DNA from: a virus
Lineage: Duplodnaviria; Caudoviricetes
DNA: 57,985 nt
Reading direction: 5' to 3' (one strand)
Virus record (IMG/VR): IMGVR_UViG_3300012943_000006
Location: 1 to 57,985 of that record
The notes below the pieces were generated by a model. It saw nothing but the letters and a program-made list of their open reading frames with translations, was not told where the DNA came from and searched no databases. Numbering within the stretch: position 1 is the first letter of the stretch; each line of letters starts with the position of its first letter. Positions 1 to 57,985 of the stretch are shown piece after piece. A program made the translations under genes and the position numbers.

Positions 1-30
1 GCTGGATCTGCTCGTCGGTGTGTCTCATCC
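1..30. repeat. 30-bp direct terminal repeat (left copy); circular assembly overlap
   Basis: GCTGGATCTGCTCGTCGGTGTGTCTCATCC is identical to 57956-57985. After joining the ends, the TGA stop of ORF 25-114 overlaps the ATG of 57552-57983 (ATGA coupling), as elsewhere in the genome. Confidence 0.95.
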
Positions 31-114
31 GGCGTTCCACCAGGCGTACACGCCCAGCCCCACGAACGAGCCTATGAACATGGCGTACTCGGCGAGGGTG
101 AGCAGCCGGATCAA
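25..114 (-). CDS. small membrane peptide
   Basis: TTG start overlaps upstream stop; hydrophobic LLTLAEYAMFIGSFVGLGVYAWW; stop coupled across the circular junction. Confidence 0.45.
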   Translation of the reverse strand: MIRLLTLAEYAMFIGSFVGLGVYAWWNAG

Positions 115-365
115 GCGGCACCGCCAGAGGAGGCGCGGGCGTCGCAGTGGTAGGTGATCTCCCACGTCGGGTGCAGAATGATCGGCTCGTCGTCGCCGTC
201 CAGAAGTACATGCAGGTAATGGGTTGCCTGCGGGCATGCGCCAACGATCGTTCCCTGCTCGCCTGTGTAAACCGTTACGCGACCACCGACCTCGGCGGGA
301 ACGTGGTAGCGCCCCCGGATGTAGTCGAGGCTCGCCCGTTCCCCTGGTGTTGCCTTGTTGGCCAT
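111..365 (-). CDS. conserved small phage protein
   Basis: YIRGRYHVPA-GGRV-GTIVGA-YLHVLLDG-HPTW pattern resembles a common phage hypothetical family; start re-called at MANKAT. Confidence 0.65.
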   Translation of the reverse strand: MANKATPGERASLDYIRGRYHVPAEVGGRVTVYTGEQGTIVGACPQATHYLHVLLDGDDEPIILHPTWEITYHCDARASSGGAA

Positions 366-388
366 GTTGCGCCAACGGTCGGGGGCGG

Positions 389-589
389 TCACGGCCGCTC
401 CTCGCGAAGCAATGCAAGTTCGGCGGCAAGACTTTCGATGGCCCGCGCGCCTTCGTCCAGAAGATGATCGGGGGCTTCGCAGCCCGTTCCTGTTGTCGTC
501 CACCCGGTTAGTCGGCGGCTCACGGAGCGCATCCGGGCAGGCAGGTCGTCGGGCACCGGCAGCTTCGGCTTTCGTGTGAACAGACTCAC
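389..589 (-). CDS. hypothetical protein
   Basis: 66-aa ORF with 4-nt overlap with the upstream gene. Confidence 0.5.
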   Translation of the reverse strand: MSLFTRKPKLPVPDDLPARMRSVSRRLTGWTTTGTGCEAPDHLLDEGARAIESLAAELALLREERP

Positions 590-738
590 GGCTGCTCCTC
601 ACGGTTGCGTTTGTCGTACTGGCCGGTGCTGATCGCGTTCGCGGCGTGCTTGATGTCTTGGGCGAGCGCTGGGTCGTCGCAGAGCATCCGGGCCACGAGC
701 AGCAGCAGCTTCGCGACCATCTCCTCACGCCACGTCAT
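586..738 (-). CDS. hypothetical protein
   Basis: MTWREEMVAKLLLL...; ATGA coupling; RBS GGAG. Confidence 0.55.
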   Translation of the reverse strand: MTWREEMVAKLLLLVARMLCDDPALAQDIKHAANAISTGQYDKRNREEQP

Positions 739-1169
739 GCCGTCTCCTCGGTGTCGGTGGGGAACAGGGCGAGGGCGGCGCGTGCCCTCGCGCCTGGCCC
801 TTGACCGTCCCAGCCGTCCGTCTCGATGAGGTACTTCGGTGCGGCTACGGCAGGCGGAGCGGCAGGGACGTAGTTTCGGCGTTCGGCGTACCACTTCAGG
901 GCATCTCTGAACTTGACCACCGCGTCGAGGGCGGCGGGCAGGCCGATCTCCTCCATGTGGGCGCACCATGAGCAGCCGGAGTGAAGCGCGGCATCGACGT
1001 TCTCGTAGTGCGGGCAGGCTGTCGCGTCGCGCAGCACGACGATCGGGTCGTCAGGCGGCTGCAGAAGATGCCGGTCGCACCAACAGGTGTCGCATACCCC
1101 GTTCATGCGTTCGGTCAGCAGGCGTCCGCAGTCGCAGTGCGGGTCGTACATCGGGTCGGGGGCGGTCAC
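735..1169 (-). CDS. hypothetical Cys-rich protein
   Basis: RBS GGAGG; CxC/CxxC motifs; ALKWYA motif typical of small phage proteins. Confidence 0.6.
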   Translation of the reverse strand: MTAPDPMYDPHCDCGRLLTERMNGVCDTCWCDRHLLQPPDDPIVVLRDATACPHYENVDAALHSGCSWCAHMEEIGLPAALDAVVKFRDALKWYAERRNYVPAAPPAVAAPKYLIETDGWDGQGPGARARAALALFPTDTEETA

Positions 1170-1242
1170 GAGCCAGCCTCCGCGCGGCTAACACGGCCTC
1201 GACACCTGATGGTCGCGACGGAACTCGCTGATCTCCCTTCGC

Positions 1243-1353
1243 TCACGTGAACAGCCTGACCCATCCCTCGATGCACCACGACAGCCACCCGAACACGAGC
1301 GGGATCAGCATCCAGCGGGGCACCCTGTACGCGTACGTCAGCCAGCGGATCAC
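1243..1353 (-). CDS. small membrane peptide
   Basis: GTG start overlapping a TGA; hydrophobic WMLIPLVFGWLSW. Confidence 0.35.
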   Translation of the reverse strand: MIRWLTYAYRVPRWMLIPLVFGWLSWCIEGWVRLFT

Positions 1354-1459
1354 TGGTCCGCCTTTGCCCGGGCGAGCGCCGCCCGCAGGTCCGCGAGCTT
1401 CCGGTGCAACGCCGCCGCCCGACCGTGGTCGGTCTTCTCGCGCACCGGCAGAAGAACGG

Positions 1460-1666
1460 TCACGCATCCGCGATCCCCCAAGCTCGGGCCAGCACCGGCT
1501 CCGCATCCCCGAGCGCAGAGCAGCGGGAACACAGACCGTAGGCCGGGTGGCTACAAGTGCAGGACGTGGCTCGCAGCGCCTCTACCGCCGCATCAAACGC
1601 GTCGCGCAGTTCGTCGTACGCCGGTTCGGTGCTGGGCGCACCGGCAGAAGGCACGTCAGCGGCCAT
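1460..1666 (-). CDS. hypothetical Zn-ribbon protein
   Basis: CTC..H...CSRC motif; 68 aa. Confidence 0.5.
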   Translation of the reverse strand: MAADVPSAGAPSTEPAYDELRDAFDAAVEALRATSCTCSHPAYGLCSRCSALGDAEPVLARAWGIADA

Positions 1667-1775
1667 GAAGCCTCAACGCCAGCCGTCCGAGCCACGTCAG
1701 GTGCGAATCGTGCGGGCTGCTATCAGCGCAGCCACGGCAACGGCGCGTCCAAAGACGCGCAGGGATGATACTCAC
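1656..1775 (-). CDS. small hypothetical protein
   Basis: Strong RBS AGGAGG before GTG; CxxC..H.SH; below the ORF-track size cutoff. Confidence 0.45.
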   Translation of the reverse strand: MSIIPARLWTRRCRGCADSSPHDSHLTWLGRLALRLHGR

Positions 1776-1857
1776 AGGAACCTCCTGAATGGTGGTGGGC
1801 GCACCGGCAGAAGAACGGTCACGCATCACGGCGCTCCGGTGGTCGGGTCGGCGATAG

Positions 1858-2610
1858 TCACGCGTTGCCTCCTGTGGCTACGATCTGCCTGTTGGCCCGC
1901 TCCACCCACGCCTCCGGCACCTGCACCGTCTCCATCGTCGCGGTGACATCCATGTCCGGCCACATGATCGAGTCGATGTGGCTATTACGGTGGAACCGGC
2001 CGCCGTCTAGATCACGGTACCGGAGCCACCTGGCCTCCCGCTCCCCCCGGTTCGCCCAGCCGAAATGGTAAACAGCGACATCCGAGTAGACCGCCCGCAA
2101 GCTGCCGACGGTGATCGGGGTCCTGCCGCACGCCAGCTGCCGGTCAGCGATCGCCCACCGGCGGTTCATCGTCCTTGGGACACGCCACACGATCGACACC
2201 GGGTGTTCGCACCAGCCGCCGTCCTGGCGGACCTGCAGCGAGTCCGGCCTGGCCTGCCAAACCTCGCGCATACAGAGGCTCCAGGCGTCACCGCGCTCGA
2301 GTTGTTCCCGGAGCTTCGGCCCCGCGAGGATCAGTTCGTCGGCGTCGACCGCCACCACGTGGGTCGGGTTCGCCTGCAGCGTCCAGTCCAACCCCAGCTG
2401 GCGCACCCGTCCCTCATGGTCGAAGAACGCGCTCTCCGGGCTTCCGTTGACCTGGACGGCCGGGTGGCGGCTCAGGATGCCCAGCGTGTCGTCTGTGCTT
2501 CCGTCGTCCCACACGCGGATCTCGTCGACGAACTCCGCCAGAGCCGCCAAACACGGCTCCAGGTAGCGGTCGGCCTCATTGTGGGTCACCATGCTTGCCA
2601 CCAACCTCAT
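1858..2610 (-). CDS. glycosyltransferase family 2
   Basis: MVTHNEADRYL...VWDDGSTDDT...VAVDADE (GT-A DxD). Confidence 0.9.
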   Translation of the reverse strand: MRLVASMVTHNEADRYLEPCLAALAEFVDEIRVWDDGSTDDTLGILSRHPAVQVNGSPESAFFDHEGRVRQLGLDWTLQANPTHVVAVDADELILAGPKLREQLERGDAWSLCMREVWQARPDSLQVRQDGGWCEHPVSIVWRVPRTMNRRWAIADRQLACGRTPITVGSLRAVYSDVAVYHFGWANRGEREARWLRYRDLDGGRFHRNSHIDSIMWPDMDVTATMETVQVPEAWVERANRQIVATGGNA

Positions 2611-3320
2611 GTGCTCTCCGCTCTGATCGTCGACGGGAACCAGTCCCAGTGATGCGCCGATTCCATCGGGTATTTCCACCACGGCCGCTGCCAACCGACC
2701 TGCTCGTAGAACGCGGACAGGCTCACCCACGGCTCCACCGGCACCCTATCCAAGCACGGAGCGTTCACCTCTGGGAAGATCCAGCCCACTCGGGGACGGT
2801 TGGTGTGTTGCCACTCCGTGAAACCGAACCGGCCGTTGGCCCTCATCCTCCTAGCCCCGCCGAACGCCGACGAGCGCATCATCCCGACCCCGCCTATGTG
2901 CCTGGCCGGGACGAACATCCGCTTGATGAAACTCATGTCGTCGGTCTGCAAACCGTGGGGATGCCCGATCTCCATGCCCAGCAAGTCGATCTCCGGAGAC
3001 CACACGCACAGCAGGCTCTCGAGCCAGCCCGGCGGCACTGCGATGTCGTTGTCAATCTTGGCGAATTGCTCGGCCGGGTCGTTGCGCAGGTAGTGGAGCA
3101 TCACCCCGACCGGCGACCGTTCGTGCGTCTGCCGGAACACCACCTCGCACGGAGCTTCCCCGATCAAAGACTGCAACCGGCCCACAGTCGTCGAATCGCT
3201 GCCGTCGTCGTAGACCACCAGTCGCCGCGTCAACTCCCAGTTCGTGTTCTCGAACAGCAGCCGCAACGAAAGCTCGGTGAACTCCCACCGGTTCCACGAC
3301 AGGAACAAGATGTCAAGCAT
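2607..3320 (-). CDS. glycosyltransferase family 2
   Basis: ILFLSWNR...VYDDGSD...FAKIDNDI. Confidence 0.85.
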   Translation of the reverse strand: MLDILFLSWNRWEFTELSLRLLFENTNWELTRRLVVYDDGSDSTTVGRLQSLIGEAPCEVVFRQTHERSPVGVMLHYLRNDPAEQFAKIDNDIAVPPGWLESLLCVWSPEIDLLGMEIGHPHGLQTDDMSFIKRMFVPARHIGGVGMMRSSAFGGARRMRANGRFGFTEWQHTNRPRVGWIFPEVNAPCLDRVPVEPWVSLSAFYEQVGWQRPWWKYPMESAHHWDWFPSTIRAEST

Positions 3321-4053
3321 CTCGCACCTGCAGCGCAAGCTCGAGCGCCCTAGCCCTCTCCGCCACGTGCTCCGGCTGGCGGTACATCCGGCTCTCGTCC
3401 GTGGCCCAGGCGAGGTTCATCTTCGGGACGTCCACCAGGACACGTGGGGATAGCGCGGTGAACACCACGTCACACGTCCGGTCCAGCGCCCACCGGTCCG
3501 CCTCAGACGGCACGATCGTCTCGTCCAAGTAATAAGCGTCCCAGTAGCGCTTGAACGCCCGCGCTGGTGCGTCGCGGCGGAACACCCCGCCGAACCCGAC
3601 CAAAGCATGGTCCTTGTAGAAGTCGTGTCGGAACTCCTGCGGCATGTTGCACACCACGTGGTCCTGGCGTCCCCACGACGGGATCAGCCACTGGGTGACA
3701 AGCTCGATCGGGTCGCTCACCATCACGTCGTCGTCCTGGACGTAGATCAGGTCGCCACCGGCGTAGTCGATCGCCGCGTACCTCCCGTAGACCGACCGGT
3801 CAGGGAACACCGACCGTTCAAGCCCCAGGTCCAGCGTCCCCTGGTCTAGACGGACCATCCCCCCACTGCCAACCTGGACCACATGCTGTCGTTCTTGGCC
3901 GTAGCGCCACACCCCCTCCGGGGTCCATGAACTGACCCCCTGGCCGTTGGTCCAGACCAGCTTCTCCCAGTTGGCCGGGAGAGACTCCAAGATCGGCTGC
4001 AGGTCGACGTCGCCCCGGGTGACAACGATAGCGGTGACGCGGATGTCGCTCAC
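3313..4053 (-). CDS. glycosyltransferase (GT-A fold)
   Basis: TAIVVTRG...YGRYAA...IYVQDDD. Confidence 0.75.
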   Translation of the reverse strand: MSDIRVTAIVVTRGDVDLQPILESLPANWEKLVWTNGQGVSSWTPEGVWRYGQERQHVVQVGSGGMVRLDQGTLDLGLERSVFPDRSVYGRYAAIDYAGGDLIYVQDDDVMVSDPIELVTQWLIPSWGRQDHVVCNMPQEFRHDFYKDHALVGFGGVFRRDAPARAFKRYWDAYYLDETIVPSEADRWALDRTCDVVFTALSPRVLVDVPKMNLAWATDESRMYRQPEHVAERARALELALQVRDA

Positions 4054-4571
4054 ATGTCCCACCTTTCGAACGGGAACGGCAACATCGCCTCGTATCGCCT
4101 TACCAGAGCCTCTGCCTCGTCCAGCTGATCACAACTCTCGGCGTGGCTCCAGATCCCGTGTTTGCACTCAGGACAATGCCACTCGACCAGCAGCCGCTCG
4201 AGACCGACCTCCTCCGCCAGGAGCTTCTCCACGATCGCGTACTCCGCCCCCTCGCAATCGAGCTTCAACACCGGCCAGTGGACCAGACTCACGATGAACG
4301 CCGCCAGGTCGATGCACTTGACCTCTACCCCCCCGAACTCCTGAACGATGTGCGCCCCCAGATTCTCCCCCTCGAACTGCACCGCTCCGTCATGGATCCA
4401 CGCCGCCGCGCTGCTCACCACGACCAGCGTGCCCCGGATCCGCGCCTGCCCATCCTGCGACTGCGGGTCGAACCCATACAGGACACTCGGCTGGAACCGA
4501 TCGATCAGACGGCCCATCGAGCTATCTCCCCCATGGGCCGCGCACCCGACGTCGATAACCATCTCTGTCAC
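4050..4571 (-). CDS. FkbM-family methyltransferase
   Basis: VIDVGC, YGFDP, AAAWIHDG, VKCIDL, LKLDCEGAEY, LLVEWH. Confidence 0.88.
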   Translation of the reverse strand: MTEMVIDVGCAAHGGDSSMGRLIDRFQPSVLYGFDPQSQDGQARIRGTLVVVSSAAAWIHDGAVQFEGENLGAHIVQEFGGVEVKCIDLAAFIVSLVHWPVLKLDCEGAEYAIVEKLLAEEVGLERLLVEWHCPECKHGIWSHAESCDQLDEAEALVRRYEAMLPFPFERWDM

Positions 4572-5062
4572 GCTTGGACCACCGCCTCCCATCCTGTCGC
4601 CCAGTTCTCGCCCTCGAACCTGATTGCCGCCCGGACCACCACGTTCCACGACGTGAACCGCGCCTCTGCCAACAGCTTTACTACACCACTCGGAGTGAAC
4701 CGCCACAAGTCCTCTTCCTCCACGAGCGGCCAGTTCGTCGGCCCGGTCATCAACAACGACCCGCCGTCGTGCAGTTGAGTTTTGAGGAATCGCAGCGTGT
4801 AATCCGGAGACGGGCAATACTGGAGCACCTGGGTGCAGATCACCGCGTCGAACCTGCCCCGGACAGCGGCGGTGTCTTTCTCGACAACGCTCCCGGGGAA
4901 CTCCGGGGAATCGTACGGCACATACTCCGCCCCGGCTGCCTCAACGATGTCCCGGTACGGTTGGCGGCCCGCTCCGTAGTCGAGCACCCGTTTCCCCATG
5001 TGCTTCTGGTTCCTCAACAGGAACGCCCGGATGGTCGAGGACTCGAGGTCACGGATGCTCAT
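4568..5062 (-). CDS. class I SAM-dependent methyltransferase
   Basis: VLDYGAGRQPY, FDAVICTQVLQY, DLWRFT; type usually found in glycan loci. Confidence 0.88.
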   Translation of the reverse strand: MSIRDLESSTIRAFLLRNQKHMGKRVLDYGAGRQPYRDIVEAAGAEYVPYDSPEFPGSVVEKDTAAVRGRFDAVICTQVLQYCPSPDYTLRFLKTQLHDGGSLLMTGPTNWPLVEEEDLWRFTPSGVVKLLAEARFTSWNVVVRAAIRFEGENWATGWEAVVQA

Positions 5063-5802
5063 CGCCGGTGCTCCGCCGCGTCCGGGCACGTGTAGAAATG
5101 CGAATAGAACCGGGGCACCGACCTGCCCACGTCTTCGTCCCAGGTGACAACAACCCCACCCTCGTTGATGAACAGGTTCCCCAACGGGGCTGGTTCCATA
5201 TCGAGCGGTATCTTTTTACCGGCCTTGGTGGTCTCCCACCGGATCTCCGCCCCACAGGTCTTGCATTGGCTCATAACCCACTCCCTCAGGTCGATCATCG
5301 AGGTGAACCACGGCGCGCGCGCAGGGATCTCGTGCTGCGACCGGTAACACGACAGAGCTTTCAGCTTCAACGCGATCCACGCCGACCGGTACGGCACCTC
5401 CGCCCCCATCCGCGTCCGCCCGCCCGACCGAGTGTACGTGCTATACCTGGTCGTCATGCCCTCGCCCCACACAGCTACCGCCTGCTGGCCAACCATGTTG
5501 TGCTCGGCGTGCCCGCCCTCTTCCACCGCCGGAGCGAACACCTGGGTGGCCCCGTGGATCTTCCGCATCTCCCTGCCCACGTCGTGCAGATCGAACTGCC
5601 CCTCGATCAACCCGGAGAAATGGACCGACAGATCGGGCTGCAGACAGCACAGCGCACGGACGGTCTCCTGCCTCCGTGTCGACGCCACCAGCGGATCCGG
5701 GTCGTCCGCGACCACGAACACTATCGGCCGGTGGCGGATTATCAACCAGGCCGCAAACAACGTCTCGTCGTCGGAGTGCGGAGCAAACAGGACAGCCCTC
5801 AT
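5059..5802 (-). CDS. PIG-L/LmbE-family de-N-acetylase with in-frame C-terminal Zn-ribbon domain
   Basis: APHSDDE, RRQE, H.EH, YRSQ motifs; then CKTCGAEIRW...SHFYTCP. Confidence 0.85.
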   Translation of the reverse strand: MRAVLFAPHSDDETLFAAWLIIRHRPIVFVVADDPDPLVASTRRQETVRALCCLQPDLSVHFSGLIEGQFDLHDVGREMRKIHGATQVFAPAVEEGGHAEHNMVGQQAVAVWGEGMTTRYSTYTRSGGRTRMGAEVPYRSAWIALKLKALSCYRSQHEIPARAPWFTSMIDLREWVMSQCKTCGAEIRWETTKAGKKIPLDMEPAPLGNLFINEGGVVVTWDEDVGRSVPRFYSHFYTCPDAAEHRR

Positions 5803-6476
5803 GCCAGCGCCCTCGAGCGCTCCTGGAACAGCGCAGCGTCCTCGCGGCTCGTCGCCAGTCCCCGCTTGTACGTGTCGTCCATCTGCCCCTTGCGCCAATA
5901 CGGGTGCAGGTGCTCCACCTTCGAGTCATGGGCGAACGCCCACTGCCCCCGTGCCTGCGCGCAGGTCACAAGCTCCGTGTCACAATACTGATGCGCATAG
6001 CCCTCGTGGTAGACCACACCCGGTCCGTCCCACCCGCCGCCAAACCGTTCTATGTAGTCACGGCGGACAACCGCATGCGTCGAGTGCCCACCCTTCATCA
6101 CCGTTGGGTTGCCCAGGTCGTTTGTCCCGACCACCCCGACCTCCATCATGTCACCCACCTCGAGCGCCGCGCTCGCCCACCCCTCGTGCAGGTGGATGTC
6201 CGAAGCCCCCAGCAGCAGCCACTCTGCGTCGGTCACATCGAATCCCGTGTTGATCTTGCGCGCGTAGTCGCCCGGCTGTGGCTCGTCCGGCAGGACAACG
6301 AACTCCTCACCGGAATGGTGAAGCTCGTTCACAACCGCTCGGTCTGACTCGCTCGCCAGGAACAGCAGACGGTAGTCGATCTCCCGGTCGTAGCTGCTCA
6401 TCACGTCACCGACCAGACGCTCGATCGCAGTTGCCCGGCCCAGCATCGGGATCAGGATGTCGACTGATCTTCCCAT
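5799..6476 (-). CDS. glycosyltransferase family 2
   Basis: ILIPMLGR, YARKIN.G, Y.HQYCDTEL, VEHLHP. Confidence 0.82.
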   Translation of the reverse strand: MGRSVDILIPMLGRATAIERLVGDVMSSYDREIDYRLLFLASESDRAVVNELHHSGEEFVVLPDEPQPGDYARKINTGFDVTDAEWLLLGASDIHLHEGWASAALEVGDMMEVGVVGTNDLGNPTVMKGGHSTHAVVRRDYIERFGGGWDGPGVVYHEGYAHQYCDTELVTCAQARGQWAFAHDSKVEHLHPYWRKGQMDDTYKRGLATSREDAALFQERSRALA

Positions 6477-6736
6477 ATCATCCCCACGGTCTCGTCGATC
6501 CACTGCTGGTCGATGATCCCGGCGTTCAACAGGTCTGTCCACCAACGCCGGTGGCGGTCCATCACGTTCACCGGAGACCGCCTGTCCAGCGCCTGGCACG
6601 GCAGACAGAGCGCCGACTCCGGTTCCCGCCGCGCTTTGCGGATACGCTTGGCCGACGCGTCGAAATAGCAGTTGCAGGACACACACTGGAGCTTCGCTTG
6701 CCGGTACCCGTGGACAGGGACCGTCACGACACTCAT
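6452..6736 (-). CDS. hypothetical Zn-ribbon protein
   Basis: CVSC...CLPC; ATGA coupling to terL. Confidence 0.55.
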   Translation of the reverse strand: MSVVTVPVHGYRQAKLQCVSCNCYFDASAKRIRKARREPESALCLPCQALDRRSPVNVMDRHRRWWTDLLNAGIIDQQWIDETVGMIWEDQSTS

Positions 6737-8253
6737 ATCCGTTCGTCCGGCAACAAGATCTGGCTAGGCAACGGAGACCTGGTGTTCAGGTAGTTGACCG
6801 CCTGAGACCACGAGTCGACCTGGTCGTCGTACTGTCCTTTGTTGAACTTCGCAAGCTCGTCGATGAACTCCATCACGTACGCCGGTGTGCGCCCCGAATC
6901 CGGTCCTGTCAAGTCTGGCAACGGGAACCCCGGGAGGAAGCAGTTACCAGCCTCGAGCGTCGGCTGTGCGTTCTCCGCCCTAGCGACCTTGTCTGCCACC
7001 GCTGTCCAGGGGATCACCCCCGGGATCTCCCGGGTAAGCTCGTCGATGATCGTCACGCCGTTAGCGGACTTCTCCACCAGGGTCACGATCCCCGCCTGCG
7101 GCCAGGTAGCCTGAAGCCACGCCCGGACCTCTTTCATCGCCCGCTTGGTAGCGCCCAGGCTCATCCGCTCTCTGACCAGACGGAGCATGTACAGGTCGGA
7201 GACAGAACGACCCCACACCGTGCCAACCACATAGTCCGACGTTGTCTTCTCTTTGAACGCCGTGTCCCACGAACTGACGATCAGCCGGAACTCCGGCAGC
7301 CGCCCAGGCTCGTCCAGGAACAGCGGCGGGAAATACTTCCACCACGCCCGCTTCAACAGATCTCCCTCGCGCGCCGCCGGAAGCTGTTGCAGCTGACCGG
7401 CCGCCCGGTACGACCCCATCTGGGTCTTCAACTGGGTGACCGCGTTGCGCGAGAACCGCTCCGGCCACAGAAGCTCCCCCGGCTCCGACCTCGGATCGTC
7501 CGGCCACATAAACGGGTGTTTCGGGTCGTACTCCGCAGGGAGACAAAGATGGTGCCAGCCACCCTGCTCCAGCACATGCCCGGCCAGGTCGCGCTCGTGG
7601 AGCCGCTGCATCACGATCACCTCGACGCCGCGCTCCGGCTCGTTGAACCTGGTGGAGATCGTCCCGTCGTGCCAGTCCAACACGGTCTGCCGTTCCAGGT
7701 CGGACTCCGCCTCATCGGTCTTGTGCGGGTCGTCGATCAGGATCACGTCACCGCCCTCGCCGGTTCCCACCCCGCCCACCGACGTCGCTATGCGGTAGCC
7801 CTTCTGGTCGTTCTCGTACCGGCTCTTCGTGTTCTGGTCGTCCGACAGCTGATAGACGTCGCCCCACAGCCGTTGGTACCAGTCGCTCATGATCAAAGCT
7901 CGTGTCTTGCGCGCGTCCCTGGTCGCCAGCTGGTCACCGTAGCTCGCGGTCAGGAACCGAATACCAGGCTCGAATGTCCACCACCACGCAGGCCAAAACA
8001 CCTCGATATTCAGACTCTTCATGTGCCTCGGCGGGATGTTCACCAGGAGCCTGAGGATGTCGCGCTCGGTCGCGGCCTCGAGCGCCTCGGAGATCGCGTC
8101 GATATGCCAGTTGTGGACATACCGGTAGCCAGGCTCGATGATCGGCCACGCCGCCCTGGTGAACTCCGCCAACGAACCGGACAGGAGCCTGGCCTCCGCC
8201 CGCCGGTCAAGCTCCAACTGGAGATTGTCCGGCGTGGCGACAAGCATAGTCAA
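6733..8253 (-). CDS. terL: terminase large subunit
   Basis: LLVNIPPRHMKS, GEGGDVILIDDPHK, VMQRLHERD, SWDTAFK, EKSANG, DDQVD. Confidence 0.96.
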   Translation of the reverse strand: MTMLVATPDNLQLELDRRAEARLLSGSLAEFTRAAWPIIEPGYRYVHNWHIDAISEALEAATERDILRLLVNIPPRHMKSLNIEVFWPAWWWTFEPGIRFLTASYGDQLATRDARKTRALIMSDWYQRLWGDVYQLSDDQNTKSRYENDQKGYRIATSVGGVGTGEGGDVILIDDPHKTDEAESDLERQTVLDWHDGTISTRFNEPERGVEVIVMQRLHERDLAGHVLEQGGWHHLCLPAEYDPKHPFMWPDDPRSEPGELLWPERFSRNAVTQLKTQMGSYRAAGQLQQLPAAREGDLLKRAWWKYFPPLFLDEPGRLPEFRLIVSSWDTAFKEKTTSDYVVGTVWGRSVSDLYMLRLVRERMSLGATKRAMKEVRAWLQATWPQAGIVTLVEKSANGVTIIDELTREIPGVIPWTAVADKVARAENAQPTLEAGNCFLPGFPLPDLTGPDSGRTPAYVMEFIDELAKFNKGQYDDQVDSWSQAVNYLNTRSPLPSQILLPDERI

Positions 8254-8759
8254 GGTGTAAGCTCCGGCGGTTTGCGCTGTAGGAGGTCGCGCAGCTGCTC
8301 AAGCTCCTCGTCCGAATAGAGTGCCACGTCGATCGCAGGCATCGCCCGCAGGTCCAGCCCCCCCTCGAGCTTCAACTTGCGGAACACGTCCCAGTCCGGA
8401 TGGTAGACGATCGCCAGGTTGTGCAACAGCTGCGGCGGCCCGTCCGGATCGAGCGCCCGGTTCACATACGCCGCCTGGATCCGGTCCACCAGCCCCGGCC
8501 TGCCCTTCCCCTTCGCCGCGTCAACCTGCTTCCCGAACTCCTCGTCGCGTTTCGCCTCGGAGCGCATCCTCGAGCCTGTAAGTCCAAGCTCGTGCGCGGC
8601 CTCGTTTCCGGACATCCCCTCTTCCAGCAGGACCAGGTACCGCTCTTTCGCCGCCGCCGTGATCCGCCGCCTTTGCGCCTTGTCAAGCTCGACAACCGTC
8701 AGCTGCTTCCCGTCGATCGAGACGACGTTGTCCGGGAGGGGCTTGCCACGGCCTGCCAT
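8250..8759 (-). CDS. terS: terminase small subunit (putative)
   Basis: HTH-like segment (LEEGMSGNEAAHELG...RDEEF); directly upstream of and coupled to terL. Confidence 0.7.
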   Translation of the reverse strand: MAGRGKPLPDNVVSIDGKQLTVVELDKAQRRRITAAAKERYLVLLEEGMSGNEAAHELGLTGSRMRSEAKRDEEFGKQVDAAKGKGRPGLVDRIQAAYVNRALDPDGPPQLLHNLAIVYHPDWDVFRKLKLEGGLDLRAMPAIDVALYSDEELEQLRDLLQRKPPELTP

Positions 8760-9295
8760 CAGAGGGATTGTACCACCCGGGTCCCGTAGGTCATTAGACA
8801 CCAAGCATCCCGATAGTCTGGTTGCGCCTCGAACGACGCCGCGACAGGACCACGGACCGCCTTCATCCACTCCTGGAACTCGGGCATGTTGTCCAGCGTG
8901 GCAGCGATCCACGGCTTGTGCTTCTGCCCCACCGGCGGCGCTCCCCTCCCCAGGACCTCTTTTTTCCACGACGCCGGGTTGACCCAGTGCCACGTCGCGT
9001 CCCGGTACGACGCCACGAACGCCGCGAAGATCGCCCCGGCGGACATGCACAGCAGTCGGGTGGTCGCCGGGTTCTTCGCCAACGCCAGCGGTTCCTCGCA
9101 GAACACATGGGAACCGAACGGGACGAACGAAAACATCTCCTTCGCCAGTCTGAAGATCTCCGCCCTGGCCAGATCGATGTTCGGGTGCCCCGATTCCAGG
9201 AACGCGTAACGGACCTTCAGCTGATGGACCGGCTGGCTGGTCACGAAGTGCAGAGACCTGGAGTTCGTGTCGATCCCCATGACGAGTGGCTCCAT
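8759..9295 (-). CDS. RuvC-like Holliday junction resolvase
   Basis: MGIDT, VFCEEP, VNPASWKK.VLG, DYRDA. Confidence 0.8.
   Translation of the reverse strand: MEPLVMGIDTNSRSLHFVTSQPVHQLKVRYAFLESGHPNIDLARAEIFRLAKEMFSFVPFGSHVFCEEPLALAKNPATTRLLCMSAGAIFAAFVASYRDATWHWVNPASWKKEVLGRGAPPVGQKHKPWIAATLDNMPEFQEWMKAVRGPVAASFEAQPDYRDAWCLMTYGTRVVQSL
8767..8775 (-). promoter_or_regulatory. extended -10 promoter (TGG-TACAAT) upstream of terS
   Basis: TGnTACAAT ends 7 nt before the terS ATG. Confidence 0.6.
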
Positions 9296-9768
9296 CAGTC
9301 CTCCGACGGAGGGTCTGGCTGTATGCCGAACAGCCGGGAGAACGGATGGGCGGCCATCGCCTCTCGCGCCTCGCCCAGCTTGTGCAAGACGTCGTACAGG
9401 GCTTCCTCCAGCGTGTCGCAGACGTGTAGGTCCCAGGTCATCAGCGCGTGGCCGACGTCACCGACCACCCACACCGCTGTCTGTTGCGACAACGCGAACT
9501 CGATCTCGCGGATGGTGCCGAACCCCCGGCCCGGTCCGGACAGGTTCGCGATCAACGCGTGGCTCTGGTTGATCGCCTCGCGGTTCATCCGGTCGACCGC
9601 CGGGAAGCTCATCGTGTTGACGTTCAGATAGGCGTGTGCCGGTGAGAAGAACGCCACCCCGGACGGTGCCAGTCGACCAAGCTCCTCGCGCCAGCCTCGA
9701 GCCGTGTCCTGGTCGACGTCGTCCTGCGGGCCTGCCAGGTAGATAAGAACCGGATGGATCACGGCCAT
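9295..9768 (-). CDS. nucleoside 2-deoxyribosyltransferase / dNMP N-glycosidase family
   Basis: IYLAGP, WRE, FSP, GTIREIEFA (catalytic Glu). Confidence 0.85.
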   Translation of the reverse strand: MAVIHPVLIYLAGPQDDVDQDTARGWREELGRLAPSGVAFFSPAHAYLNVNTMSFPAVDRMNREAINQSHALIANLSGPGRGFGTIREIEFALSQQTAVWVVGDVGHALMTWDLHVCDTLEEALYDVLHKLGEAREAMAAHPFSRLFGIQPDPPSED

Positions 9769-10238
9769 TCGCCCGTCTCCTGAATCCGCCGGGCCATCAT
9801 CGCGTAGACCGACAGGTCGAACCACGTGTCCGGCTTACCCTGCTTACCCTGCTTGTAATCGGAGATCAGGCGGCTGATCTTTCCCAGGGCATAGAACCAG
9901 CACGCCAGTTCGAGCTTCACCGGCTCCGGCGCGTCATGCAGCCCGGCAAGCTCAGCCAGCGCGTAGCCCATGGTCCGCAGGTCGCTCGACCCGCCCTGCG
10001 CTCCGCCGTACTCGTGCATCTTCGGGATGGTCTTCTCGTAGTCGGTCTGCGCGGTCTGCCTCCACCAAAGCTCGGTGTTCGGCTCAGCCTTGTGCTCGTC
10101 GACCTGGGGGAGGCTCAACCAGCACGCCGCGTGGAGTCGCTGGCCGGTCTGCCCGTTGGTGTACGTCGGCCCGTGCTCCGGGATCGGCTCCCCGCAATCG
10201 TTGCAAACGTACTCGACTCTAACGTCCGCTGCTCCCAA
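9759..10238 (-). CDS. nucleotide-modification-associated alpha-helical protein (DUF1599/Nmad1, MazG-like) with N-terminal Zn finger
   Basis: K..EYG, GKISRL, DTWFDLSVYAMM; CNDCGEPI...HAAC. Confidence 0.7.
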   Translation of the reverse strand: MGAADVRVEYVCNDCGEPIPEHGPTYTNGQTGQRLHAACWLSLPQVDEHKAEPNTELWWRQTAQTDYEKTIPKMHEYGGAQGGSSDLRTMGYALAELAGLHDAPEPVKLELACWFYALGKISRLISDYKQGKQGKPDTWFDLSVYAMMARRIQETGEWP

Positions 10239-10647
10239 AACCGTTCACCCCCCTCTCGCTCGTCGACAACTCCCGGACCTCGTGCCAGTGCACGGTCGGT
10301 ACCGGCAAGAAAAGCAGCTGCGCCAGCCGCTCACCAGATCTGATCTGCACCGGCTTGTTGCCAGGGTTGTAGACGCAGGTGAACAGTTCCCCCCGGAACC
10401 CGGCGTCGATCACACCCTCGATCACCATGAGCTTGCGCTTCCTGACCGTGCTAGAGCGGCCCACGATCCTGCCCCACCAGCCGGGGGGCATCCCGATCGC
10501 GAACCCCGCCGCCACGTCAACCGTCGTGTCCGGCGGCACCCACACAGACTCGACGCACGCCAGGTCGAACCCGGCATCCGTGTCGTACGCCTTGACCGGC
10601 ATCGAAGCCAGCTGGCCCAGCTGGATCTCGATCTGCAGGCTGCTCAT
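10219..10647 (-). CDS. dut: trimeric dUTPase
   Basis: DAGFDL, GRSS, GVIDAGFRGE, RLAQL, RGVNGFGSSG. Confidence 0.95.
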   Translation of the reverse strand: MSSLQIEIQLGQLASMPVKAYDTDAGFDLACVESVWVPPDTTVDVAAGFAIGMPPGWWGRIVGRSSTVRKRKLMVIEGVIDAGFRGELFTCVYNPGNKPVQIRSGERLAQLLFLPVPTVHWHEVRELSTSERGVNGFGSSGR

Positions 10648-11666
10648 CGGAAGCTCTTCCACCGCCACGCGATCGTCTGCGGACCGGTGCCGATCCCGAC
10701 CACCAACGTGCCGGTGTCGTCCTCCGCGTCGTGGATCCACGACAGCTGCTCCTCTGTCAACTCGCCCCAATCTGTCATTCCTTCCGTCTCTGGGAACAGG
10801 TAGTCAAAGAACGTGACCACCAGCACCGCTGGCTTGTTCAACCGCACGGCCTCCGCCACCCATTCGGGGTGCCACTGCCCCACCCGGCGGACCTTCAACG
10901 TCACCGTGGTCCGCTCCTCCGGCACCCCTACCTCGGCCCACGATGTCTCGAGTGGCAACGGGCCGGAGTTCCCGGCTACCCGGATCGGGAACGTCCTCGC
11001 GACCAAGATCGTCTCCGTGAAGTTCCCCGGGCTGAGACCAGCGTCGGCCAGCAGCTGCGCCGCGTTCGTGTCCGCCGACGTGACGTACGGCCACACGCCG
11101 TGGGTCAAGCTCAGCATCGACCCCTGCGTCCCTTCGAGCAGAACATCGTCGTTCTCCCGATAGTCGTACTGACGGCAGATCGAGCCAAGCTCCTCCACGT
11201 CCTGAGCCTGGACGGTTGCGAACTCCGGACCACGCAGCAGCGACCGCCGCGAGATCTTCGCCACCCGGGCCATCCCCACACCCTCGCCGGTCGACCCGAT
11301 CGTCTGATGCGCCCGGCCGTCCGTGCCACCCTCGTGCTGGTGTTGCGCGTCGGTGACACAGACAGCCCGGGGGTCGACGTACATCCTGTTGCGGACGAAG
11401 AACCCGGCGGCCTCCACCTGCTCGATCTCCTCCAGCAGCAGCTTCCAGTCGAGCACCGCCCCCGGGCCGATCACCAGCTTCGCCTCCGGGTTCACCCACC
11501 CGCACGGCAACCCACGTGCCACCCACTTCTGCTCGTCGTGGTAGAACGTGTGCCCGGCGTTTGGCCCGCCGGTGCGGACATGGACGTTGTATTGGCTGGC
11601 GATCGCCGCGACGACAGCGCCCTTGCCCTCGCTCCCGGCCTGCGCCCCGACCACGGCCGTGATCAC
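10644..11666 (-). CDS. purZ: PurZ0-like succinoamino-deoxyadenylate synthetase (PurA paralog)
   Basis: GAQAGSEGKG (Ser at the PurA Asp13 position), GGPNAGHT, GSTGEGVG, EGTQG, PYVTS, PIRVAGNSGPL, RTTVT..VRRVG, TFFD; short 340-aa form. Confidence 0.85.
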   Translation of the reverse strand: MITAVVGAQAGSEGKGAVVAAIASQYNVHVRTGGPNAGHTFYHDEQKWVARGLPCGWVNPEAKLVIGPGAVLDWKLLLEEIEQVEAAGFFVRNRMYVDPRAVCVTDAQHQHEGGTDGRAHQTIGSTGEGVGMARVAKISRRSLLRGPEFATVQAQDVEELGSICRQYDYRENDDVLLEGTQGSMLSLTHGVWPYVTSADTNAAQLLADAGLSPGNFTETILVARTFPIRVAGNSGPLPLETSWAEVGVPEERTTVTLKVRRVGQWHPEWVAEAVRLNKPAVLVVTFFDYLFPETEGMTDWGELTEEQLSWIHDAEDDTGTLVVGIGTGPQTIAWRWKSFR

Positions 11667-11842
11667 TGTGCGGCCATCTTCTCGTCGATCAGGTCGCGCA
11701 GCCACGACGAACGGTTGATGAACGGCATCTCCCCCGCTTCCTGCTTTGCGGCCTTGAGCCTCAGTATCGCCACCTGGTCGTCGATGTACTTCACCTGCTC
11801 AGGTGTCAGAACGAACTGCCGCTTTAGCTGGATTGGCAACAT
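11663..11842 (-). CDS. ribbon-helix-helix-like DNA-binding protein
   Basis: RQFVLTPEQVKYIDD...NRSSWLRDLID; RBS GGAGG. Confidence 0.6.
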   Translation of the reverse strand: MLPIQLKRQFVLTPEQVKYIDDQVAILRLKAAKQEAGEMPFINRSSWLRDLIDEKMAAQ

Positions 11843-11868
11843 AACCTCCGATCGTGGTAGGTAGGTAC

Positions 11869-11877
11869 AGCGTAGCA
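11869..11877 (-). promoter_or_regulatory. extended -10 promoter (TGC-TACGCT) for the RHH-purZ operon
   Basis: TGnTAnnnT in a short intergenic gap. Confidence 0.5.
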
Positions 11878-11879
11878 CG

Positions 11880-12368
11880 CTAGCTGGACGGCCGTACCCA
11901 CGCGGTCTCCGGCATGATCCCGATCTCGTCCGCCTCGGCCAACGTGTAACGCGGGTCGTCGTGGTACTTCGGCCCATCGACGATCTGCTCCGGGAACACC
12001 CGCCAGTCCCCCTGGGCCAGACGCTTTTTCAGGTCTTCGATAGCCGCCCCCTCCGCCCTCGCACGCTTCCACCTGCCCACCCACTCCGGCGCACCGGCGA
12101 CCGGCAGACCGTACTGGTCGGTCGCGACCACCGGGTTGTGGTTCTGAGACAGCACGCCCTTCGCAGCGCGATAGAAATGTCTGAACTGGTTGATCGTGGG
12201 GAACCTGTCCTCGCCGGTTGCCCAGCGGAGAGCTACCTTGGTCGCCACCTCCGCATCGTACGGCTCGAGAATCTCCACCCACAGATCGATCGTCGGCTGC
12301 TCCATCGTCTCGCGGTGGAACGCCGCCAGCAGGATGTTCAAGATCTCGTTCGCCTCGCTGGTCTTCAC
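11880..12368 (-). CDS. replicative helicase loader/inhibitor (G39P-like)
   Basis: M...EA..IL..L.AAF...W..IL..YD...FPTI pattern; follows the Rep initiator. Confidence 0.65.
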   Translation of the reverse strand: MKTSEANEILNILLAAFHRETMEQPTIDLWVEILEPYDAEVATKVALRWATGEDRFPTINQFRHFYRAAKGVLSQNHNPVVATDQYGLPVAGAPEWVGRWKRARAEGAAIEDLKKRLAQGDWRVFPEQIVDGPKYHDDPRYTLAEADEIGIMPETAWVRPSS

Positions 12369-13156
12369 CGGCCCTGCCTCCTTAGCTCGTCAGCCTTCTG
12401 GCGCAGATCGTCGGTTGTGACCCCTCGACCAAAGCGACGACCAGGGCGGGACGTGTGCCCCGCGCCTGGCGGCGACTCGGTGAGAGCGGACTCGAAGACT
12501 GCACCATTCCCGTAGATCAGAGCAGGCGACGGCGGCCCTGTCCACCACGGGTCACCGGCCAGCACCCGGCCGATCACAGCGGCGTGCGCGTCCAGGTCCA
12601 TCTCCGGGTACTCCCTGACCCGCATCACGATCTTGCGGATCCACTCCACCGACCGCAGATCCTGCCCGGCCATCGCGTTCCAGGTCGCCAGCACCGACCG
12701 GGCCAGGTCTATCTCCGGGTCGCTCACCGGCCGTCGATCGACCTGCAGCCGTGGGGGGAGTTCTGGGGGGTGGTTGCCGTTTGACGGTTCCTGTGAAAAG
12801 GGGAACGCGCGCGCCACCGCACGCGTGGTGGCCTCCGGCCGGGGGCCACCGTGGCCTCCGGTACCAGGGGCCACCGTGGCCTCCGGTTGGGGGAGGGTCA
12901 GCATGTAGAAGGTAAGCCCGTAGTGGCCGCCGTCGGTGCGCTCTCGACGACGGCAGATGAACCCCTCCGCCTCCAGCCAGGCGAGCTTCCGTTTGACCGT
13001 CCGCTCCGGGATCTCAGTGTCCAGGGAGATCCGCTTGATCGCAGGCCAAGACACCCCCTCGTCGTTGGCGAAGTCAGCGAGCTTGACCAGGACAGCTTTG
13101 GCGATATGATCACCGATTCGGGCGTCGAAAACCCGGGTGATCAGTCGGACGCTCAT
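12365..13156 (-). CDS. replication initiator (HTH_36-type)
   Basis: KAVLVKLADFANDEGVSWPAIKRIS...ERTVKRKL..LEAEGFI; contains internal iterons. Confidence 0.85.
   Translation of the reverse strand: MSVRLITRVFDARIGDHIAKAVLVKLADFANDEGVSWPAIKRISLDTEIPERTVKRKLAWLEAEGFICRRRERTDGGHYGLTFYMLTLPQPEATVAPGTGGHGGPRPEATTRAVARAFPFSQEPSNGNHPPELPPRLQVDRRPVSDPEIDLARSVLATWNAMAGQDLRSVEWIRKIVMRVREYPEMDLDAHAAVIGRVLAGDPWWTGPPSPALIYGNGAVFESALTESPPGAGHTSRPGRRFGRGVTTDDLRQKADELRRQGR
12828..12887. repeat. iteron-like repeats, putative replication origin
   Basis: GGGGCCACCGTGGCCTCCGGT exact at 12842-12862 and 12867-12887; partial GTGGCCTCCGG at 12828; inside the initiator gene, like lambda O. Confidence 0.75.
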
Positions 13157-13473
13157 CCCCCGATCTCTGACGGCAGCAGCCGCGCGGCCGTATCCTCGTC
13201 CGCTGTCAACAACGCATACAACCCGTGGTGTAACGCCATGTACTTCCAGTGCCGGTCGCCCACCTGGGGAAGCTCCGACCCACTGCCCTCGAGCGGCGCA
13301 TCCCACATCGGCTTGAACCGCTCGACGAACTGGATCAGCAGATCGTCCAGGACGCCCTCCTCCCCCAACGGGACAGAGATCACCAGCTTCGCCCGTTTCG
13401 GACGGGTAGACTCGTCGGTCGTGGCCGTTTCTTTGATCTTCTGGCCACACGAGGGACACTCCGCTGCTGCCAT
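13153..13473 (-). CDS. hypothetical protein
   Basis: N-terminal CPSCGQ; coupled at both ends. Confidence 0.6.
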   Translation of the reverse strand: MAAAECPSCGQKIKETATTDESTRPKRAKLVISVPLGEEGVLDDLLIQFVERFKPMWDAPLEGSGSELPQVGDRHWKYMALHHGLYALLTADEDTAARLLPSEIGG

Positions 13474-13865
13474 CACATCACCACCTTTAGAGGACCGACA
13501 GGGACCCACAGCGCGCCGACCTTGTCGACGACCGCGCCGGGGGCACCGGCACCTGCGGGGGCGGGAGCATACCACACCCACCCGTCGCCCTCCAAGTAGC
13601 GGATCCAGCCCCGGTGCCCGCCGACCCCGCCAGTGACCATCGCGTGGTGGACGTGGCAAAGATAGCGCTTGTTGTAGAGGACCACTCCGTTGATGGCGAC
13701 CCAGTCGACCGGCCCGCCTGTCTCTGACCGGCGCACCACGTGGTGTGGCTCCAGCCCCCCCCGGTTCGCGCATTTCGGGAACGCGCACACCGTCTCGCGC
13801 ACAGGCTCCGGCCCGTGGTGGTCGACGACCAAGATCTCGCTCTTCATCGCTGGTAGTAAGGTCAT
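13473..13865 (-). CDS. HNH endonuclease-like protein
   Basis: CAFPKC...HHVVRRS.TGG...N..LCHVHH. Confidence 0.75.
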   Translation of the reverse strand: MTLLPAMKSEILVVDHHGPEPVRETVCAFPKCANRGGLEPHHVVRRSETGGPVDWVAINGVVLYNKRYLCHVHHAMVTGGVGGHRGWIRYLEGDGWVWYAPAPAGAGAPGAVVDKVGALWVPVGPLKVVM

Positions 13866-13885
13866 GTTGCCTCCAGAGATAACGG

Positions 13886-13914
13886 GGGCCGGGCTGCCGT
13901 AAACAGCCCGGCCC
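13886..13914 (-). terminator. GC-rich hairpin after the SSB gene
   Basis: GGGCCGGGCTG-N7-CAGCCCGGCCC 11-bp inverted repeat. Confidence 0.6.
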
Positions 13915-13942
13915 TCTGGCCCGATCCTAGGAAGGTGGCGAC

Positions 13943-14425
13943 CTAGAACGGGATGTCTGCGTCGACCGGCCCGGAGTCGACGTGCTTGCCGTGGACCCCG
14001 TTGATGAACACCTGCTTGAACGTCTTCGACTCGCCGGGCTTGTCCTTCACCCTAATGTCGCAAACGACGTCGTCGAACAGTCCCGATTCGACGACCTTGC
14101 GGAAGTTGCGGAGCGACCCAGGCTTGTCGGCGTCCTCCCACCCCAGCTGCTGGGCGATGCCCTTGGCCAGAGACTCGCCCATCTTGTGCTCCAAGTCGTA
14201 ACGCATCGGCTGCGTCCCCATCTCGTGATGGTGCACACCTGGAGAAATCGCCTCGTACTCGACATACCAGGTCCACGGGTTCGGCTCCCACGGTGCCCTC
14301 TCCACTCTGGAGACCGCGATCTTCGCCTGGTAGTCGTCGGCCCGCAACTCGCGACCGCTGCCGAACGGCTGGATCTCGTCCCACTGCTCCACGAACTCCT
14401 CGATATCCTCTTCATAGGTGCTCAT
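13943..14425 (-). CDS. single-stranded DNA-binding protein (DUF669-like)
   Basis: Acidic; C-terminal DADIPF; follows the AAA ATPase. Confidence 0.7.
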   Translation of the reverse strand: MSTYEEDIEEFVEQWDEIQPFGSGRELRADDYQAKIAVSRVERAPWEPNPWTWYVEYEAISPGVHHHEMGTQPMRYDLEHKMGESLAKGIAQQLGWEDADKPGSLRNFRKVVESGLFDDVVCDIRVKDKPGESKTFKQVFINGVHGKHVDSGPVDADIPF

Positions 14426-15264
14426 TCATTCACCTTTCCCCAGGCGTCTGCTAGCGCCTGATAACCGTTGGTCCCCAGGGGCCACGCCACCTGCTCCGGC
14501 AGCATCGGGTTCTCCCCGCGCTCCTTCGCCTCGTGGTACGGGTTGGGCTTCGTGTAGATGGTGCGGCCGTCCTCATCCTCTTCGTGATCGAGGAACAGGA
14601 TCAGGTCGGCATTCTGGATCAGCTTCGAGCCGAGCGCGCCAGGCAGATCCGGCACCCACCGGTCGTAGACTGCTCTGCGGGTCTTGATCTCGACCGTCTT
14701 CGAGTGGGCCACCCAGATCACCCCGAAATCGGGGAGGGACGACAACGTTGTCATCCTTGGCACGAACTCGGCTTTGACGGCATCCCATCCTTGGCCGTAA
14801 CCGGCCTGGCTTTCGTGCGAGATCCCCATGTTCGCGTTGCTCGAAGCACGCACGTAAGCGAACAAAGCGTCGACGGTGTCGATCACCACACCCTTGAACC
14901 GTTTCGTTCCTTTCTGATCCTCGAGGACCGCGTGCCCGGCGTCTCGGAACTCAGCCCAGTCCGCCACAGGCACGCTGTAGACATCCAGCCCCTTCAACTC
15001 ACCGGCGCAGTCGAGGAACAGGAAACCGGGGAACTGGGACGCCAGCGTGCTCTTCCCGATCCCCGGTGCCCCGTGGAGCAGGATCGAAGACGTCTCGAGC
15101 GCCCTCCCCGTGCCCGTCGTGGACGTGGGTAGCTCCGGGATGGGTCTTCGCGGCTTCCCGCGCCCTCCGGTTGCGCCAGGAGCCTCCGGCGGTCCGCTCT
15201 GCCCTCCCCCGGCGAGAGCCTCTTCGAGAGGCTCCCCAACGTCAGCGCGACGTGGTCTTGCCAT
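14422..15264 (-). CDS. AAA_24 / Sak4-like ATPase (recombination)
   Basis: ILLHGAPGIGKST, VVIDTVD, GYGQGW, VAHS, ADLILF. Confidence 0.88.
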   Translation of the reverse strand: MARPRRADVGEPLEEALAGGGQSGPPEAPGATGGRGKPRRPIPELPTSTTGTGRALETSSILLHGAPGIGKSTLASQFPGFLFLDCAGELKGLDVYSVPVADWAEFRDAGHAVLEDQKGTKRFKGVVIDTVDALFAYVRASSNANMGISHESQAGYGQGWDAVKAEFVPRMTTLSSLPDFGVIWVAHSKTVEIKTRRAVYDRWVPDLPGALGSKLIQNADLILFLDHEEDEDGRTIYTKPNPYHEAKERGENPMLPEQVAWPLGTNGYQALADAWGKVNE

Positions 15265-15301
15265 ACCTACCTCCATTCGTCATACCTGTACGGGAGCGGC
15301 C

Positions 15302-15331
15302 AGCCTAGCACACCGGTCAGACGGCGCACAA
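15302..15331 (-). promoter_or_regulatory. sigmaA-type promoter TTGTGC-N18-TAGGCT with TG extension
   Basis: Intergenic, upstream of the AAA ATPase. Confidence 0.55.
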
Positions 15332-15348
15332 GCTCGCCTCGCTCTTGA

Positions 15349-15978
15349 CTACAAGCCCCACGCCCGGAGCACCTCCCGGGGGTAGCGCTCCAGCCGCGTG
15401 CCCAGAGGGTGCGGCTTGATCGAACCGGGCAAGATGTGCAACACGTCCGTTCCCCGTGCGACCAGCGCGTCCGCGACGATCTGCCGGTGACACTTCCACC
15501 ACAGCACCTCCGAGCAGAGTATCGCGACCGCACGCCTGTCCCGCTCGAGTTGCTCGAGTGCTGTTTGGAACTCTGGCAACGCGGTGAACCACGCATAATC
15601 ATGAAGCCCCTGCGAGGTCCACAGACTCTGGCGGTCCGGATCCTCGCCTAGGCGCAACTGCCCCGTCGCCTTCAGTTTCTTCGAAATGTGGTCCTTCGGG
15701 AAGAACCCGCGAAGGTAACGGTCGAGCCGCACCCCGCGCTCAGCCGCCCAGTCCCGGAACTCGGAATGGCGCACGTCCCACCCGCCCAGCCCCGGCGCGC
15801 TCTCGCTGCCAAACCCGAACATCGGCAACCACACGTCCATCCGCTCACCGCGCCACTGGGGCCACTTGCTGCTGCGATGAGAGCGTATGTCGACGATCAC
15901 CTCCACCCCCGCGCCATGAGCGATCTCGACAAACCGCTCAGATTCGTGGGTGGAGTGACCAATGGTATAGATAGGCAT
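15349..15978 (-). CDS. DUF488 family protein
   Basis: IYTIGHST, IVDIRS, LGG, ILCSE..WWKCHR.IVADAL. Confidence 0.9.
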   Translation of the reverse strand: MPIYTIGHSTHESERFVEIAHGAGVEVIVDIRSHRSSKWPQWRGERMDVWLPMFGFGSESAPGLGGWDVRHSEFRDWAAERGVRLDRYLRGFFPKDHISKKLKATGQLRLGEDPDRQSLWTSQGLHDYAWFTALPEFQTALEQLERDRRAVAILCSEVLWWKCHRQIVADALVARGTDVLHILPGSIKPHPLGTRLERYPREVLRAWGL

Positions 15979-16023
15979 ACCGGCTATCCAAGCACTCCGT
16001 CAGCCGCTCTACAACTCCGGGTT

Positions 16024-16269
16024 TCAGGGCGGTGGCGGATCGTCTCGCTCGTGGCTCTTCACTTCGTCCGTCCTGGGCAACGGATCCCACGGCCCGTACT
16101 TACCGAATGACTTCAGCTTGTTCGCGATCGCCGCGATCTCCTGCTGCTCCCAGTATGGCGGACAGTCCTCGCGTTGGAAGAACTCCCACAGTGCTTGCGA
16201 CTCGGAGATCGAAAGCTCCACCCCACGGTTCTCCTCGCGTTCGCGCCACTCAAGCGTGAGATCGGTCAT
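16024..16269 (-). CDS. hypothetical protein
   Basis: ATGA coupling to the exonuclease. Confidence 0.55.
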   Translation of the reverse strand: MTDLTLEWREREENRGVELSISESQALWEFFQREDCPPYWEQQEIAAIANKLKSFGKYGPWDPLPRTDEVKSHERDDPPPP

Positions 16270-17261
16270 CGCTTCAACTCCGGGTTGTCTTCACCGACAA
16301 CGTACAGCGACTCCGCGCCCTCGCGGTGGGAGCAAAGCGGGATGAACTCGCACCCGCCGTACTTCTCACACCGGCCGTCGTTGCGCGGGAACGCCTGCGC
16401 CAACGGCAGCCGCTTGAGCATCGCGCGCGACTCGAGGATCTCTGTTGCCGTGCGCCACCGCTCGTTCCGGTGCTCCTCCAGGTGAGCAGCGGAGAACTGC
16501 AGCCGCTGCACATCGAAATAGAACTCCGGCCGATCCTGGATGTCGATCTGCAGCCGCTCCCCGAAATCGTCCAGGCTTTCCGCCGGGACATCCGGCTTAG
16601 TCTTGTACGTCTTCGCCTTCTCCGGGTTGATCCCCGGAACCCGGGTGTGTCGGTACTCCACCTCCGCCGTCCACCCCTGGGACGCCAACGCGTCGACGTA
16701 CTCGGTGATCTGAGCGTCAAGCGGCAGCTTGTCCAGCATCACCTTCTGGATCTGGCCGGTGAACTTGTCCTCGATAATCCGAGCGTGCTTCGGTCCGGCG
16801 ACGACCAGGCCGTCGATCTTGCCGCCGACTCTGAACGACTTCGAGTACCCGCCTGTTACCGGGTTGCGCAACGGCACCTGGAAGATCACCTCGCGCCGCT
16901 GGTCGATCCCATAACGATTGATGTAAGCCACCGCCATTTCGGTGACTTTCACCATCTCGACCATCAACTCGTCGTGTTCCTCTGTAGACGTGATCTCGAG
17001 CGACGAATAGTACTCTTCGGTCCACCCCTCGATCGCGTCTCGAATCATCCGCCTGGTCGTGACCCCACGCTCTGCAGCGGCCTCCTCGATGCCGGTGTCC
17101 TGCGCCAGTGTTTGCACGCCGAACAACGCCGACCCGAAGATCGTCCCCCGGCGCAACCCCCCGCGCTGTAGTCTCGGTACCAGCCTGCGCTCATACCTGT
17201 TGAAGAAGTATCGCGGGCACCCCCTATACCCGCGATACTTCGACTGCGTCAACGTCTCCAT
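16266..17261 (-). CDS. PD-(D/E)XK RecB/Cas4-like exonuclease
   Basis: S...Y..CPR, GKIDGL, IEDKF, Q...Y, C..YGGCEFIPLC. Confidence 0.9.
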   Translation of the reverse strand: METLTQSKYRGYRGCPRYFFNRYERRLVPRLQRGGLRRGTIFGSALFGVQTLAQDTGIEEAAAERGVTTRRMIRDAIEGWTEEYYSSLEITSTEEHDELMVEMVKVTEMAVAYINRYGIDQRREVIFQVPLRNPVTGGYSKSFRVGGKIDGLVVAGPKHARIIEDKFTGQIQKVMLDKLPLDAQITEYVDALASQGWTAEVEYRHTRVPGINPEKAKTYKTKPDVPAESLDDFGERLQIDIQDRPEFYFDVQRLQFSAAHLEEHRNERWRTATEILESRAMLKRLPLAQAFPRNDGRCEKYGGCEFIPLCSHREGAESLYVVGEDNPELKR

Positions 17262-17866
17262 CAGTCCTGCTCCACCTCCAGCCGGATCCCCAGGTGCGCC
17301 AAGGTCTCCGTTAGCGTTGTCAAGTCGAGCACCAGCTTGACGCTGGTCGACGCCGTCACCGGCAGCGGCTCCGGCTCGAGTGCCTCGAGCTTCGCCTCTG
17401 TCTGCTGCGACCGCGCCCACTCTCGCCACGCGATCGACAGCAACCGCACCGTCCAAGGTGCAGGGTTCTTCGTCTTACCCTGCCCGATCGCGTGGATCGC
17501 CCCCTCCGCCGAATCGGCCGTCGAGTAGATCCGCAGCCCGCGCACCTCTCCCAGCTGCTGCGCGAACCGGGCAAACGCCGCTACCTGCCTGCGCTTGCGC
17601 AGGCCGGTGAAGTGCGCCGCCAGGTCCGGCACCGGGATCGGCCTGTAGGGCTTCCTGGGCTTGGTGTTCACACCCGGGGTGATCCCCGATCGGCGCAGGT
17701 CGGCCAGGACGTTGTCGCGCCACCGAGGGTCACTCGGCGTGGACGACATCGACGTGACGAACTGGCCGTTGCGATAGACCTTCAGGTGGCCGCTGCCACC
17801 AGGTTCCACTGTGACCCCCGCCATGTCGACCAACGAGGACACCAGGATTCTCACGTCTTTGTTCAT
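17261..17866 (-). CDS. HicA-like domain protein with C-terminal extension
   Basis: V..GGSGHLKV...STPSDPR..DN..ADLRRSG matches actinophage HicA-like proteins. Confidence 0.65.
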   Translation of the reverse strand: MNKDVRILVSSLVDMAGVTVEPGGSGHLKVYRNGQFVTSMSSTPSDPRWRDNVLADLRRSGITPGVNTKPRKPYRPIPVPDLAAHFTGLRKRRQVAAFARFAQQLGEVRGLRIYSTADSAEGAIHAIGQGKTKNPAPWTVRLLSIAWREWARSQQTEAKLEALEPEPLPVTASTSVKLVLDLTTLTETLAHLGIRLEVEQD

Positions 17867-18267
17867 CGCCGTCCGCTCCTGATATGGAACCAGTCGGCGA
17901 TGAACCCCGGGATCTCGCCTGGTCGAGCGAGCCGAAGCTGCTCGTCGTCGTGCATGTGGTTGTAGATCGCGATCTGTCGGTCGCGGGTCACACCTTCGCG
18001 GCCGGTGCAGACGATCGCCTGGACCTCCGTGTCCGGAGCGTTGCCACAGTGACGGCACGGCTCACCCAGGCGCACGTAACGTTTGAAGATCGTGTCGTGC
18101 TTCGCCGGGATGCCCTTGACCGCGTCGGTGTTGCGGTAGATCAGCAGGTCGTGCCCCTGCTCCAACGTCCAGGTGGGGGTGGGCCAGATCAGGTCCCCGA
18201 TCCCCGCGAAGTCCCTCAGCTTTCCGGGTCGGGGTCCAGGATCGAAGAGCGGCCGTTGTTCTGCCAT
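17863..18267 (-). CDS. hypothetical protein
   Basis: RBS; CRHC; ATGA coupling downstream. Confidence 0.65.
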   Translation of the reverse strand: MAEQRPLFDPGPRPGKLRDFAGIGDLIWPTPTWTLEQGHDLLIYRNTDAVKGIPAKHDTIFKRYVRLGEPCRHCGNAPDTEVQAIVCTGREGVTRDRQIAIYNHMHDDEQLRLARPGEIPGFIADWFHIRSGRR

Positions 18268-18593
18268 GGTTCCATTCCTCTTTCTCTCAGATGGGCGGCC
18301 CCGACTGTCGCGGGGTCTCTGTTGTCACGTCGATCTTTGCTCGACGTCTCGATCGGTGCTACGTTGCCGATGTGTGCGTGAGCGCCGCAGGTGCAGGCCG
18401 TCGTCGCCGCAAGTTCGAGCCTACGCTCTTGCTCGAGACTGGTGCGGACCGACCGGCGAAGCTCCACCCGGACACGGCAGTCCTCGTGGTGACGGGTCAT
18501 CAGCTGGCTGATCCCCCAGGAAACGTTGTCCACGCGGACAAGGTTCCCCTCCGGGTCCAGACCCCAGTTCCACCTCTCGTACAGAACAGACAG
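18216..18593 (-). CDS. hypothetical protein, probable CTG start
   Basis: AGGAGG 6 nt before an in-frame CTG; H..C...CxCG. Confidence 0.4.
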   Translation of the reverse strand: MSVLYERWNWGLDPEGNLVRVDNVSWGISQLMTRHHEDCRVRVELRRSVRTSLEQERRLELAATTACTCGAHAHIGNVAPIETSSKDRRDNRDPATVGAAHLRERGMEPWQNNGRSSILDPDPES

Positions 18594-18637
18594 AGCGCAC
18601 CTCCTGATCGATGGGCCTGGGATCGAAGCAGCTGCGT

Positions 18638-18704
18638 CGGACGGAGTCAAGCCCGGTCGCCACGGGCGGGTAACCTCCCTCCGTCCGTCCCTGTGTGATA
18701 TAAT
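18638..18704. promoter_or_regulatory. divergent promoter region with inverted 9-bp boxes
   Basis: Plus strand TG-A-TATAAT (18696-18704); minus strand TTGACT (18650-18645); CGGACGGAG (18638-46) and CTCCGTCCG (18679-87) are inverted copies. Confidence 0.65.
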
Positions 18705-18733
18705 GTGGGGGTACCCAACCGAAGGGAGTCCTC

Positions 18734-19036
18734 ATGGACGCCAGCACCACGCAGCAGCAGCCGACCGTCATCCTCGTCTTCGGCCTCGGCACCACCAGCC
18801 AGTCCGCCGTCGCGTTCGACGTGTACGACGAGCTGCTCGAGACCGTCACCTTCGACGAGTCGGGCATGCCCCAATGGCAGGACGAGTGCGTCGTGGTCGC
18901 GGACGAGCGCGGGGTCGGCGGAGCGCCCGGGTTCGGCTACCTGCGCGACGCGATGGAGGCCGCTGAGTCCAACGCCGCCCTCATGGGCGAAGTCGTCCGC
19001 GTCGACCCGTTCCAGTGGGGACGCGAGGCCGCGTGA
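18734..19036 (+). CDS. hypothetical protein
   Basis: RBS GAAGGGAG; first gene after the TATAAT promoter. Confidence 0.7.
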   Translation: MDASTTQQQPTVILVFGLGTTSQSAVAFDVYDELLETVTFDESGMPQWQDECVVVADERGVGGAPGFGYLRDAMEAAESNAALMGEVVRVDPFQWGREAA

Positions 19037-19179
19037 CCGGCTGGATCCTCTGCAAGTTCCGCGACCGGTGCGCCCTCTGCGGGCGCACCGCCAACCACGT
19101 CTGGCGGCACTTCATCAGCCAGACCACCTCTAACATGAGCGTCTGCGCCGACTGCGCCGACGACCTGGAGGCACAATGA
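19033..19179 (+). CDS. small Zn-finger protein (48 aa)
   Basis: CALC...CADC; GTGA/ATGA coupling at both ends. Confidence 0.6.
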   Translation: MTGWILCKFRDRCALCGRTANHVWRHFISQTTSNMSVCADCADDLEAQ

Positions 19180-20780
19180 CCCCGCGTCCGATCACCGCGA
19201 AGTTCCCGGGCACCTGCGCTGACTGCGGCGAGCCGATCGCCGCAGGCCAGCGCATCCTGTGGGCCAAAGGCGAGCCGTCCAGGCACGAAACCTGCGGCAC
19301 GAAGGCCGAGCCGGTGGTCAACCGGCCGAACACCTTCGCCCCTACGCACGAGCAGGTGCGCGCTCTCGAGCTTTTCGCCACCGGCGACAGCCTCGCGATC
19401 GAGGCCGGAGCCGGGACGGGCAAGACCTCGACGCTGATCCTCCTGGCGGAGTCGACCGACCGACGCGGCCAGTACATCGCGTTCAACAAGGCGATCGTTG
19501 CCGAGGCTGGCACCAAGATGCCCGGCAACGTCACCTGCTCCACCGCGCACTCGCTCGCGTACAAGGCGGTCGGCGCGCAGTACAGCGCCAGGCTGCGAGG
19601 CTCTCGGCGGATGCGCTCGATCGACATCGCGCATCGGCTGGACGTCCGGCCGATCAAGATCACCGTCGACGACCACGGCAAGATCCTCGGTGCCGGGTTC
19701 CTCGGCGGGCTGGTCATGGCAGCGATCACGAAGTTCTGCCAGACCGCCGACGAGGAGCCGACCCGCCGCCACGTCCCGTACATCGAGGGGATCGACCCGA
19801 TGCGCGACGGCGTTCGCAGCTACGACAACAACAACCGGGTCGCGAAGGCGCTCGAGCCTGCGCTGGTCAAGGCGTGGGCCGACCTGACCAACCTGGAGGG
19901 GGACCTCCCGTTCAAGCACGACCACTACCTGAAGCTCTGGCAGCTGAGCGGCCCGAAGATCGCCGCCGACTTCATCCTGTTCGACGAAGCGCAGGACGCG
20001 AACCCGGTGATGGTCGCGATCGTCGCCGCGCAGACCCACGCGCAGCTGGTGTGGGTCGGTGACTCGCAGCAGCAGATCTACACGTTCACCGGCGCGGTCA
20101 ACGCCCTGGCGAACGTCCCTGCCGACAGCAAGGCGTTCCTCACCCAGAGCTTCCGGTTCGGGCAGGCGATCGCGGACGAGGCCAACACCATCCTGGAGAT
20201 GCTCCAGGCGGAGCTTCGCGTGGTAGGCACCCAGTCGATCCGGTCGACGGTCGGGCCGGTCGGTCAGCCGGACGCGATCCTGACCCGCACCAACGCCGCC
20301 GCCGTCCGCGCCGTCCTGACCTTTCAGGCGACCGGGCAGCGCCCGCACTTGGTCGGTGGTGGGGACGAGGTGCTCAGGTTCGCGAAGGCCGCCCAGGAAC
20401 TCATGACGGACGGCCACACCGACTACCCCGACCTCGCTTGCTTCGAGTCGTGGGGCGAGGTTCAGCAGTACGTAGAAGAGGACGAGCAGGGCGGCGAGCT
20501 TCGGCTCCTCGTGAAGCTCGTCACCGACTTCACCGTCCCGGCGATCGTCGCCGCTCTTGGCAACATGCCGAGCGAGCGCGAGGCCGACGTGGTGATCTCC
20601 ACCGCCCACAAGGCGAAGGGCCGCGAGTGGGGAGCGGTCCAGCTGGCAGGGGACTTCCCGCCCGGCACATCTTCCCCCGACGAGCTTCGTCTGCTATACG
20701 TTGCCATGACAAGGGCGAAGCGCGACCTGGACATCGAGCAGATCGAACTGGCCGCAGAGGCCGAGGAGGAGCAGTCATGA
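19176..20780 (+). CDS. UvrD/Rep-like SF1 helicase with N-terminal Zn-ribbon
   Basis: AGAGTGKT, AFNK, TAHS, FDEAQD, VGD.QQQIY.F.GA, LTQSFRF, STAHKAKGREW, LLYVAMTRAK. Confidence 0.93.
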   Translation: MTPRPITAKFPGTCADCGEPIAAGQRILWAKGEPSRHETCGTKAEPVVNRPNTFAPTHEQVRALELFATGDSLAIEAGAGTGKTSTLILLAESTDRRGQYIAFNKAIVAEAGTKMPGNVTCSTAHSLAYKAVGAQYSARLRGSRRMRSIDIAHRLDVRPIKITVDDHGKILGAGFLGGLVMAAITKFCQTADEEPTRRHVPYIEGIDPMRDGVRSYDNNNRVAKALEPALVKAWADLTNLEGDLPFKHDHYLKLWQLSGPKIAADFILFDEAQDANPVMVAIVAAQTHAQLVWVGDSQQQIYTFTGAVNALANVPADSKAFLTQSFRFGQAIADEANTILEMLQAELRVVGTQSIRSTVGPVGQPDAILTRTNAAAVRAVLTFQATGQRPHLVGGGDEVLRFAKAAQELMTDGHTDYPDLACFESWGEVQQYVEEDEQGGELRLLVKLVTDFTVPAIVAALGNMPSEREADVVISTAHKAKGREWGAVQLAGDFPPGTSSPDELRLLYVAMTRAKRDLDIEQIELAAEAEEEQS

Positions 20781-20986
20781 CAGAGTTCGAGAAGGGCGAC
20801 CCTGTGGTCGTCATCGACCTGCGCACCGGCCTGCGACACAAAGGGCGGGTGGACGGAGTCCTGGCCGACCGCCTTCAGGTCGAGTACGACGACGGCACCA
20901 TAGTCAAGGTCGGCGCGGCGTTCGTCCGCCACGACGACTCCCGCGAGCCGACTGACACCGAGATCTACGGAGCAGGGAGCGAATGA
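20777..20986 (+). CDS. small SH3/Tudor-like protein
   Basis: FEKGDPVVV...GRV...VEYDDG; coupled; RBS GAGGAG. Confidence 0.6.
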   Translation: MTEFEKGDPVVVIDLRTGLRHKGRVDGVLADRLQVEYDDGTIVKVGAAFVRHDDSREPTDTEIYGAGSE

Positions 20987-21297
20987 TGAGCGGGCTGATC
21001 GAGCGGGTGAACGTCCAGGTCTGCGGGCCGAACCTGAAAAACGAGAGCAAAGGCTCGTTCCACGTCCACGCCGAAGGCTGCCGCGACCTGCGGCAGTACG
21101 GCCCCGGCCGCAAACGCGGCGGCCATGAGAACGGAGAGGAAACGTACGTCTGGGCGGTCGACTCGAAGCTCGACGTCGTCGCTGAGATCTACAGCAACAT
21201 CCTGGACGAGAACGAGCACTCGCGGCCAGAGGAGTTCCTCAGTGACTTCTGGTTCGCCCCCTGCGTCGACCTGGAGTTGGGCGTCAGCCCAGAGTGA
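20983..21297 (+). CDS. hypothetical protein
   Basis: FHVHAEGCRDL...FAPCV; coupled. Confidence 0.7.
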   Translation: MMSGLIERVNVQVCGPNLKNESKGSFHVHAEGCRDLRQYGPGRKRGGHENGEETYVWAVDSKLDVVAEIYSNILDENEHSRPEEFLSDFWFAPCVDLELGVSPE

Positions 21298-21400
21298 TCA
21301 TGAGATTCGCACTCGCCGCCACGTTCGTTGTCCTAGGGTTCCTGGTGATAGCGATAATCGCTCACCAGGTAGCCCAGACCTTCAACCAGATCGGAGTGTC

Positions 21401-21571
21401 ATGATCGCTGCAATCCTCTGGCTCGCGTTCATCTTCGGGGTCGCCGCTGCGATCGCGGGGCTGGACGAGCTTATCGACCGGCGGTTCCAGCGCCGCCAGC
21501 GCGACATCCGCCGCGCCGAGCTTCGAGAGCGCACGTGGGCAAACCTTCACGGCAGCCGCCGCGTGTGGTAA
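21401..21571 (+). CDS. small membrane protein
   Basis: RBS GGAG; N-terminal TM helix followed by a basic tail. Confidence 0.55.
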   Translation: MIAAILWLAFIFGVAAAIAGLDELIDRRFQRRQRDIRRAELRERTWANLHGSRRVW

Positions 21572-21582
21572 ACTGAGGTCTA

Positions 21583-22314
21583 ATGATGAATGTGGAAAGG
21601 GAGCAGATGGAGCAGAACACCGAACGCACGATCCACCGGGGCGCGCTGTTCCTCGTGGACATGCACGTCCGCAACCTCTACGAGGAGGTTTTCAACGCGG
21701 ACAACCGTCTGGTGGGCCACAAGTGCAAGGTTTGCGACGAGCAGGTCCTCGGTGCCGACTGGGAGTCGCACCGCGAGCTTCACATCCAAGACAGGTCACA
21801 CTACGCCACGGAGCAGATCCGGGCAAGGAGGAACGACATGGCCAGCAAGACCCCCAAGGTCACTCCGCTTTCGCAGGGCGTCCCGGCAGAGTACCTCAAC
21901 GAGGACGGCACCAAGTTCCTCCCCGGGTACGACGCGAAGTACAAGAGCGACGCGATCAAGACCATCCTCGCGGAGGAGCACGGCAAGACCGACATCGACC
22001 TCGCCACCCGGCTGGTCCAACTCGACCTGCAGGCCGCCAAGGAAGTGCTCTCGGCGCGCGGCTGGAACGGGAACGTGATCACCGCTCTGAAGGCGAGCGA
22101 AGCCCGCGAGGCACGGGCCGCAGCGAAGACCGCGACCAAGAGCGACGACGCCAAGGCCAAGGCCAAGGCGAAGCGCGAGGCCGCGAAGGCCAAGGTCCAG
22201 GAGGCCGCCGCCAAGCTCGTCGCGGACGTCGACGCGGAGCACACGGCGGAGGTCACGCCCGACCCGAAGCCCGAGCGCAAGCCCCGCAAGACCCGGACGC
22301 TCAGGTCAGCCTAG
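21583..22314 (+). CDS. basic Lys/Ala-rich putative DNA-binding protein; internal start at 21838
   Basis: TGG-TAAACT promoter at 21566-21574; AAGGAGG before ATG 21838; F.PG.DAK.KSD motif; AKAKAKAK tail. Confidence 0.75.
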   Translation: MMNVEREQMEQNTERTIHRGALFLVDMHVRNLYEEVFNADNRLVGHKCKVCDEQVLGADWESHRELHIQDRSHYATEQIRARRNDMASKTPKVTPLSQGVPAEYLNEDGTKFLPGYDAKYKSDAIKTILAEEHGKTDIDLATRLVQLDLQAAKEVLSARGWNGNVITALKASEAREARAAAKTATKSDDAKAKAKAKREAAKAKVQEAAAKLVADVDAEHTAEVTPDPKPERKPRKTRTLRSA

Positions 22315-22331
22315 CGTCACCGGCAGTACGT

Positions 22332-22367
22332 CGCGGCCCCCGGTGGAGCAGATCCCCGGGGGCCGCG
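22332..22367. terminator. hairpin between convergent transcription units
   Basis: CGCGGCCCCCGG...CCGGGGGCCGCG 12-bp inverted repeat. Confidence 0.75.
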
Positions 22368-22414
22368 CTGTTGCTCGAGCCTGGCCGGGGGGGTGGCCTA
22401 GGCGAGCAACCCTT

Positions 22415-22705
22415 TTAGCCACCGCCCTTCGAGGTGGCTGACTCGATCTCCGGCGCAACCCGCGTCGGCTTCCACAGCCCCTTGAACGTCGCGATCGTCG
22501 CGACCAGGGTCACCAGTGAAGCCTCGACCCAGCGACGCCCGGTCAGGTCGCCCTGGAAATACGCGGTGCCAGCACCGGCAACGAGGCAGACGATGAACGT
22601 GACGATCGCCCGCACCGGCTCCGTCCAGCTTGGCTGCTGGACAATGGCGATCGCCGGGGGGAGCAGGAACCCCACGATCAACGCCCACATTTCGAGATTG
22701 CTCAC
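22415..22705 (-). CDS. holin (putative)
   Basis: 96 aa with ~3 TM segments, at the end of the lysis cassette. Confidence 0.7.
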   Translation of the reverse strand: MSNLEMWALIVGFLLPPAIAIVQQPSWTEPVRAIVTFIVCLVAGAGTAYFQGDLTGRRWVEASLVTLVATIATFKGLWKPTRVAPEIESATSKGGG

Positions 22706-22715
22706 ACCGACCTCC

Positions 22716-23153
22716 CTAGCTCGTGATGGTCAACAGCAACACCTGCTTGCGGATCCCGATCGCAGTGAACAGCATCACCCCCCCGCCACCTCGGTAGGCA
22801 CCGGTGCCGCCGGTCACAGCGAACTCGCCCTCGAACACTGTGGGCGACGAGCCAGAGACCGTGATCTTCCCTCGCGGCATCTGGATCTCACCGGTGCAGA
22901 ACCTCGCTCTGGCGACGATCCACCGGCACTGCAGGAGCATCCGGCCGATCGTGTTCCCGTGCGAGTCGGTGAGCCGCCACGTCTGTTCGGTCGCGTTCGA
23001 CTGCCTCCCTGGTGGACCCGACTCGCGCGAGCTTGCGTGAGACAGGGTCGCCGTGACGTTGATGCGGCCTGTGCTCGAAGGGCCACCGTAGGCCAGCACA
23101 GCAGCCACGGTCGCAGCCAACGCGCAACTACCGATCACCAGGGCCAGCCTCAT
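22716..23153 (-). CDS. secreted allene-oxide-cyclase/dirigent-like beta-barrel protein
   Basis: Signal peptide; C..C pair; FAVTGGTGAYRGGGG motif. Confidence 0.7.
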   Translation of the reverse strand: MRLALVIGSCALAATVAAVLAYGGPSSTGRINVTATLSHASSRESGPPGRQSNATEQTWRLTDSHGNTIGRMLLQCRWIVARARFCTGEIQMPRGKITVSGSSPTVFEGEFAVTGGTGAYRGGGGVMLFTAIGIRKQVLLLTITS

Positions 23154-23617
23154 GGTTTTGCCTCCTCCGGGAGTTCGCCCGCTGGCGGGATGCACACCAT
23201 GTCGCCCTGCTCAGGCTCGAGCGCGTCGATCGCTTCCTGGACAGCCGGGGGGCGTCTGTCTTTTGGGATGGTCCTGAGGATAGACACGATCACCGCGTCC
23301 TGTTTCTCGTTCGAGACGCACGTGTCGAACTGTTGCCAATCCTGCACACGGTTGAAGTGTACAGTGAGAGCTACGGTCGAGCGGTTCGCCTCCCGGCGGA
23401 TAGCTCCCTCGCGCTGGATCGCCGAGACACTGTCATGGATGCGGTTGTTCGTCTGCTCACGGTTGACGAAAAAGATCGCCCCCAGCGGGAGAACCACGAT
23501 TGTCGAGATCGCGACAGCACGGATCACCAGCCTCTGTAACGGAGTAGGCTCGAGCGTCGGCGGCCCGTCCCCCCGATACTGCCACACTCCCTCGCTATCC
23601 TTCACCCAGCCGGTCAC
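23150..23617 (-). CDS. membrane protein
   Basis: Single TM, helical C-terminus with two Cys; GTGA coupling. Confidence 0.6.
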   Translation of the reverse strand: MTGWVKDSEGVWQYRGDGPPTLEPTPLQRLVIRAVAISTIVVLPLGAIFFVNREQTNNRIHDSVSAIQREGAIRREANRSTVALTVHFNRVQDWQQFDTCVSNEKQDAVIVSILRTIPKDRRPPAVQEAIDALEPEQGDMVCIPPAGELPEEAKP

Positions 23618-23690
23618 GACAGGATCCACAGAGCAGCCAGCAGCAGAGGCAGCACCGTTAGCAGGTCGGTTGCCAGGCATAGCAACAAGA

Positions 23691-23909
23691 TTACGGCTTC
23701 CCGTTTGTTTCCCATCGTCCGACCAGGTAGCGGAGAAGCGTCGACGAGGAGACTCTGCCCGCGAAGACTAGCACCAGGAACACCCCGTAGATCGGGTAGC
23801 TGTCCCGGATGGCCATCGCAGCGACCAGCCCGAGACCAGCCGCCGCGAACACCGCATCCACTACCTGCGTGTACCACGGCCACATCCGCTGGTGTTGTCT
23901 CTCGGTCAT
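23691..23909 (-). CDS. small 2-TM membrane protein (holin-like)
   Basis: Two hydrophobic segments; in the lysis cassette. Confidence 0.55.
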   Translation of the reverse strand: MTERQHQRMWPWYTQVVDAVFAAAGLGLVAAMAIRDSYPIYGVFLVLVFAGRVSSSTLLRYLVGRWETNGKP

Positions 23910-24070
23910 TCTTCATCCGTCACGCTCTTGTCGACCTGCCGATCCGACGGCTCCACCACCAGGTAGCCCGCACGTATAAGCTTGGCGATGTGCGGATCGC
24001 CCTGGTCCACCACAACCAACTGCCCTGCCTGGACCCCCTGCATCGAGATAGTGGCTCGAGCTTGCACCAT
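23906..24070 (-). CDS. hypothetical protein (54 aa)
   Basis: MVQARATISMQG...LIRAGYL; abuts the upstream stop, ATGA coupling downstream. Confidence 0.55.
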   Translation of the reverse strand: MVQARATISMQGVQAGQLVVVDQGDPHIAKLIRAGYLVVEPSDRQVDKSVTDEE

Positions 24071-24985
24071 CTAGCGCGCCAGCCGGTCGAACGTCTCGAC
24101 GGTAGCCCTGTCCGGTTGCCACAACCGTCGCGGCCCGGTCCAGGTCTTGTAGTCTGGGAACGGGCCGTTCCCGTCTCCGTTGACATCAAAACTCATGGTT
24201 GTACGATTGACCGGCACCGGCGTCGGCGTCACCTTGGACAACATCCCCAGGCCAGCGCCCACCGTGTAGGTCGGAACGGTCGCGCCGTAGACCTGCAGAT
24301 CGATGTCCGCCCCGGGCACCGAGAGCGCCGTCGGGTAGTCGTATTCCCTGGCGAAGTTAGCTGTGTCGCTCGAGAGCACCGACCACCCCAGAGGGCATGG
24401 CGCACCGGCCGCGTCCCAGCCCTTCTTGAACGCGTCTGTCTTCCAGAAATACTGAGCCTCCGCCCACGCCTCCCCGTTTGCCTTCCAGCCCTTCAAACCG
24501 TATTGCTTGCAGAGCGCCGCAGCGTCCCTCCCGTCCTGCTCCGGATCTGACCCCTGGCCATATGTTCCCCACCCCACCAGCGTCCAACCCTGAGCCTTGA
24601 ACACCGACATCTCAGCGGCGTTCGCCTCCGAATAGACCGTGTGCATAAGCTGCACATAGACCGCGCGCCAGCCCAACGCGAAAGCTCGCGCGCGAGGTTC
24701 GCCCGCGAAGTTCGACAGACCACCGTTGGTGAACGCCGCGTCGAGCTTCCACACGTCCGCCAAAGGCGACGGGGGAGGAGGCACCGGTTGCGACGGGTTC
24801 TCCCTACACAGGTCCTGGAAGCCCTGGCCGTATCTCGTGCCACAGGTCGGCCTGCGCACCGACGGAGGGCCGAACTCGAGCGCGATCTTCTTCGCGTCAG
24901 TCACCGAGCCGGGCCGCTTCGCCCAGTCTTTGTACTCGGTCGTCGAGAAGATCTTCGCGAGCGCCGCGCGCCCCTTCTCGCTCAT
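24071..24985 (-). CDS. putative glycoside hydrolase (TIM-barrel) lysin
   Basis: GW..VYVQL, LVGWGTY, GWKANGE, LQVY pattern; next to the M23 peptidase. Confidence 0.55.
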   Translation of the reverse strand: MSEKGRAALAKIFSTTEYKDWAKRPGSVTDAKKIALEFGPPSVRRPTCGTRYGQGFQDLCRENPSQPVPPPPSPLADVWKLDAAFTNGGLSNFAGEPRARAFALGWRAVYVQLMHTVYSEANAAEMSVFKAQGWTLVGWGTYGQGSDPEQDGRDAAALCKQYGLKGWKANGEAWAEAQYFWKTDAFKKGWDAAGAPCPLGWSVLSSDTANFAREYDYPTALSVPGADIDLQVYGATVPTYTVGAGLGMLSKVTPTPVPVNRTTMSFDVNGDGNGPFPDYKTWTGPRRLWQPDRATVETFDRLAR

Positions 24986-25572
24986 GACGCCCTCGGAGCT
25001 TTCGACACCGCTGTGATCCGGACCTTCGCGTCCGCCTCGCTCTTCGGAGAATGGACCGCCACATGCGCATGGTCCGACCGGAACCGCTGATCACCCACGA
25101 ACCCGATCAGATCTCCCGCCTTGACATGCTGGCCCACCCGCAACGTCGGGTAGCGCCTCCCCTGATGGGTGATGTAATAGTCGTAGCCCGCCGGGGTCAA
25201 GATGTACGTCGACCAGCCGTACGCACCGATCTGGTCTGCGTGGTCGTCCGACGGGTCGTTCCCGGAAAACCTGCGGACCAGCCCGGATTCCGGCGCGACG
25301 ATCCCCAGCCCCGCCTTGCAGATGAAGTCGATCGCCCAATATCCGTTCAGGTTCGCCGTCTCGTGCAAACCGCCGACGAGCACATGGACGCCCGGGCCAG
25401 CGATCGGGAACACCTTCGCCGGGGCCGGAGCGGGCTTCAGGCTGGCTTCCACCTGGTCGATCAGAGCCATCGCCGGTTTCCAATACTGGCCAGACGGCGT
25501 GTAGCCGCGCGTTGTCTGCTTCAACAACTTCTCGGCCTCGACGAGCTTCGCGAGTCTCTGCTTGTCTGTCAT
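24982..25572 (-). CDS. M23 peptidase endolysin
   Basis: H...AIDF, APESG.V, YITH, VGQHVKAGDLIGFVG, HAH. Confidence 0.85.
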   Translation of the reverse strand: MTDKQRLAKLVEAEKLLKQTTRGYTPSGQYWKPAMALIDQVEASLKPAPAPAKVFPIAGPGVHVLVGGLHETANLNGYWAIDFICKAGLGIVAPESGLVRRFSGNDPSDDHADQIGAYGWSTYILTPAGYDYYITHQGRRYPTLRVGQHVKAGDLIGFVGDQRFRSDHAHVAVHSPKSEADAKVRITAVSKAPRAS

Positions 25573-25573
25573 C

Positions 25574-26821
25574 TCAACTCCTGTAGTCTATCTGCCAGCG
25601 GTACAGGCTGGGGATCCAGCCCCCCGTCGGATGCCCGAACGCATGCCAGATCCACAGCCCGGGAGCGGCCGAATCCTCCTCGGTCGTGACCTCGAACCCG
25701 TCGTCGGTCAGGACCATCGACCCGTCGTGCACAGTGCTGTTGTGAACACAATCGACGGCACCTCTTTGGAAGCTCTGGAACGACCCCTTGTCGGGCTGGT
25801 ATCCCGGTGCTCCTACGTCGACGAGCGCGGCCCACTGGAAGTCTTCGGTGACCACAGAGAACCCGATGGCTCCACGAGCGCCAGTGTTCTGCCCGGCAGG
25901 CTCGTTGCTGAGCGAGTATCCCAGCACCAACCCCGGCGGGAACGGCAGCCCCGCCACAGTGGCCACCCCGCCGGAACTGGTCGCCAGAGTCAGGAACCCC
26001 GTGGTGCTGTCCTCGTCGTCCCACACCATGGCCATCCCGCCGTTGGTCCCGTCTCCGGTGAACAGGAAATCGAACTGGTTCACCCCGTTCGGGAACGCCG
26101 TAATGTTGCTCGTGATCAGGAACGGACCGAGGAAGCTCCCCCCCTGGCAGATCTCGACATGGGGGCCGAACTCGTCCGCGTTGATGTTGTACTGACCGCC
26201 GAACGCGGACGGGAACGTGAAACACGTAAGACCCGCGCTGGCCCAGGCTAGCGTTGATGCCCCCCGGTAGGCACCGCCGCCGTACCATTCCTGCACACGG
26301 TCACTGCCGCTCGCGACCGGCCCTGCCCATGCCCCGTGAATCAAAGCCGCCCCGGCCTTGAACCCTATCGTCGGGTTCACCGAAGACAGGCCGACGATAC
26401 CGACACAGTTCTCGACGTCGATCAACACGACATAGATCACTTTGTACCCGCCCGCCACCCCGACATCGAAGTTGACAGTGAACCCGTCCGAGTTGAAGCT
26501 CGTGACCGCCGCCCGATAGAGTACCGTGGCCGACCCCGCCCGCGTCATGTTCAAGATCGCGTAGTTATCGATCATATGCTGGTCGCCCGCCTGTGCGGCA
26601 GCGGCAGCGTTCTGCAGGAGCGCGGCCGGATTGGAGTAGTTCGGCGCGCACATCCCCCGGAACAAAGCCGACCCGAACCCGGTGTCCACCGCATCCTCGA
26701 GCAGCCAGTTCGCTCCGAAGAAAATAATCCCTCGCGGCTGTGCCCCGATCGTAACGGTGACCGGCCCGGGTGACGACGGGACCGTGATCGTCCCGGCCTT
26801 CCAAGTGGCCAGGTTGGCCAT
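25574..26821 (-). CDS. tail fibre / receptor-binding structural protein
   Basis: Beta-rich, Gly/Thr-rich with internal duplication (GAQPRGIIF / PFPPGLVL; DGFTV / DGFEV); distal tail module. Confidence 0.6.
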   Translation of the reverse strand: MANLATWKAGTITVPSSPGPVTVTIGAQPRGIIFFGANWLLEDAVDTGFGSALFRGMCAPNYSNPAALLQNAAAAAQAGDQHMIDNYAILNMTRAGSATVLYRAAVTSFNSDGFTVNFDVGVAGGYKVIYVVLIDVENCVGIVGLSSVNPTIGFKAGAALIHGAWAGPVASGSDRVQEWYGGGAYRGASTLAWASAGLTCFTFPSAFGGQYNINADEFGPHVEICQGGSFLGPFLITSNITAFPNGVNQFDFLFTGDGTNGGMAMVWDDEDSTTGFLTLATSSGGVATVAGLPFPPGLVLGYSLSNEPAGQNTGARGAIGFSVVTEDFQWAALVDVGAPGYQPDKGSFQSFQRGAVDCVHNSTVHDGSMVLTDDGFEVTTEEDSAAPGLWIWHAFGHPTGGWIPSLYRWQIDYRS

Positions 26822-27303
26822 CAGCCGACCGCCGTGAAACCGCCGAATGTCACGATGACCCCCAAGCCTTTCGCATCCCCGCCCCCAGCTGCGTCCACAT
26901 CCAGAACGATAATATCGCAACCGGACACCTGGCCGTTGTCCGGGTCGACATCGACCGAAACCGCGCAATCGTCACCGGCAGGGATGGTTACCGCTGCGTT
27001 CAACATGTCCACCCCGGCGGTTTGATTCCTGACCATCACCTCGGTGTCTCCCGACCCAGCCACCCCCAGGAACGCCTGTACCGACAACAACGTCGCCCCA
27101 TCCAGGCGCTCGTCGATGCTGAACTTGAACCGGTTGTTGCCGGTCCTGACGATCGACACCGTGTCAGGCCACGCCTCGTCCGCGAACAGCTTGCACTCGT
27201 ACACCCCCCGTGGCGGGACCGCCTCGAGCCTGCGTACCCTGGTCAACAGGTCGAACAAGACCTTTCGCAGGGACTGACGTCCTGGGATATCTATTGTGCT
27301 CAT
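26821..27303 (-). CDS. minor tail protein
   Basis: RVRRLE coiled segment then beta domain ending GDAKGLGV. Confidence 0.6.
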   Translation of the reverse strand: MSTIDIPGRQSLRKVLFDLLTRVRRLEAVPPRGVYECKLFADEAWPDTVSIVRTGNNRFKFSIDERLDGATLLSVQAFLGVAGSGDTEVMVRNQTAGVDMLNAAVTIPAGDDCAVSVDVDPDNGQVSGCDIIVLDVDAAGGGDAKGLGVIVTFGGFTAVG

Positions 27304-29615
27304 CAGTCCTCCGGGCTGCCCAGCACCTGGGGCAAGGTCTCGTAGCTGTTCTCGTCCACGTTGACAACAGTACCATAGATCCGCTGGAACCCTGAGAGTG
27401 CCTGGCGCAGATTCCGGCTCGCGGGGATCGACACCGTGTCACCCAAGAACCACTCGAGGAACAGCCACGGCGCGCGCTCCACCGTCGGCTCTATCTCCAC
27501 CGTGTCCACCCCGTTCTCACGCAGGAACAGCTGCAGCTGCGCGATCGCCAGCGCCGCGTCCTCGATCCGGCCGGGGAAGAACTGCTGCGCCCAATACTCG
27601 CCGTACCGGAGGATCGAAGGACCGTAGGAGATCGGGATGCCACCGCTGACCGGCTGGCCGCCCTGCCCCTGGTAATAACGGACGGTGTTCGCCCGCTGGT
27701 GCCCGTCCTTCATATGGCTGATCCGCACCAGGTTCCGGCCGGGCTTGTCCCATCCGAACACCGAGTCGGTCGCCTCGCGTCCGGCGCGCTGGACGATGCT
27801 GATCTCGTGCGTGTAGCCGGGCCGGTTGATCGGGTCGTAGATCGGGGTGAGCAGGATATCCAAAGCTCCGGTCTGGATCATCTGGTCGAACACCTCACCG
27901 ACCGAAATCCCCTGCTGCAGGTCCAGGTCCAGCTGGGTGGTGGTCTCGTACTTGCTCTTGGTCAAAGCTCCGAATCGCGCGGGGAGCGGGTTCCCCCAGA
28001 ACGCCGTCCCCGGCAGCTGTACCGGGTTGCCATCGGTGTCAACAGACCACGCCGGTGTCGTGTCTCCCATGTCGATCCCGACCGAGCCATGGTTGATGAT
28101 CGTGTTCCTCAAGAATGTCAAGGCGATATGGCCGACCTGGGTATCGTCGAAGCTGAAAAACCCGGCGGTGTCAGGGAAGTCGCCGTCGATGTTGACCATC
28201 GGCCGCTGGTACAGAAGCTGCCACGGGTCTTCGGCGCTGATCACCGTACGGGCATTCTCCGTCAGCCCGGTGTCCTCGGTCTGCAAGATCGTCCCTGCGT
28301 AGCGGCACACCCATTTCAGGTCGCTGTCGTTGAACCCGCCCTCCCGGCGGAACCCGTAGAGCAGCCGGTCGCCCTCGTCGACGAACGGGTAGCCGTCGTC
28401 GTCCAGGATGTTGACCTCCGGGTTGTCAGACGGGACAGTGAGCTTGGCGGTCGCCGTGCCGTCCAGAATGTACTTGACTTCGGCCTGGAAAGTCAGCCGG
28501 TCGAGGAACGTGAGCGTCTGGGTCTCGAGCGTGGTGACCACCCAGCGCCACGGCGGGCCGGTGTAGAAACGGATCCCGGCCAGGCCACCGCTGGACAGGG
28601 GCGGCAAGACAGGCAGCCCGCCCCCTCCCGGGCCTCCTCCTGAACCTCCGGAGCCTCCCCCGCCCCCCGAGGGGGGTCCGCCGCCGGGAGGTCCCGGAGG
28701 GGGCGGGAAGGGCGGGAGCGACCCCTCGAGCACGATCGGCGGGGACAGCAACGTCCCGACCGTCAGGAACGGCGGGTAGATCTGCCCGCCGACACTGGGA
28801 GCGAACGCCGTCGCACCGACCGTCAAGAACGGCGCAGTCAGCGGGGTGGGTCCCACAACCGTCGGCACCAAACCGGTCGCTCCAACGGTCAGGAACGGCG
28901 GATCGACCTCGCCCACAGGGATCTCTTCCGCGACCCACGGCATGGTCCCATGGGTGTTTACTTCATATGACTCCGCGAGCTTAGCTCCGCCACTGGCAGG
29001 GATAGCGACAGCGGCGGACAGATCGAGCAGGTTCTGGTAGTTGTTCTTCAACGGCCAGTACCCCGAGATAGCACCCCGCGCGACCTTGTCCGGACGCTCC
29101 CCCCTCATGATCGTGTTCATCTGCGCGACAGACAACGCCGCGTCCCACGTGGTCAGATCCTCCATCCACCCCAGGAGATTCTGGTCCGTGACCCCGCTGT
29201 CTTGCCTAGCACCGAAAAACGCACCCAGGGTGGAGTTCTTGATCGTCGTCGCCCCGACCGCCGTGCCAGGACTCATCACCCCGCTCATATACAGGTAGAG
29301 CGCGCCACTGGAGCCGGTGAAGATCGCGAAAACGTAGTTCCAGACTCCGACCTTCATCTTTGCACCGGCGTTCTCGCCGTAGCCGTTGTTGTCAGCGCCG
29401 AGAATGTTGAATTGGGTCCCGCTCGCGTCAGCGTTCAGCAGCCACGCACGGTCCCCAGAACCCTGCCACCTTGTCCCCAGGCAGACACCATTCCCAGCCG
29501 GAGACAGGCTCATGGGACGAACCCGCATATACATCGTCCACGCGCCCGCCGGTTCGAACGGAGTAATATCCCCGACCGACAGATACGCCGTTGAGACGCC
29601 GGGGAACCAGGCCAT
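27303..29615 (-). CDS. baseplate hub/Tal-like protein fused to an N-terminal LamG lectin domain
   Basis: LamG-like N-terminus (WNYVFA, WDAALSVAQM); 3x PFLTVG repeats; Pro/Gly linker; hub-like C-terminus (WFLGDTV, RIYG). Confidence 0.7.
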   Translation of the reverse strand: MAWFPGVSTAYLSVGDITPFEPAGAWTMYMRVRPMSLSPAGNGVCLGTRWQGSGDRAWLLNADASGTQFNILGADNNGYGENAGAKMKVGVWNYVFAIFTGSSGALYLYMSGVMSPGTAVGATTIKNSTLGAFFGARQDSGVTDQNLLGWMEDLTTWDAALSVAQMNTIMRGERPDKVARGAISGYWPLKNNYQNLLDLSAAVAIPASGGAKLAESYEVNTHGTMPWVAEEIPVGEVDPPFLTVGATGLVPTVVGPTPLTAPFLTVGATAFAPSVGGQIYPPFLTVGTLLSPPIVLEGSLPPFPPPPGPPGGGPPSGGGGGSGGSGGGPGGGGLPVLPPLSSGGLAGIRFYTGPPWRWVVTTLETQTLTFLDRLTFQAEVKYILDGTATAKLTVPSDNPEVNILDDDGYPFVDEGDRLLYGFRREGGFNDSDLKWVCRYAGTILQTEDTGLTENARTVISAEDPWQLLYQRPMVNIDGDFPDTAGFFSFDDTQVGHIALTFLRNTIINHGSVGIDMGDTTPAWSVDTDGNPVQLPGTAFWGNPLPARFGALTKSKYETTTQLDLDLQQGISVGEVFDQMIQTGALDILLTPIYDPINRPGYTHEISIVQRAGREATDSVFGWDKPGRNLVRISHMKDGHQRANTVRYYQGQGGQPVSGGIPISYGPSILRYGEYWAQQFFPGRIEDAALAIAQLQLFLRENGVDTVEIEPTVERAPWLFLEWFLGDTVSIPASRNLRQALSGFQRIYGTVVNVDENSYETLPQVLGSPED

Positions 29616-30398
29616 CTAGCTCATCACCACCGAAGGCAGCTGCACTTGCCCCCCGATGAACGGGGGCACAGACAGGAACGGGTCGGTGCGCATCTGCCCC
29701 ACGAACGGGAACCGGGCGTTGGTCATTCGCCACTTCGTGCACAGGTACGCCATGATCTGCAGCCGCTCCGCGTCGCACATCTTGCGGTTGTAGCTGATGA
29801 ACTCCGCGATGTTCCCAGCGAACCCCGCCAAAGCAGAACCCGAGCCACCGAGCGTGAAGTTCACCCCAGCGTCAGAGTAAGACCCCGACCCGCCCCCCGT
29901 GGTGATGTACTCGTTGTTCGAAGAGATCGTAGTGGCCGACCCGCCCAAACCCAGCTGGAGACAGTGGATCGCCTTGGTCGCGGCCGTCCCGTCCACCAGA
30001 TCGTAGCTGTTGCCAGAGTCGCGAATGACCCACTGATTGTTCCCGAAATACGCCAACCCGTTCGCGCCGCTGCCCGGGTTTTCGATCCCGATCGGACGCC
30101 CGCCTGAGTACTCGCTGACAAGGAAGATCGTGAACTGTGTCAAAGGGACGATCCGACCGGCACCGGCGGCGACCATCGGGTCTGTGCCGACGAAATGGAA
30201 ACACGGCAGGTTGTTCCACCCTGCCCTCAGAAACGTCGGCGCAGTGCTTGGATTGGTCAGCGTCCAGCCGTTCCCCGACTGATCCTTGATCGAGTTGATC
30301 GATTGGCCGCTGCCCAGTTTCTCCTGGGAAGCGTCGTACCACTGCAACAGCCCCACACGTACAGGGATCGTGTTGAGCGGGACCAGACGGCTGAACAT
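29616..30398 (-). CDS. lectin-fold (LamG-like) tail protein
   Basis: WYDAS...KDQSGNG...GNIAEFISYNR...YL..KW. Confidence 0.75.
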   Translation of the reverse strand: MFSRLVPLNTIPVRVGLLQWYDASQEKLGSGQSINSIKDQSGNGWTLTNPSTAPTFLRAGWNNLPCFHFVGTDPMVAAGAGRIVPLTQFTIFLVSEYSGGRPIGIENPGSGANGLAYFGNNQWVIRDSGNSYDLVDGTAATKAIHCLQLGLGGSATTISSNNEYITTGGGSGSYSDAGVNFTLGGSGSALAGFAGNIAEFISYNRKMCDAERLQIMAYLCTKWRMTNARFPFVGQMRTDPFLSVPPFIGGQVQLPSVVMS

Positions 30399-30890
30399 CT
30401 AGGTCGCCGTTGCGTAGATGCCCTGCCACTCGACACCATGGTCTCCGCCGGTCGCGGACAACGCCGTGCCGATGTCGTTCACCACAACCACGCCCCACTT
30501 CTCCGGCATCCGGCCGCCATACAGCGCGGCAAGAGACCACGGGCCGCCCTTGTACGTCGTGTTGATCGCCGCCGCGTAGATCGCGCCTAGCAGCTTCAAC
30601 TGGGTCGGGTTGTTCAACGTGATCGCCGCGTCGGTGCCGGTCACCGTGTCCGGCCACTCAGACCCGCCGTCGACGCTGGCGTACGCGTAGACAAACGCCG
30701 ACGAGGGAGCAACGATCGAGCCGGAGTTCGCGCCCTTGATCTTCGCTGTGATCAGCACATCCAAGAACAGATCGGACGTGTTGCTCACCGCCGTCGACTC
30801 GCGACCTGCGGTACTCGAATCCGCCAGGGAAGCGAGCGTGATGGTCAGCGCCTGGCCGTTGGAGCCGTACGCTGTCTTGATGTTCGCCAC
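30399..30890 (-). CDS. virion structural protein
   Basis: ITLASLA...AGRESTAVSN; Ala/Thr-rich; within the tail module. Confidence 0.65.
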   Translation of the reverse strand: MANIKTAYGSNGQALTITLASLADSSTAGRESTAVSNTSDLFLDVLITAKIKGANSGSIVAPSSAFVYAYASVDGGSEWPDTVTGTDAAITLNNPTQLKLLGAIYAAAINTTYKGGPWSLAALYGGRMPEKWGVVVVNDIGTALSATGGDHGVEWQGIYATAT

Positions 30891-30893
30891 TTG

Positions 30894-31220
30894 TTACACC
30901 TCCCCGTAGATCGCGATGCGATGCTCGTCAGCTGCGGCCTGAGCATGCTCCTCGGCCGGCACCGGGTTGTTCGCCGCCCAACCGCAACTGCAGTACGCGT
31001 TGAACGCCCCCCCGCCCTTGGTGCCACCCTCGGCAACGAAGACGTCGAGAAGCTCCTGCACCCCGGCCGCCTGCTCCTCGTCCGTGGGCGGCTCGTCAGC
31101 GGTGAACGCGTTGCGCTCGAGCCACCGGCTGTACCAACGCCTCCCCAGAACCGTCTCCAGTTCGGCCTGGCTCGCCGCCGTCACGCTTGTTTCGTGTGCC
31201 ATCATGCCTCCTACGGGCAA
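30894..31220 (-). CDS. hypothetical protein
   Basis: AYCSCGW...H; start uncertain (31220 or ~31205). Confidence 0.5.
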   Translation of the reverse strand: MPVGGMMAHETSVTAASQAELETVLGRRWYSRWLERNAFTADEPPTDEEQAAGVQELLDVFVAEGGTKGGGAFNAYCSCGWAANNPVPAEEHAQAAADEHRIAIYGEV

Positions 31221-31606
31221 GCCGCGAGTTGGAAGATACCGGAGACGTTCCAGACGATCGACACGTCTGCAATCGACGCCAGCACGAACGGAGAAGCAAG
31301 CTCCAGATAGCAGATCAACGGCGAGGTCGCGTCGACCCCCGTGCTTTTCGCGATCACCACCGCGAGCGTCGTCGACGCCGGGACTGTGGTCACCGTCTCG
31401 TTGTTCGCGTCGAACACGCCCGCCGTCGTTGTCTTGCCTGACAGCGGACCCGAACGATCGTTGATCGTCCCGGACAGATCGGAGATGAACTGGTGAGCCG
31501 CGCTGAACGTCCCGTTGTACAGAAGCGCGACGATGTCGTCGACCAGCATGTCGATATCCGCGTCCAGGAGCTTCTTCATCCCGGTCGGATACGGGGCGCT
31601 AGCCAT
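31211..31606 (-). CDS. minor tail protein
   Basis: L.GKT...GVFDA...SPLICYL...W..SGIF family common in tail modules. Confidence 0.7.
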   Translation of the reverse strand: MASAPYPTGMKKLLDADIDMLVDDIVALLYNGTFSAAHQFISDLSGTINDRSGPLSGKTTTAGVFDANNETVTTVPASTTLAVVIAKSTGVDATSPLICYLELASPFVLASIADVSIVWNVSGIFQLAACP

Positions 31607-31793
31607 CCGTCACCTCTGTTGCTGTTTGCTCATCCACCTCGAACACCCTATCAGCGACCCGGACCAAGATAGGTCCTGACTCGCCCGGGTCGCGCCGGGC
31701 GAACGTCGCCCTTGCGTCGCTGTGCTCCTCCAGGAGCGTGTCCAGCACGATCCGTTCGCGCCGGGTCATCTCGATATAGCCGGTTTGCAACAT
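31599..31793 (-). CDS. hypothetical protein
   Basis: RBS AAGGAGG; coupled downstream. Confidence 0.55.
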   Translation of the reverse strand: MLQTGYIEMTRRERIVLDTLLEEHSDARATFARRDPGESGPILVRVADRVFEVDEQTATEVTDG

Positions 31794-31802
31794 CTGTCCT
31801 CC

Positions 31803-32627
31803 TTACAGCCAGGCTGCCTGCCACAGCACATCCACCGACGGAGCGCCCGTGATCGAGATCACGTTGTTCCCCGGCCACAACGGAAAGAAATCGGACATCT
31901 CGACGTCGATCCCGTCCTTGTAGTTCGCCCCCGCTCCGTTCAGGTACGCAGTATTGCGGAATGTGTCGATCTCCAGGTAGCTGCCGCCGGGGATCGCCGC
32001 CGCCCCCGGCAGGCTGTCGTCATAGACGATCGCCAGACCTGTTGTGTCGTTGGACAACGTGAACGCGGACGACGCGCCGTTGACCTTGAATACCGGATAG
32101 AACGCCGTGTTGCCCGTGTTGTTCAGAGCAGTGGAGCCGGTGATGTTCGTGGCGATCTGAGTAAAATCGATCGCATACGGGAACGGAGAGTCGAACAGCA
32201 ACGTCGCCTCCATCGGCGCGCCAGCCGGTTGCTTGAACGTCATCCGCTCCGTCTGCTGCATGTAGTCGAGCAAGCGGACGCCCGCGCCGTCGGGGTCCCA
32301 CAGGAACCGACCGGACATCGCTGCTTTCAACATCGACCCTGCGTGCTTCGCCAAAGTGTCCACCATCCGCTCGAGCGCTTCGTCGCACGCGATCCCGTCG
32401 TCCTCCCACAGCTGCACCACCAGCTTCAACCGGGAGCCGGTCAGGAACCGCTCCTGGACCAGCCCGCCGTCCTCGGTCGGGACATTCAACAGCTGCGCCC
32501 GGACGTCCTGCCACATGTCGCACTCCGCATTGTTCAACAGGTAGCGATCACCGGACGTCGCGTTCAACGACAGGTCGCCGTAGACCGACGCCAACGTAGC
32601 AGCAACATTCCAGTCAGCGATCGGCAT
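31803..32627 (-). CDS. distal tail protein (Dit)
   Basis: Follows TMP; N.GN..FYP, LEIDT, FFPLWPGNN, AWL end. Confidence 0.8.
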   Translation of the reverse strand: MPIADWNVAATLASVYGDLSLNATSGDRYLLNNAECDMWQDVRAQLLNVPTEDGGLVQERFLTGSRLKLVVQLWEDDGIACDEALERMVDTLAKHAGSMLKAAMSGRFLWDPDGAGVRLLDYMQQTERMTFKQPAGAPMEATLLFDSPFPYAIDFTQIATNITGSTALNNTGNTAFYPVFKVNGASSAFTLSNDTTGLAIVYDDSLPGAAAIPGGSYLEIDTFRNTAYLNGAGANYKDGIDVEMSDFFPLWPGNNVISITGAPSVDVLWQAAWL

Positions 32628-34811
32628 CTACAACCCCCGGGCCACGTTGTCCGCGATCTTCTGGCCAAGATCCTGCGCCGACTTCGGCACCGGCACCCCC
32701 GTGATCCTCCGCACCGGCCCACCGGCGATAATCTGGAGCAACGCCGTCTGCCGCTTCGACTCAGACAGCTGCGCGGTCGTGGTCCTCGAGATCGTCTGCC
32801 ACGCGTTCGCCTGGCCCCCGCCCAAGATCCCGGCAAGCTCGCCCCGAGCATCCTGCGGTGCCAGCAACCCACCACGGGTGGCGGTGAAGTTCGATCCGAA
32901 CCGGCGGAACTGGTCGGCCGCGCTCTCGTAGAGCTTCGCGATAAACACATCTGGCGAGTCGCCTTCCTGTGTCTTTTTGGACAACGCCTGCAACGCGAGC
33001 CTCGCGGCGATCAGCCTCGACTTGTCTTGCTCCTTCTCGAACCCGGTGGCGTTCTTCACCTGTTCTTTCCAGAAATCCACCAGCTGCTTCGCAAACCGCT
33101 TGTCGTCCGCAATCCCTGGGGTCAACCCGGCCGCCGCGATACGGTTCTGAATCTGAAGCTCCTTGAACTCCGCCGCCGTGTGCTCCGCCCCGGTGTCCGC
33201 CTCCCCTGCCAGGAACTTCTGACGGCGGCTACGCAGGTCGATCACATGTGCCGCCGCGTCCGCCCGGTCGCCAGCGGAGGTCGCGTTGTGCGCCAAGCTC
33301 TTCCAATAGTCGATCGCTGTGGCGAACGCCGCCAGATCATCCGTTTTCCGCTTGGTCAACGCGGCCTTCGCCAGGTTGTTCTCCAACGTCTGCTCGTACC
33401 CGGCCTTCTTGTCGGCGGCCACGGCCTCGGCCGCCGCCGCCGCCTCCTTCTTCTTCGCGTCCGCCGCCGCCGTCGCCGTCGCAGCCGCCGCCTCCGCGTT
33501 GTCCTTGATCTGGTTCTGGTAGCCGATCACCTTCGTCGTCGCGGCGGACAACGCCGCGTACGCCGCCGCCGCCCCGCCAGCGCCGTCCTTCAGGTTCTCG
33601 AAAAGCTCCCGGGCGTGCTTTTGCGTGATCTTCGCAGCAGCCAGCTGCGCCGCCAAACGGTCCCCCTCGTCCCTGATCCGACCCGCCCGGTCCTCCCGGA
33701 CCTGGTCCGCCACCGCCTGGCCCCCCGTGCCAGCCTGGAACACCGTCGGGTCCAGCCCCGCCGCGCGCGCCGCCTTTTGCGCGTCGACCCCCCCAGCGCC
33801 ACGACCGAAATCGCCTCCTCGCTCCCCCAGGACAGCCGCTTCGCTCCCGGCCTCCTGGATCCGCCGCGCCAAGTCGGCCCACGCGTCCGCCGAAGCTCGA
33901 GCGCCGATCGTCTGCGCCTCCAGATCCCGCGTGATCTTCTCCATCTGGACAGCGGTGTCAATACTGATCTTGCCGAACGCCACCAAGATGCCCAGGTACT
34001 CCTTCAATGCTTCCGGCGACTCTTCGAACTTAGCGGTCAGCTTCTCCTGCGTCACCACCAGCGGGTCTGACTTCGCCTTCAGATCTGCCAGCGACTGCGC
34101 TAAGCTACCGACGATCGTCGCCGGTTTCTCCGCCGCCAAAGCCCTAATCCCGCCGATGATGTTCCCGGTGAGAATCTCCGCGCCGAAGTTCCTCAACTTC
34201 CCCTGCGCGGTATAAGCCTCGTCGCCCGTGGCCTTGAGCATCTGGGAGATCTGGCCGATCGCCTGGAACCCGGCGAACGCCACACCTCCGGCCAGACCCA
34301 GACGGCCGACCGAACCCAAGATCCCGGCGATGCCGCCCCTCGAGCCGCCGCGTGTCCCGCCCCCGGCAAGCTCCTCTATCTTGGACAAAACCCCCGGCGC
34401 AGCGACCTCTTTGCCGGTCCGCTGCGACCTGGCGATAAGCTCCTGCAGCTTGACCGACGCCTGGTCGTACGCGTCGGCCGACGCTAGCAGAAGTTCCCGC
34501 ATCGCCGCCTGGTCCTGCCCGACCAGCGAAGCTGCCTGGGCGCGCGACTGCTGCGCCGCGAACAGAACCTGCTCCAGGTTCGCCTGAGCACCCAGTCGCG
34601 ACGCCCCGACCGGGTCCTGCCGGAGCGCCGCAGCCTCCGCCCGAAGCTGCAGATCCGCGATCTTCTTCGTGGTCTCGTCGACGACCTTGTCGGCCTGCGC
34701 CTGCGCCGTTTTCAGAGCTTCGTTGACCTGCGTCCCGACCTGTTGCGGGAAGTCATCCCCGACAACAGGCCGGATCTTGACATACGCCTCACCGACCTCT
34801 GGGTTGCTCAC
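32628..34811 (-). CDS. tape measure protein
   Basis: VGEAYVKIRP N-terminus; Ala-rich helical 727 aa; between TAC and Dit. Confidence 0.8.
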   Translation of the reverse strand: MSNPEVGEAYVKIRPVVGDDFPQQVGTQVNEALKTAQAQADKVVDETTKKIADLQLRAEAAALRQDPVGASRLGAQANLEQVLFAAQQSRAQAASLVGQDQAAMRELLLASADAYDQASVKLQELIARSQRTGKEVAAPGVLSKIEELAGGGTRGGSRGGIAGILGSVGRLGLAGGVAFAGFQAIGQISQMLKATGDEAYTAQGKLRNFGAEILTGNIIGGIRALAAEKPATIVGSLAQSLADLKAKSDPLVVTQEKLTAKFEESPEALKEYLGILVAFGKISIDTAVQMEKITRDLEAQTIGARASADAWADLARRIQEAGSEAAVLGERGGDFGRGAGGVDAQKAARAAGLDPTVFQAGTGGQAVADQVREDRAGRIRDEGDRLAAQLAAAKITQKHARELFENLKDGAGGAAAAYAALSAATTKVIGYQNQIKDNAEAAAATATAAADAKKKEAAAAAEAVAADKKAGYEQTLENNLAKAALTKRKTDDLAAFATAIDYWKSLAHNATSAGDRADAAAHVIDLRSRRQKFLAGEADTGAEHTAAEFKELQIQNRIAAAGLTPGIADDKRFAKQLVDFWKEQVKNATGFEKEQDKSRLIAARLALQALSKKTQEGDSPDVFIAKLYESAADQFRRFGSNFTATRGGLLAPQDARGELAGILGGGQANAWQTISRTTTAQLSESKRQTALLQIIAGGPVRRITGVPVPKSAQDLGQKIADNVARGL

Positions 34812-35098
34812 CTTGCCCCCAGGTTCTTGAGGGCTGCGGCGTTCTGCTTGCGGCGAAGCTCCTCAGGCGTCAGGAACGTGTCGTGCGCGCGCTCACGTGC
34901 GAACGCCAGCGGCTCGCCCTGCGACTGGAACTCCTGCACGTACAGAACATATGCCGCGTTCAAGTATGCCCTCAGGTCGTAGTCTACGTTGTTCGCAAGG
35001 CCGAGTGATCCCTCGACGTAGCCCCGGACTGACCTGGCCCACGACCAGAGGACGAGAGCTTCTCTGTAGGGCGGCCCGACGCTGCCTCGATCAGCCAT
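34808..35098 (-). CDS. tail assembly chaperone, -1 frame C-terminal segment
   Basis: Overlaps the TAC in the -1 frame from CCC-TAC; stop coupled to the TMP start. Confidence 0.55.
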   Translation of the reverse strand: MADRGSVGPPYREALVLWSWARSVRGYVEGSLGLANNVDYDLRAYLNAAYVLYVQEFQSQGEPLAFARERAHDTFLTPEELRRKQNAAALKNLGAR

Positions 35099-35421
35099 GA
35101 CACGATGTCCTCGAGATCCTGCAGGTTCAAGGCTGGATCGGCAGACCGCCGCACCTTGTCCCAGGTCTCGGCCTCCTCGTCGAGAACCATCGACCGGATG
35201 TACCGGTCGTACACATCCCAGATCATCTTCTTGTCCGCGATCTCTGCCTCGGTCGCCTGCGGGTAGATGTCCTCCGGCCGGACGTTCGCCTTCACGTGGA
35301 AAGACTCTCCCCCCGCTTTGAACGTCAAGATCCGCTGGCGGTTCTTGCGCGCGCGCTCCTGGTCGAAGTCCTTCTCCCCCTGGATGCCGACCTGGACGTT
35401 CGGCTGTTCGGTTGTGGTCAC
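34984..35421 (-). CDS. tail assembly chaperone
   Basis: RBS GAGGAGGAG; ends ...WLIEAASGRPT; upstream of TMP. Confidence 0.7.
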   Translation of the reverse strand: MTTTEQPNVQVGIQGEKDFDQERARKNRQRILTFKAGGESFHVKANVRPEDIYPQATEAEIADKKMIWDVYDRYIRSMVLDEEAETWDKVRRSADPALNLQDLEDIVSWLIEAASGRPTEKLSSSGRGPGQSGATSRDHSALRTT

Positions 35422-35449
35422 TGCTCCTCCTCGCAACGGGTACCGCCGG

Positions 35450-35488
35450 AGCCTAGCACTTGACCAGCCCGACCATGGCTGCTATCGT
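35450..35488. promoter_or_regulatory. back-to-back promoters: plus TTGACC-N17-TATCGT (with TG) and minus TGC-TAGGCT
   Basis: Plus -35 at 35460-65 and -10 at 35483-88; minus -10 at 35455-50. Confidence 0.7.
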
Positions 35489-35493
35489 CCCTC

Positions 35494-35638
35494 GCCCCCC
35501 CTGCTCGAGGGGTCGTCCGTTGTCCGGATGGACGAATAACACGGCCGCCGGTTGGAGGACCGTCGGCGCGGTGGAGGTCGGTGGTGCACTACATCGGCCC
35601 GGAGCACGACAGCCGCTTTGGAGTAGCGGCCAGGGGGC
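35494..35638 (+). ncRNA. candidate ~145-nt structured small RNA
   Basis: Starts just after a near-consensus promoter; 5'/3' closing stem; four hairpins with G-U pairs valid only on the plus strand; four unpaired GGAG. Confidence 0.6.
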
Positions 35639-35640
35639 AC

Positions 35641-35988
35641 TCACAGGACTGACAGCGCTGGCTTGAGGAACGGATACTTGTAGATCGCGCCACCGGCGGA
35701 GAACCCCTGCTCCAGGTAGCGGCCGTAGTAGACCGGGGTGCCGACCGCCGCGTACAGGCCGATCGCGTCCCGGCCGAACACCCAGGTGATCGACGACCTG
35801 AGGTTGTTCGTCCTGACCCGTGGTCCCCGCCCCTCACGGTTGAGCGCCCCCACCACCTGTGCGCCGGTGGCGTTGAGCTTCGCCTGAGACTCCACCTTGA
35901 CCGCCATCCGGCCGAGTATTTTCGCCACCGGACCTTCCGGGCTGTTGAAAAGCTCGTCTATCCCCTTGGGGTTCGCGACGAACGTCAT
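35641..35988 (-). CDS. HK97 gp10-like tail completion protein
   Basis: RVRTNNLRSSI, VGT.VYYG.YLEQG, YPFLKPAL. Confidence 0.8.
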   Translation of the reverse strand: MTFVANPKGIDELFNSPEGPVAKILGRMAVKVESQAKLNATGAQVVGALNREGRGPRVRTNNLRSSITWVFGRDAIGLYAAVGTPVYYGRYLEQGFSAGGAIYKYPFLKPALSVL

Positions 35989-36518
35989 GTCCCCAGAGTG
36001 TAGATCGGGCCGGTGCCCTGCACCGAACAGCGGAATCGGATCACCCAGCCGAGCGCACCGCCGGACGGATCCAACGGTGTTGCCCCCTCGTGGAACACCT
36101 CGGAGCAAGCCCCGTCGAACAACCCTCCGGCGCGGTCGGCCTGGTAGACCGCGTTGCAGATCGCCCAGAAGTCCTGGTCGACGATCTGAGCTATCTGCTG
36201 CTGCTTGGCCATCGACGGTGGCTGGCCCTTCTCCCCGAAGACAGGCGCGCAGCGGACCACCGTGACCCAGAAGGAGACCGTTCGCACCAGACCGTAGCCC
36301 CGACCGTGCCCGTCGTCCAAAGGTCCAAGAGGACGCGTCGGGAGCGTCCCGGTGCCAGCCACGTGGACCGTCAGCTGCGGTACGCAGTCCAGGGCCGGTA
36401 AACCGGCGCTGACGAACGCGCGCGCGATCGCCCCAGCCGCCGTCTCAGCCAAGCCCGCGTTCGCGATCCCCAGAAGCTCGAGCGCGAACGCGTACGGAGT
36501 GTTGACAACGCTAGGCAC
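35985..36518 (-). CDS. tail terminator-like neck protein
   Basis: QLTV...VVRCAP...PSGGALG; position between adaptor and gp10. Confidence 0.6.
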   Translation of the reverse strand: MPSVVNTPYAFALELLGIANAGLAETAAGAIARAFVSAGLPALDCVPQLTVHVAGTGTLPTRPLGPLDDGHGRGYGLVRTVSFWVTVVRCAPVFGEKGQPPSMAKQQQIAQIVDQDFWAICNAVYQADRAGGLFDGACSEVFHEGATPLDPSGGALGWVIRFRCSVQGTGPIYTLGT

Positions 36519-37374
36519 CGACCTGCACAGGGTAGGTCTCGAGATCCGGACTCCACACCGAGGACCTCCGCTGCGCACCGGTCGGGTTATACGCCGCCAG
36601 GAACCCGTCGACCCAAGACAACCCCGTCGCCCACTGGCCGCCCTTCATCCCCCACGACATGAACAGTTCCCGGTTCATCGACAAGCCCTGCCTGGTCAGC
36701 TGCGTCACCCCGTCGGGGATGCTGCACTCGCCCTCGGACAGAAACTTGAAGATCTCGCAGCCTAGCTGCTTCGCCGCCAGCACCCCAGGCAGCGGGGGGA
36801 CCACACCGAACGTGTAGTCAACCGTCCACGTCCCGACCTCCCCCGGCGGCAGGTTCATGTTCTGGCACTGTGGCCACACCAGTGTCTGGTCGCCGGGGGT
36901 CGCGGTCACCCGGTCCAGGTAGCGCCAGTCCCGCAGGACATAGGTCGCCGGGTCGACCACCACACCGTTGATCTGCACCTCAGTGATCGCTGTCACCGGG
37001 TAGTTCTCGAGCGTCACCCGCGACACATGCCTGCACCCGCACGCGACCTTGCCGTCCGCGTACCAGCCCCAGCCAGCCATCCCCACCATCCAGGAGACAG
37101 CCCAGTTCGACGCCTCCGACGGGGACAGGACCTCGGACCAGGACCAGCCGCACCCGTCGTTCGACCCGCACGGCCTGACCTGCTTCGAGCACGAACCAGT
37201 GTACTGCTCGCCGGAAAGCTCGTACAGCAGCATCGAGGAGACCGTCGCGGCCTCCTGGAGCTTCGCCAACGTCGCCTCATCCGTACCGGCCGCGTCCGCA
37301 CAAGTCTCCGCCAGGTCGTTCTCGTCGATCCACGCCAGGCACGGCCCGACCTCAGGTAGCAAGCTAGACAACAT
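36511..37374 (-). CDS. head-to-tail adaptor
   Basis: LYELSGEQY.G.C, WPQCQNM, C.IP.GVT.LTRQG, TGL..VD.F...NP; resembles actinophage adaptors. Confidence 0.8.
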   Translation of the reverse strand: MLSSLLPEVGPCLAWIDENDLAETCADAAGTDEATLAKLQEAATVSSMLLYELSGEQYTGSCSKQVRPCGSNDGCGWSWSEVLSPSEASNWAVSWMVGMAGWGWYADGKVACGCRHVSRVTLENYPVTAITEVQINGVVVDPATYVLRDWRYLDRVTATPGDQTLVWPQCQNMNLPPGEVGTWTVDYTFGVVPPLPGVLAAKQLGCEIFKFLSEGECSIPDGVTQLTRQGLSMNRELFMSWGMKGGQWATGLSWVDGFLAAYNPTGAQRRSSVWSPDLETYPVQVGA

Positions 37375-37386
37375 TCACCTCCGCCA

Positions 37387-37412
37387 GGGGAGCGACCCGC
37401 AGGCCGCCCCCC
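37387..37412 (-). terminator. hairpin after the major tail gene
   Basis: GGGGGGCGGCC-TGCG-GGTCGCTCCCC, 11 bp including two G-U pairs. Confidence 0.55.
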
Positions 37413-37428
37413 GTTCGCAGGGACCTCA

Positions 37429-38103
37429 CTACGGTGTCGCCACCGTCTGGTAGCCGCACTCCGCCGCAGGCGGCACCGCCGTGTCGTACCACCAGCCGCC
37501 AGGAGCGCCCGTAGGCACCGCCTCCGGCTGGTCGTTGTACGGCCCGACACCCCACAGCGGGTTGGACTTCGTGAACCCGTTGATCACCGGCGGGGAGAAA
37601 TCGTTCCCCGACGTGATCGACCCTTCCTGCCAGGTTGTCCTGGGATACAGGAAGTGGATGTACGGCCAGTCCGGGTCAGCAGCGTCACCGACCCAGGCGT
37701 CAGCCCAGAACTCGATCGCCGCCCACACCGGGACGAACGTGCAGCCGATCTGGTCTGGGTACCAGATCCCGATCGGCACCGGCGAATCCGACGTGTCGGT
37801 GATCAGGTCCGCACCGGTCATCATCTCCAACATCGCCGGTTCGAGCGCACCCTGGTTGATCACGAAGTCGAACCGCTTCAAGCGATCCGGGTCCTTCCGC
37901 GTCGCGACGATGCAACCGCAGCCGCCGACCAGCGAGGACTCGAGACCGATCTCGACGTTCGGGTTCCGACCGATCGAGATCAGGTTGTCCGAGACGTAAA
38001 CGTTGTTCGGACCGTAGAAGATGGACCCGTCTGCATTCAGGCGCGTCACGCGGAAGCGGCAGACGTGCAGGGGGATTGCGCAGATCTCAGGAGCCTGTGG
38101 CAT
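37429..38103 (-). CDS. major tail protein
   Basis: RVTRL..G....G, AIEFW, N..WGVGPY, PPAA.CG; RBS AAGGAG; resembles mycobacteriophage cluster-B-type MTPs. Confidence 0.75.
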   Translation of the reverse strand: MPQAPEICAIPLHVCRFRVTRLNADGSIFYGPNNVYVSDNLISIGRNPNVEIGLESSLVGGCGCIVATRKDPDRLKRFDFVINQGALEPAMLEMMTGADLITDTSDSPVPIGIWYPDQIGCTFVPVWAAIEFWADAWVGDAADPDWPYIHFLYPRTTWQEGSITSGNDFSPPVINGFTKSNPLWGVGPYNDQPEAVPTGAPGGWWYDTAVPPAAECGYQTVATP

Positions 38104-38116
38104 CTCTAACTCCTTC

Positions 38117-38983
38117 CTAAGCCGCTCTGTTGACGAGCACCGCGTCCTGAAGCACGGTGTCCCAATCCACCACGTAGTAACGTTCGGCCCTGATGGTGAT
38201 GAAGTTCTGGGTCCTGTCCATCGCCTCCCTGGCCGAACCTGGAATGACCTCGATTCCCGACCTGTGGACATCGACCGGGCCGGTCGCGTACATCCAGGAC
38301 AGCGTGGCCGAGGGGGCGAGACCGCCCGCTGGCCGCGAATCCACGTAACCGTCGCCCACTACGACCTTCGAACCGGTGGCGATCACCCGCAAGTCCGTGC
38401 CCTCGCGTTCGACCAGGACATCCGCTGTGAGAGCCACAGCGGTCGCCGGGTCTGCGTGGACCACGAACTCCGACCCCGTCCGTCCAGCTGACTGGACCAA
38501 CGCGGCCAACGCACGCTCAGGAGACAACCCAGTGTTGTCCACCAAGGTAACGTTGGAATCGGTCAGATGCGGTGTCAACGGCAGGCGCAGCCCGCGAGCG
38601 AACTGCACCTCCACCTGGTACGACTCTGTGGCCTGGAGCGCAGCTACCGCTCGAGCCGCCCACAGATCGTAGTCCTCCGAGATCGACCTTGTCGAACACT
38701 CGATCGTCTCGTATGCCGCGAACGACCCGAACTCCGGGACAGGGAGTTCCTGCTGGTCAGCCTTCTCGTCCGTTGTCCCGGTTGCACACGGGTTGTGCAC
38801 GTCGCCCGAACGGGCATCGGGGTACGGCCAGACCTCCACCCCTGACAGGTAGTGGAGATCCGGCTCCTGGTTCTGCTGCAGCCAGTTCGGCGGGTTGATC
38901 CGCGCGACCGACAGCAGACTGTAGCGAGGGGGAGACGGGACTGGGCCGTCGACACCAACCGTCGGGCCGAATGTCGTGCTCAT
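38117..38983 (-). CDS. capsid-associated structural protein (minor capsid/decoration)
   Basis: Directly after MCP; VVVGDGY, WMYATGPV, AER.YVV..D. Confidence 0.65.
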   Translation of the reverse strand: MSTTFGPTVGVDGPVPSPPRYSLLSVARINPPNWLQQNQEPDLHYLSGVEVWPYPDARSGDVHNPCATGTTDEKADQQELPVPEFGSFAAYETIECSTRSISEDYDLWAARAVAALQATESYQVEVQFARGLRLPLTPHLTDSNVTLVDNTGLSPERALAALVQSAGRTGSEFVVHADPATAVALTADVLVEREGTDLRVIATGSKVVVGDGYVDSRPAGGLAPSATLSWMYATGPVDVHRSGIEVIPGSAREAMDRTQNFITIRAERYYVVDWDTVLQDAVLVNRAA

Positions 38984-39012
38984 GATCCCGTCTCCCTCCT
39001 AGCTTCTCTCAT

Positions 39013-40722
39013 CTAGCAGGTGATGGCTGTCGCCGTCGGACCGGTGGTACCGCTCGGGCAAACGGTGACCGTGGTCAGCAGCGACTCGATCCCGATGAAC
39101 GCGACGGCCTCGAAGGTCTCCGCGAACATCTGGTAGTCGTTGGTGTTGTTGAGGATCGAGTCACGGACGATGCCCAGGTCCAGGGTCCCGCCGTCCAGGA
39201 AGAGGAACGACCCCTCCGGATAGAGGAAGAACTGGACCGTCGTCGGGAACCCGACGATCGCCCCAGAACCCTGAGCGCCGAACACCTGGCCGCCGGTGGT
39301 CGTGCCATCCGGCGTCCACGTGATCTGGATGTTGGCCAGGTCGCGGATCGCCGCAGCGATCCCGTCCCGCGTCTTCTCGAAGCGGTAGAACTGGCTGTTG
39401 ATCAGATCCGCCAGCAGCAGATCTGCCGTCCAGGCCGGGAACACGGCCCGCAGGACCACCCCGTCCGGCAGGCGGTGGCGGGAGCGCATCCCGGCCGCCT
39501 CGCGGAGCAGCGTGTAGAGCACCGTCGAGAACGCCCCGTAGGACGGCGCGACCGTGCCGACCAGCGTGGAGAACGCCGCCATCGCGTCGAGGATCCGGGT
39601 CTCGGCCAGCGCAGCGTGCGCCGACGTTGCCGCGTCCACGAACGCCGCCACCATCTCCGGCCACGCCCTCGAGTTGAGGTTGCCGAACTGGAGGCACCTG
39701 TAGATCATGTCGAGTTCGACCTCGTCGAAGTCGGGGCACTCGATGATCTGGCAGGTCTTCGCCGCCGTGGTCCCACCGGCTGCGTCCTGCGCGGCGGTCT
39801 TGACGCCGACACCCTCGTCGATCTCCGCCAGGGTGATCCCCTGGGTGAACTTCAGGCCGCCGCGCACCGCGTTGAACCCTGCGAGCGCTCCGTCCCGCAC
39901 CGGCCGCGCCGAACTGGACCAGTTACGGATCTCGTAGTAGTTCGCCACCGGGGCGCACAGCCCGCCGGACGCGGTCAACGCGACCGGGTTGATCACGGCG
40001 TCGACCTTCGCCTGGTCGGCCTCCAGGTCGCCACGGAGGATGCGCTCCTCGGGCCAGCTGTCGCCGTAGTTCGCGCTGGCGACAACGACCTTCTCCTGCA
40101 TCCCCTTCGGGGTCGACGTGGCCTGGTTGCGCTTCTTGACGAGCGCGCGAGCGAGAGCCTTGCGGTCCAGCACCGAATCCTCGGCCACGCCCGGGATCCC
40201 CGCCGAAGCGACGAACCCTGGGGTGGTGTCCACGGTGACAACCGGCTCGTGCTCCGTGCCCTGTGACTTCGGGAGCGGCTTCCGGTTGAACCGTGCTGAC
40301 GCCGCGACCGGCTCGAGCACCTCGGCCTCGACGGCCTCCGGCTCTGCCTCTGCCACGACCTCCGGACCGGGCACCGGCTCGGCAGGCTCGCCGTCGCCGT
40401 CGCCGTCGTCCTCGTCGCCCGTGTCGCTCTCGGCCTTCACCGACTCGACACCGGCCTTCTGCTGCAGATCGACCAGCTTCGCGTTGAACTCCTCGTCCAC
40501 CGCGCCCTTGGCCTCGATCTCCTCGCGGATCTTCTCGATGTCCTCGACACCGGCCTGGAACTGCTCCAGCACGTCGGCCATCGAGAGGTCCCCGAGTGTG
40601 TCGGGGTCCCGGTCACCGATCTTCTGCGCTACTGCCTGGTACTGCTCGAGCTTCTCGGTCAGTTCCTCGACAGACAGCGTAGAAAGGTCGATGGGAAGCC
40701 CGGGAAAGAGCTTGTTGTCCAT
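39013..40722 (-). CDS. major capsid protein with N-terminal scaffold-like domain
   Basis: Acidic coiled-coil N-terminus; LTASGGLCAP, RGG..F, K.C..IECP, LDLGIVRDS.LN.TNDY.MF.ETFE. Confidence 0.9.
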   Translation of the reverse strand: MDNKLFPGLPIDLSTLSVEELTEKLEQYQAVAQKIGDRDPDTLGDLSMADVLEQFQAGVEDIEKIREEIEAKGAVDEEFNAKLVDLQQKAGVESVKAESDTGDEDDGDGDGEPAEPVPGPEVVAEAEPEAVEAEVLEPVAASARFNRKPLPKSQGTEHEPVVTVDTTPGFVASAGIPGVAEDSVLDRKALARALVKKRNQATSTPKGMQEKVVVASANYGDSWPEERILRGDLEADQAKVDAVINPVALTASGGLCAPVANYYEIRNWSSSARPVRDGALAGFNAVRGGLKFTQGITLAEIDEGVGVKTAAQDAAGGTTAAKTCQIIECPDFDEVELDMIYRCLQFGNLNSRAWPEMVAAFVDAATSAHAALAETRILDAMAAFSTLVGTVAPSYGAFSTVLYTLLREAAGMRSRHRLPDGVVLRAVFPAWTADLLLADLINSQFYRFEKTRDGIAAAIRDLANIQITWTPDGTTTGGQVFGAQGSGAIVGFPTTVQFFLYPEGSFLFLDGGTLDLGIVRDSILNNTNDYQMFAETFEAVAFIGIESLLTTVTVCPSGTTGPTATAITC

Positions 40723-40727
40723 CTTCA

Positions 40728-40798
40728 CTCCTACGTCGAAGTTACACTTCTCGCCGTAGGGCTACGCCCGGGCTGTCCGCCGCTGCTACGCAACCGGC
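40728..40798 (-). promoter_or_regulatory. structured MCP 5' leader with three GUA-triloop hairpins
   Basis: GTTGC-GTA-GCAGC, GGGC-GTA-GCCC, GAAGT-GTA-ACTTC; CCTACG/CGTAGG can pair over the RBS. Confidence 0.6.
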
Positions 40799-40813
40799 CT
40801 AAGACTGGTGCCT

Positions 40814-40843
40814 AGTCTAGCAACAAATGCGGACAGCCCGCAA
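40814..40843 (-). promoter_or_regulatory. MCP promoter TTGCGG-N18-TAGACT (TG-extended)
   Basis: Intergenic; overlaps one arm of a 12-bp inverted repeat (40769-80 / 40829-40). Confidence 0.6.
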
Positions 40844-40847
40844 TCTT

Positions 40848-41477
40848 TTAGCGTAGGCTCGGATGTGGTACCGCAGCCCGTCGGCTTTTCCCGCCTCGGA
40901 CACCGCCAACCATGACCGACGGCACGTCGTCCACATGGTCGACCAGCGACGGCACCGTCACCCACACCTCCAGCCCCAGCGAATGAGCAGCCTCGCGGAG
41001 GATCGCGTCGTCCGACCTTAGCGCGTTCGCGTTCCATTTCCGTTTGTCCGCCCACTCGACCACCGGGAGGCAGAACTCGCGGGGCCACACCACCGCCACC
41101 GCCGGGATGAAATGGTCTCTCAGGTTGAGCCTGCAGAACGACTCGCCCTCGCGATCCGCTGTGTACATATCGTTGACCGTGTGCCTGGCCTGGCCGGAGA
41201 CGAACAGCACGAGAACCCTGCAGGGGCAGTCGGCCACCTGGGCCGCCACCGCCGCCTCAAGGTTCACCACGGGCAGCGCGTCGTCCTGGATGACCACACG
41301 GTGGGTGCAGTCCTCAGGCGTGCGCAGCAGAGCCTCCCGGTACGTCCGCCACGCCCACGCCGGGCCGGTCGGGTCTGGATCCGCCACGATCTCCGCCTGG
41401 GGGAGACCTAGCCGGGGAAGAAGCTCGGCCCTGGACGGATGGTGCTGGACAGCGAAACTAAGAGATGCGGCGCTCAG
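40848..41477 (-). CDS. glycosyltransferase (GT-A) in the head module
   Basis: HHPSR, VVIQDDA, PAVAVV.P, DD, PSLVDH..PS; start probably CTG overlapping the upstream TGA. Confidence 0.7.
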   Translation of the reverse strand: MSAASLSFAVQHHPSRAELLPRLGLPQAEIVADPDPTGPAWAWRTYREALLRTPEDCTHRVVIQDDALPVVNLEAAVAAQVADCPCRVLVLFVSGQARHTVNDMYTADREGESFCRLNLRDHFIPAVAVVWPREFCLPVVEWADKRKWNANALRSDDAILREAAHSLGLEVWVTVPSLVDHVDDVPSVMVGGVRGGKSRRAAVPHPSLR

Positions 41478-43384
41478 GCCTTCGACCCGGGCTTGACTTT
41501 CACAATATTCCGCTCGGTCGCGACACCGGGGGTGCCATGTGCTCCGCCCATATTGAGCGCCCAACCATGGCTACTCTTTATCCTCGCTCGACCGGTCTTT
41601 TCTTTGAACTCTCCGCCGCCCGCCGGGATCATGATTGTAACTTTGTCATTGAACGTGATGGCATCTATCGCCTCTGCCGCCGCCTCATCTGACAACCCCG
41701 CCAGATTCGCGAACTGCCCGCCCCCCGGTCCTTTCGGCTTACGGGGATGCTTGGCCGAGTCAAACGGGCGGCCAGCGGCCGTGACCCCCATCCGGCGTTG
41801 CTGCTTCGACCCACCCATCGCGTAATCCACCAGACCGTCCACCCCCTTCGCCCTGGCCACAAGCGCCTTCAGCTTCCTGGCCTCGTCCTCCGGCGAACAG
41901 TACACCCCCGCCGCCACCAAACTCATCGTGTGTGGCTCGTCCTCCATGATCAACGACGCGGCCATTGCCCTCGGTACCGGGAACCCCGGGACATTCACCG
42001 CCAGCATCCCCACCATCTCCAGTTGGCCGCCGATTGACCGCCAGTCCCCCGACACCAACGCACCCTTCAACCGCCTCGCCTGCTCCGCCGGGATGTCCGG
42101 CAGCAAAGACCCCGCCAGCACGATCCCGTGCTCGTCCTCGTACGCGCACACATGGGCGGCGCAGGTGCCGGTGTCGTCATAATGGCGGACCGTCTGCTCC
42201 CTTGATGCCGTCAGAGGAGCGTGGCCCGTGTTCATTGTGACACGACCCACATGGACCGGTCCGCCGTCCGTGTCCACCTCCCCCAGGTGGAAATACCGGT
42301 AGCCCGACTGCGACCTCGGCGGGGTCCTACACACCCCGGAGACCCCGGTGTGGCAGGTGCCCCACAGCGCGGCGTGGCCGAACACCCGGCCGTCCGCCGT
42401 GACTGTGATCGGGGTTGGCCCCTCGAGCTTCGGGTTCTCGAACCACGTTTTCGGAGGTGTCAACGGCGCGAGACCGGCAGCGGCAGCGGTAAGTGCGCTT
42501 GCTCCCATGCTGTCCTCCTCGTCCTCCGGGCCATCCGGTCCGATTGTGACAACATGCCCGGTCTCCGGGTCGGTAAGCTGCAACCACTCGCCAGGCTCGG
42601 AGTCGCTAGGCTCGTACCCCTGGTCGAGCCATTCTTTTGCGTGGGACTCGATCGCATCGAAATCTGCTTGGTCGAAATCGCCGGTCGCGTACGAATCGAC
42701 CTGTGTGCCGTCCAGCGTGCCAGCAGCCTCGCTCACCGCATCTTGAATATCCCGGCCGGAAACGTGGGTCACGTTCTGCTCGTTCAACGTGTCCACTACC
42801 TGCTCCTGCATAGCCCCCTGGTCCATCCCCTCCGGGCCAGACGCCTCGGCCAGGTCGATCTCCCCAATCGTCTCCCCGTCAACCTGCACCTCCGCAGTGT
42901 CACGGGAGACCGGGACAACCTGGATCGCTCGGAACTGTCCCCCACCCTTCGATCCTTCTGGATTGCGAGGGTGCTTCGACTCGTCGAACGTCGCCGCTGT
43001 CACGCTCCTAGCCTCGGACAGCGCGATCGCCAACGCCTGCTTCCGGTCGGTCACCTTCGCGCCGGTCGACGACTTCAAAGTCCCGGCCTTGAACTCGGCC
43101 ATCACCTTGTCGATCTTCCGCTTCCTGGCGTTTTTCGACGAAGCAACCAGGCTCGCGGTGACGCCCCAACCCTCCGGCAGTGCATCCACCGCGTCGAGCG
43201 CCTTCGCCCGCTTGATGATGTGGCGTTTCGCCGCTGCCTTGTCCCCCGCCCGGCCGAACGCCATGATCGCGTTCTTCAAGTCCGACCTGTTGCGGATCGG
43301 GAACCCCCCGCCCTTCATCGCGACACCGGACCTGGCCAGGCGTTCGCGCTGGTCGGCGGAGAACTGAGCGGCGGTCATGCTCAC
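41474..43384 (-). CDS. multidomain head maturation protein (DUF6582 + DUF6496 + HPR motifs + putative capsid maturation protease domain)
   Basis: FPIRN..DL.NAI.AFGRA; KVMAEFKAGTLKSS.G.KV..RKQA.AIALSEAR; PP..WF.NP.L.GPTP.TVT.DGRVFGH.A.WG.CH, SGDWR, VNVPGFP; TGG-TACACT promoter 7 nt upstream of GTG. Confidence 0.75.
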   Translation of the reverse strand: MSMTAAQFSADQRERLARSGVAMKGGGFPIRNRSDLKNAIMAFGRAGDKAAAKRHIIKRAKALDAVDALPEGWGVTASLVASSKNARKRKIDKVMAEFKAGTLKSSTGAKVTDRKQALAIALSEARSVTAATFDESKHPRNPEGSKGGGQFRAIQVVPVSRDTAEVQVDGETIGEIDLAEASGPEGMDQGAMQEQVVDTLNEQNVTHVSGRDIQDAVSEAAGTLDGTQVDSYATGDFDQADFDAIESHAKEWLDQGYEPSDSEPGEWLQLTDPETGHVVTIGPDGPEDEEDSMGASALTAAAAGLAPLTPPKTWFENPKLEGPTPITVTADGRVFGHAALWGTCHTGVSGVCRTPPRSQSGYRYFHLGEVDTDGGPVHVGRVTMNTGHAPLTASREQTVRHYDDTGTCAAHVCAYEDEHGIVLAGSLLPDIPAEQARRLKGALVSGDWRSIGGQLEMVGMLAVNVPGFPVPRAMAASLIMEDEPHTMSLVAAGVYCSPEDEARKLKALVARAKGVDGLVDYAMGGSKQQRRMGVTAAGRPFDSAKHPRKPKGPGGGQFANLAGLSDEAAAEAIDAITFNDKVTIMIPAGGGEFKEKTGRARIKSSHGWALNMGGAHGTPGVATERNIVKVKPGSKA

Positions 43385-43418
43385 GGACGGGAGTGTACCA
43401 GCGGGACCAGCCATGTCG

Positions 43419-43634
43419 CTAGTCTACCACCGGTTCGGCCCAGACCCGGCTCCCCGCCAGCGCCTCCGGCAGCGCCGCCAGATAACGCTCGGTCGCCTCC
43501 GGCGGCACCAGGCCCTCGCTGTCGACCACGGTGACGCCCTGCAACAGGTCTAGCACCCACTTGTCCCCGTGGAACGAACCGTCGTTGTCGAACCTGGCGA
43601 TAGGTTCCCCGTCCCGTACGATCGCGACAGCCAT
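43419..43634 (-). CDS. small protein coupled to the kinase gene (candidate immunity/partner)
   Basis: 71 aa, TGATG coupling, RBS GGAGGAGG. Confidence 0.6.
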   Translation of the reverse strand: MAVAIVRDGEPIARFDNDGSFHGDKWVLDLLQGVTVVDSEGLVPPEATERYLAALPEALAGSRVWAEPVVD

Positions 43635-44833
43635 CAGTCCTCCTCCTGCCCCAGGGTCACCGACGGGTGCCAGCCATAGCCCTGGACCATCTCGTCGATC
43701 ACGCCCGCCTTCCACTCGTCCGTTGTCGGGAACTTGCCTGCACCGTTGTTCATGTACTCGAGCCTGCGCCACATCGCCCTGCGCTCGGCCTCGGTCAGGT
43801 ATGGCCGCAGCCGGGTGTCGATCCTCTCCCAGTCCTCGAGCATCCCGCCGATCGCGTCCGACTGCTTCGCGTCCGGGAAATCGAACTCGGTCTCCCCGAA
43901 GCGCTGCTTGTTGTCCAGAACGTGGAACCGGCCGAACTGGTCTTCGTTCTGCGACGGGAACGCCAGACCCTGGTCGATCAACCAGATCTCCCCCTCGGGG
44001 GCCTCTATCACGTTGCCCAAGTGCCGGTCGGTGTTGCCGATCACGTAGTCGTACAGCGTGATCGCTCGTGCCTCCTCGTCCGTGATGAAATCGATGCCGT
44101 CGGCCTCATCGCCCTCGACCTTGGTCGACAAGGCCACATGACCCAGCCCCGCGATGTTCGCCTCTACCACCGGCGCGACCCGCAGGTCCGGCGACAACCC
44201 CGGGCTGGCGTTCTTGATCTCCTCAGCCATCACCTGCGCCGCCAGTTCTCGCTGGATATCCCGCCCCGGCTCCACAAAGTCGCGCAGCCGCGCGCCCTCC
44301 TCGTTGATCGGCTTGGCAACATACTCCACGCCGTCGATAGTCGCCCAATAAACCTTATTCGAGGTCGAGCCGCCCCTGTCCTCCACATCGGACGCGACCA
44401 CCGGCTCCAGTGGAGCATCCACCCCATAGACAATCCCCGGGACCTCCACCTGCAGATCCACCCCCGGCGGCAGCTTCATCTCCTCACCGGTTTCGACGTT
44501 CTCCACCGTGGTGCCCTCGTCGCCGGTCGGGTGCTTTATCCGGAACCACTGGATCGAGCCTGGCCCCCCAGGGTCTTGGCCCTGGTACTTGAACACCTCC
44601 CCCGCTGCCAGGTCCTCCAGCTTGTAGATCCCTGCCTCGCGGTCCCCCACGTCGAGCGTCGCGAACCTGCCTCCTTCGCTCGAGCCGGACGGGTGCCGAG
44701 GGTGTTTGCTCTCGTCGAACCCCGCCGCCACGATCGCGCGCTCATCGCACCGACCGGTCACATCCAACGGCCAGTCACACGTCTCTTTCGGCCAGTCCGC
44801 GTTCACCAGCTGCTCGTCCGGATTGAAGCTCAC
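43634..44833 (-). CDS. HPR-motif protein with a HipA/PI3-PI4-kinase-like domain
   Basis: YVAKP, RELAA, LYDYVIGNTDRHLGN, WLIDQGLAFP. Confidence 0.85.
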   Translation of the reverse strand: MSFNPDEQLVNADWPKETCDWPLDVTGRCDERAIVAAGFDESKHPRHPSGSSEGGRFATLDVGDREAGIYKLEDLAAGEVFKYQGQDPGGPGSIQWFRIKHPTGDEGTTVENVETGEEMKLPPGVDLQVEVPGIVYGVDAPLEPVVASDVEDRGGSTSNKVYWATIDGVEYVAKPINEEGARLRDFVEPGRDIQRELAAQVMAEEIKNASPGLSPDLRVAPVVEANIAGLGHVALSTKVEGDEADGIDFITDEEARAITLYDYVIGNTDRHLGNVIEAPEGEIWLIDQGLAFPSQNEDQFGRFHVLDNKQRFGETEFDFPDAKQSDAIGGMLEDWERIDTRLRPYLTEAERRAMWRRLEYMNNGAGKFPTTDEWKAGVIDEMVQGYGWHPSVTLGQEED

Positions 44834-46878
44834 GGTTTCGCCTTTGTCCACTGTAGATGGAACTCCTGGTCCGCCGGTGGCGACCAGTCCCCATCGAACC
44901 ACGACCACACCATAGCGTCCATGTCCGTCCCACCCAACACCACCATCTCGTCCTCGTCAAGACACCCGAACCCTGTAAACGGGGTTGACAACACCCGGCG
45001 GACATCGATCTTCGTGCCAGCCAAAGAATGCACCCGCGCGTTCCCGTTGGCGAAACTGTTAGCAGAGTTGAAGCTGTGCGCCCACGAAGACAACGGGTTC
45101 TGATGGACAGACAGGATGTCCATCCCCGGGTAGTCACCCTGCTTGGGCGGGGTCCCCCTCCGGTCGTCTTTCTCCCAAAACTCGCTACGTGAGATGAACT
45201 GGTCTGCCCCGCGCTGCAAGCTCTCCGTGATCGCCCCAGGAGGACCTGCCGGGCCGCTCGGATCTCCGAACTTCATCCCCCGGTAGGCATAGACATGGGT
45301 GATCCCCGCGTCCTTGAACATCTGCTGCGTCAGGTCGTACTGCGCACGTACGAACTTCCTGGCCCCGGCCATCTGTTGCGGAGTGAAAAGCTCCCGGCTT
45401 GTGGCCTCCGGCCCTTGCGCCTGCCACTCCTCCAAGGTCATGCCCTGCGCATCAGCATAGTGCTGCTGTGTCTCTTCCCACGCCTTGTGGATGAACTCGT
45501 TCGGCTCTAGACCGAACTCCTGCTCCGCCGCCAGCTGGAACTGCAACGCGATCGCATCGCTGTCACCAGAAGATCTAGCCCAGTTCGCGACCGCTAACGC
45601 CGCCGTCTGTTTCTCCACCGTGTCCGCCGTGGCCATCGACCCACCCGGCTCGAACTCCTGCTTCCAATCCTCATACGGGTCGAGCGCCCGGACCAAGCTC
45701 TTGAAATCAGCGTCCCCGTTGAGCTTCGCCGCGAGCTTGTCCTGAACCCCGATCTTCGCCCGCACACTTTCGTCGGCCCGTATCCCTCTGTCGTTCGCGG
45801 ACGCCAAGTCCCGGTATTTCTGCTCCTCCCACAGCTGCTCCATCTCCGCCTGGTGAGACAACACCGTCGACCAGTCCTCCGGCTCGGACTGGAAAAGCTC
45901 CTCGCCCTTCGGCGCGAACTTCCCTCCCTCGCTCGAGCCTTCTGGATGGCGGGGATGCTTCGATTCATCCCACCCTGCGGACACCATCACCGCCGGGTCA
46001 TCCGTATAGACCAGCGTGCACCGGCAGTTGATCACCTCGTTGTCAGGACCGGCAGGATCTCCAGGGTACATCAGCTGCGCCCCCCCCACGGTGAACGGCG
46101 CGTCAAGCTTGACAACCTGGTCCTCCGCCTCCACATGGGTCGGACGGACCTTCTCGTCGTCCGCGTTCTTCCACCGTTTGAACACCGGCGCGCTCTCCGC
46201 CAGCACCGACGCCGCAGCGAAGCTCCCGCCGTTTTTCATCGCCACCAGGTCCGTCCTGGCGAGCATCGTCGCCTGCCACGGCTTCGCGTCCACCAACTGC
46301 TCGTAGATCTGGCTCGCGGTCTGCGGCACGTCCCACCCCTGGGTGATCGAGTCGAGGATGATGTTCGCCACGATGTCCCGGACACCAGCGGTGATCCTCT
46401 CCGCCTGGACCCCCGCCTGCGCCGCAACCAGGTCGCGGACGTACGGGGAGACAGCGGCGAACGAGATCCCTAGCTCGAGAGCCATCTGCGCCGCCGCCTC
46501 GTTCGCCAGCTTCTTCCTCGCGGCGGCCAGAGCTTTGTCCGTAGAATCCTGCAAGGTCATCGCGTCCAGGATCTCGCTCAACTGCGGGTTGCGGTTCTGC
46601 TCCGCCCCCGCCGCCGTTGTCACCCGTGACGCCGCCTGGTAGTTCTTGCTGCACCGGATGGCGTTCCGTTGCAGAACCTGCTCGTACTTCCGGATTAGCG
46701 GCTCCTCGCCCTCCATCGGCACCGACGCCGCCATCACCGGCGGGACCTGCCAGTAGCCCCATTTCAAGATCGCGTCGACAGGGACCGTCGGCCCTATGCC
46801 GTTCCCGGACTCGATGTGGCCCATCCCGTCGCCGTCGTCGACCAGACGCGCCCCGCCCCTGACCGCCAGCACACTCAC
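44830..46878 (-). CDS. MuF (Phage_Mu_F) head protein fused to a C-terminal ADP-ribosyltransferase-like domain
   Basis: LARTD, KRW...D.KVRPTH, F.VGG..L.YPGDP.GP..EVINCRC; then YRG, PLSSW, EDEMVV (R-S-E). Confidence 0.85.
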   Translation of the reverse strand: MSVLAVRGGARLVDDGDGMGHIESGNGIGPTVPVDAILKWGYWQVPPVMAASVPMEGEEPLIRKYEQVLQRNAIRCSKNYQAASRVTTAAGAEQNRNPQLSEILDAMTLQDSTDKALAAARKKLANEAAAQMALELGISFAAVSPYVRDLVAAQAGVQAERITAGVRDIVANIILDSITQGWDVPQTASQIYEQLVDAKPWQATMLARTDLVAMKNGGSFAAASVLAESAPVFKRWKNADDEKVRPTHVEAEDQVVKLDAPFTVGGAQLMYPGDPAGPDNEVINCRCTLVYTDDPAVMVSAGWDESKHPRHPEGSSEGGKFAPKGEELFQSEPEDWSTVLSHQAEMEQLWEEQKYRDLASANDRGIRADESVRAKIGVQDKLAAKLNGDADFKSLVRALDPYEDWKQEFEPGGSMATADTVEKQTAALAVANWARSSGDSDAIALQFQLAAEQEFGLEPNEFIHKAWEETQQHYADAQGMTLEEWQAQGPEATSRELFTPQQMAGARKFVRAQYDLTQQMFKDAGITHVYAYRGMKFGDPSGPAGPPGAITESLQRGADQFISRSEFWEKDDRRGTPPKQGDYPGMDILSVHQNPLSSWAHSFNSANSFANGNARVHSLAGTKIDVRRVLSTPFTGFGCLDEDEMVVLGGTDMDAMVWSWFDGDWSPPADQEFHLQWTKAKP

Positions 46879-48701
46879 GCCCACTCCCCGCTGTAATCCC
46901 CGGCGGGCTGATAGTACGAGATCTCGATCCCACGGGCTGCGAGCTGGTCAAGCACCCTTTCCATGGTAGCACGGTCGGACACCAACGGTAAACCGGTCAA
47001 CGGGCTTTCCAGGTCCCAGTCCTGCTCGTCCAGGACCTCCACCCTGGCGATGTCCGCCGGTGTGAGCTTCCCGTAGATCTGTGCCTCCACATACGGGATC
47101 GACGTACGCTCGAACGCGAGCGCGTCGTGCCACATCTCACCGTCAGCATAGAACTCCTCGCCGCCGTAGCGCAGGTTGGTCGCCATCTCGCCGCTGGTGG
47201 AATCCAACGGCTCGTTCCAAGCTCCGGCCGCCACCTCCTCGACCTGCGCCAGATTCGCGGACAGATAAGACGGGTCGCGCACCGGGGACGGGATCACATC
47301 ACTCCCCATCAGCAGGCTGTCGTTCACCGTGAACGTCGCCCGGTCCTTCACATTGTCCTTGAAGACAACCTTGATCGGCCCGTAGTCAGTCACCCCGTCG
47401 GTGTCCGGTCCCAGATAGCCGTATTTCGGCAGGTCCGCCGGGTTGGTCGTGTCCAGCCCGAACATCCGGGCCTCCCCCTCGACAGACCGGCCCATCCCCC
47501 GCGACCCCTGCGCCTGGTGCTGGTTGAGAAACTCGCCGTCCTTCAGCGCCTCCTCGAGCGCGGACTCCGGCACCCGCATCTGCAGATCCGCGCTGTCCAG
47601 GAAATCTTTCAGATCGGCCTCCATCTGCTGCTCCACAAGCTCCGGCACCGCGTTCTTCGCCCGTAGCTCCTCCTCCAGACCGGGCCGTCCCAAACCCAGG
47701 GCCGGACCTTCGTCCACGCCGCCCGCCTCGACGAACTCGCCGCCTGCCTCGCCCCCGGGATCTCTGGGATGCTTCGATTCGTCCCACCCGGCCGCACGCA
47801 GGACCTCCGGGTCGACCATCTGCTCCGGCACCCTGGCAACCCACAGGTTCGGACCTGCCGACTCCAGGATGGTCCCCGTGGGCAACACGATCTCCGACTC
47901 CCCCGGGTCCCAGCCCACGTGGGCACCCGCCGGGACCAACACCCGGTGGACATGCTCGGTCTTCCCCGTCCCGGCTCGGTCCGCATAGTTGGTCGCCACG
48001 TACTTGGAGAATGACGTCGCGATCGGCCGGGACGATGGCTCGTCTGACTGGCCGTACGCGCCGCGCCACACCGCGATATCCGTGTCCAACGGGGGATGGA
48101 CGTAGATCGCGCGGTCGACCTCGAGCGCGTCCTCACCCCAGGTCCAGCCCTTCGCCCAGTCCGGGGGCAGCGTCGCGTTGCCGCCGTCGCTCCACTGCTT
48201 GTCCGCCCAAAACCGCCACGGGTCGCTATAGAAGTCGTTCTCCCCGCCCTCCGACCACGCTTCCTTCAACATGCTGGCCTCTTCCTGCTGCAGCCGGTCG
48301 GCCTGCGCCCATCTTTGTTCCGTCGTGGCCTCCGGCTCACCCCTCTCTGACAGCAGCGTCCGGGCCATCGCGGCGGCGTCGTCGTCGTGGACCCCCACCT
48401 CACGCAGGAAATCTGAGCTTTCGGTCTCGAGCGTCGAGCGCCACTGTCCGCCGCGCTCCGTCCCACCTGGCTGTCTCGGGTGTTTGGATTCGTCGAAACC
48501 TGCAGCAGTGACCGCGTCCACCTCCGCCCAGTCTGACAACGGCGGCGTGCCCGACCACGGGTCGTCAGGCTCGAGTTCGGTCATCCACTCGTCGTACTCC
48601 GGGTCAGACGTGTCGATCGGGGCCATGTAGTCACCGATCACACCCGGGATCTCCGCCCTCCGGGGCACCCACAGCACGCCATCGACAAGCTTCGGGTTCA
48701 C
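46875..48701 (-). CDS. HPR-motif polyprotein: ADP-ribosyltransferase + DUF3626-like domain
   Basis: VWRG, ATS, VLVPAG, ESEIVLP; F.NQH..GSRG, PKYGYL, YG....K..V.DRATFT.NDS, YVEAQIYG.L. Confidence 0.8.
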   Translation of the reverse strand: MNPKLVDGVLWVPRRAEIPGVIGDYMAPIDTSDPEYDEWMTELEPDDPWSGTPPLSDWAEVDAVTAAGFDESKHPRQPGGTERGGQWRSTLETESSDFLREVGVHDDDAAAMARTLLSERGEPEATTEQRWAQADRLQQEEASMLKEAWSEGGENDFYSDPWRFWADKQWSDGGNATLPPDWAKGWTWGEDALEVDRAIYVHPPLDTDIAVWRGAYGQSDEPSSRPIATSFSKYVATNYADRAGTGKTEHVHRVLVPAGAHVGWDPGESEIVLPTGTILESAGPNLWVARVPEQMVDPEVLRAAGWDESKHPRDPGGEAGGEFVEAGGVDEGPALGLGRPGLEEELRAKNAVPELVEQQMEADLKDFLDSADLQMRVPESALEEALKDGEFLNQHQAQGSRGMGRSVEGEARMFGLDTTNPADLPKYGYLGPDTDGVTDYGPIKVVFKDNVKDRATFTVNDSLLMGSDVIPSPVRDPSYLSANLAQVEEVAAGAWNEPLDSTSGEMATNLRYGGEEFYADGEMWHDALAFERTSIPYVEAQIYGKLTPADIARVEVLDEQDWDLESPLTGLPLVSDRATMERVLDQLAARGIEISYYQPAGDYSGEWA

Positions 48702-51700
48702 CTTGGCTCCAGTAGGTTGATCCCCAACACTGGGTCGAGCACCCACCTGAACCCCTCCGGAGCGACCGCCCCAGTGCCCGGGCTGATCCTCTCGACGTCG
48801 ACCTCCGCCAGACGGGCCATCGTGTCGTCAACCCACTGTCGGTACTCTCGGCCCTCCGGGGTGTTCCACGTGTCCGCGCTCTTGAACGGCCCGCTATGTT
48901 CGTAATACTGCTTCCTGCCCAGACGCACGTCCCGCTTCCTGCGCACATGGTCCGCCACCGACTCTGCCCAAAGCTCCTGCCGACCGGCGATCCCGTTCGG
49001 CCCGTCCTGCACGTAGTAACGCCTGAGCTTCGAGTAGAACTGCTGGTGATACCTGTACAGCCGGTCGCTGTTGTCTATCGTGTAGACATCACCGATCGCG
49101 TGGCCAACCTCGTGAGCCGCCAGAGCCTGCGACCCGTACCGAGGGTCGGTGCTGATGATCGTTGTCCCGCTTGACGGGGAGTTGAACCCGGCGACCTGTT
49201 TCATCGTCCTGCGGTCCCGGTTTCTGGCCTTCTCGTCCCGGATGTGCCACATCTCGTCCAGGTCGGTACTCTCGCCGGTGCCGAAATAGAGCTTCTGCCC
49301 CGACGCTGCCAGCCCCCTGTGGATCTCGTCCGGGATGTCCCCCGCCTCCCCGACAAGCTCTTGTGTGCGGCCGTAGTGGAACCCCGTCACACCCATGTTG
49401 TCGCCGTAGATCTCTTTCAGCCGGTCGTGCGCCATCTGGTCTGTCCTGGGTGGCTCGCGGTACGCCAGCCCCAGCGCGTTCTCCCGCTTGTACAGATGCT
49501 CGATCCACCCGCGCTCGGTTAGGATCCGCCTCGCCTCCGCTGGGTCGAACCGGTGCAACAACGTCGACTCCACGTTGCGGGTTACTCTGACGTTCTGCTC
49601 TTGCCTGACCTTCAGCTGCAGATCTCCCGGCATCATCGGGTCGTTCTTCGCGATCTTCCAGATCTCGCTGTCGGGCCAGTTGTTACGTGCCTGCTCGTCC
49701 GCGTTCCGTTCCTTCCACCATCGCGTGACTTCGCTCTGTGTCTGTGGTGTCACGGTGTCAGACGACGTCGATACCACCTGCTGCTTCGGGTAGACGTCGA
49801 GTGCTGAGTTCACCAGGTCGCTCTTCGCTTTCGCGTCGAACCCCGGCTTGAATTTCCCGTTTTCAGACAGGTAAACATCCGGGATGCCCTGGGAGCGCGG
49901 GTCGATCGTGACCTTCTTCGCCTTCTGCTCGAAAAGCTCCGGGTATTGCTCTCGCGCGTAGTCCTCGCCCATCGACTTGATGATCGCCTGTTTGTCCAGC
50001 TGGTCGTACACCCGGCGGCCCTCGTTACGCGCCTGCGACAACGACCGGCCGATCTCCTTCGCATACTGGCCTGAGAGCAACCCGCCCGAAGACCATACTC
50101 GTTCACCGAACTCACCGTTGGGATCCTGGACCCACTCGCCGTCGGACAGCTGCTTGCGAAGCTCGCCCTGCAGGAACGCAACCTCCGCGTCGGTCCAGTT
50201 GCCCCAGTTGTCCAAGACCGCCTGCCGCGTCGGGTCTACGATCGCGACCGTTGACCCGTCCTCCATTACGAACCGCTCGCCGGTGCTCTCCGCCCAGCCA
50301 ACCCACTCGTCCTTCAAGTTCGTGGACACCCCCACCTTGTACTTCGTCCGCTCCCCCGCGTGGGCGTAATACTCAGCCATCGCCTCGGCCTGCTTCTCGT
50401 TCTGGAACGCCCTGCGTACGCGAGCTTTCTCCATCCAGTCCGTGGAGAGCGCGTCCCCGGCGGTGTCTTTCGGCCGGAACTGCCCGCCGTCCGACTGTCC
50501 ACGCGCGTAACGAGGGTGTTCGCTCTCGTCCCAGCCGCTGGCGGTCTCCGCGTCCAAGCTCGTCGACCCCGCGTACCGCCAGCCGGTGTTCTTCGACAGA
50601 CGCCCGCCCTTCAACCCCGGCCGCCAATACACATGAGCTTTGTTCGTGTCACGGTCGACAACAACGATCGACAGCGCCGGTTTCACCCCCAGCCTTTTCG
50701 CCTCCGCCGCCTTTTGCGCGATCTCGTACTTTTTCGGCGTGGCCTTGAACGACGTCGACTCCGTGGACACCGCCTTCACCTCGTAGCCGTAGCCACCGAC
50801 GACAACGTCGATCGGGGACTGCTCGCCCTTCCCCTCCGGGTGCATGATCTTGCCGCCGGTAAGCTCGGTGAACTCCCTCTCCCCCACACGGCCCAGCGTG
50901 GTGTTCGTCCCGTACGCCCGGTCGCTCGAGTAGCCGCCTGCTTTGCGCTCGCCAGCCTGGCCCTTCGGCTCCGGCGGGTCCTGCCATTCCAGCGTCGGCA
51001 GCCCTTCGTCCTGTTTGCCGGTGAACTGCCCGCCGGTCGCCGTGTCCTTAGGGTCGCGCGGATGGTCAGACTCCACCCACCCCGCCGCGACCAGGGCCGC
51101 CGTCGCCGCCCGCTTGTCCCGCGCCAACGCGAACATGTCATCCGCCATCAACCGCACCTCTTCAGGCGTCAAGCTGAACCTACCCGGACCGCCGCGAGTC
51201 GGCACCCCCAAACGCGCATAAAGGTCTCCTGCCCGTCTGTTCCCCGCAGACCACGCCGCGCCTTTCCCCCTGGCAGCGGCCTCGTCCAAGAACGCCGCGA
51301 ACAACGGCATCCCCGCCCCCTTGGTCGCCCCGGCCGCCCCACCGTACAGAGGCAAGGAAGACCCGGGCATGTCAGCGAAATCCATCACCCCGACCACCTG
51401 GGCGTTCTCGTCCCGGACAACAATAATATGGGCCTGTGTCTCTCCGTACGACTCTTCTATGTCGTCTTCGTTCACATCAGGCTGTGTGAACATCTCATCT
51501 ATCGCGCCGCCCTCCAGCGCGGCAAACGCATGCGCCATCGCGCTCGAAAGGTCGCGGCCGGTGCCACGATCACCGATCGGCGGGCCGCCCCTCGACAACG
51601 GGATGTCCGTCTTGCCCTTCGGCCACAGCCCCGCGTCGTGAGCCTCGACCAGCTGGTCTCGCAAAACCCTCAGCGACTCGGTGGTCGGGACTATCGTCTC

Positions 51701-51811
51701 TGTCTGGAACTTCGACCTGAACCGGCCGCCCTCAGGGACACCCCCCTGGAAACGCGGGTGCTTGCTCTCGTCGAAGCCCGCGCCGACCCACGCCTCCTCC
51801 AGGAGGGACAC
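48698..51811 (-). CDS. HPR-motif polyprotein: GNAT + PD-(D/E)XK nuclease + unknown + Zn metallopeptidase
   Basis: KGAG.PLF...N..A..LY.RLG; G.VGE...IDV...YEVK; AHEVGH...ELWAES. Confidence 0.8.
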   Translation of the reverse strand: MSLLEEAWVGAGFDESKHPRFQGGVPEGGRFRSKFQTETIVPTTESLRVLRDQLVEAHDAGLWPKGKTDIPLSRGGPPIGDRGTGRDLSSAMAHAFAALEGGAIDEMFTQPDVNEDDIEESYGETQAHIIVVRDENAQVVGVMDFADMPGSSLPLYGGAAGATKGAGMPLFAAFLDEAAARGKGAAWSAGNRRAGDLYARLGVPTRGGPGRFSLTPEEVRLMADDMFALARDKRAATAALVAAGWVESDHPRDPKDTATGGQFTGKQDEGLPTLEWQDPPEPKGQAGERKAGGYSSDRAYGTNTTLGRVGEREFTELTGGKIMHPEGKGEQSPIDVVVGGYGYEVKAVSTESTSFKATPKKYEIAQKAAEAKRLGVKPALSIVVVDRDTNKAHVYWRPGLKGGRLSKNTGWRYAGSTSLDAETASGWDESEHPRYARGQSDGGQFRPKDTAGDALSTDWMEKARVRRAFQNEKQAEAMAEYYAHAGERTKYKVGVSTNLKDEWVGWAESTGERFVMEDGSTVAIVDPTRQAVLDNWGNWTDAEVAFLQGELRKQLSDGEWVQDPNGEFGERVWSSGGLLSGQYAKEIGRSLSQARNEGRRVYDQLDKQAIIKSMGEDYAREQYPELFEQKAKKVTIDPRSQGIPDVYLSENGKFKPGFDAKAKSDLVNSALDVYPKQQVVSTSSDTVTPQTQSEVTRWWKERNADEQARNNWPDSEIWKIAKNDPMMPGDLQLKVRQEQNVRVTRNVESTLLHRFDPAEARRILTERGWIEHLYKRENALGLAYREPPRTDQMAHDRLKEIYGDNMGVTGFHYGRTQELVGEAGDIPDEIHRGLAASGQKLYFGTGESTDLDEMWHIRDEKARNRDRRTMKQVAGFNSPSSGTTIISTDPRYGSQALAAHEVGHAIGDVYTIDNSDRLYRYHQQFYSKLRRYYVQDGPNGIAGRQELWAESVADHVRRKRDVRLGRKQYYEHSGPFKSADTWNTPEGREYRQWVDDTMARLAEVDVERISPGTGAVAPEGFRWVLDPVLGINLLEPR

Positions 51812-51814
51812 CGT

Positions 51815-53773
51815 CTAGACCACCCGGTCGATGTAACTGACCAGCTGGTCCGGCAGGACAGGCTCGTCGTCGAACAAAGTCCTGGCGGCAAGGTCCATCA
51901 CCAGACCGCCGATCTTTCCCGACTCCGCCCCGCCCACCTGCATGTAGTTTTGCAGGACATGTTCGAACGCCTCGGTGGAGCCGCCGACAAGACCGGTGGC
52001 TGTCAAGCCAAGCTCCCGTACCCGCTCGGCCCCCAAGGTCCTCGCCAGGTCACGGTTCGGGATGTCGGCGTAGTCGCCGTTCACCCTCGAGCGGAGCTTC
52101 GACCCTGCCAACTCGCGCGCCCGGACCGTTGCCATCGCTGACGCCGCGCACACCGCCGCCACCACGTCCCTCTGCGCCTCGATCTCCGCGCTCGCAGCGA
52201 CCGACGCCGCGTCCTCCGTGTTCTTGTCCTCGTCGACGTTCTCGCCCGGTTTGGTCTCCGGCGGACCCTGCACGTCGGGAGCATCGCCAGGCGGCTGGGT
52301 CTCCGGGGTGGCTGCCTGCTCCGGCCGGATGCTCTCCGGCAGCATCTGCGCGTCCTTGAACTGCATCGCCAGCCAGATCTTCCCTTCATCCGACTTCAGG
52401 TCCAGCTGGTCCGTGTCCTTGAATCCCGACGCTTCCCGCAGTGCCTCCCAGTTGATCGCCCCCTCCCGCTGCAGGTCTTTCGCGTCCTTCGACTTGTCCG
52501 GGTGGTTGACCAGCTCGGCCGCGTCAAACCCGACAACAAGGTCCTCCCACCCCTCGATGTCCTCCATCTCCGCCGCAGGCCGCAGGTAGCTCGAGGTCAG
52601 GTCAGAGCACAGCTGCTGAATCACCGGCTTGATATGCGACTTGAAGCTCGACTCGTCGATCTGCCAGGACCCCCAGTGGTTCACATCGCCCATCCCCAGC
52701 AGGATCTCCTGCGGCATATCCAACCCGGTGGCGATCCGGCGGATGCACTCCTGCCTCAACCCCTCTTCCGGGTAGGTCTCTTTCGGGTCGTGAATCTTGA
52801 TCAGCTTCGCCGCGTTCTCCATCATCGCCGCCGGGATCTTCGCGATGATCGGCACCACCGCCAGCGCCGTCCCCGGGTCTTTGATCGGGGTGACCATCCC
52901 CTTCTGCAACCTGGCCATGAACGGCTCGGCCTCGGTGCTCTCCGGCCCGGCCAGCTTGTCCGGCGGCCCGAAATCAAGCTCCTGCGCCAGCAGCAGGATC
53001 CCCGCCCCCGCCAGCCTGGACTTAGCCCGGGCACGGACCGCCAACTGTAGGAGCAGAAGCTCCTCGAACAGATCTAGCACCGCGCGGGTCGGCGCGTCCG
53101 CCCACCACGAGTATTCCGGGTCGCGGTTCCACAGACGCCACACCGCAGCGGTGTTCTTCTCCATCGTCGACAGCTTGACCGTGTCGCCCTGCTCCACAGC
53201 CTCGGTGGGAAGCTCGTCGTCCGGCATCTCTTCGATCTCTTCCGGGTCCAAACCCGGGGCGCGCACCCGGACGTAACGTCCTGGCCTGGTCGCACTGCCC
53301 GACGTCTCCGCGTAGACACGAAGCTCTTTCGGGGACAGGAACTCCCACCGTTCCCCGCCGCGCTCCTGGGTGCAGATCAGGAAACCCTCACCGATCAGGA
53401 ACCTCAAGCGGCCGTACGACGCAAACAGCTGGGACGTCCCCCCGCCCGGGTCCTGGATCCGGTTCATCAACTCTGCCGCCGGGTCTTTTGCGTCGAGTTC
53501 TTTCACCTCGCCGGAGTCGTCTTTCCGCGCGGCGAACACCCGGACCATCGACAACGACCGGGCGTAATACTGCGCGGCGTACCAGCATTCCGGCACCGTG
53601 TGGTAGTACGTGAACACCATGTCCTGCCACGGCTGGGCCAACCTGCGGAATCTCGACCCGTCGTTCCTGACCTCGGAGATCCGGACCGCTGACGCGACCA
53701 GCGCCGGGCTGCGAGCCACGACGCTTTCGTCAGACGGGACAACAACCAGGCTCTTGTGACTCTTAGGAGCCAA
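51815..53773 (-). CDS. portal protein
   Basis: WQ....YY..VPE..YA, GEGFL, KSRLAGAGIL, RRIATGLDMPQEILLG..VNHW.SWQI; resembles mycobacteriophage cluster-B-type portals. Confidence 0.88.
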   Translation of the reverse strand: MAPKSHKSLVVVPSDESVVARSPALVASAVRISEVRNDGSRFRRLAQPWQDMVFTYYHTVPECWYAAQYYARSLSMVRVFAARKDDSGEVKELDAKDPAAELMNRIQDPGGGTSQLFASYGRLRFLIGEGFLICTQERGGERWEFLSPKELRVYAETSGSATRPGRYVRVRAPGLDPEEIEEMPDDELPTEAVEQGDTVKLSTMEKNTAAVWRLWNRDPEYSWWADAPTRAVLDLFEELLLLQLAVRARAKSRLAGAGILLLAQELDFGPPDKLAGPESTEAEPFMARLQKGMVTPIKDPGTALAVVPIIAKIPAAMMENAAKLIKIHDPKETYPEEGLRQECIRRIATGLDMPQEILLGMGDVNHWGSWQIDESSFKSHIKPVIQQLCSDLTSSYLRPAAEMEDIEGWEDLVVGFDAAELVNHPDKSKDAKDLQREGAINWEALREASGFKDTDQLDLKSDEGKIWLAMQFKDAQMLPESIRPEQAATPETQPPGDAPDVQGPPETKPGENVDEDKNTEDAASVAASAEIEAQRDVVAAVCAASAMATVRARELAGSKLRSRVNGDYADIPNRDLARTLGAERVRELGLTATGLVGGSTEAFEHVLQNYMQVGGAESGKIGGLVMDLAARTLFDDEPVLPDQLVSYIDRVV

Positions 53774-53933
53774 TCTTGCCCTTCGGCCCGTTCCAGTAGC
53801 GGGTGGGCGCGCTCATGTCGGTCTCGATCTGGCGCGCTGCACGAGCCTGTAGCCTCTGCTCCCTACGTGCGTCCCGGGCCGACTGGCGCTCGGACGGCGT
53901 GACTATCTTCGATCCTTGACAACCACAGCCCAC
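53763..53933 (-). CDS. small basic protein (GCGC N-terminus)
   Basis: RBS GGAGG; overlaps the portal start. Confidence 0.5.
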   Translation of the reverse strand: MGCGCQGSKIVTPSERQSARDARREQRLQARAARQIETDMSAPTRYWNGPKGKIGS

Positions 53934-53989
53934 CACGACCTCCCGGGGTTGAAGACGCCGCCAGTCTAGCAGCCACACCGGCCTTCTAG

Positions 53990-54226
53990 CTATCCCTCGG
54001 CAGCGAGAATCTCAAAATCGTTGTCAACGTTGGCGTCCTGATCGCGGTACAGCCCCAGATCGAGCGTCCCCCAGTCGATCCAGACCCCTGTTGCGCAGAA
54101 ACAGCGCAGGCAGAGCCACCGTCCGCTGTCCACTATCCCTTCCGTCGGCGGGTCCAACACCGGCACGCATTGAGCCTCGTGTCCTTCACTCAGGCATTCC
54201 CGACACAAGATGAACGTGTCGGTCAC
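53990..54226 (-). CDS. Zn-ribbon hypothetical protein
   Basis: CREC...CLRC; GTGA coupling. Confidence 0.55.
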   Translation of the reverse strand: MTDTFILCRECLSEGHEAQCVPVLDPPTEGIVDSGRWLCLRCFCATGVWIDWGTLDLGLYRDQDANVDNDFEILAAEG

Positions 54227-54525
54227 GAGTCGAGCTTCGCCAGCAGGCCGACAGCTGCGGCGATCGCCCACCAGGTCGCGACCACCAGGACACCGTGTGG
54301 CCAGATCAGCCAGGCGACCCACCACCCGGTGGCGACCCAGAACCCTAGGCACCAGGGGCAGCGGATGAACTCGTCCAGCCCTTGCATGTACGTGGTGCTG
54401 TTGTCCGCTTTGACGTACCAATCTCGCGGCCGGTCAAGCACCGTGTCTACCGCCAGCAGACGCCACATGCGGAAGGCCGCACCCGCCAGGAGCACGGCCT
54501 CCCACCACGACGGGACGTGGCTCAC
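54223..54525 (-). CDS. DUF1360 family membrane protein
   Basis: AAFR.WRLL..D...DRPR...CPWCLGFWVA. Confidence 0.85.
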   Translation of the reverse strand: MSHVPSWWEAVLLAGAAFRMWRLLAVDTVLDRPRDWYVKADNSTTYMQGLDEFIRCPWCLGFWVATGWWVAWLIWPHGVLVVATWWAIAAAVGLLAKLDS

Positions 54526-54734
54526 TCCGGTCCCCTCCGTCTCGCGATCTCGCTGTCTGTCGCATCGCGCAGGTTGACCAGGCCGGTGTATGTGAGTCTG
54601 TCGAGGACCTGGCGAGACGCGTCCTTATCTTGGCTGAAAAGCCTGGCCCCCGTAGTCAAGGCGAATCGGTAAGCGAGCCACCCGACGATAACTCCGACGA
54701 GGAACCCCATGACAATGGTCATGGCCTCAGTCAC
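54522..54734 (-). CDS. membrane protein
   Basis: N-terminal TM; coupled. Confidence 0.55.
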   Translation of the reverse strand: MTEAMTIVMGFLVGVIVGWLAYRFALTTGARLFSQDKDASRQVLDRLTYTGLVNLRDATDSEIARRRGPE

Positions 54735-54870
54735 CCCACCCGTCGTGTCCCCGGGTCCATTCGGCCTCTCGGTCTTTGTTGTCCGCGCACATCGCTAGCG
54801 CCAGGGTTGTTATTGCCGCCCCGACTGTCACTCCGACCACTGCCGCCAGCAAAACCCAGTACCAGTCCAT
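54727..54870 (-). CDS. small membrane protein
   Basis: MDWYWVLLAAVVGVTVGAA TM segment. Confidence 0.55.
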   Translation of the reverse strand: MDWYWVLLAAVVGVTVGAAITTLALAMCADNKDREAEWTRGHDGWGD

Positions 54871-54877
54871 CTCGCCC

Positions 54878-55459
54878 CTAACGGTAGAATGCCCCTCTGC
54901 AACCCCACCCGGACAAACCGTAGCGCCTGTAGATCGCGAGCGCAACCTCGTACTGCTGACGTGGCGTAGCCAGATACGCTTCCGACGGATAAGGTCCCGC
55001 CTTCTTGTCAGCACTGGCAACGAACCCGTCCCAAGAGGAGACCGCGAACCCGAACGCCCCCTGGTAGGAGCCGGAATTGTGCCGCCAGTTCGGGTCGCCC
55101 CCGTACCCGGTCTCACACGAGCCGACCCCGTACCAGCTGCGAGGGAGCCACTTCTGCCAATCAAACTGATATGTGTGCCAAGCGACGTACTCCACATGCG
55201 CACGCCCTGCACGGCCGCGCCACTCGGCTGCTCTCCTCCTGGCGACGTCGCACGGGTACCACGCCCGTGGGACAGCACCCTGTAAACCCATCTCCGTACG
55301 GCTCGCAGTGTAAGCACGCCGGTAGAAACCGATCGCCTGTTGTGTCCCCGGGCAACGTTCCGGGAGGACGAACTGGAACAGCGTCGAGCTTTCACTTGCC
55401 TGTCCCGCGTTTGCGCCGACCAGAGCTACCAGTGTCGCTAGCAACAGGAGCTTTCTCAC
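54878..55459 (-). CDS. secreted resuscitation-promoting factor (Rpf)-like lytic transglycosylase
   Basis: Signal peptide (MRKLLLL...GQA); W..V.SCE.G...NW....Y.GA.GF..SSW...A..ATP.QQ..VA..IY...G.SGWGC. Confidence 0.82.
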   Translation of the reverse strand: MRKLLLLATLVALVGANAGQASESSTLFQFVLPERCPGTQQAIGFYRRAYTASRTEMGLQGAVPRAWYPCDVARRRAAEWRGRAGRAHVEYVAWHTYQFDWQKWLPRSWYGVGSCETGYGGDPNWRHNSGSYQGAFGFAVSSWDGFVASADKKAGPYPSEAYLATPRQQYEVALAIYRRYGLSGWGCRGAFYR

Positions 55460-55621
55460 GTGTGTCCTTTGTCCGTTTGCGAACGGGTGTCGGAGATCGC
55501 GCCTCCTCCACCTCGGGCCACGGAGCGAACCCGACCGGCCGCGCGTTCACTTTCAGCGGCAGGATCGTGATCGTCGACGCCGACAGTTTGGCGTACGTCC
55601 GTGGGTCGGTCTGTGCCTGCA

Positions 55622-55885
55622 TCAGATCCCGGGAACGCTACCAGCCCGGGCTACCTCCAGGCCAGTCCCCCGCAAGCGGGTCACGACAAGCTCCACGCCG
55701 TTCGCGTCCAACGGCAGGGTGACGGTCATGCCGTTCGGGCAGACGAACCGGAGGATCTTCCCGCCGCTCGGCCCGTCAGACACCTGTACCGAACACGTAT
55801 GCAAGACCAACTCCTGTACCACCGGCGGAGCCACGGCCATCTGCGGCTGCGACGGCGTCGTCCTCATACCAGGGATGTGCGGCAT
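55622..55885 (-). CDS. hypothetical protein
   Basis: RBS AGAGAGG; overlaps the upstream ORF. Confidence 0.55.
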   Translation of the reverse strand: MPHIPGMRTTPSQPQMAVAPPVVQELVLHTCSVQVSDGPSGGKILRFVCPNGMTVTLPLDANGVELVVTRLRGTGLEVARAGSVPGI

Positions 55886-56315
55886 TGTGCCTCTCTTCTG
55901 CTCGTCTCGAGCGCTCTTTGTTGTCTTTGCTGTAAACGCCCAGACACAGGTCGAGCCTGCCGATCTTCCGCAGCAGGTTCAGTTCCGGGTGAGCGTTTTT
56001 GGTCATAGCTCGGCTGCCGATCAAGTCTGTCAGGATCATCTGCGGGCTGGAGATACACTGGACCATCCACCGGCCTTCCCACTTTTCAGAGATCCCGATC
56101 GCGTCTTGCAGGCAGTCAAGCACACCGCACGACTCTACCACCTTGGTCGGCCCGAACCGGCCGCCGACCTTCTCCTGGTGGTGGAACCCGCCGACATGTC
56201 TGGTCCTTTCCTCCCCTGTCTCCGGGTTGCAGAAAGTGACGGTCACACCGTCGACCGCACGGTCGCGGGTGCTGAACTGGAACGGGCGGAGCAAGCCCCG
56301 TGGTTTCTTGGTCAT
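55776..56315 (-). CDS. hypothetical protein
   Basis: ATGA coupling; 179 aa. Confidence 0.55.
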   Translation of the reverse strand: MTKKPRGLLRPFQFSTRDRAVDGVTVTFCNPETGEERTRHVGGFHHQEKVGGRFGPTKVVESCGVLDCLQDAIGISEKWEGRWMVQCISSPQMILTDLIGSRAMTKNAHPELNLLRKIGRLDLCLGVYSKDNKERSRRAEERHNAAHPWYEDDAVAAADGRGSAGGTGVGLAYVFGTGV

Positions 56316-56590
56316 GCCGCGTCGTCGCCCGGGAAGTCTGGCTCGGCCAACGGCCGGGGCATGAAGCTCGCGACCGCCGGTGGCACCGTCTGCCCACGGG
56401 CCGCCAGGTGCTGCTGTAGCTCAGCGATGATCGCGTTTTTCGCCTGGATCTGGCCTTGGAACGCCTTGTCCCTTTGCTCCAGGTTTTTGATCTGCGACTT
56501 CATCTCCGCGATCTGGTGCTCGAGCGCGCGGACGTGGTCGCTCTCTGTCCAGGGTGAGGGGGCCGTAGTCCCCTCCTCCTGTCCGCTCAT
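56312..56590 (-). CDS. coiled-coil protein
   Basis: LEHQIAEMKSQIKNLE heptads; ATGA coupling. Confidence 0.6.
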   Translation of the reverse strand: MSGQEEGTTAPSPWTESDHVRALEHQIAEMKSQIKNLEQRDKAFQGQIQAKNAIIAELQQHLAARGQTVPPAVASFMPRPLAEPDFPGDDAA

Positions 56591-57303
56591 CCCGATCCTT
56601 GCACGACGGCGTAGCAGCCGGGCTTGATCCCGTTGCCGCCTTTGTACCAGCGGCGCGGTGTCCCGTCCGCCAGGCTCTTGCACACGTGCCCGACCTTCTT
56701 GACCGGCGGGTTGTCCGGCTTCGGGGTTTTCGCCGCTGGCTTCCGCACGGGCTTCGGCTTCGGCTTCACCTTGACCACGACCTTCACCGGCGGGACCGTC
56801 ACTGTGGCTGTCGTGGTCGTTGTCGCGGGTGTAACCACCGCTGTGGCCCCGGTCTCTGTCTTCGGGACCACCGGGTCGACCGGCCGTGGGGCACAGTCGT
56901 CGTTCGTCCCCCCGCTGGCGTCGTGTCCGCCGTCTTTGTCCGCCCCGACAAACGTGCAGCCGTGCGTCGGTGTCGTGGGGGTGGGCGTGGTCGGCGTGGT
57001 CTCCGTCGGCGTTGTCTCTGTGGGCGTGGTCTCCGTGGGTGTCGTGTCGGTCGGCGTGGTCTCGCCCGGCAAACAGTGGTCCTCGTTCACCCCGCCGTTC
57101 TTCGGCCCGTGCTCGTCGCAGTCCTGGCCGTGGCCCGGCTGCGGATCGGGCCTACAGTCCTTCCCCGTGTTCCCGTGGCTGCAGTCGCCTTGGCCCGGAG
57201 GTCCGCCCTGCGGCGGGGTCGCCAGGGCTGCTGCCCCCAGCCCCAGTGTGACGAGACCCACGGCCGCTACGACCGTCAGGACCCGTTTCAGGTTGGTGGT
57301 CAT
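56587..57303 (-). CDS. secreted Thr/Pro-rich (mucin-like) protein
   Basis: Signal peptide ending ALA; Cys/His/Gly-rich segment; [E/D]TTPT x5; Lys/Pro-rich; Cys-bounded C-terminus. Confidence 0.75.
   Translation of the reverse strand: MTTNLKRVLTVVAAVGLVTLGLGAAALATPPQGGPPGQGDCSHGNTGKDCRPDPQPGHGQDCDEHGPKNGGVNEDHCLPGETTPTDTTPTETTPTETTPTETTPTTPTPTTPTHGCTFVGADKDGGHDASGGTNDDCAPRPVDPVVPKTETGATAVVTPATTTTTATVTVPPVKVVVKVKPKPKPVRKPAAKTPKPDNPPVKKVGHVCKSLADGTPRRWYKGGNGIKPGCYAVVQGSG
56965..57063. repeat. 15-bp degenerate tandem coding repeat ([E/D]TTPT)
   Basis: GTSGGCGTGGTCTC-like units repeated in phase. Confidence 0.8.
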
Positions 57304-57482
57304 TCTCCATGCTCCTTGTTCTTGTTCGGCTTTTTACACAGTGGATGGTGTTTGCCGTCTAGCTGTCCGCAGAACCGGCAGGTCCGCCGTGCCAGGTCGT
57401 CCTGGCGTTTCATGGCCTCCTTGCCCATGTTCTCGAGGTACCGGCGGCGTTCCAGGTCTGCGCGGTCACTAGCTGCGCTCAT
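57300..57482 (-). CDS. small Zn-finger protein
   Basis: CRFC...HHPLC; RBS GAAGGAAG. Confidence 0.55.
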   Translation of the reverse strand: MSAASDRADLERRRYLENMGKEAMKRQDDLARRTCRFCGQLDGKHHPLCKKPNKNKEHGE

Positions 57483-57524
57483 AAGCTTCCTTCTGCGCGT
57501 GCGCGTGCGATCCCACCCATCCCC

Positions 57525-57555
57525 ATACTACAACACGCCGGGCGGTGGCTGTCAA
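57525..57555 (-). promoter_or_regulatory. possible promoter TTGACA-N19-TAGTAT
   Basis: Perfect -35 but long spacer; intergenic. Confidence 0.4.
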
Positions 57556-57983
57556 CCTGCGGGTTCCTTGGTGTCTTGCAGGGCGGCGCTCGCGCGGATG
57601 TCTACTCCGTCAGCCGATACGCGGCCCGTGGTCGAGCCGAGTGCCCATGTCCTGAGTTCCCGTAGCGCGGAACGCGCTCGTTCTGCCCGTTCCACCGCCC
57701 GGTCACGATCGGCCTCGGCACCCTCGGCGCGTTCCATCTGCACGCGATAGCCGAACTCCCGCTGCGCAAGCACACCCTCGGCGGATCGAAGCTGCTGTTC
57801 CAGTTCGTCCACCCGCTCGTGCATCGCGTCGTACTCGGACTGGTCGAATGGATGCTCAAGTTCCTGCCAACGCTCGCGGTAGTCGTCTACCGCATCCGCC
57901 AGGACGCTGATCGCGCCGTCCTCGCGCTGGTAGCGACGAGCGTAGGTGAGCGCCCGCTGGATCTGCTCGTCGGTGTGTCTCAT
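57552..57983 (-). CDS. coiled-coil hypothetical protein
   Basis: 143 aa; start lies in the terminal overlap. Confidence 0.65.
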   Translation of the reverse strand: MRHTDEQIQRALTYARRYQREDGAISVLADAVDDYRERWQELEHPFDQSEYDAMHERVDELEQQLRSAEGVLAQREFGYRVQMERAEGAEADRDRAVERAERARSALRELRTWALGSTTGRVSADGVDIRASAALQDTKEPAG

Positions 57984-57985
57984 CC
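57956..57985. repeat. 30-bp direct terminal repeat (right copy)
   Basis: Identical to 1-30. Confidence 0.95.

What the first reader, a model, noticed from the sequence alone, without database searches (positions are those of the whole stretch)
41474..51811. Nine copies of a 'DESKHPR...GGxF' peptide tag a set of enzymatic domains in the head operon: candidate capsid-packaged effector system
Seen: between portal and MCP, five genes carry nine copies of [F/W]DES[K/E/D]HPRxxxGxxxGGx[F/W], at ~51718-51784, 51023-51095, 50477-50545, 48441-48513, 47733-47800, 45916-45990, 44663-44734, 42932-43003 and 41711-41785. Codons differ between copies, so the peptide is what is conserved. The domains that follow are, in order: GNAT acetyltransferase, PD-(D/E)XK nuclease, a long region ending in a HEVGH...E Zn peptidase, an R-S-E ADP-ribosyltransferase, DUF3626-like, a second ART (behind MuF), a HipA/PI3K-like kinase, and two unknown domains in the maturation protein. 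Established: MuF-fused polymorphic toxins and phage polyvalent proteins carry such domains and are thought to be virion-delivered. Inference: the motif is a modular address tag (binding portal, capsid interior or DNA) that loads any attached domain into the head for injection. That would give one phage acetylating, ADP-ribosylating, phosphorylating, nucleolytic and proteolytic cargo. I do not know of this tag being described as a system.
Basis: partly seen in the sequence, partly recalled or inferred. Interest (0 to 1): 0.92.

Follow-up and report, generated by a model that had tools for sequence, protein, structure and literature searches.

The report
Repeated leader peptide on phage head cargo
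A short, strongly conserved peptide stands in front of almost every enzyme module encoded between the portal and capsid genes of this phage and of many uncultured relatives, which makes it a candidate label for proteins that travel inside the virus head, although what reads the label is still unknown.

Summary
Exactly nine copies of [FW]DESKHPR..GG.[FW] lie in five adjacent minus-strand genes between portal and major capsid protein. There are none elsewhere in six frames, and 0.009 are expected per shuffle. The codons differ between copies.

The motif is not private to this phage. A profile of the nine copies finds 1070 protein clusters among 1.84 billion, with up to nine copies per protein. 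Of 105 scanned carriers, 29 have MuF. Others carry ART, Acb1, zeta-toxin, 2H, GNAT, kinase, portal or prohead-protease domains. None has a conjugation domain.

The motif behaves as an N-terminal prefix of the module that follows it. It lies within 40 residues of the N-terminus in 52 of 150 carriers and within 40 of the C-terminus in 0 of 150. AlphaFold2 leaves it disordered. A shorter form sits once, near the N-terminus of giant genes near the portal gene, in cultured Gordonia and Streptomyces phages and an archaeal virus.

No Pfam, NCBIfam, PDB or literature record of the motif was found.

The reading as a capsid address tag is plausible but unproven. No partner was identified, and a processing junction or a host-side role remain open.

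The parts
51815..53773 (-). Portal protein (652 aa). Its TAG stop is followed in frame by one codon and then the GTG start of the first cargo gene.
   Evidence: phrog_776, E 1.7e-103; junction sequence
48698..51811 (-). Polyvalent protein of 1037 aa with motif copies at aa 13-31, 245-263 and 427-445. Segments: GNAT-like (lead only), PD-(D/E)XK-like (lead only), an unknown region, and a C-terminal HEVGH zincin-like peptidase.
   Evidence: ATLF E 7.4e-4, 19.7 bits, below the 27.4-bit cut-off; phrog_4415 peptidase, E 2.4e-9; atlas leads at score 0.85
51719..51775 (-). Motif copy 1 (FDESKHPRFQGGVPEGGRF), 12 aa from the start codon
51023..51079 (-). Motif copy 2 (WVESDHPRDPKDTATGGQF)
50477..50533 (-). 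Motif copy 3 (WDESEHPRYARGQSDGGQF)
48932..49432 (-). Zincin-like metallopeptidase region (aa 794-960 of the 1037-aa protein), containing HEVGH
46875..48746 (-). 623-aa protein (gene as called in the public collection starts at residue 16, = P0026). Order: small N-terminal beta unit, motif, C3/iota/VIP2-like ART fold, motif, SopF-like ART fold.
48441..48497 (-). Motif copy 4 (FDESKHPRQPGGTERGGQW)
   Evidence: pLDDT below 50 in the AF2 model
47733..47786 (-). Motif copy 5 (WDESKHPRDPGGEAGGEF)
   Evidence: pLDDT below 50
44830..46884 (-). MuF protein of 684 aa. Order: N-terminal beta unit, helical region plus Phage_Mu_F domain (aa 172-291, nt 46012-46371), motif, C-terminal domain of unconfirmed identity.
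   Evidence: PF04233, 36.5 bits, above the 29.6-bit cut-off
45916..45972 (-). Motif copy 6 (WDESKHPRHPEGSSEGGKF). It starts about 10 aa after the CRC of the MuF domain, on the called gene's numbering.
   Evidence: mean pLDDT about 56-57
43634..44908 (-). 424-aa protein: conserved leader, motif, PI3/4-kinase/HipA-like domain
   Evidence: PI3_PI4_kinase 23.2 bits, below the 27.1-bit cut-off, and HipA_2; TIGR03843, E 7e-10; homologue P0033 scores 33.5 bits for PI3_PI4_kinase
44663..44719 (-). Motif copy 7 (FDESKHPRHPSGSSEGGRF)
41474..43414 (-). Maturation-protease protein of 646 aa. Order: DUF6496 (aa 94-137), motif, acidic region, protease domain (about aa 291-529, nt 41828-42544), motif, C-terminal 78 aa.
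   Evidence: DUF6496, 42 bits, above the 24-bit cut-off; phrog_21470 E 1.5e-69 and phrog_18402 E 2.5e-50
42932..42988 (-). Motif copy 8 (FDESKHPRNPEGSKGGGQF)
41711..41764 (-). Motif copy 9 (FDSAKHPRKPKGPGGGQF)
39013..40728 (-). Major capsid protein with an N-terminal delta-like region. It carries no HPR motif.
   Evidence: phrog_777, E 5.8e-85
40198..40215 (-). FVASAG (aa 172-177 of the capsid protein). This is a candidate maturation cleavage site that resembles the residues just before each motif. It is conserved as ALVASAGIPG in 78 aligned relatives.
   Evidence: That it is a cleavage site is inference.

Best explanation
The motif is a self-contained, intrinsically disordered leader of about 20 residues. 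Its consensus is h-[AT]-A-A-[AG]-[WF]-D-E-S-K-H-P-R-x-P-x-G-[ST]-x-x-G-G-x-F. It prefixes each effector module of the head-encoded, MuF-linked polyvalent proteins of this phage lineage.

Most likely it is the handling signal of virion cargo. A conserved component of the procapsid interior at the portal vertex (portal, MuF or both) would read it, so that each module is taken into or held in the head. The lineage-specific h-[VT]-A-[AS]-G sequence directly in front of it would be the maturation-protease site. Cleavage there would cut the polyproteins into single modules, each starting with the motif, which later leave with the DNA.

Shown: the motif is real; it defines a large family; it stays with the downstream module; it is disordered in models; and it lives in head modules.

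For: 1. The family is large and the motif is multi-copy. The profile finds 1070 cluster representatives at E<=1e-3, 164 at 1e-10 and 18 at 1e-30, with up to 9 copies in one protein. Among the best 150, 148 have two or more copies. The median spacing is 221 aa and the 5th percentile is 105 aa, which is domain-sized.
2. The motif belongs to the module after it. The first copy lies within 40 aa of the N-terminus in 52 of 150 carriers. The last copy lies within 40 aa of the C-terminus in 0 of 150 (minimum distance 55).
3. The cargo vocabulary fits virion effectors. Of 105 carriers scanned, 29 have MuF. Others carry ADPrib_exo_Tox, ART-PolyVal, DRAT, Acb1, Zeta_toxin, InPase, 2H, ParBc_2, GNAT, Fic, Topo IB, DUF3626, ATLF and PI3/4-kinase. 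Portal_Mu and Peptidase_S78_2 fusions also occur. None has a conjugation domain, and 43 have no Pfam hit.
4. The genomic context is the head module. Eleven of 13 diverse viral loci carry portal, MuF, protease, capsid, scaffold or terminase genes on or beside the motif genes. The second motif cluster in record G001 lies in the protease and the gene next to the capsid gene. Two prophage hits in cellular genomes sit beside terminase and portal, or integrase and a portal-type fusion.
5. The maturation protease must enter the procapsid (textbook knowledge), and here it carries two copies. MuF carries one.
6. The motif is a linear motif, not part of a fold. pLDDT is below 50 across both copies in the 623-aa protein. 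Mean pLDDT is about 56-57 for the copy behind MuF.
7. Modules are shuffled between relatives while keeping the motif.
8. A short form, WN[PE]ALHPR[GD]xxG[KR][FW], stands once near the N-terminus of giant proteins in cultured viruses. Gordonia phage Phendrix gp66 (1479 aa) lies directly after the portal gene. Streptomyces phage Gilgamesh gp48 (4624 aa) lies two genes after a portal-MuF fusion gene. HHTV-1 gp13 lies two genes before its gpF-like gene.
9. For the cleavage idea: the pattern [LIVMFW][VT][AS][AS][GAST] occurs 13 times in 4925 aa of head proteins and 4 times in 11,641 aa elsewhere. Leaving out the 6 occurrences tied to motifs gives 7 against 4 (Fisher p 0.02). The free occurrences include the DUF6496 and protease domain borders and the conserved FVASAG of the capsid protein.
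Against: - No reader was identified.
- Carrier lineages use different portal families (phrog_776, 12, 2662, 21), capsid families (777, 617, 10) and protease families, yet the motif is almost invariant. This is hard to reconcile with docking on a fast-evolving head protein.
- Only 27 of 103 MuF homologues have the motif, and many long MuF fusions do without it. It is therefore not required for MuF-linked cargo in general.
- In portal-motif-cargo fusions (L023, L042, P0114) the cargo is already attached, so targeting is not needed there.
- One strong copy (L011, E 3.6e-10) lies between a ligase and a helicase gene, not among head genes.
- Close cultured relatives by protease homology (Microbacterium phages Antares and Terij, Curtobacterium phage Kithara, phage DSL-LC01) and Gordonia phage Jambalaya lack the motif.
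- The cleavage-site statistic rests on a crude gene set and on a pattern derived from the same window.
- No virion proteomics exists for any carrier that I could find.
Confidence: 0.42

Rival explanations
1. The motif is purely a processing junction. It is the recognition element of a polyprotein cleavage site, as in viral polyproteins. It is read by the prohead protease, by the zincin peptidase of the polyvalent protein, or by MuF itself, and has no role in targeting.
For: - The motif sits at domain borders at domain-sized spacing.
- Portal-motif-cargo and MuF-motif-cargo fusions need cleavage if the cargo is to leave.
- A cleavage-like pre-motif abuts every copy and recurs at the capsid-protein and protease borders.
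- Iyer et al. 2017 propose that peptidase domains process polyvalent proteins into units (PMC5512222, passages read).
Against: - A mere separator should fall on either side when genes split. Instead it is never within 40 aa of a C-terminus (0 of 150) and often at an N-terminus (52 of 150).
- Giant proteins of cultured phages have one N-terminal copy and none between their later parts.
- Candidate cleavage sites in the capsid protein and the protease lack the HPR part, so that part is not needed for such a site.
- Protease families differ between carriers.
- ATLF-type peptidase hits were seen in only 1 of 105 carriers at the thresholds used (P0021), plus a weak hit in the window protein.
Confidence: 0.2
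2. The motif acts on the host side, after injection. It would dock each module on a universal host factor, such as a chaperone or prolyl isomerase for refolding, or a hub such as the ribosome or RNA polymerase. Alternatively, after cleavage it would expose an aromatic N-terminal residue that times the module's decay through the N-end rule.
For: - The motif is nearly invariant across carriers with different head-protein families and across MAG contigs labelled Actinomycetes, Brocadiia and Saprospiraceae. This points to a very conserved partner.
- The residue after the candidate cleavage point is W, F or Y in 94% of 407 copies.
- Two conserved prolines lie in a disordered stretch.
Against: - The protease itself carries two copies, and it acts inside the procapsid.
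- A host-docking role does not explain the restriction to head modules.
- From memory, acidic residues directly after the N-terminal residue (D 76%, E 86%) weaken ClpS recognition.
- The host labels are those of metagenome bins and were not checked.
Confidence: 0.13
3. The motif is an exit signal. The disordered leader would engage the portal or tail channel, or the DNA end, so that each module can be threaded out of the head during ejection.
For: - The leader is N-terminal and disordered.
- In the window, in L003 and in Phendrix, the first motif gene starts right after the portal gene.
- One N-terminal copy serves a 4624-aa protein in Gilgamesh.
Against: - The peptide is near neutral by residue count, so DNA binding is unlikely.
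- No tool result bears on ejection.
- If the polyproteins stay uncleaved, an exit signal would not explain why internal copies are kept.
Confidence: 0.1
4. The motif is a passive spacer, or a recombination joint that eases domain shuffling, with no reader of its own.
For: - Modules are shuffled between relatives.
- The motif lies in flexible linkers.
Against: - H, P, R and G are 96-100% conserved over 407 copies (H is the anchor used to collect the copies).
- Codons vary freely, and the DNA copies share only 69% mean column identity with no long identical run. This is selection on the peptide, not on DNA.
Confidence: 0.05

Closest known systems
Phage-type polyvalent proteins (Iyer, Burroughs, Anand, de Souza, Aravind 2017, PMC5512222; passages of the main text read)
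   Same: Large proteins with many effector domains (ART, zincin peptidase, 2H, InPase, ParB-like, zeta-toxin kinase, MuF). They are encoded beside virion genes and predicted to be packaged and injected. The window's five genes and the 105 scanned carriers use the same domain vocabulary.
   Different: The main text does not mention a conserved peptide between the domains. The paper's supplementary alignments are on an FTP site that I could not see. Here the cargo is spread over five adjacent genes, and every module carries the same leader.
MuF polymorphic toxins of temperate phages (Jamet et al. 2017, PMC5576092; term search of the main text only)
   Same: An N-terminal MuF domain is followed by a variable C-terminal domain, next to the portal gene.
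   Different: The words linker, conserved motif, junction and cleav- do not occur in that text. Only 27 of 103 MuF homologues of the window protein carry the motif. No immunity gene or lysogeny module was looked for here.
Capsid targeting sequence of phage T4 internal proteins and Alt (recalled; Alt packaging is also described in PMC5512222)
   Same: A short N-terminal peptide directs unrelated proteins into the prohead and is coupled to cleavage by the prohead protease. Alt is a packaged ART.
   Different: I know of no sequence likeness. The T4 signal is removed, whereas in the model proposed here the motif would stay on the module. The T4 signal is specific to one phage group, while this motif spans lineages with different head proteins.
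Phage P1 Dar proteins (PMC12810830, abstract read)
   Same: Anti-defence proteins are carried inside the head and released at infection. According to that abstract, 55 DarA-Hdf pairs sit on the inner capsid surface.
   Different: Those are folded proteins bound at fixed capsid sites, not a short repeated peptide. No DarA or Hdf relative was seen here.
Encapsulin cargo-loading peptides
   Same: A short conserved terminal peptide loads diverse enzymes into an HK97-fold shell.
   Different: Those peptides are mostly C-terminal, vary with the shell family, and have a shown binding site. Here nothing is shown about binding.

Membership tests
Phage-type polyvalent proteins (Iyer et al. 2017) | Two or more unrelated effector-type domains in one polypeptide | tested here: met
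   The 623-aa protein has a C3/iota/VIP2-like ART fold and a SopF-like ART fold. The 1037-aa protein has three motif-delimited segments plus a zincin-like peptidase region.
Phage-type polyvalent proteins (Iyer et al. 2017) | Encoded among virion or late genes of a portal-terminase phage | tested here: met
   The genes lie between portal (phrog_776) and major head protein (phrog_777), together with MuF and the maturation protease.
Phage-type polyvalent proteins (Iyer et al. 2017) | Physically packaged in the virion and injected | not testable with these tools
   No proteomics or particle data were available for this uncultured record.
MuF polymorphic toxins (Jamet et al. 2017) | N-terminal MuF domain | tested here: met
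   PF04233 at 36.5 bits, above the 29.6-bit cut-off, at aa 172-291; confirmed.
MuF polymorphic toxins (Jamet et al. 2017) | Recognisable C-terminal toxin domain | tested here: inconclusive
   No Pfam, NCBIfam or PDB sequence hit for aa 325-684. The AF2 model is below pLDDT 50 for most of aa 529-682. Strings resembling R, S-x-S and E-x-E are seen only by eye.
MuF polymorphic toxins (Jamet et al. 2017) | Temperate phage with a cognate immunity gene | not tested
   Lysogeny and immunity genes of the window were not examined.
T4-type capsid targeting sequence | The peptide alone suffices to bring a foreign protein into the prohead | not testable with these tools
   This needs a reporter-fusion experiment.
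T4-type capsid targeting sequence | N-terminal position, next to a prohead-protease site | tested here: inconclusive
   The motif is N-terminal to its module (52 of 150 against 0 of 150). The adjacent pre-motif is enriched in head proteins, but cleavage is not shown.
Any curated family that covers the motif itself (Pfam-A, NCBIfam, PDB chains) | A model or solved chain that matches the 34-residue motif region | tested here: not met
   0 of 9 copies match any Pfam family at E<=10. No NCBIfam hit lies on the motif. The only PDB hit is a chance match to a lectin repeat at E 0.44.

The most novel reading that the evidence does not exclude
The HPR peptide would be a portable, module-autonomous cargo signal of tailed viruses, with a long form repeated before every module and a short form at the N-terminus of giant proteins. 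It would be shared by phages of several bacterial phyla and by a haloarchaeal virus. A conserved feature of the portal vertex would read it, so that any domain fused behind it is taken into the head, cut free and delivered with the DNA. That would make pre-packaged anti-defence enzymes, for example the Acb1 modules seen in carriers, a general strategy of these phages. It would also make the peptide a tool for loading foreign proteins into capsids.
Probability: 0.25. Interest if true: 0.85.

Novelty: new variant of a known kind. Interest (0 to 1): 0.68.

Why it matters
Head-packaged effectors, MuF toxins and polyvalent proteins are known. How unrelated enzyme modules are recognised, taken into the head, separated and sent out is not known for them.

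This motif is the only element shared by all modules. It defines more than a thousand protein clusters and has no entry in Pfam, NCBIfam or the PDB. The cultured phages that carry the short form make the question directly testable by virion mass spectrometry and reporter fusions.

If the motif is the cargo signal, it would allow virion-delivered proteins to be predicted from sequence. Such proteins would include anti-CBASS Acb1, ADP-ribosyltransferases, kinases and nucleases that act before any phage gene is expressed. It would also offer a way to load proteins of choice into phage capsids.

If it is only a cleavage junction, it still gives the processing map of these polyproteins.

Tried and rejected
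- Co-fold of the motif peptide (alignment A1) with the major capsid protein (alignment A6): searches returned 'no answer' (score 0.00 in both runs, controls not run). This says nothing for or against binding. It used the only complex job, so portal, MuF and protease were not tried.
- Docking of the motif on MuF within the same chain: in the AF2 model of the whole MuF protein the motif has a mean pLDDT of about 56-57 and no secondary structure. No sign of docking was seen. This is not a test of binding in trans.
- Foldseek of the MuF model against the PDB: no match at E<=0.001.
- Stop-codon read-through joining portal and cargo. In the window and in L003 the portal stop is followed in frame by the motif. 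The apparent 6 of 6 in-frame cases arise from choosing frames whose open stretch starts close to the motif. Among the roughly 20 distinct motif ORFs with an early copy, only 4-5 have a long in-frame upstream ORF, which is about chance. The idea was dropped.
- Likeness of the two small N-terminal beta units (MuF protein and 623-aa protein): BLASTP found nothing.
- tblastn of 34-, 57- and 41-residue motif stretches against 50,697 phage records: no match, two chance-level hits and ten weak hits respectively. The hit in Gordonia phage DatBoi lies on the strand opposite to the annotated gene and was discarded. The same 34-residue query against 72,556 plasmids gave no match. Short queries and the low-complexity filter make these weak negatives.
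- Sequence searches of three window segments against PDB chains: nothing meaningful.
- Iterated local profiles for the GNAT-like and PD-(D/E)XK-like segments. The first run timed out. In the rerun, the second profile absorbed the motif itself and became useless, and the first found 15-17 module copies but no link to a Pfam GNAT.
It was rerun with six closer copies (A2). That used an over-narrow pattern and gave 4 loci, one of them (L044) a weak non-motif hit.
- Literature: motif strings and 'HPR motif' gave only unrelated papers. Searches for HHTV-1 virion proteins found nothing usable.

Full report
**The observation**

The window is a complete 57,985-base virus record with direct terminal repeats and about 65% G+C.

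The minus strand carries a head operon, in this order:
- portal, 51815-53773 (phrog_776, E 1.7e-103);
- a 1037-aa ORF;
- a 623-aa ORF;
- a 684-aa MuF protein (PF04233, 36.5 bits against a cut-off of 29.6);
- a 424-aa ORF;
- a 646-aa maturation-protease protein (phrog_21470, E 1.5e-69; phrog_18402, E 2.5e-50; DUF6496, 42 bits);
- a glucosyltransferase-like ORF;
- the major head protein, 39013-40728 (phrog_777, E 5.8e-85).

A six-frame regex scan finds exactly nine copies of [FW][DV][ES][SA][KED]HPR..GG.[FW]. A profile of the nine copies finds the same nine in the whole record and nothing else. Shuffled proteomes give 0.009 matches on average. The DNA copies share 69% mean column identity, and Ser, Arg, His and Pro codons are used freely.

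**How far the motif reaches**

The profile, run against 1.84 billion cluster representatives, finds 1070 proteins at E<=1e-3, 164 at 1e-10 and 18 at 1e-30.

Among the best 150, counting copies of at least 15 bits:
- 2 proteins have one copy, 70 have two, 45 three, 18 four, 10 five, 3 six, 1 seven and 1 nine;
- the 283 gaps between copies have a median of 221 residues and a 5th percentile of 105, which is the size of a domain.

A pattern scan of IMG/VR matched 209 stretches. Of these, 42 were confirmed, in 32 loci. The loci held 59 distinct copies of at least 20 bits, usually several in consecutive genes of one strand. One locus (L003) has nine copies in four ORFs. One record (G001) has 14 matches.

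From 407 copies the consensus is h-[AT]-A-A-[AG]-[WF]-D-E-S-K-H-P-R-x-P-x-G-[ST]-x-x-G-G-x-F-A-P-K-G. H is the anchor used to collect the copies, and P is conserved at 97%, R at 96%, G at 96%, and the two Gs at 85% and 78%. The first aromatic position is W, F or Y in 94%.

**What carries the motif**

Pfam scans covered 105 of the 150 carriers: the 34 best, then 71 of the rest that are no longer than 1100 aa. The results were:
- Phage_Mu_F in 29.
- ART families in 17 (ADPrib_exo_Tox, ART-PolyVal, DRAT, PARP, ART).
- Acb1 in 6, Zeta_toxin in 5 and 2H phosphoesterases in 5.
- ParBc_2, DUF3626, GNAT, InPase, Fic, topoisomerase IB, ATLF, PI3/4-kinase, inteins and LPD1 in smaller numbers.
- Fusions to Portal_Mu (1 carrier) and to Peptidase_S78_2 (2 carriers).
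- No hit in 43.
- A conjugation-specific domain in none.

This is the domain vocabulary of the phage-type polyvalent proteins of Iyer et al. 2017 (PMC5512222, passages read).

For context, I scanned 94 ORFs from 13 diverse loci against PHROGs. Eleven loci have portal, MuF-type, protease, scaffold, capsid or terminase genes in or beside the motif genes. One locus (L011) has ligase and helicase instead, and one (L024) is uninformative. The second motif cluster of record G001 lies in the maturation-protease gene and its neighbour, beside a phrog_777 capsid gene.

In cellular genome contigs, the two strong hits with context are prophage-like. L042 has terminase, ParB-methylase and a portal directly followed by the motif. 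L043 has integrase and a portal-fusion-type polyvalent protein.

**The motif belongs to the module after it**

In 52 of 150 carriers the first copy lies within 40 residues of the N-terminus. In 0 of 150 does the last copy lie within 40 residues of the C-terminus; the minimum distance is 55, and only 8 lie within 100. When polyproteins are split into genes, the motif therefore stays with the downstream part.

Modules move between relatives and keep their motif. The window's first module recurs 15-17 times in other carriers, twice in one protein. The relative L005 orders the modules differently.

AlphaFold2 models made with alignments leave the motif unstructured. In the 623-aa protein, both copies fall in segments with pLDDT below 50 (residues 47-95 and 301-332 of P0026), between confident domains. 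Behind MuF the mean pLDDT is about 56-57. The motif is thus a short linear motif in a linker, of the kind that works by being bound or cut.

**The residues in front of the motif**

In the window lineage each copy is preceded by h-[VT]-A-[AS]-G. Other lineages have different residues there, such as K-A or K-G.

The pattern [LIVMFW][VT][AS][AS][GAST] occurs 13 times in the eight head-operon proteins counted as head (4925 aa) and 4 times in the other 60 ORFs of a crude gene set (11,641 aa). Without the six occurrences tied to motifs the counts are 7 against 4 (Fisher p 0.02). The pattern was derived from this window, so this is only a hint.

Several of the free occurrences lie at domain borders. 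They stand before DUF6496, before and after the protease domain, and at FVASAG (aa 172-177) of the capsid protein. That last site follows the variable acidic N-terminal region and is conserved as ALVASAGIPG in 78 aligned relatives. In L005 the leader of the 424-aa protein's homologue keeps this pre-motif but has no HPR motif, so the two elements can be separated.

I infer that the pre-motif is the maturation-protease site. Mature modules would then begin with [FW]DESKHPR. This is not shown.

**A short form in cultured viruses**

The closest cultured relatives by protease homology lack the motif, as does Gordonia phage Jambalaya. The protease relatives are Microbacterium phages Antares and Terij, Curtobacterium phage Kithara and phage DSL-LC01, at 50-54% identity over the protease domain.

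A weak tblastn hit then led to Gordonia phage Phendrix gp66, a 1479-aa protein encoded directly after the portal gene. Its N-terminus reads ...EALTAAFKIRRGDWNEALHPRGADGRW.... Its first 47 residues find the following:
- the same feature in 11 Gordonia phage records;
- gp48 of Streptomyces phage Gilgamesh (4624 aa, two genes after a portal-MuF fusion gene; WNPALHPRDSKGRF at aa 32);
- gp13 of the haloarchaeal virus HHTV-1 (1100 aa, two genes before its gpF-like gene; WNPALHPRGPDGKF at aa 133).

Each of these proteins has a single copy, near its start. My profile scores this form at only 4 bits, so the count of 1070 covers the long form alone. A strict DNA pattern for the short form found 10 stretches in IMG/VR.

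**What it is not, and what is unknown**

No Pfam family matches any of the nine copies even at E<=10. No NCBIfam model covers the motif. No PDB chain contains it. Searches of the paper library for motif strings found nothing relevant. The main texts of the polyvalent-protein and MuF-toxin papers do not mention it. The FTP supplements of the former could not be seen.

The reader of the motif is unknown. Carriers use different portal, capsid and protease families, yet the motif barely changes. Only 27 of 103 MuF homologues have it. MuF was detected in 4 of 5 carrier records, twice below the cut-off. Portal-motif-cargo fusions exist (L023, L042, P0114). In these the cargo needs release rather than targeting.

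- Supported by fold: a C3/iota/VIP2-type ART (Foldseek E about 5e-4) and a SopF-like domain (E 5.7e-7) in the 623-aa protein. That SopF belongs to DUF3626 is recalled, but four carriers do have PF12294.
- Supported: MuF.
- Supported through a homologue: the kinase. The window protein scores 23.2 bits, below the cut-off. Its homologue P0033 scores 33.5 bits and matches the window domain at E 1.3e-104.
- Weak: the zincin peptidase (ATLF 19.7 bits, below the cut-off; phrog_4415 E 2.4e-9; HEVGH present).
- Leads only: GNAT and PD-(D/E)XK (atlas scores of 0.85, below the tool's own 0.9 line).
- Unconfirmed: the ART behind MuF.

**Verdict**

The motif is real, widespread, undescribed in every library I could search, and tied to head-encoded cargo modules as their N-terminal leader. 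The best reading is a cargo-handling signal coupled to a protease site (confidence 0.42). The rivals are a pure processing junction (0.20), a host-side role (0.13), an exit signal (0.10) and a passive spacer (0.05). It is a new element within a known kind of system, and the cultured phages that carry the short form make it testable.

Noticed in passing
window 51809-51817 (minus strand); L003 3019-3024: The portal gene ends in TAG. It is followed in the same frame by one codon and then the GTG start of the first cargo gene, whose product begins with the motif. In relative L003 the portal's TGA is followed at once by GTG and the motif. A read-through fusion is conceivable, but the frame match is not more frequent than chance across loci.
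   Followed up: partly
window 40848-41564 (minus strand): A glucosyltransferase-like ORF (phrog_854, E 4.8e-13) sits between the protease gene and the capsid gene. It is conserved at the same place in relatives L003 and L005 (38-49% identity). It carries no motif.
   Followed up: no
window 46875-48746 and 44830-46884 (N-terminal 40-45 residues of each called product): AlphaFold2 predicts a small confident beta unit (three strands and a short helix, block-mean pLDDT about 77-91) at the N-terminus of both the 623-aa protein and the MuF protein, ahead of a cleavage-like site. The two show no sequence likeness to each other.
   Followed up: partly
L005 3042-3599; window 44720-44850: The conserved leader of the 424-aa protein (DEQLxNADWxKxTCDWPL...) recurs in relative L005. 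There it is fused directly to a domain with two H-x-T-L strings (2H phosphoesterase-like by eye). It keeps the TAAA pre-motif but has no HPR motif.
   Followed up: no
proteins P0003, P0015, P0023, P0024, P0084, P0098: Anti-CBASS Acb1 domains (E 1.7e-27 to 7.9e-41) occur as motif-flanked modules of head-linked polyvalent proteins. This suggests that the cyclic-nucleotide-degrading enzyme is delivered ready-made.
   Followed up: no
proteins P0003, P0005, P0015, P0023: Intein or Hint domain matches, all below Pfam's cut-offs, lie inside carrier proteins, in three of the four directly after the MuF domain.
   Followed up: no
L058 2979-16853 (Streptomyces phage Gilgamesh gene 48): A 4624-aa gene two genes after the portal-MuF fusion gene has no Pfam or PHROG hit at all, apart from the short HPR motif at residue 32.
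   Followed up: partly
L011 5875-7464 (record G005, about 36.2 kb): A strong motif copy (E 3.6e-10) sits at the N-terminus of a 530-aa ORF whose neighbours are a DNA ligase and a helicase, not head genes. This is the one clear exception to the head context.
   Followed up: partly
window 43004-43135 (minus strand); proteins P0007, P0048, P0070, P0105: DUF6496 lies immediately in front of a motif copy in the window's protease protein and in these four carriers. This suggests a fixed DUF6496-motif unit.
   Followed up: no
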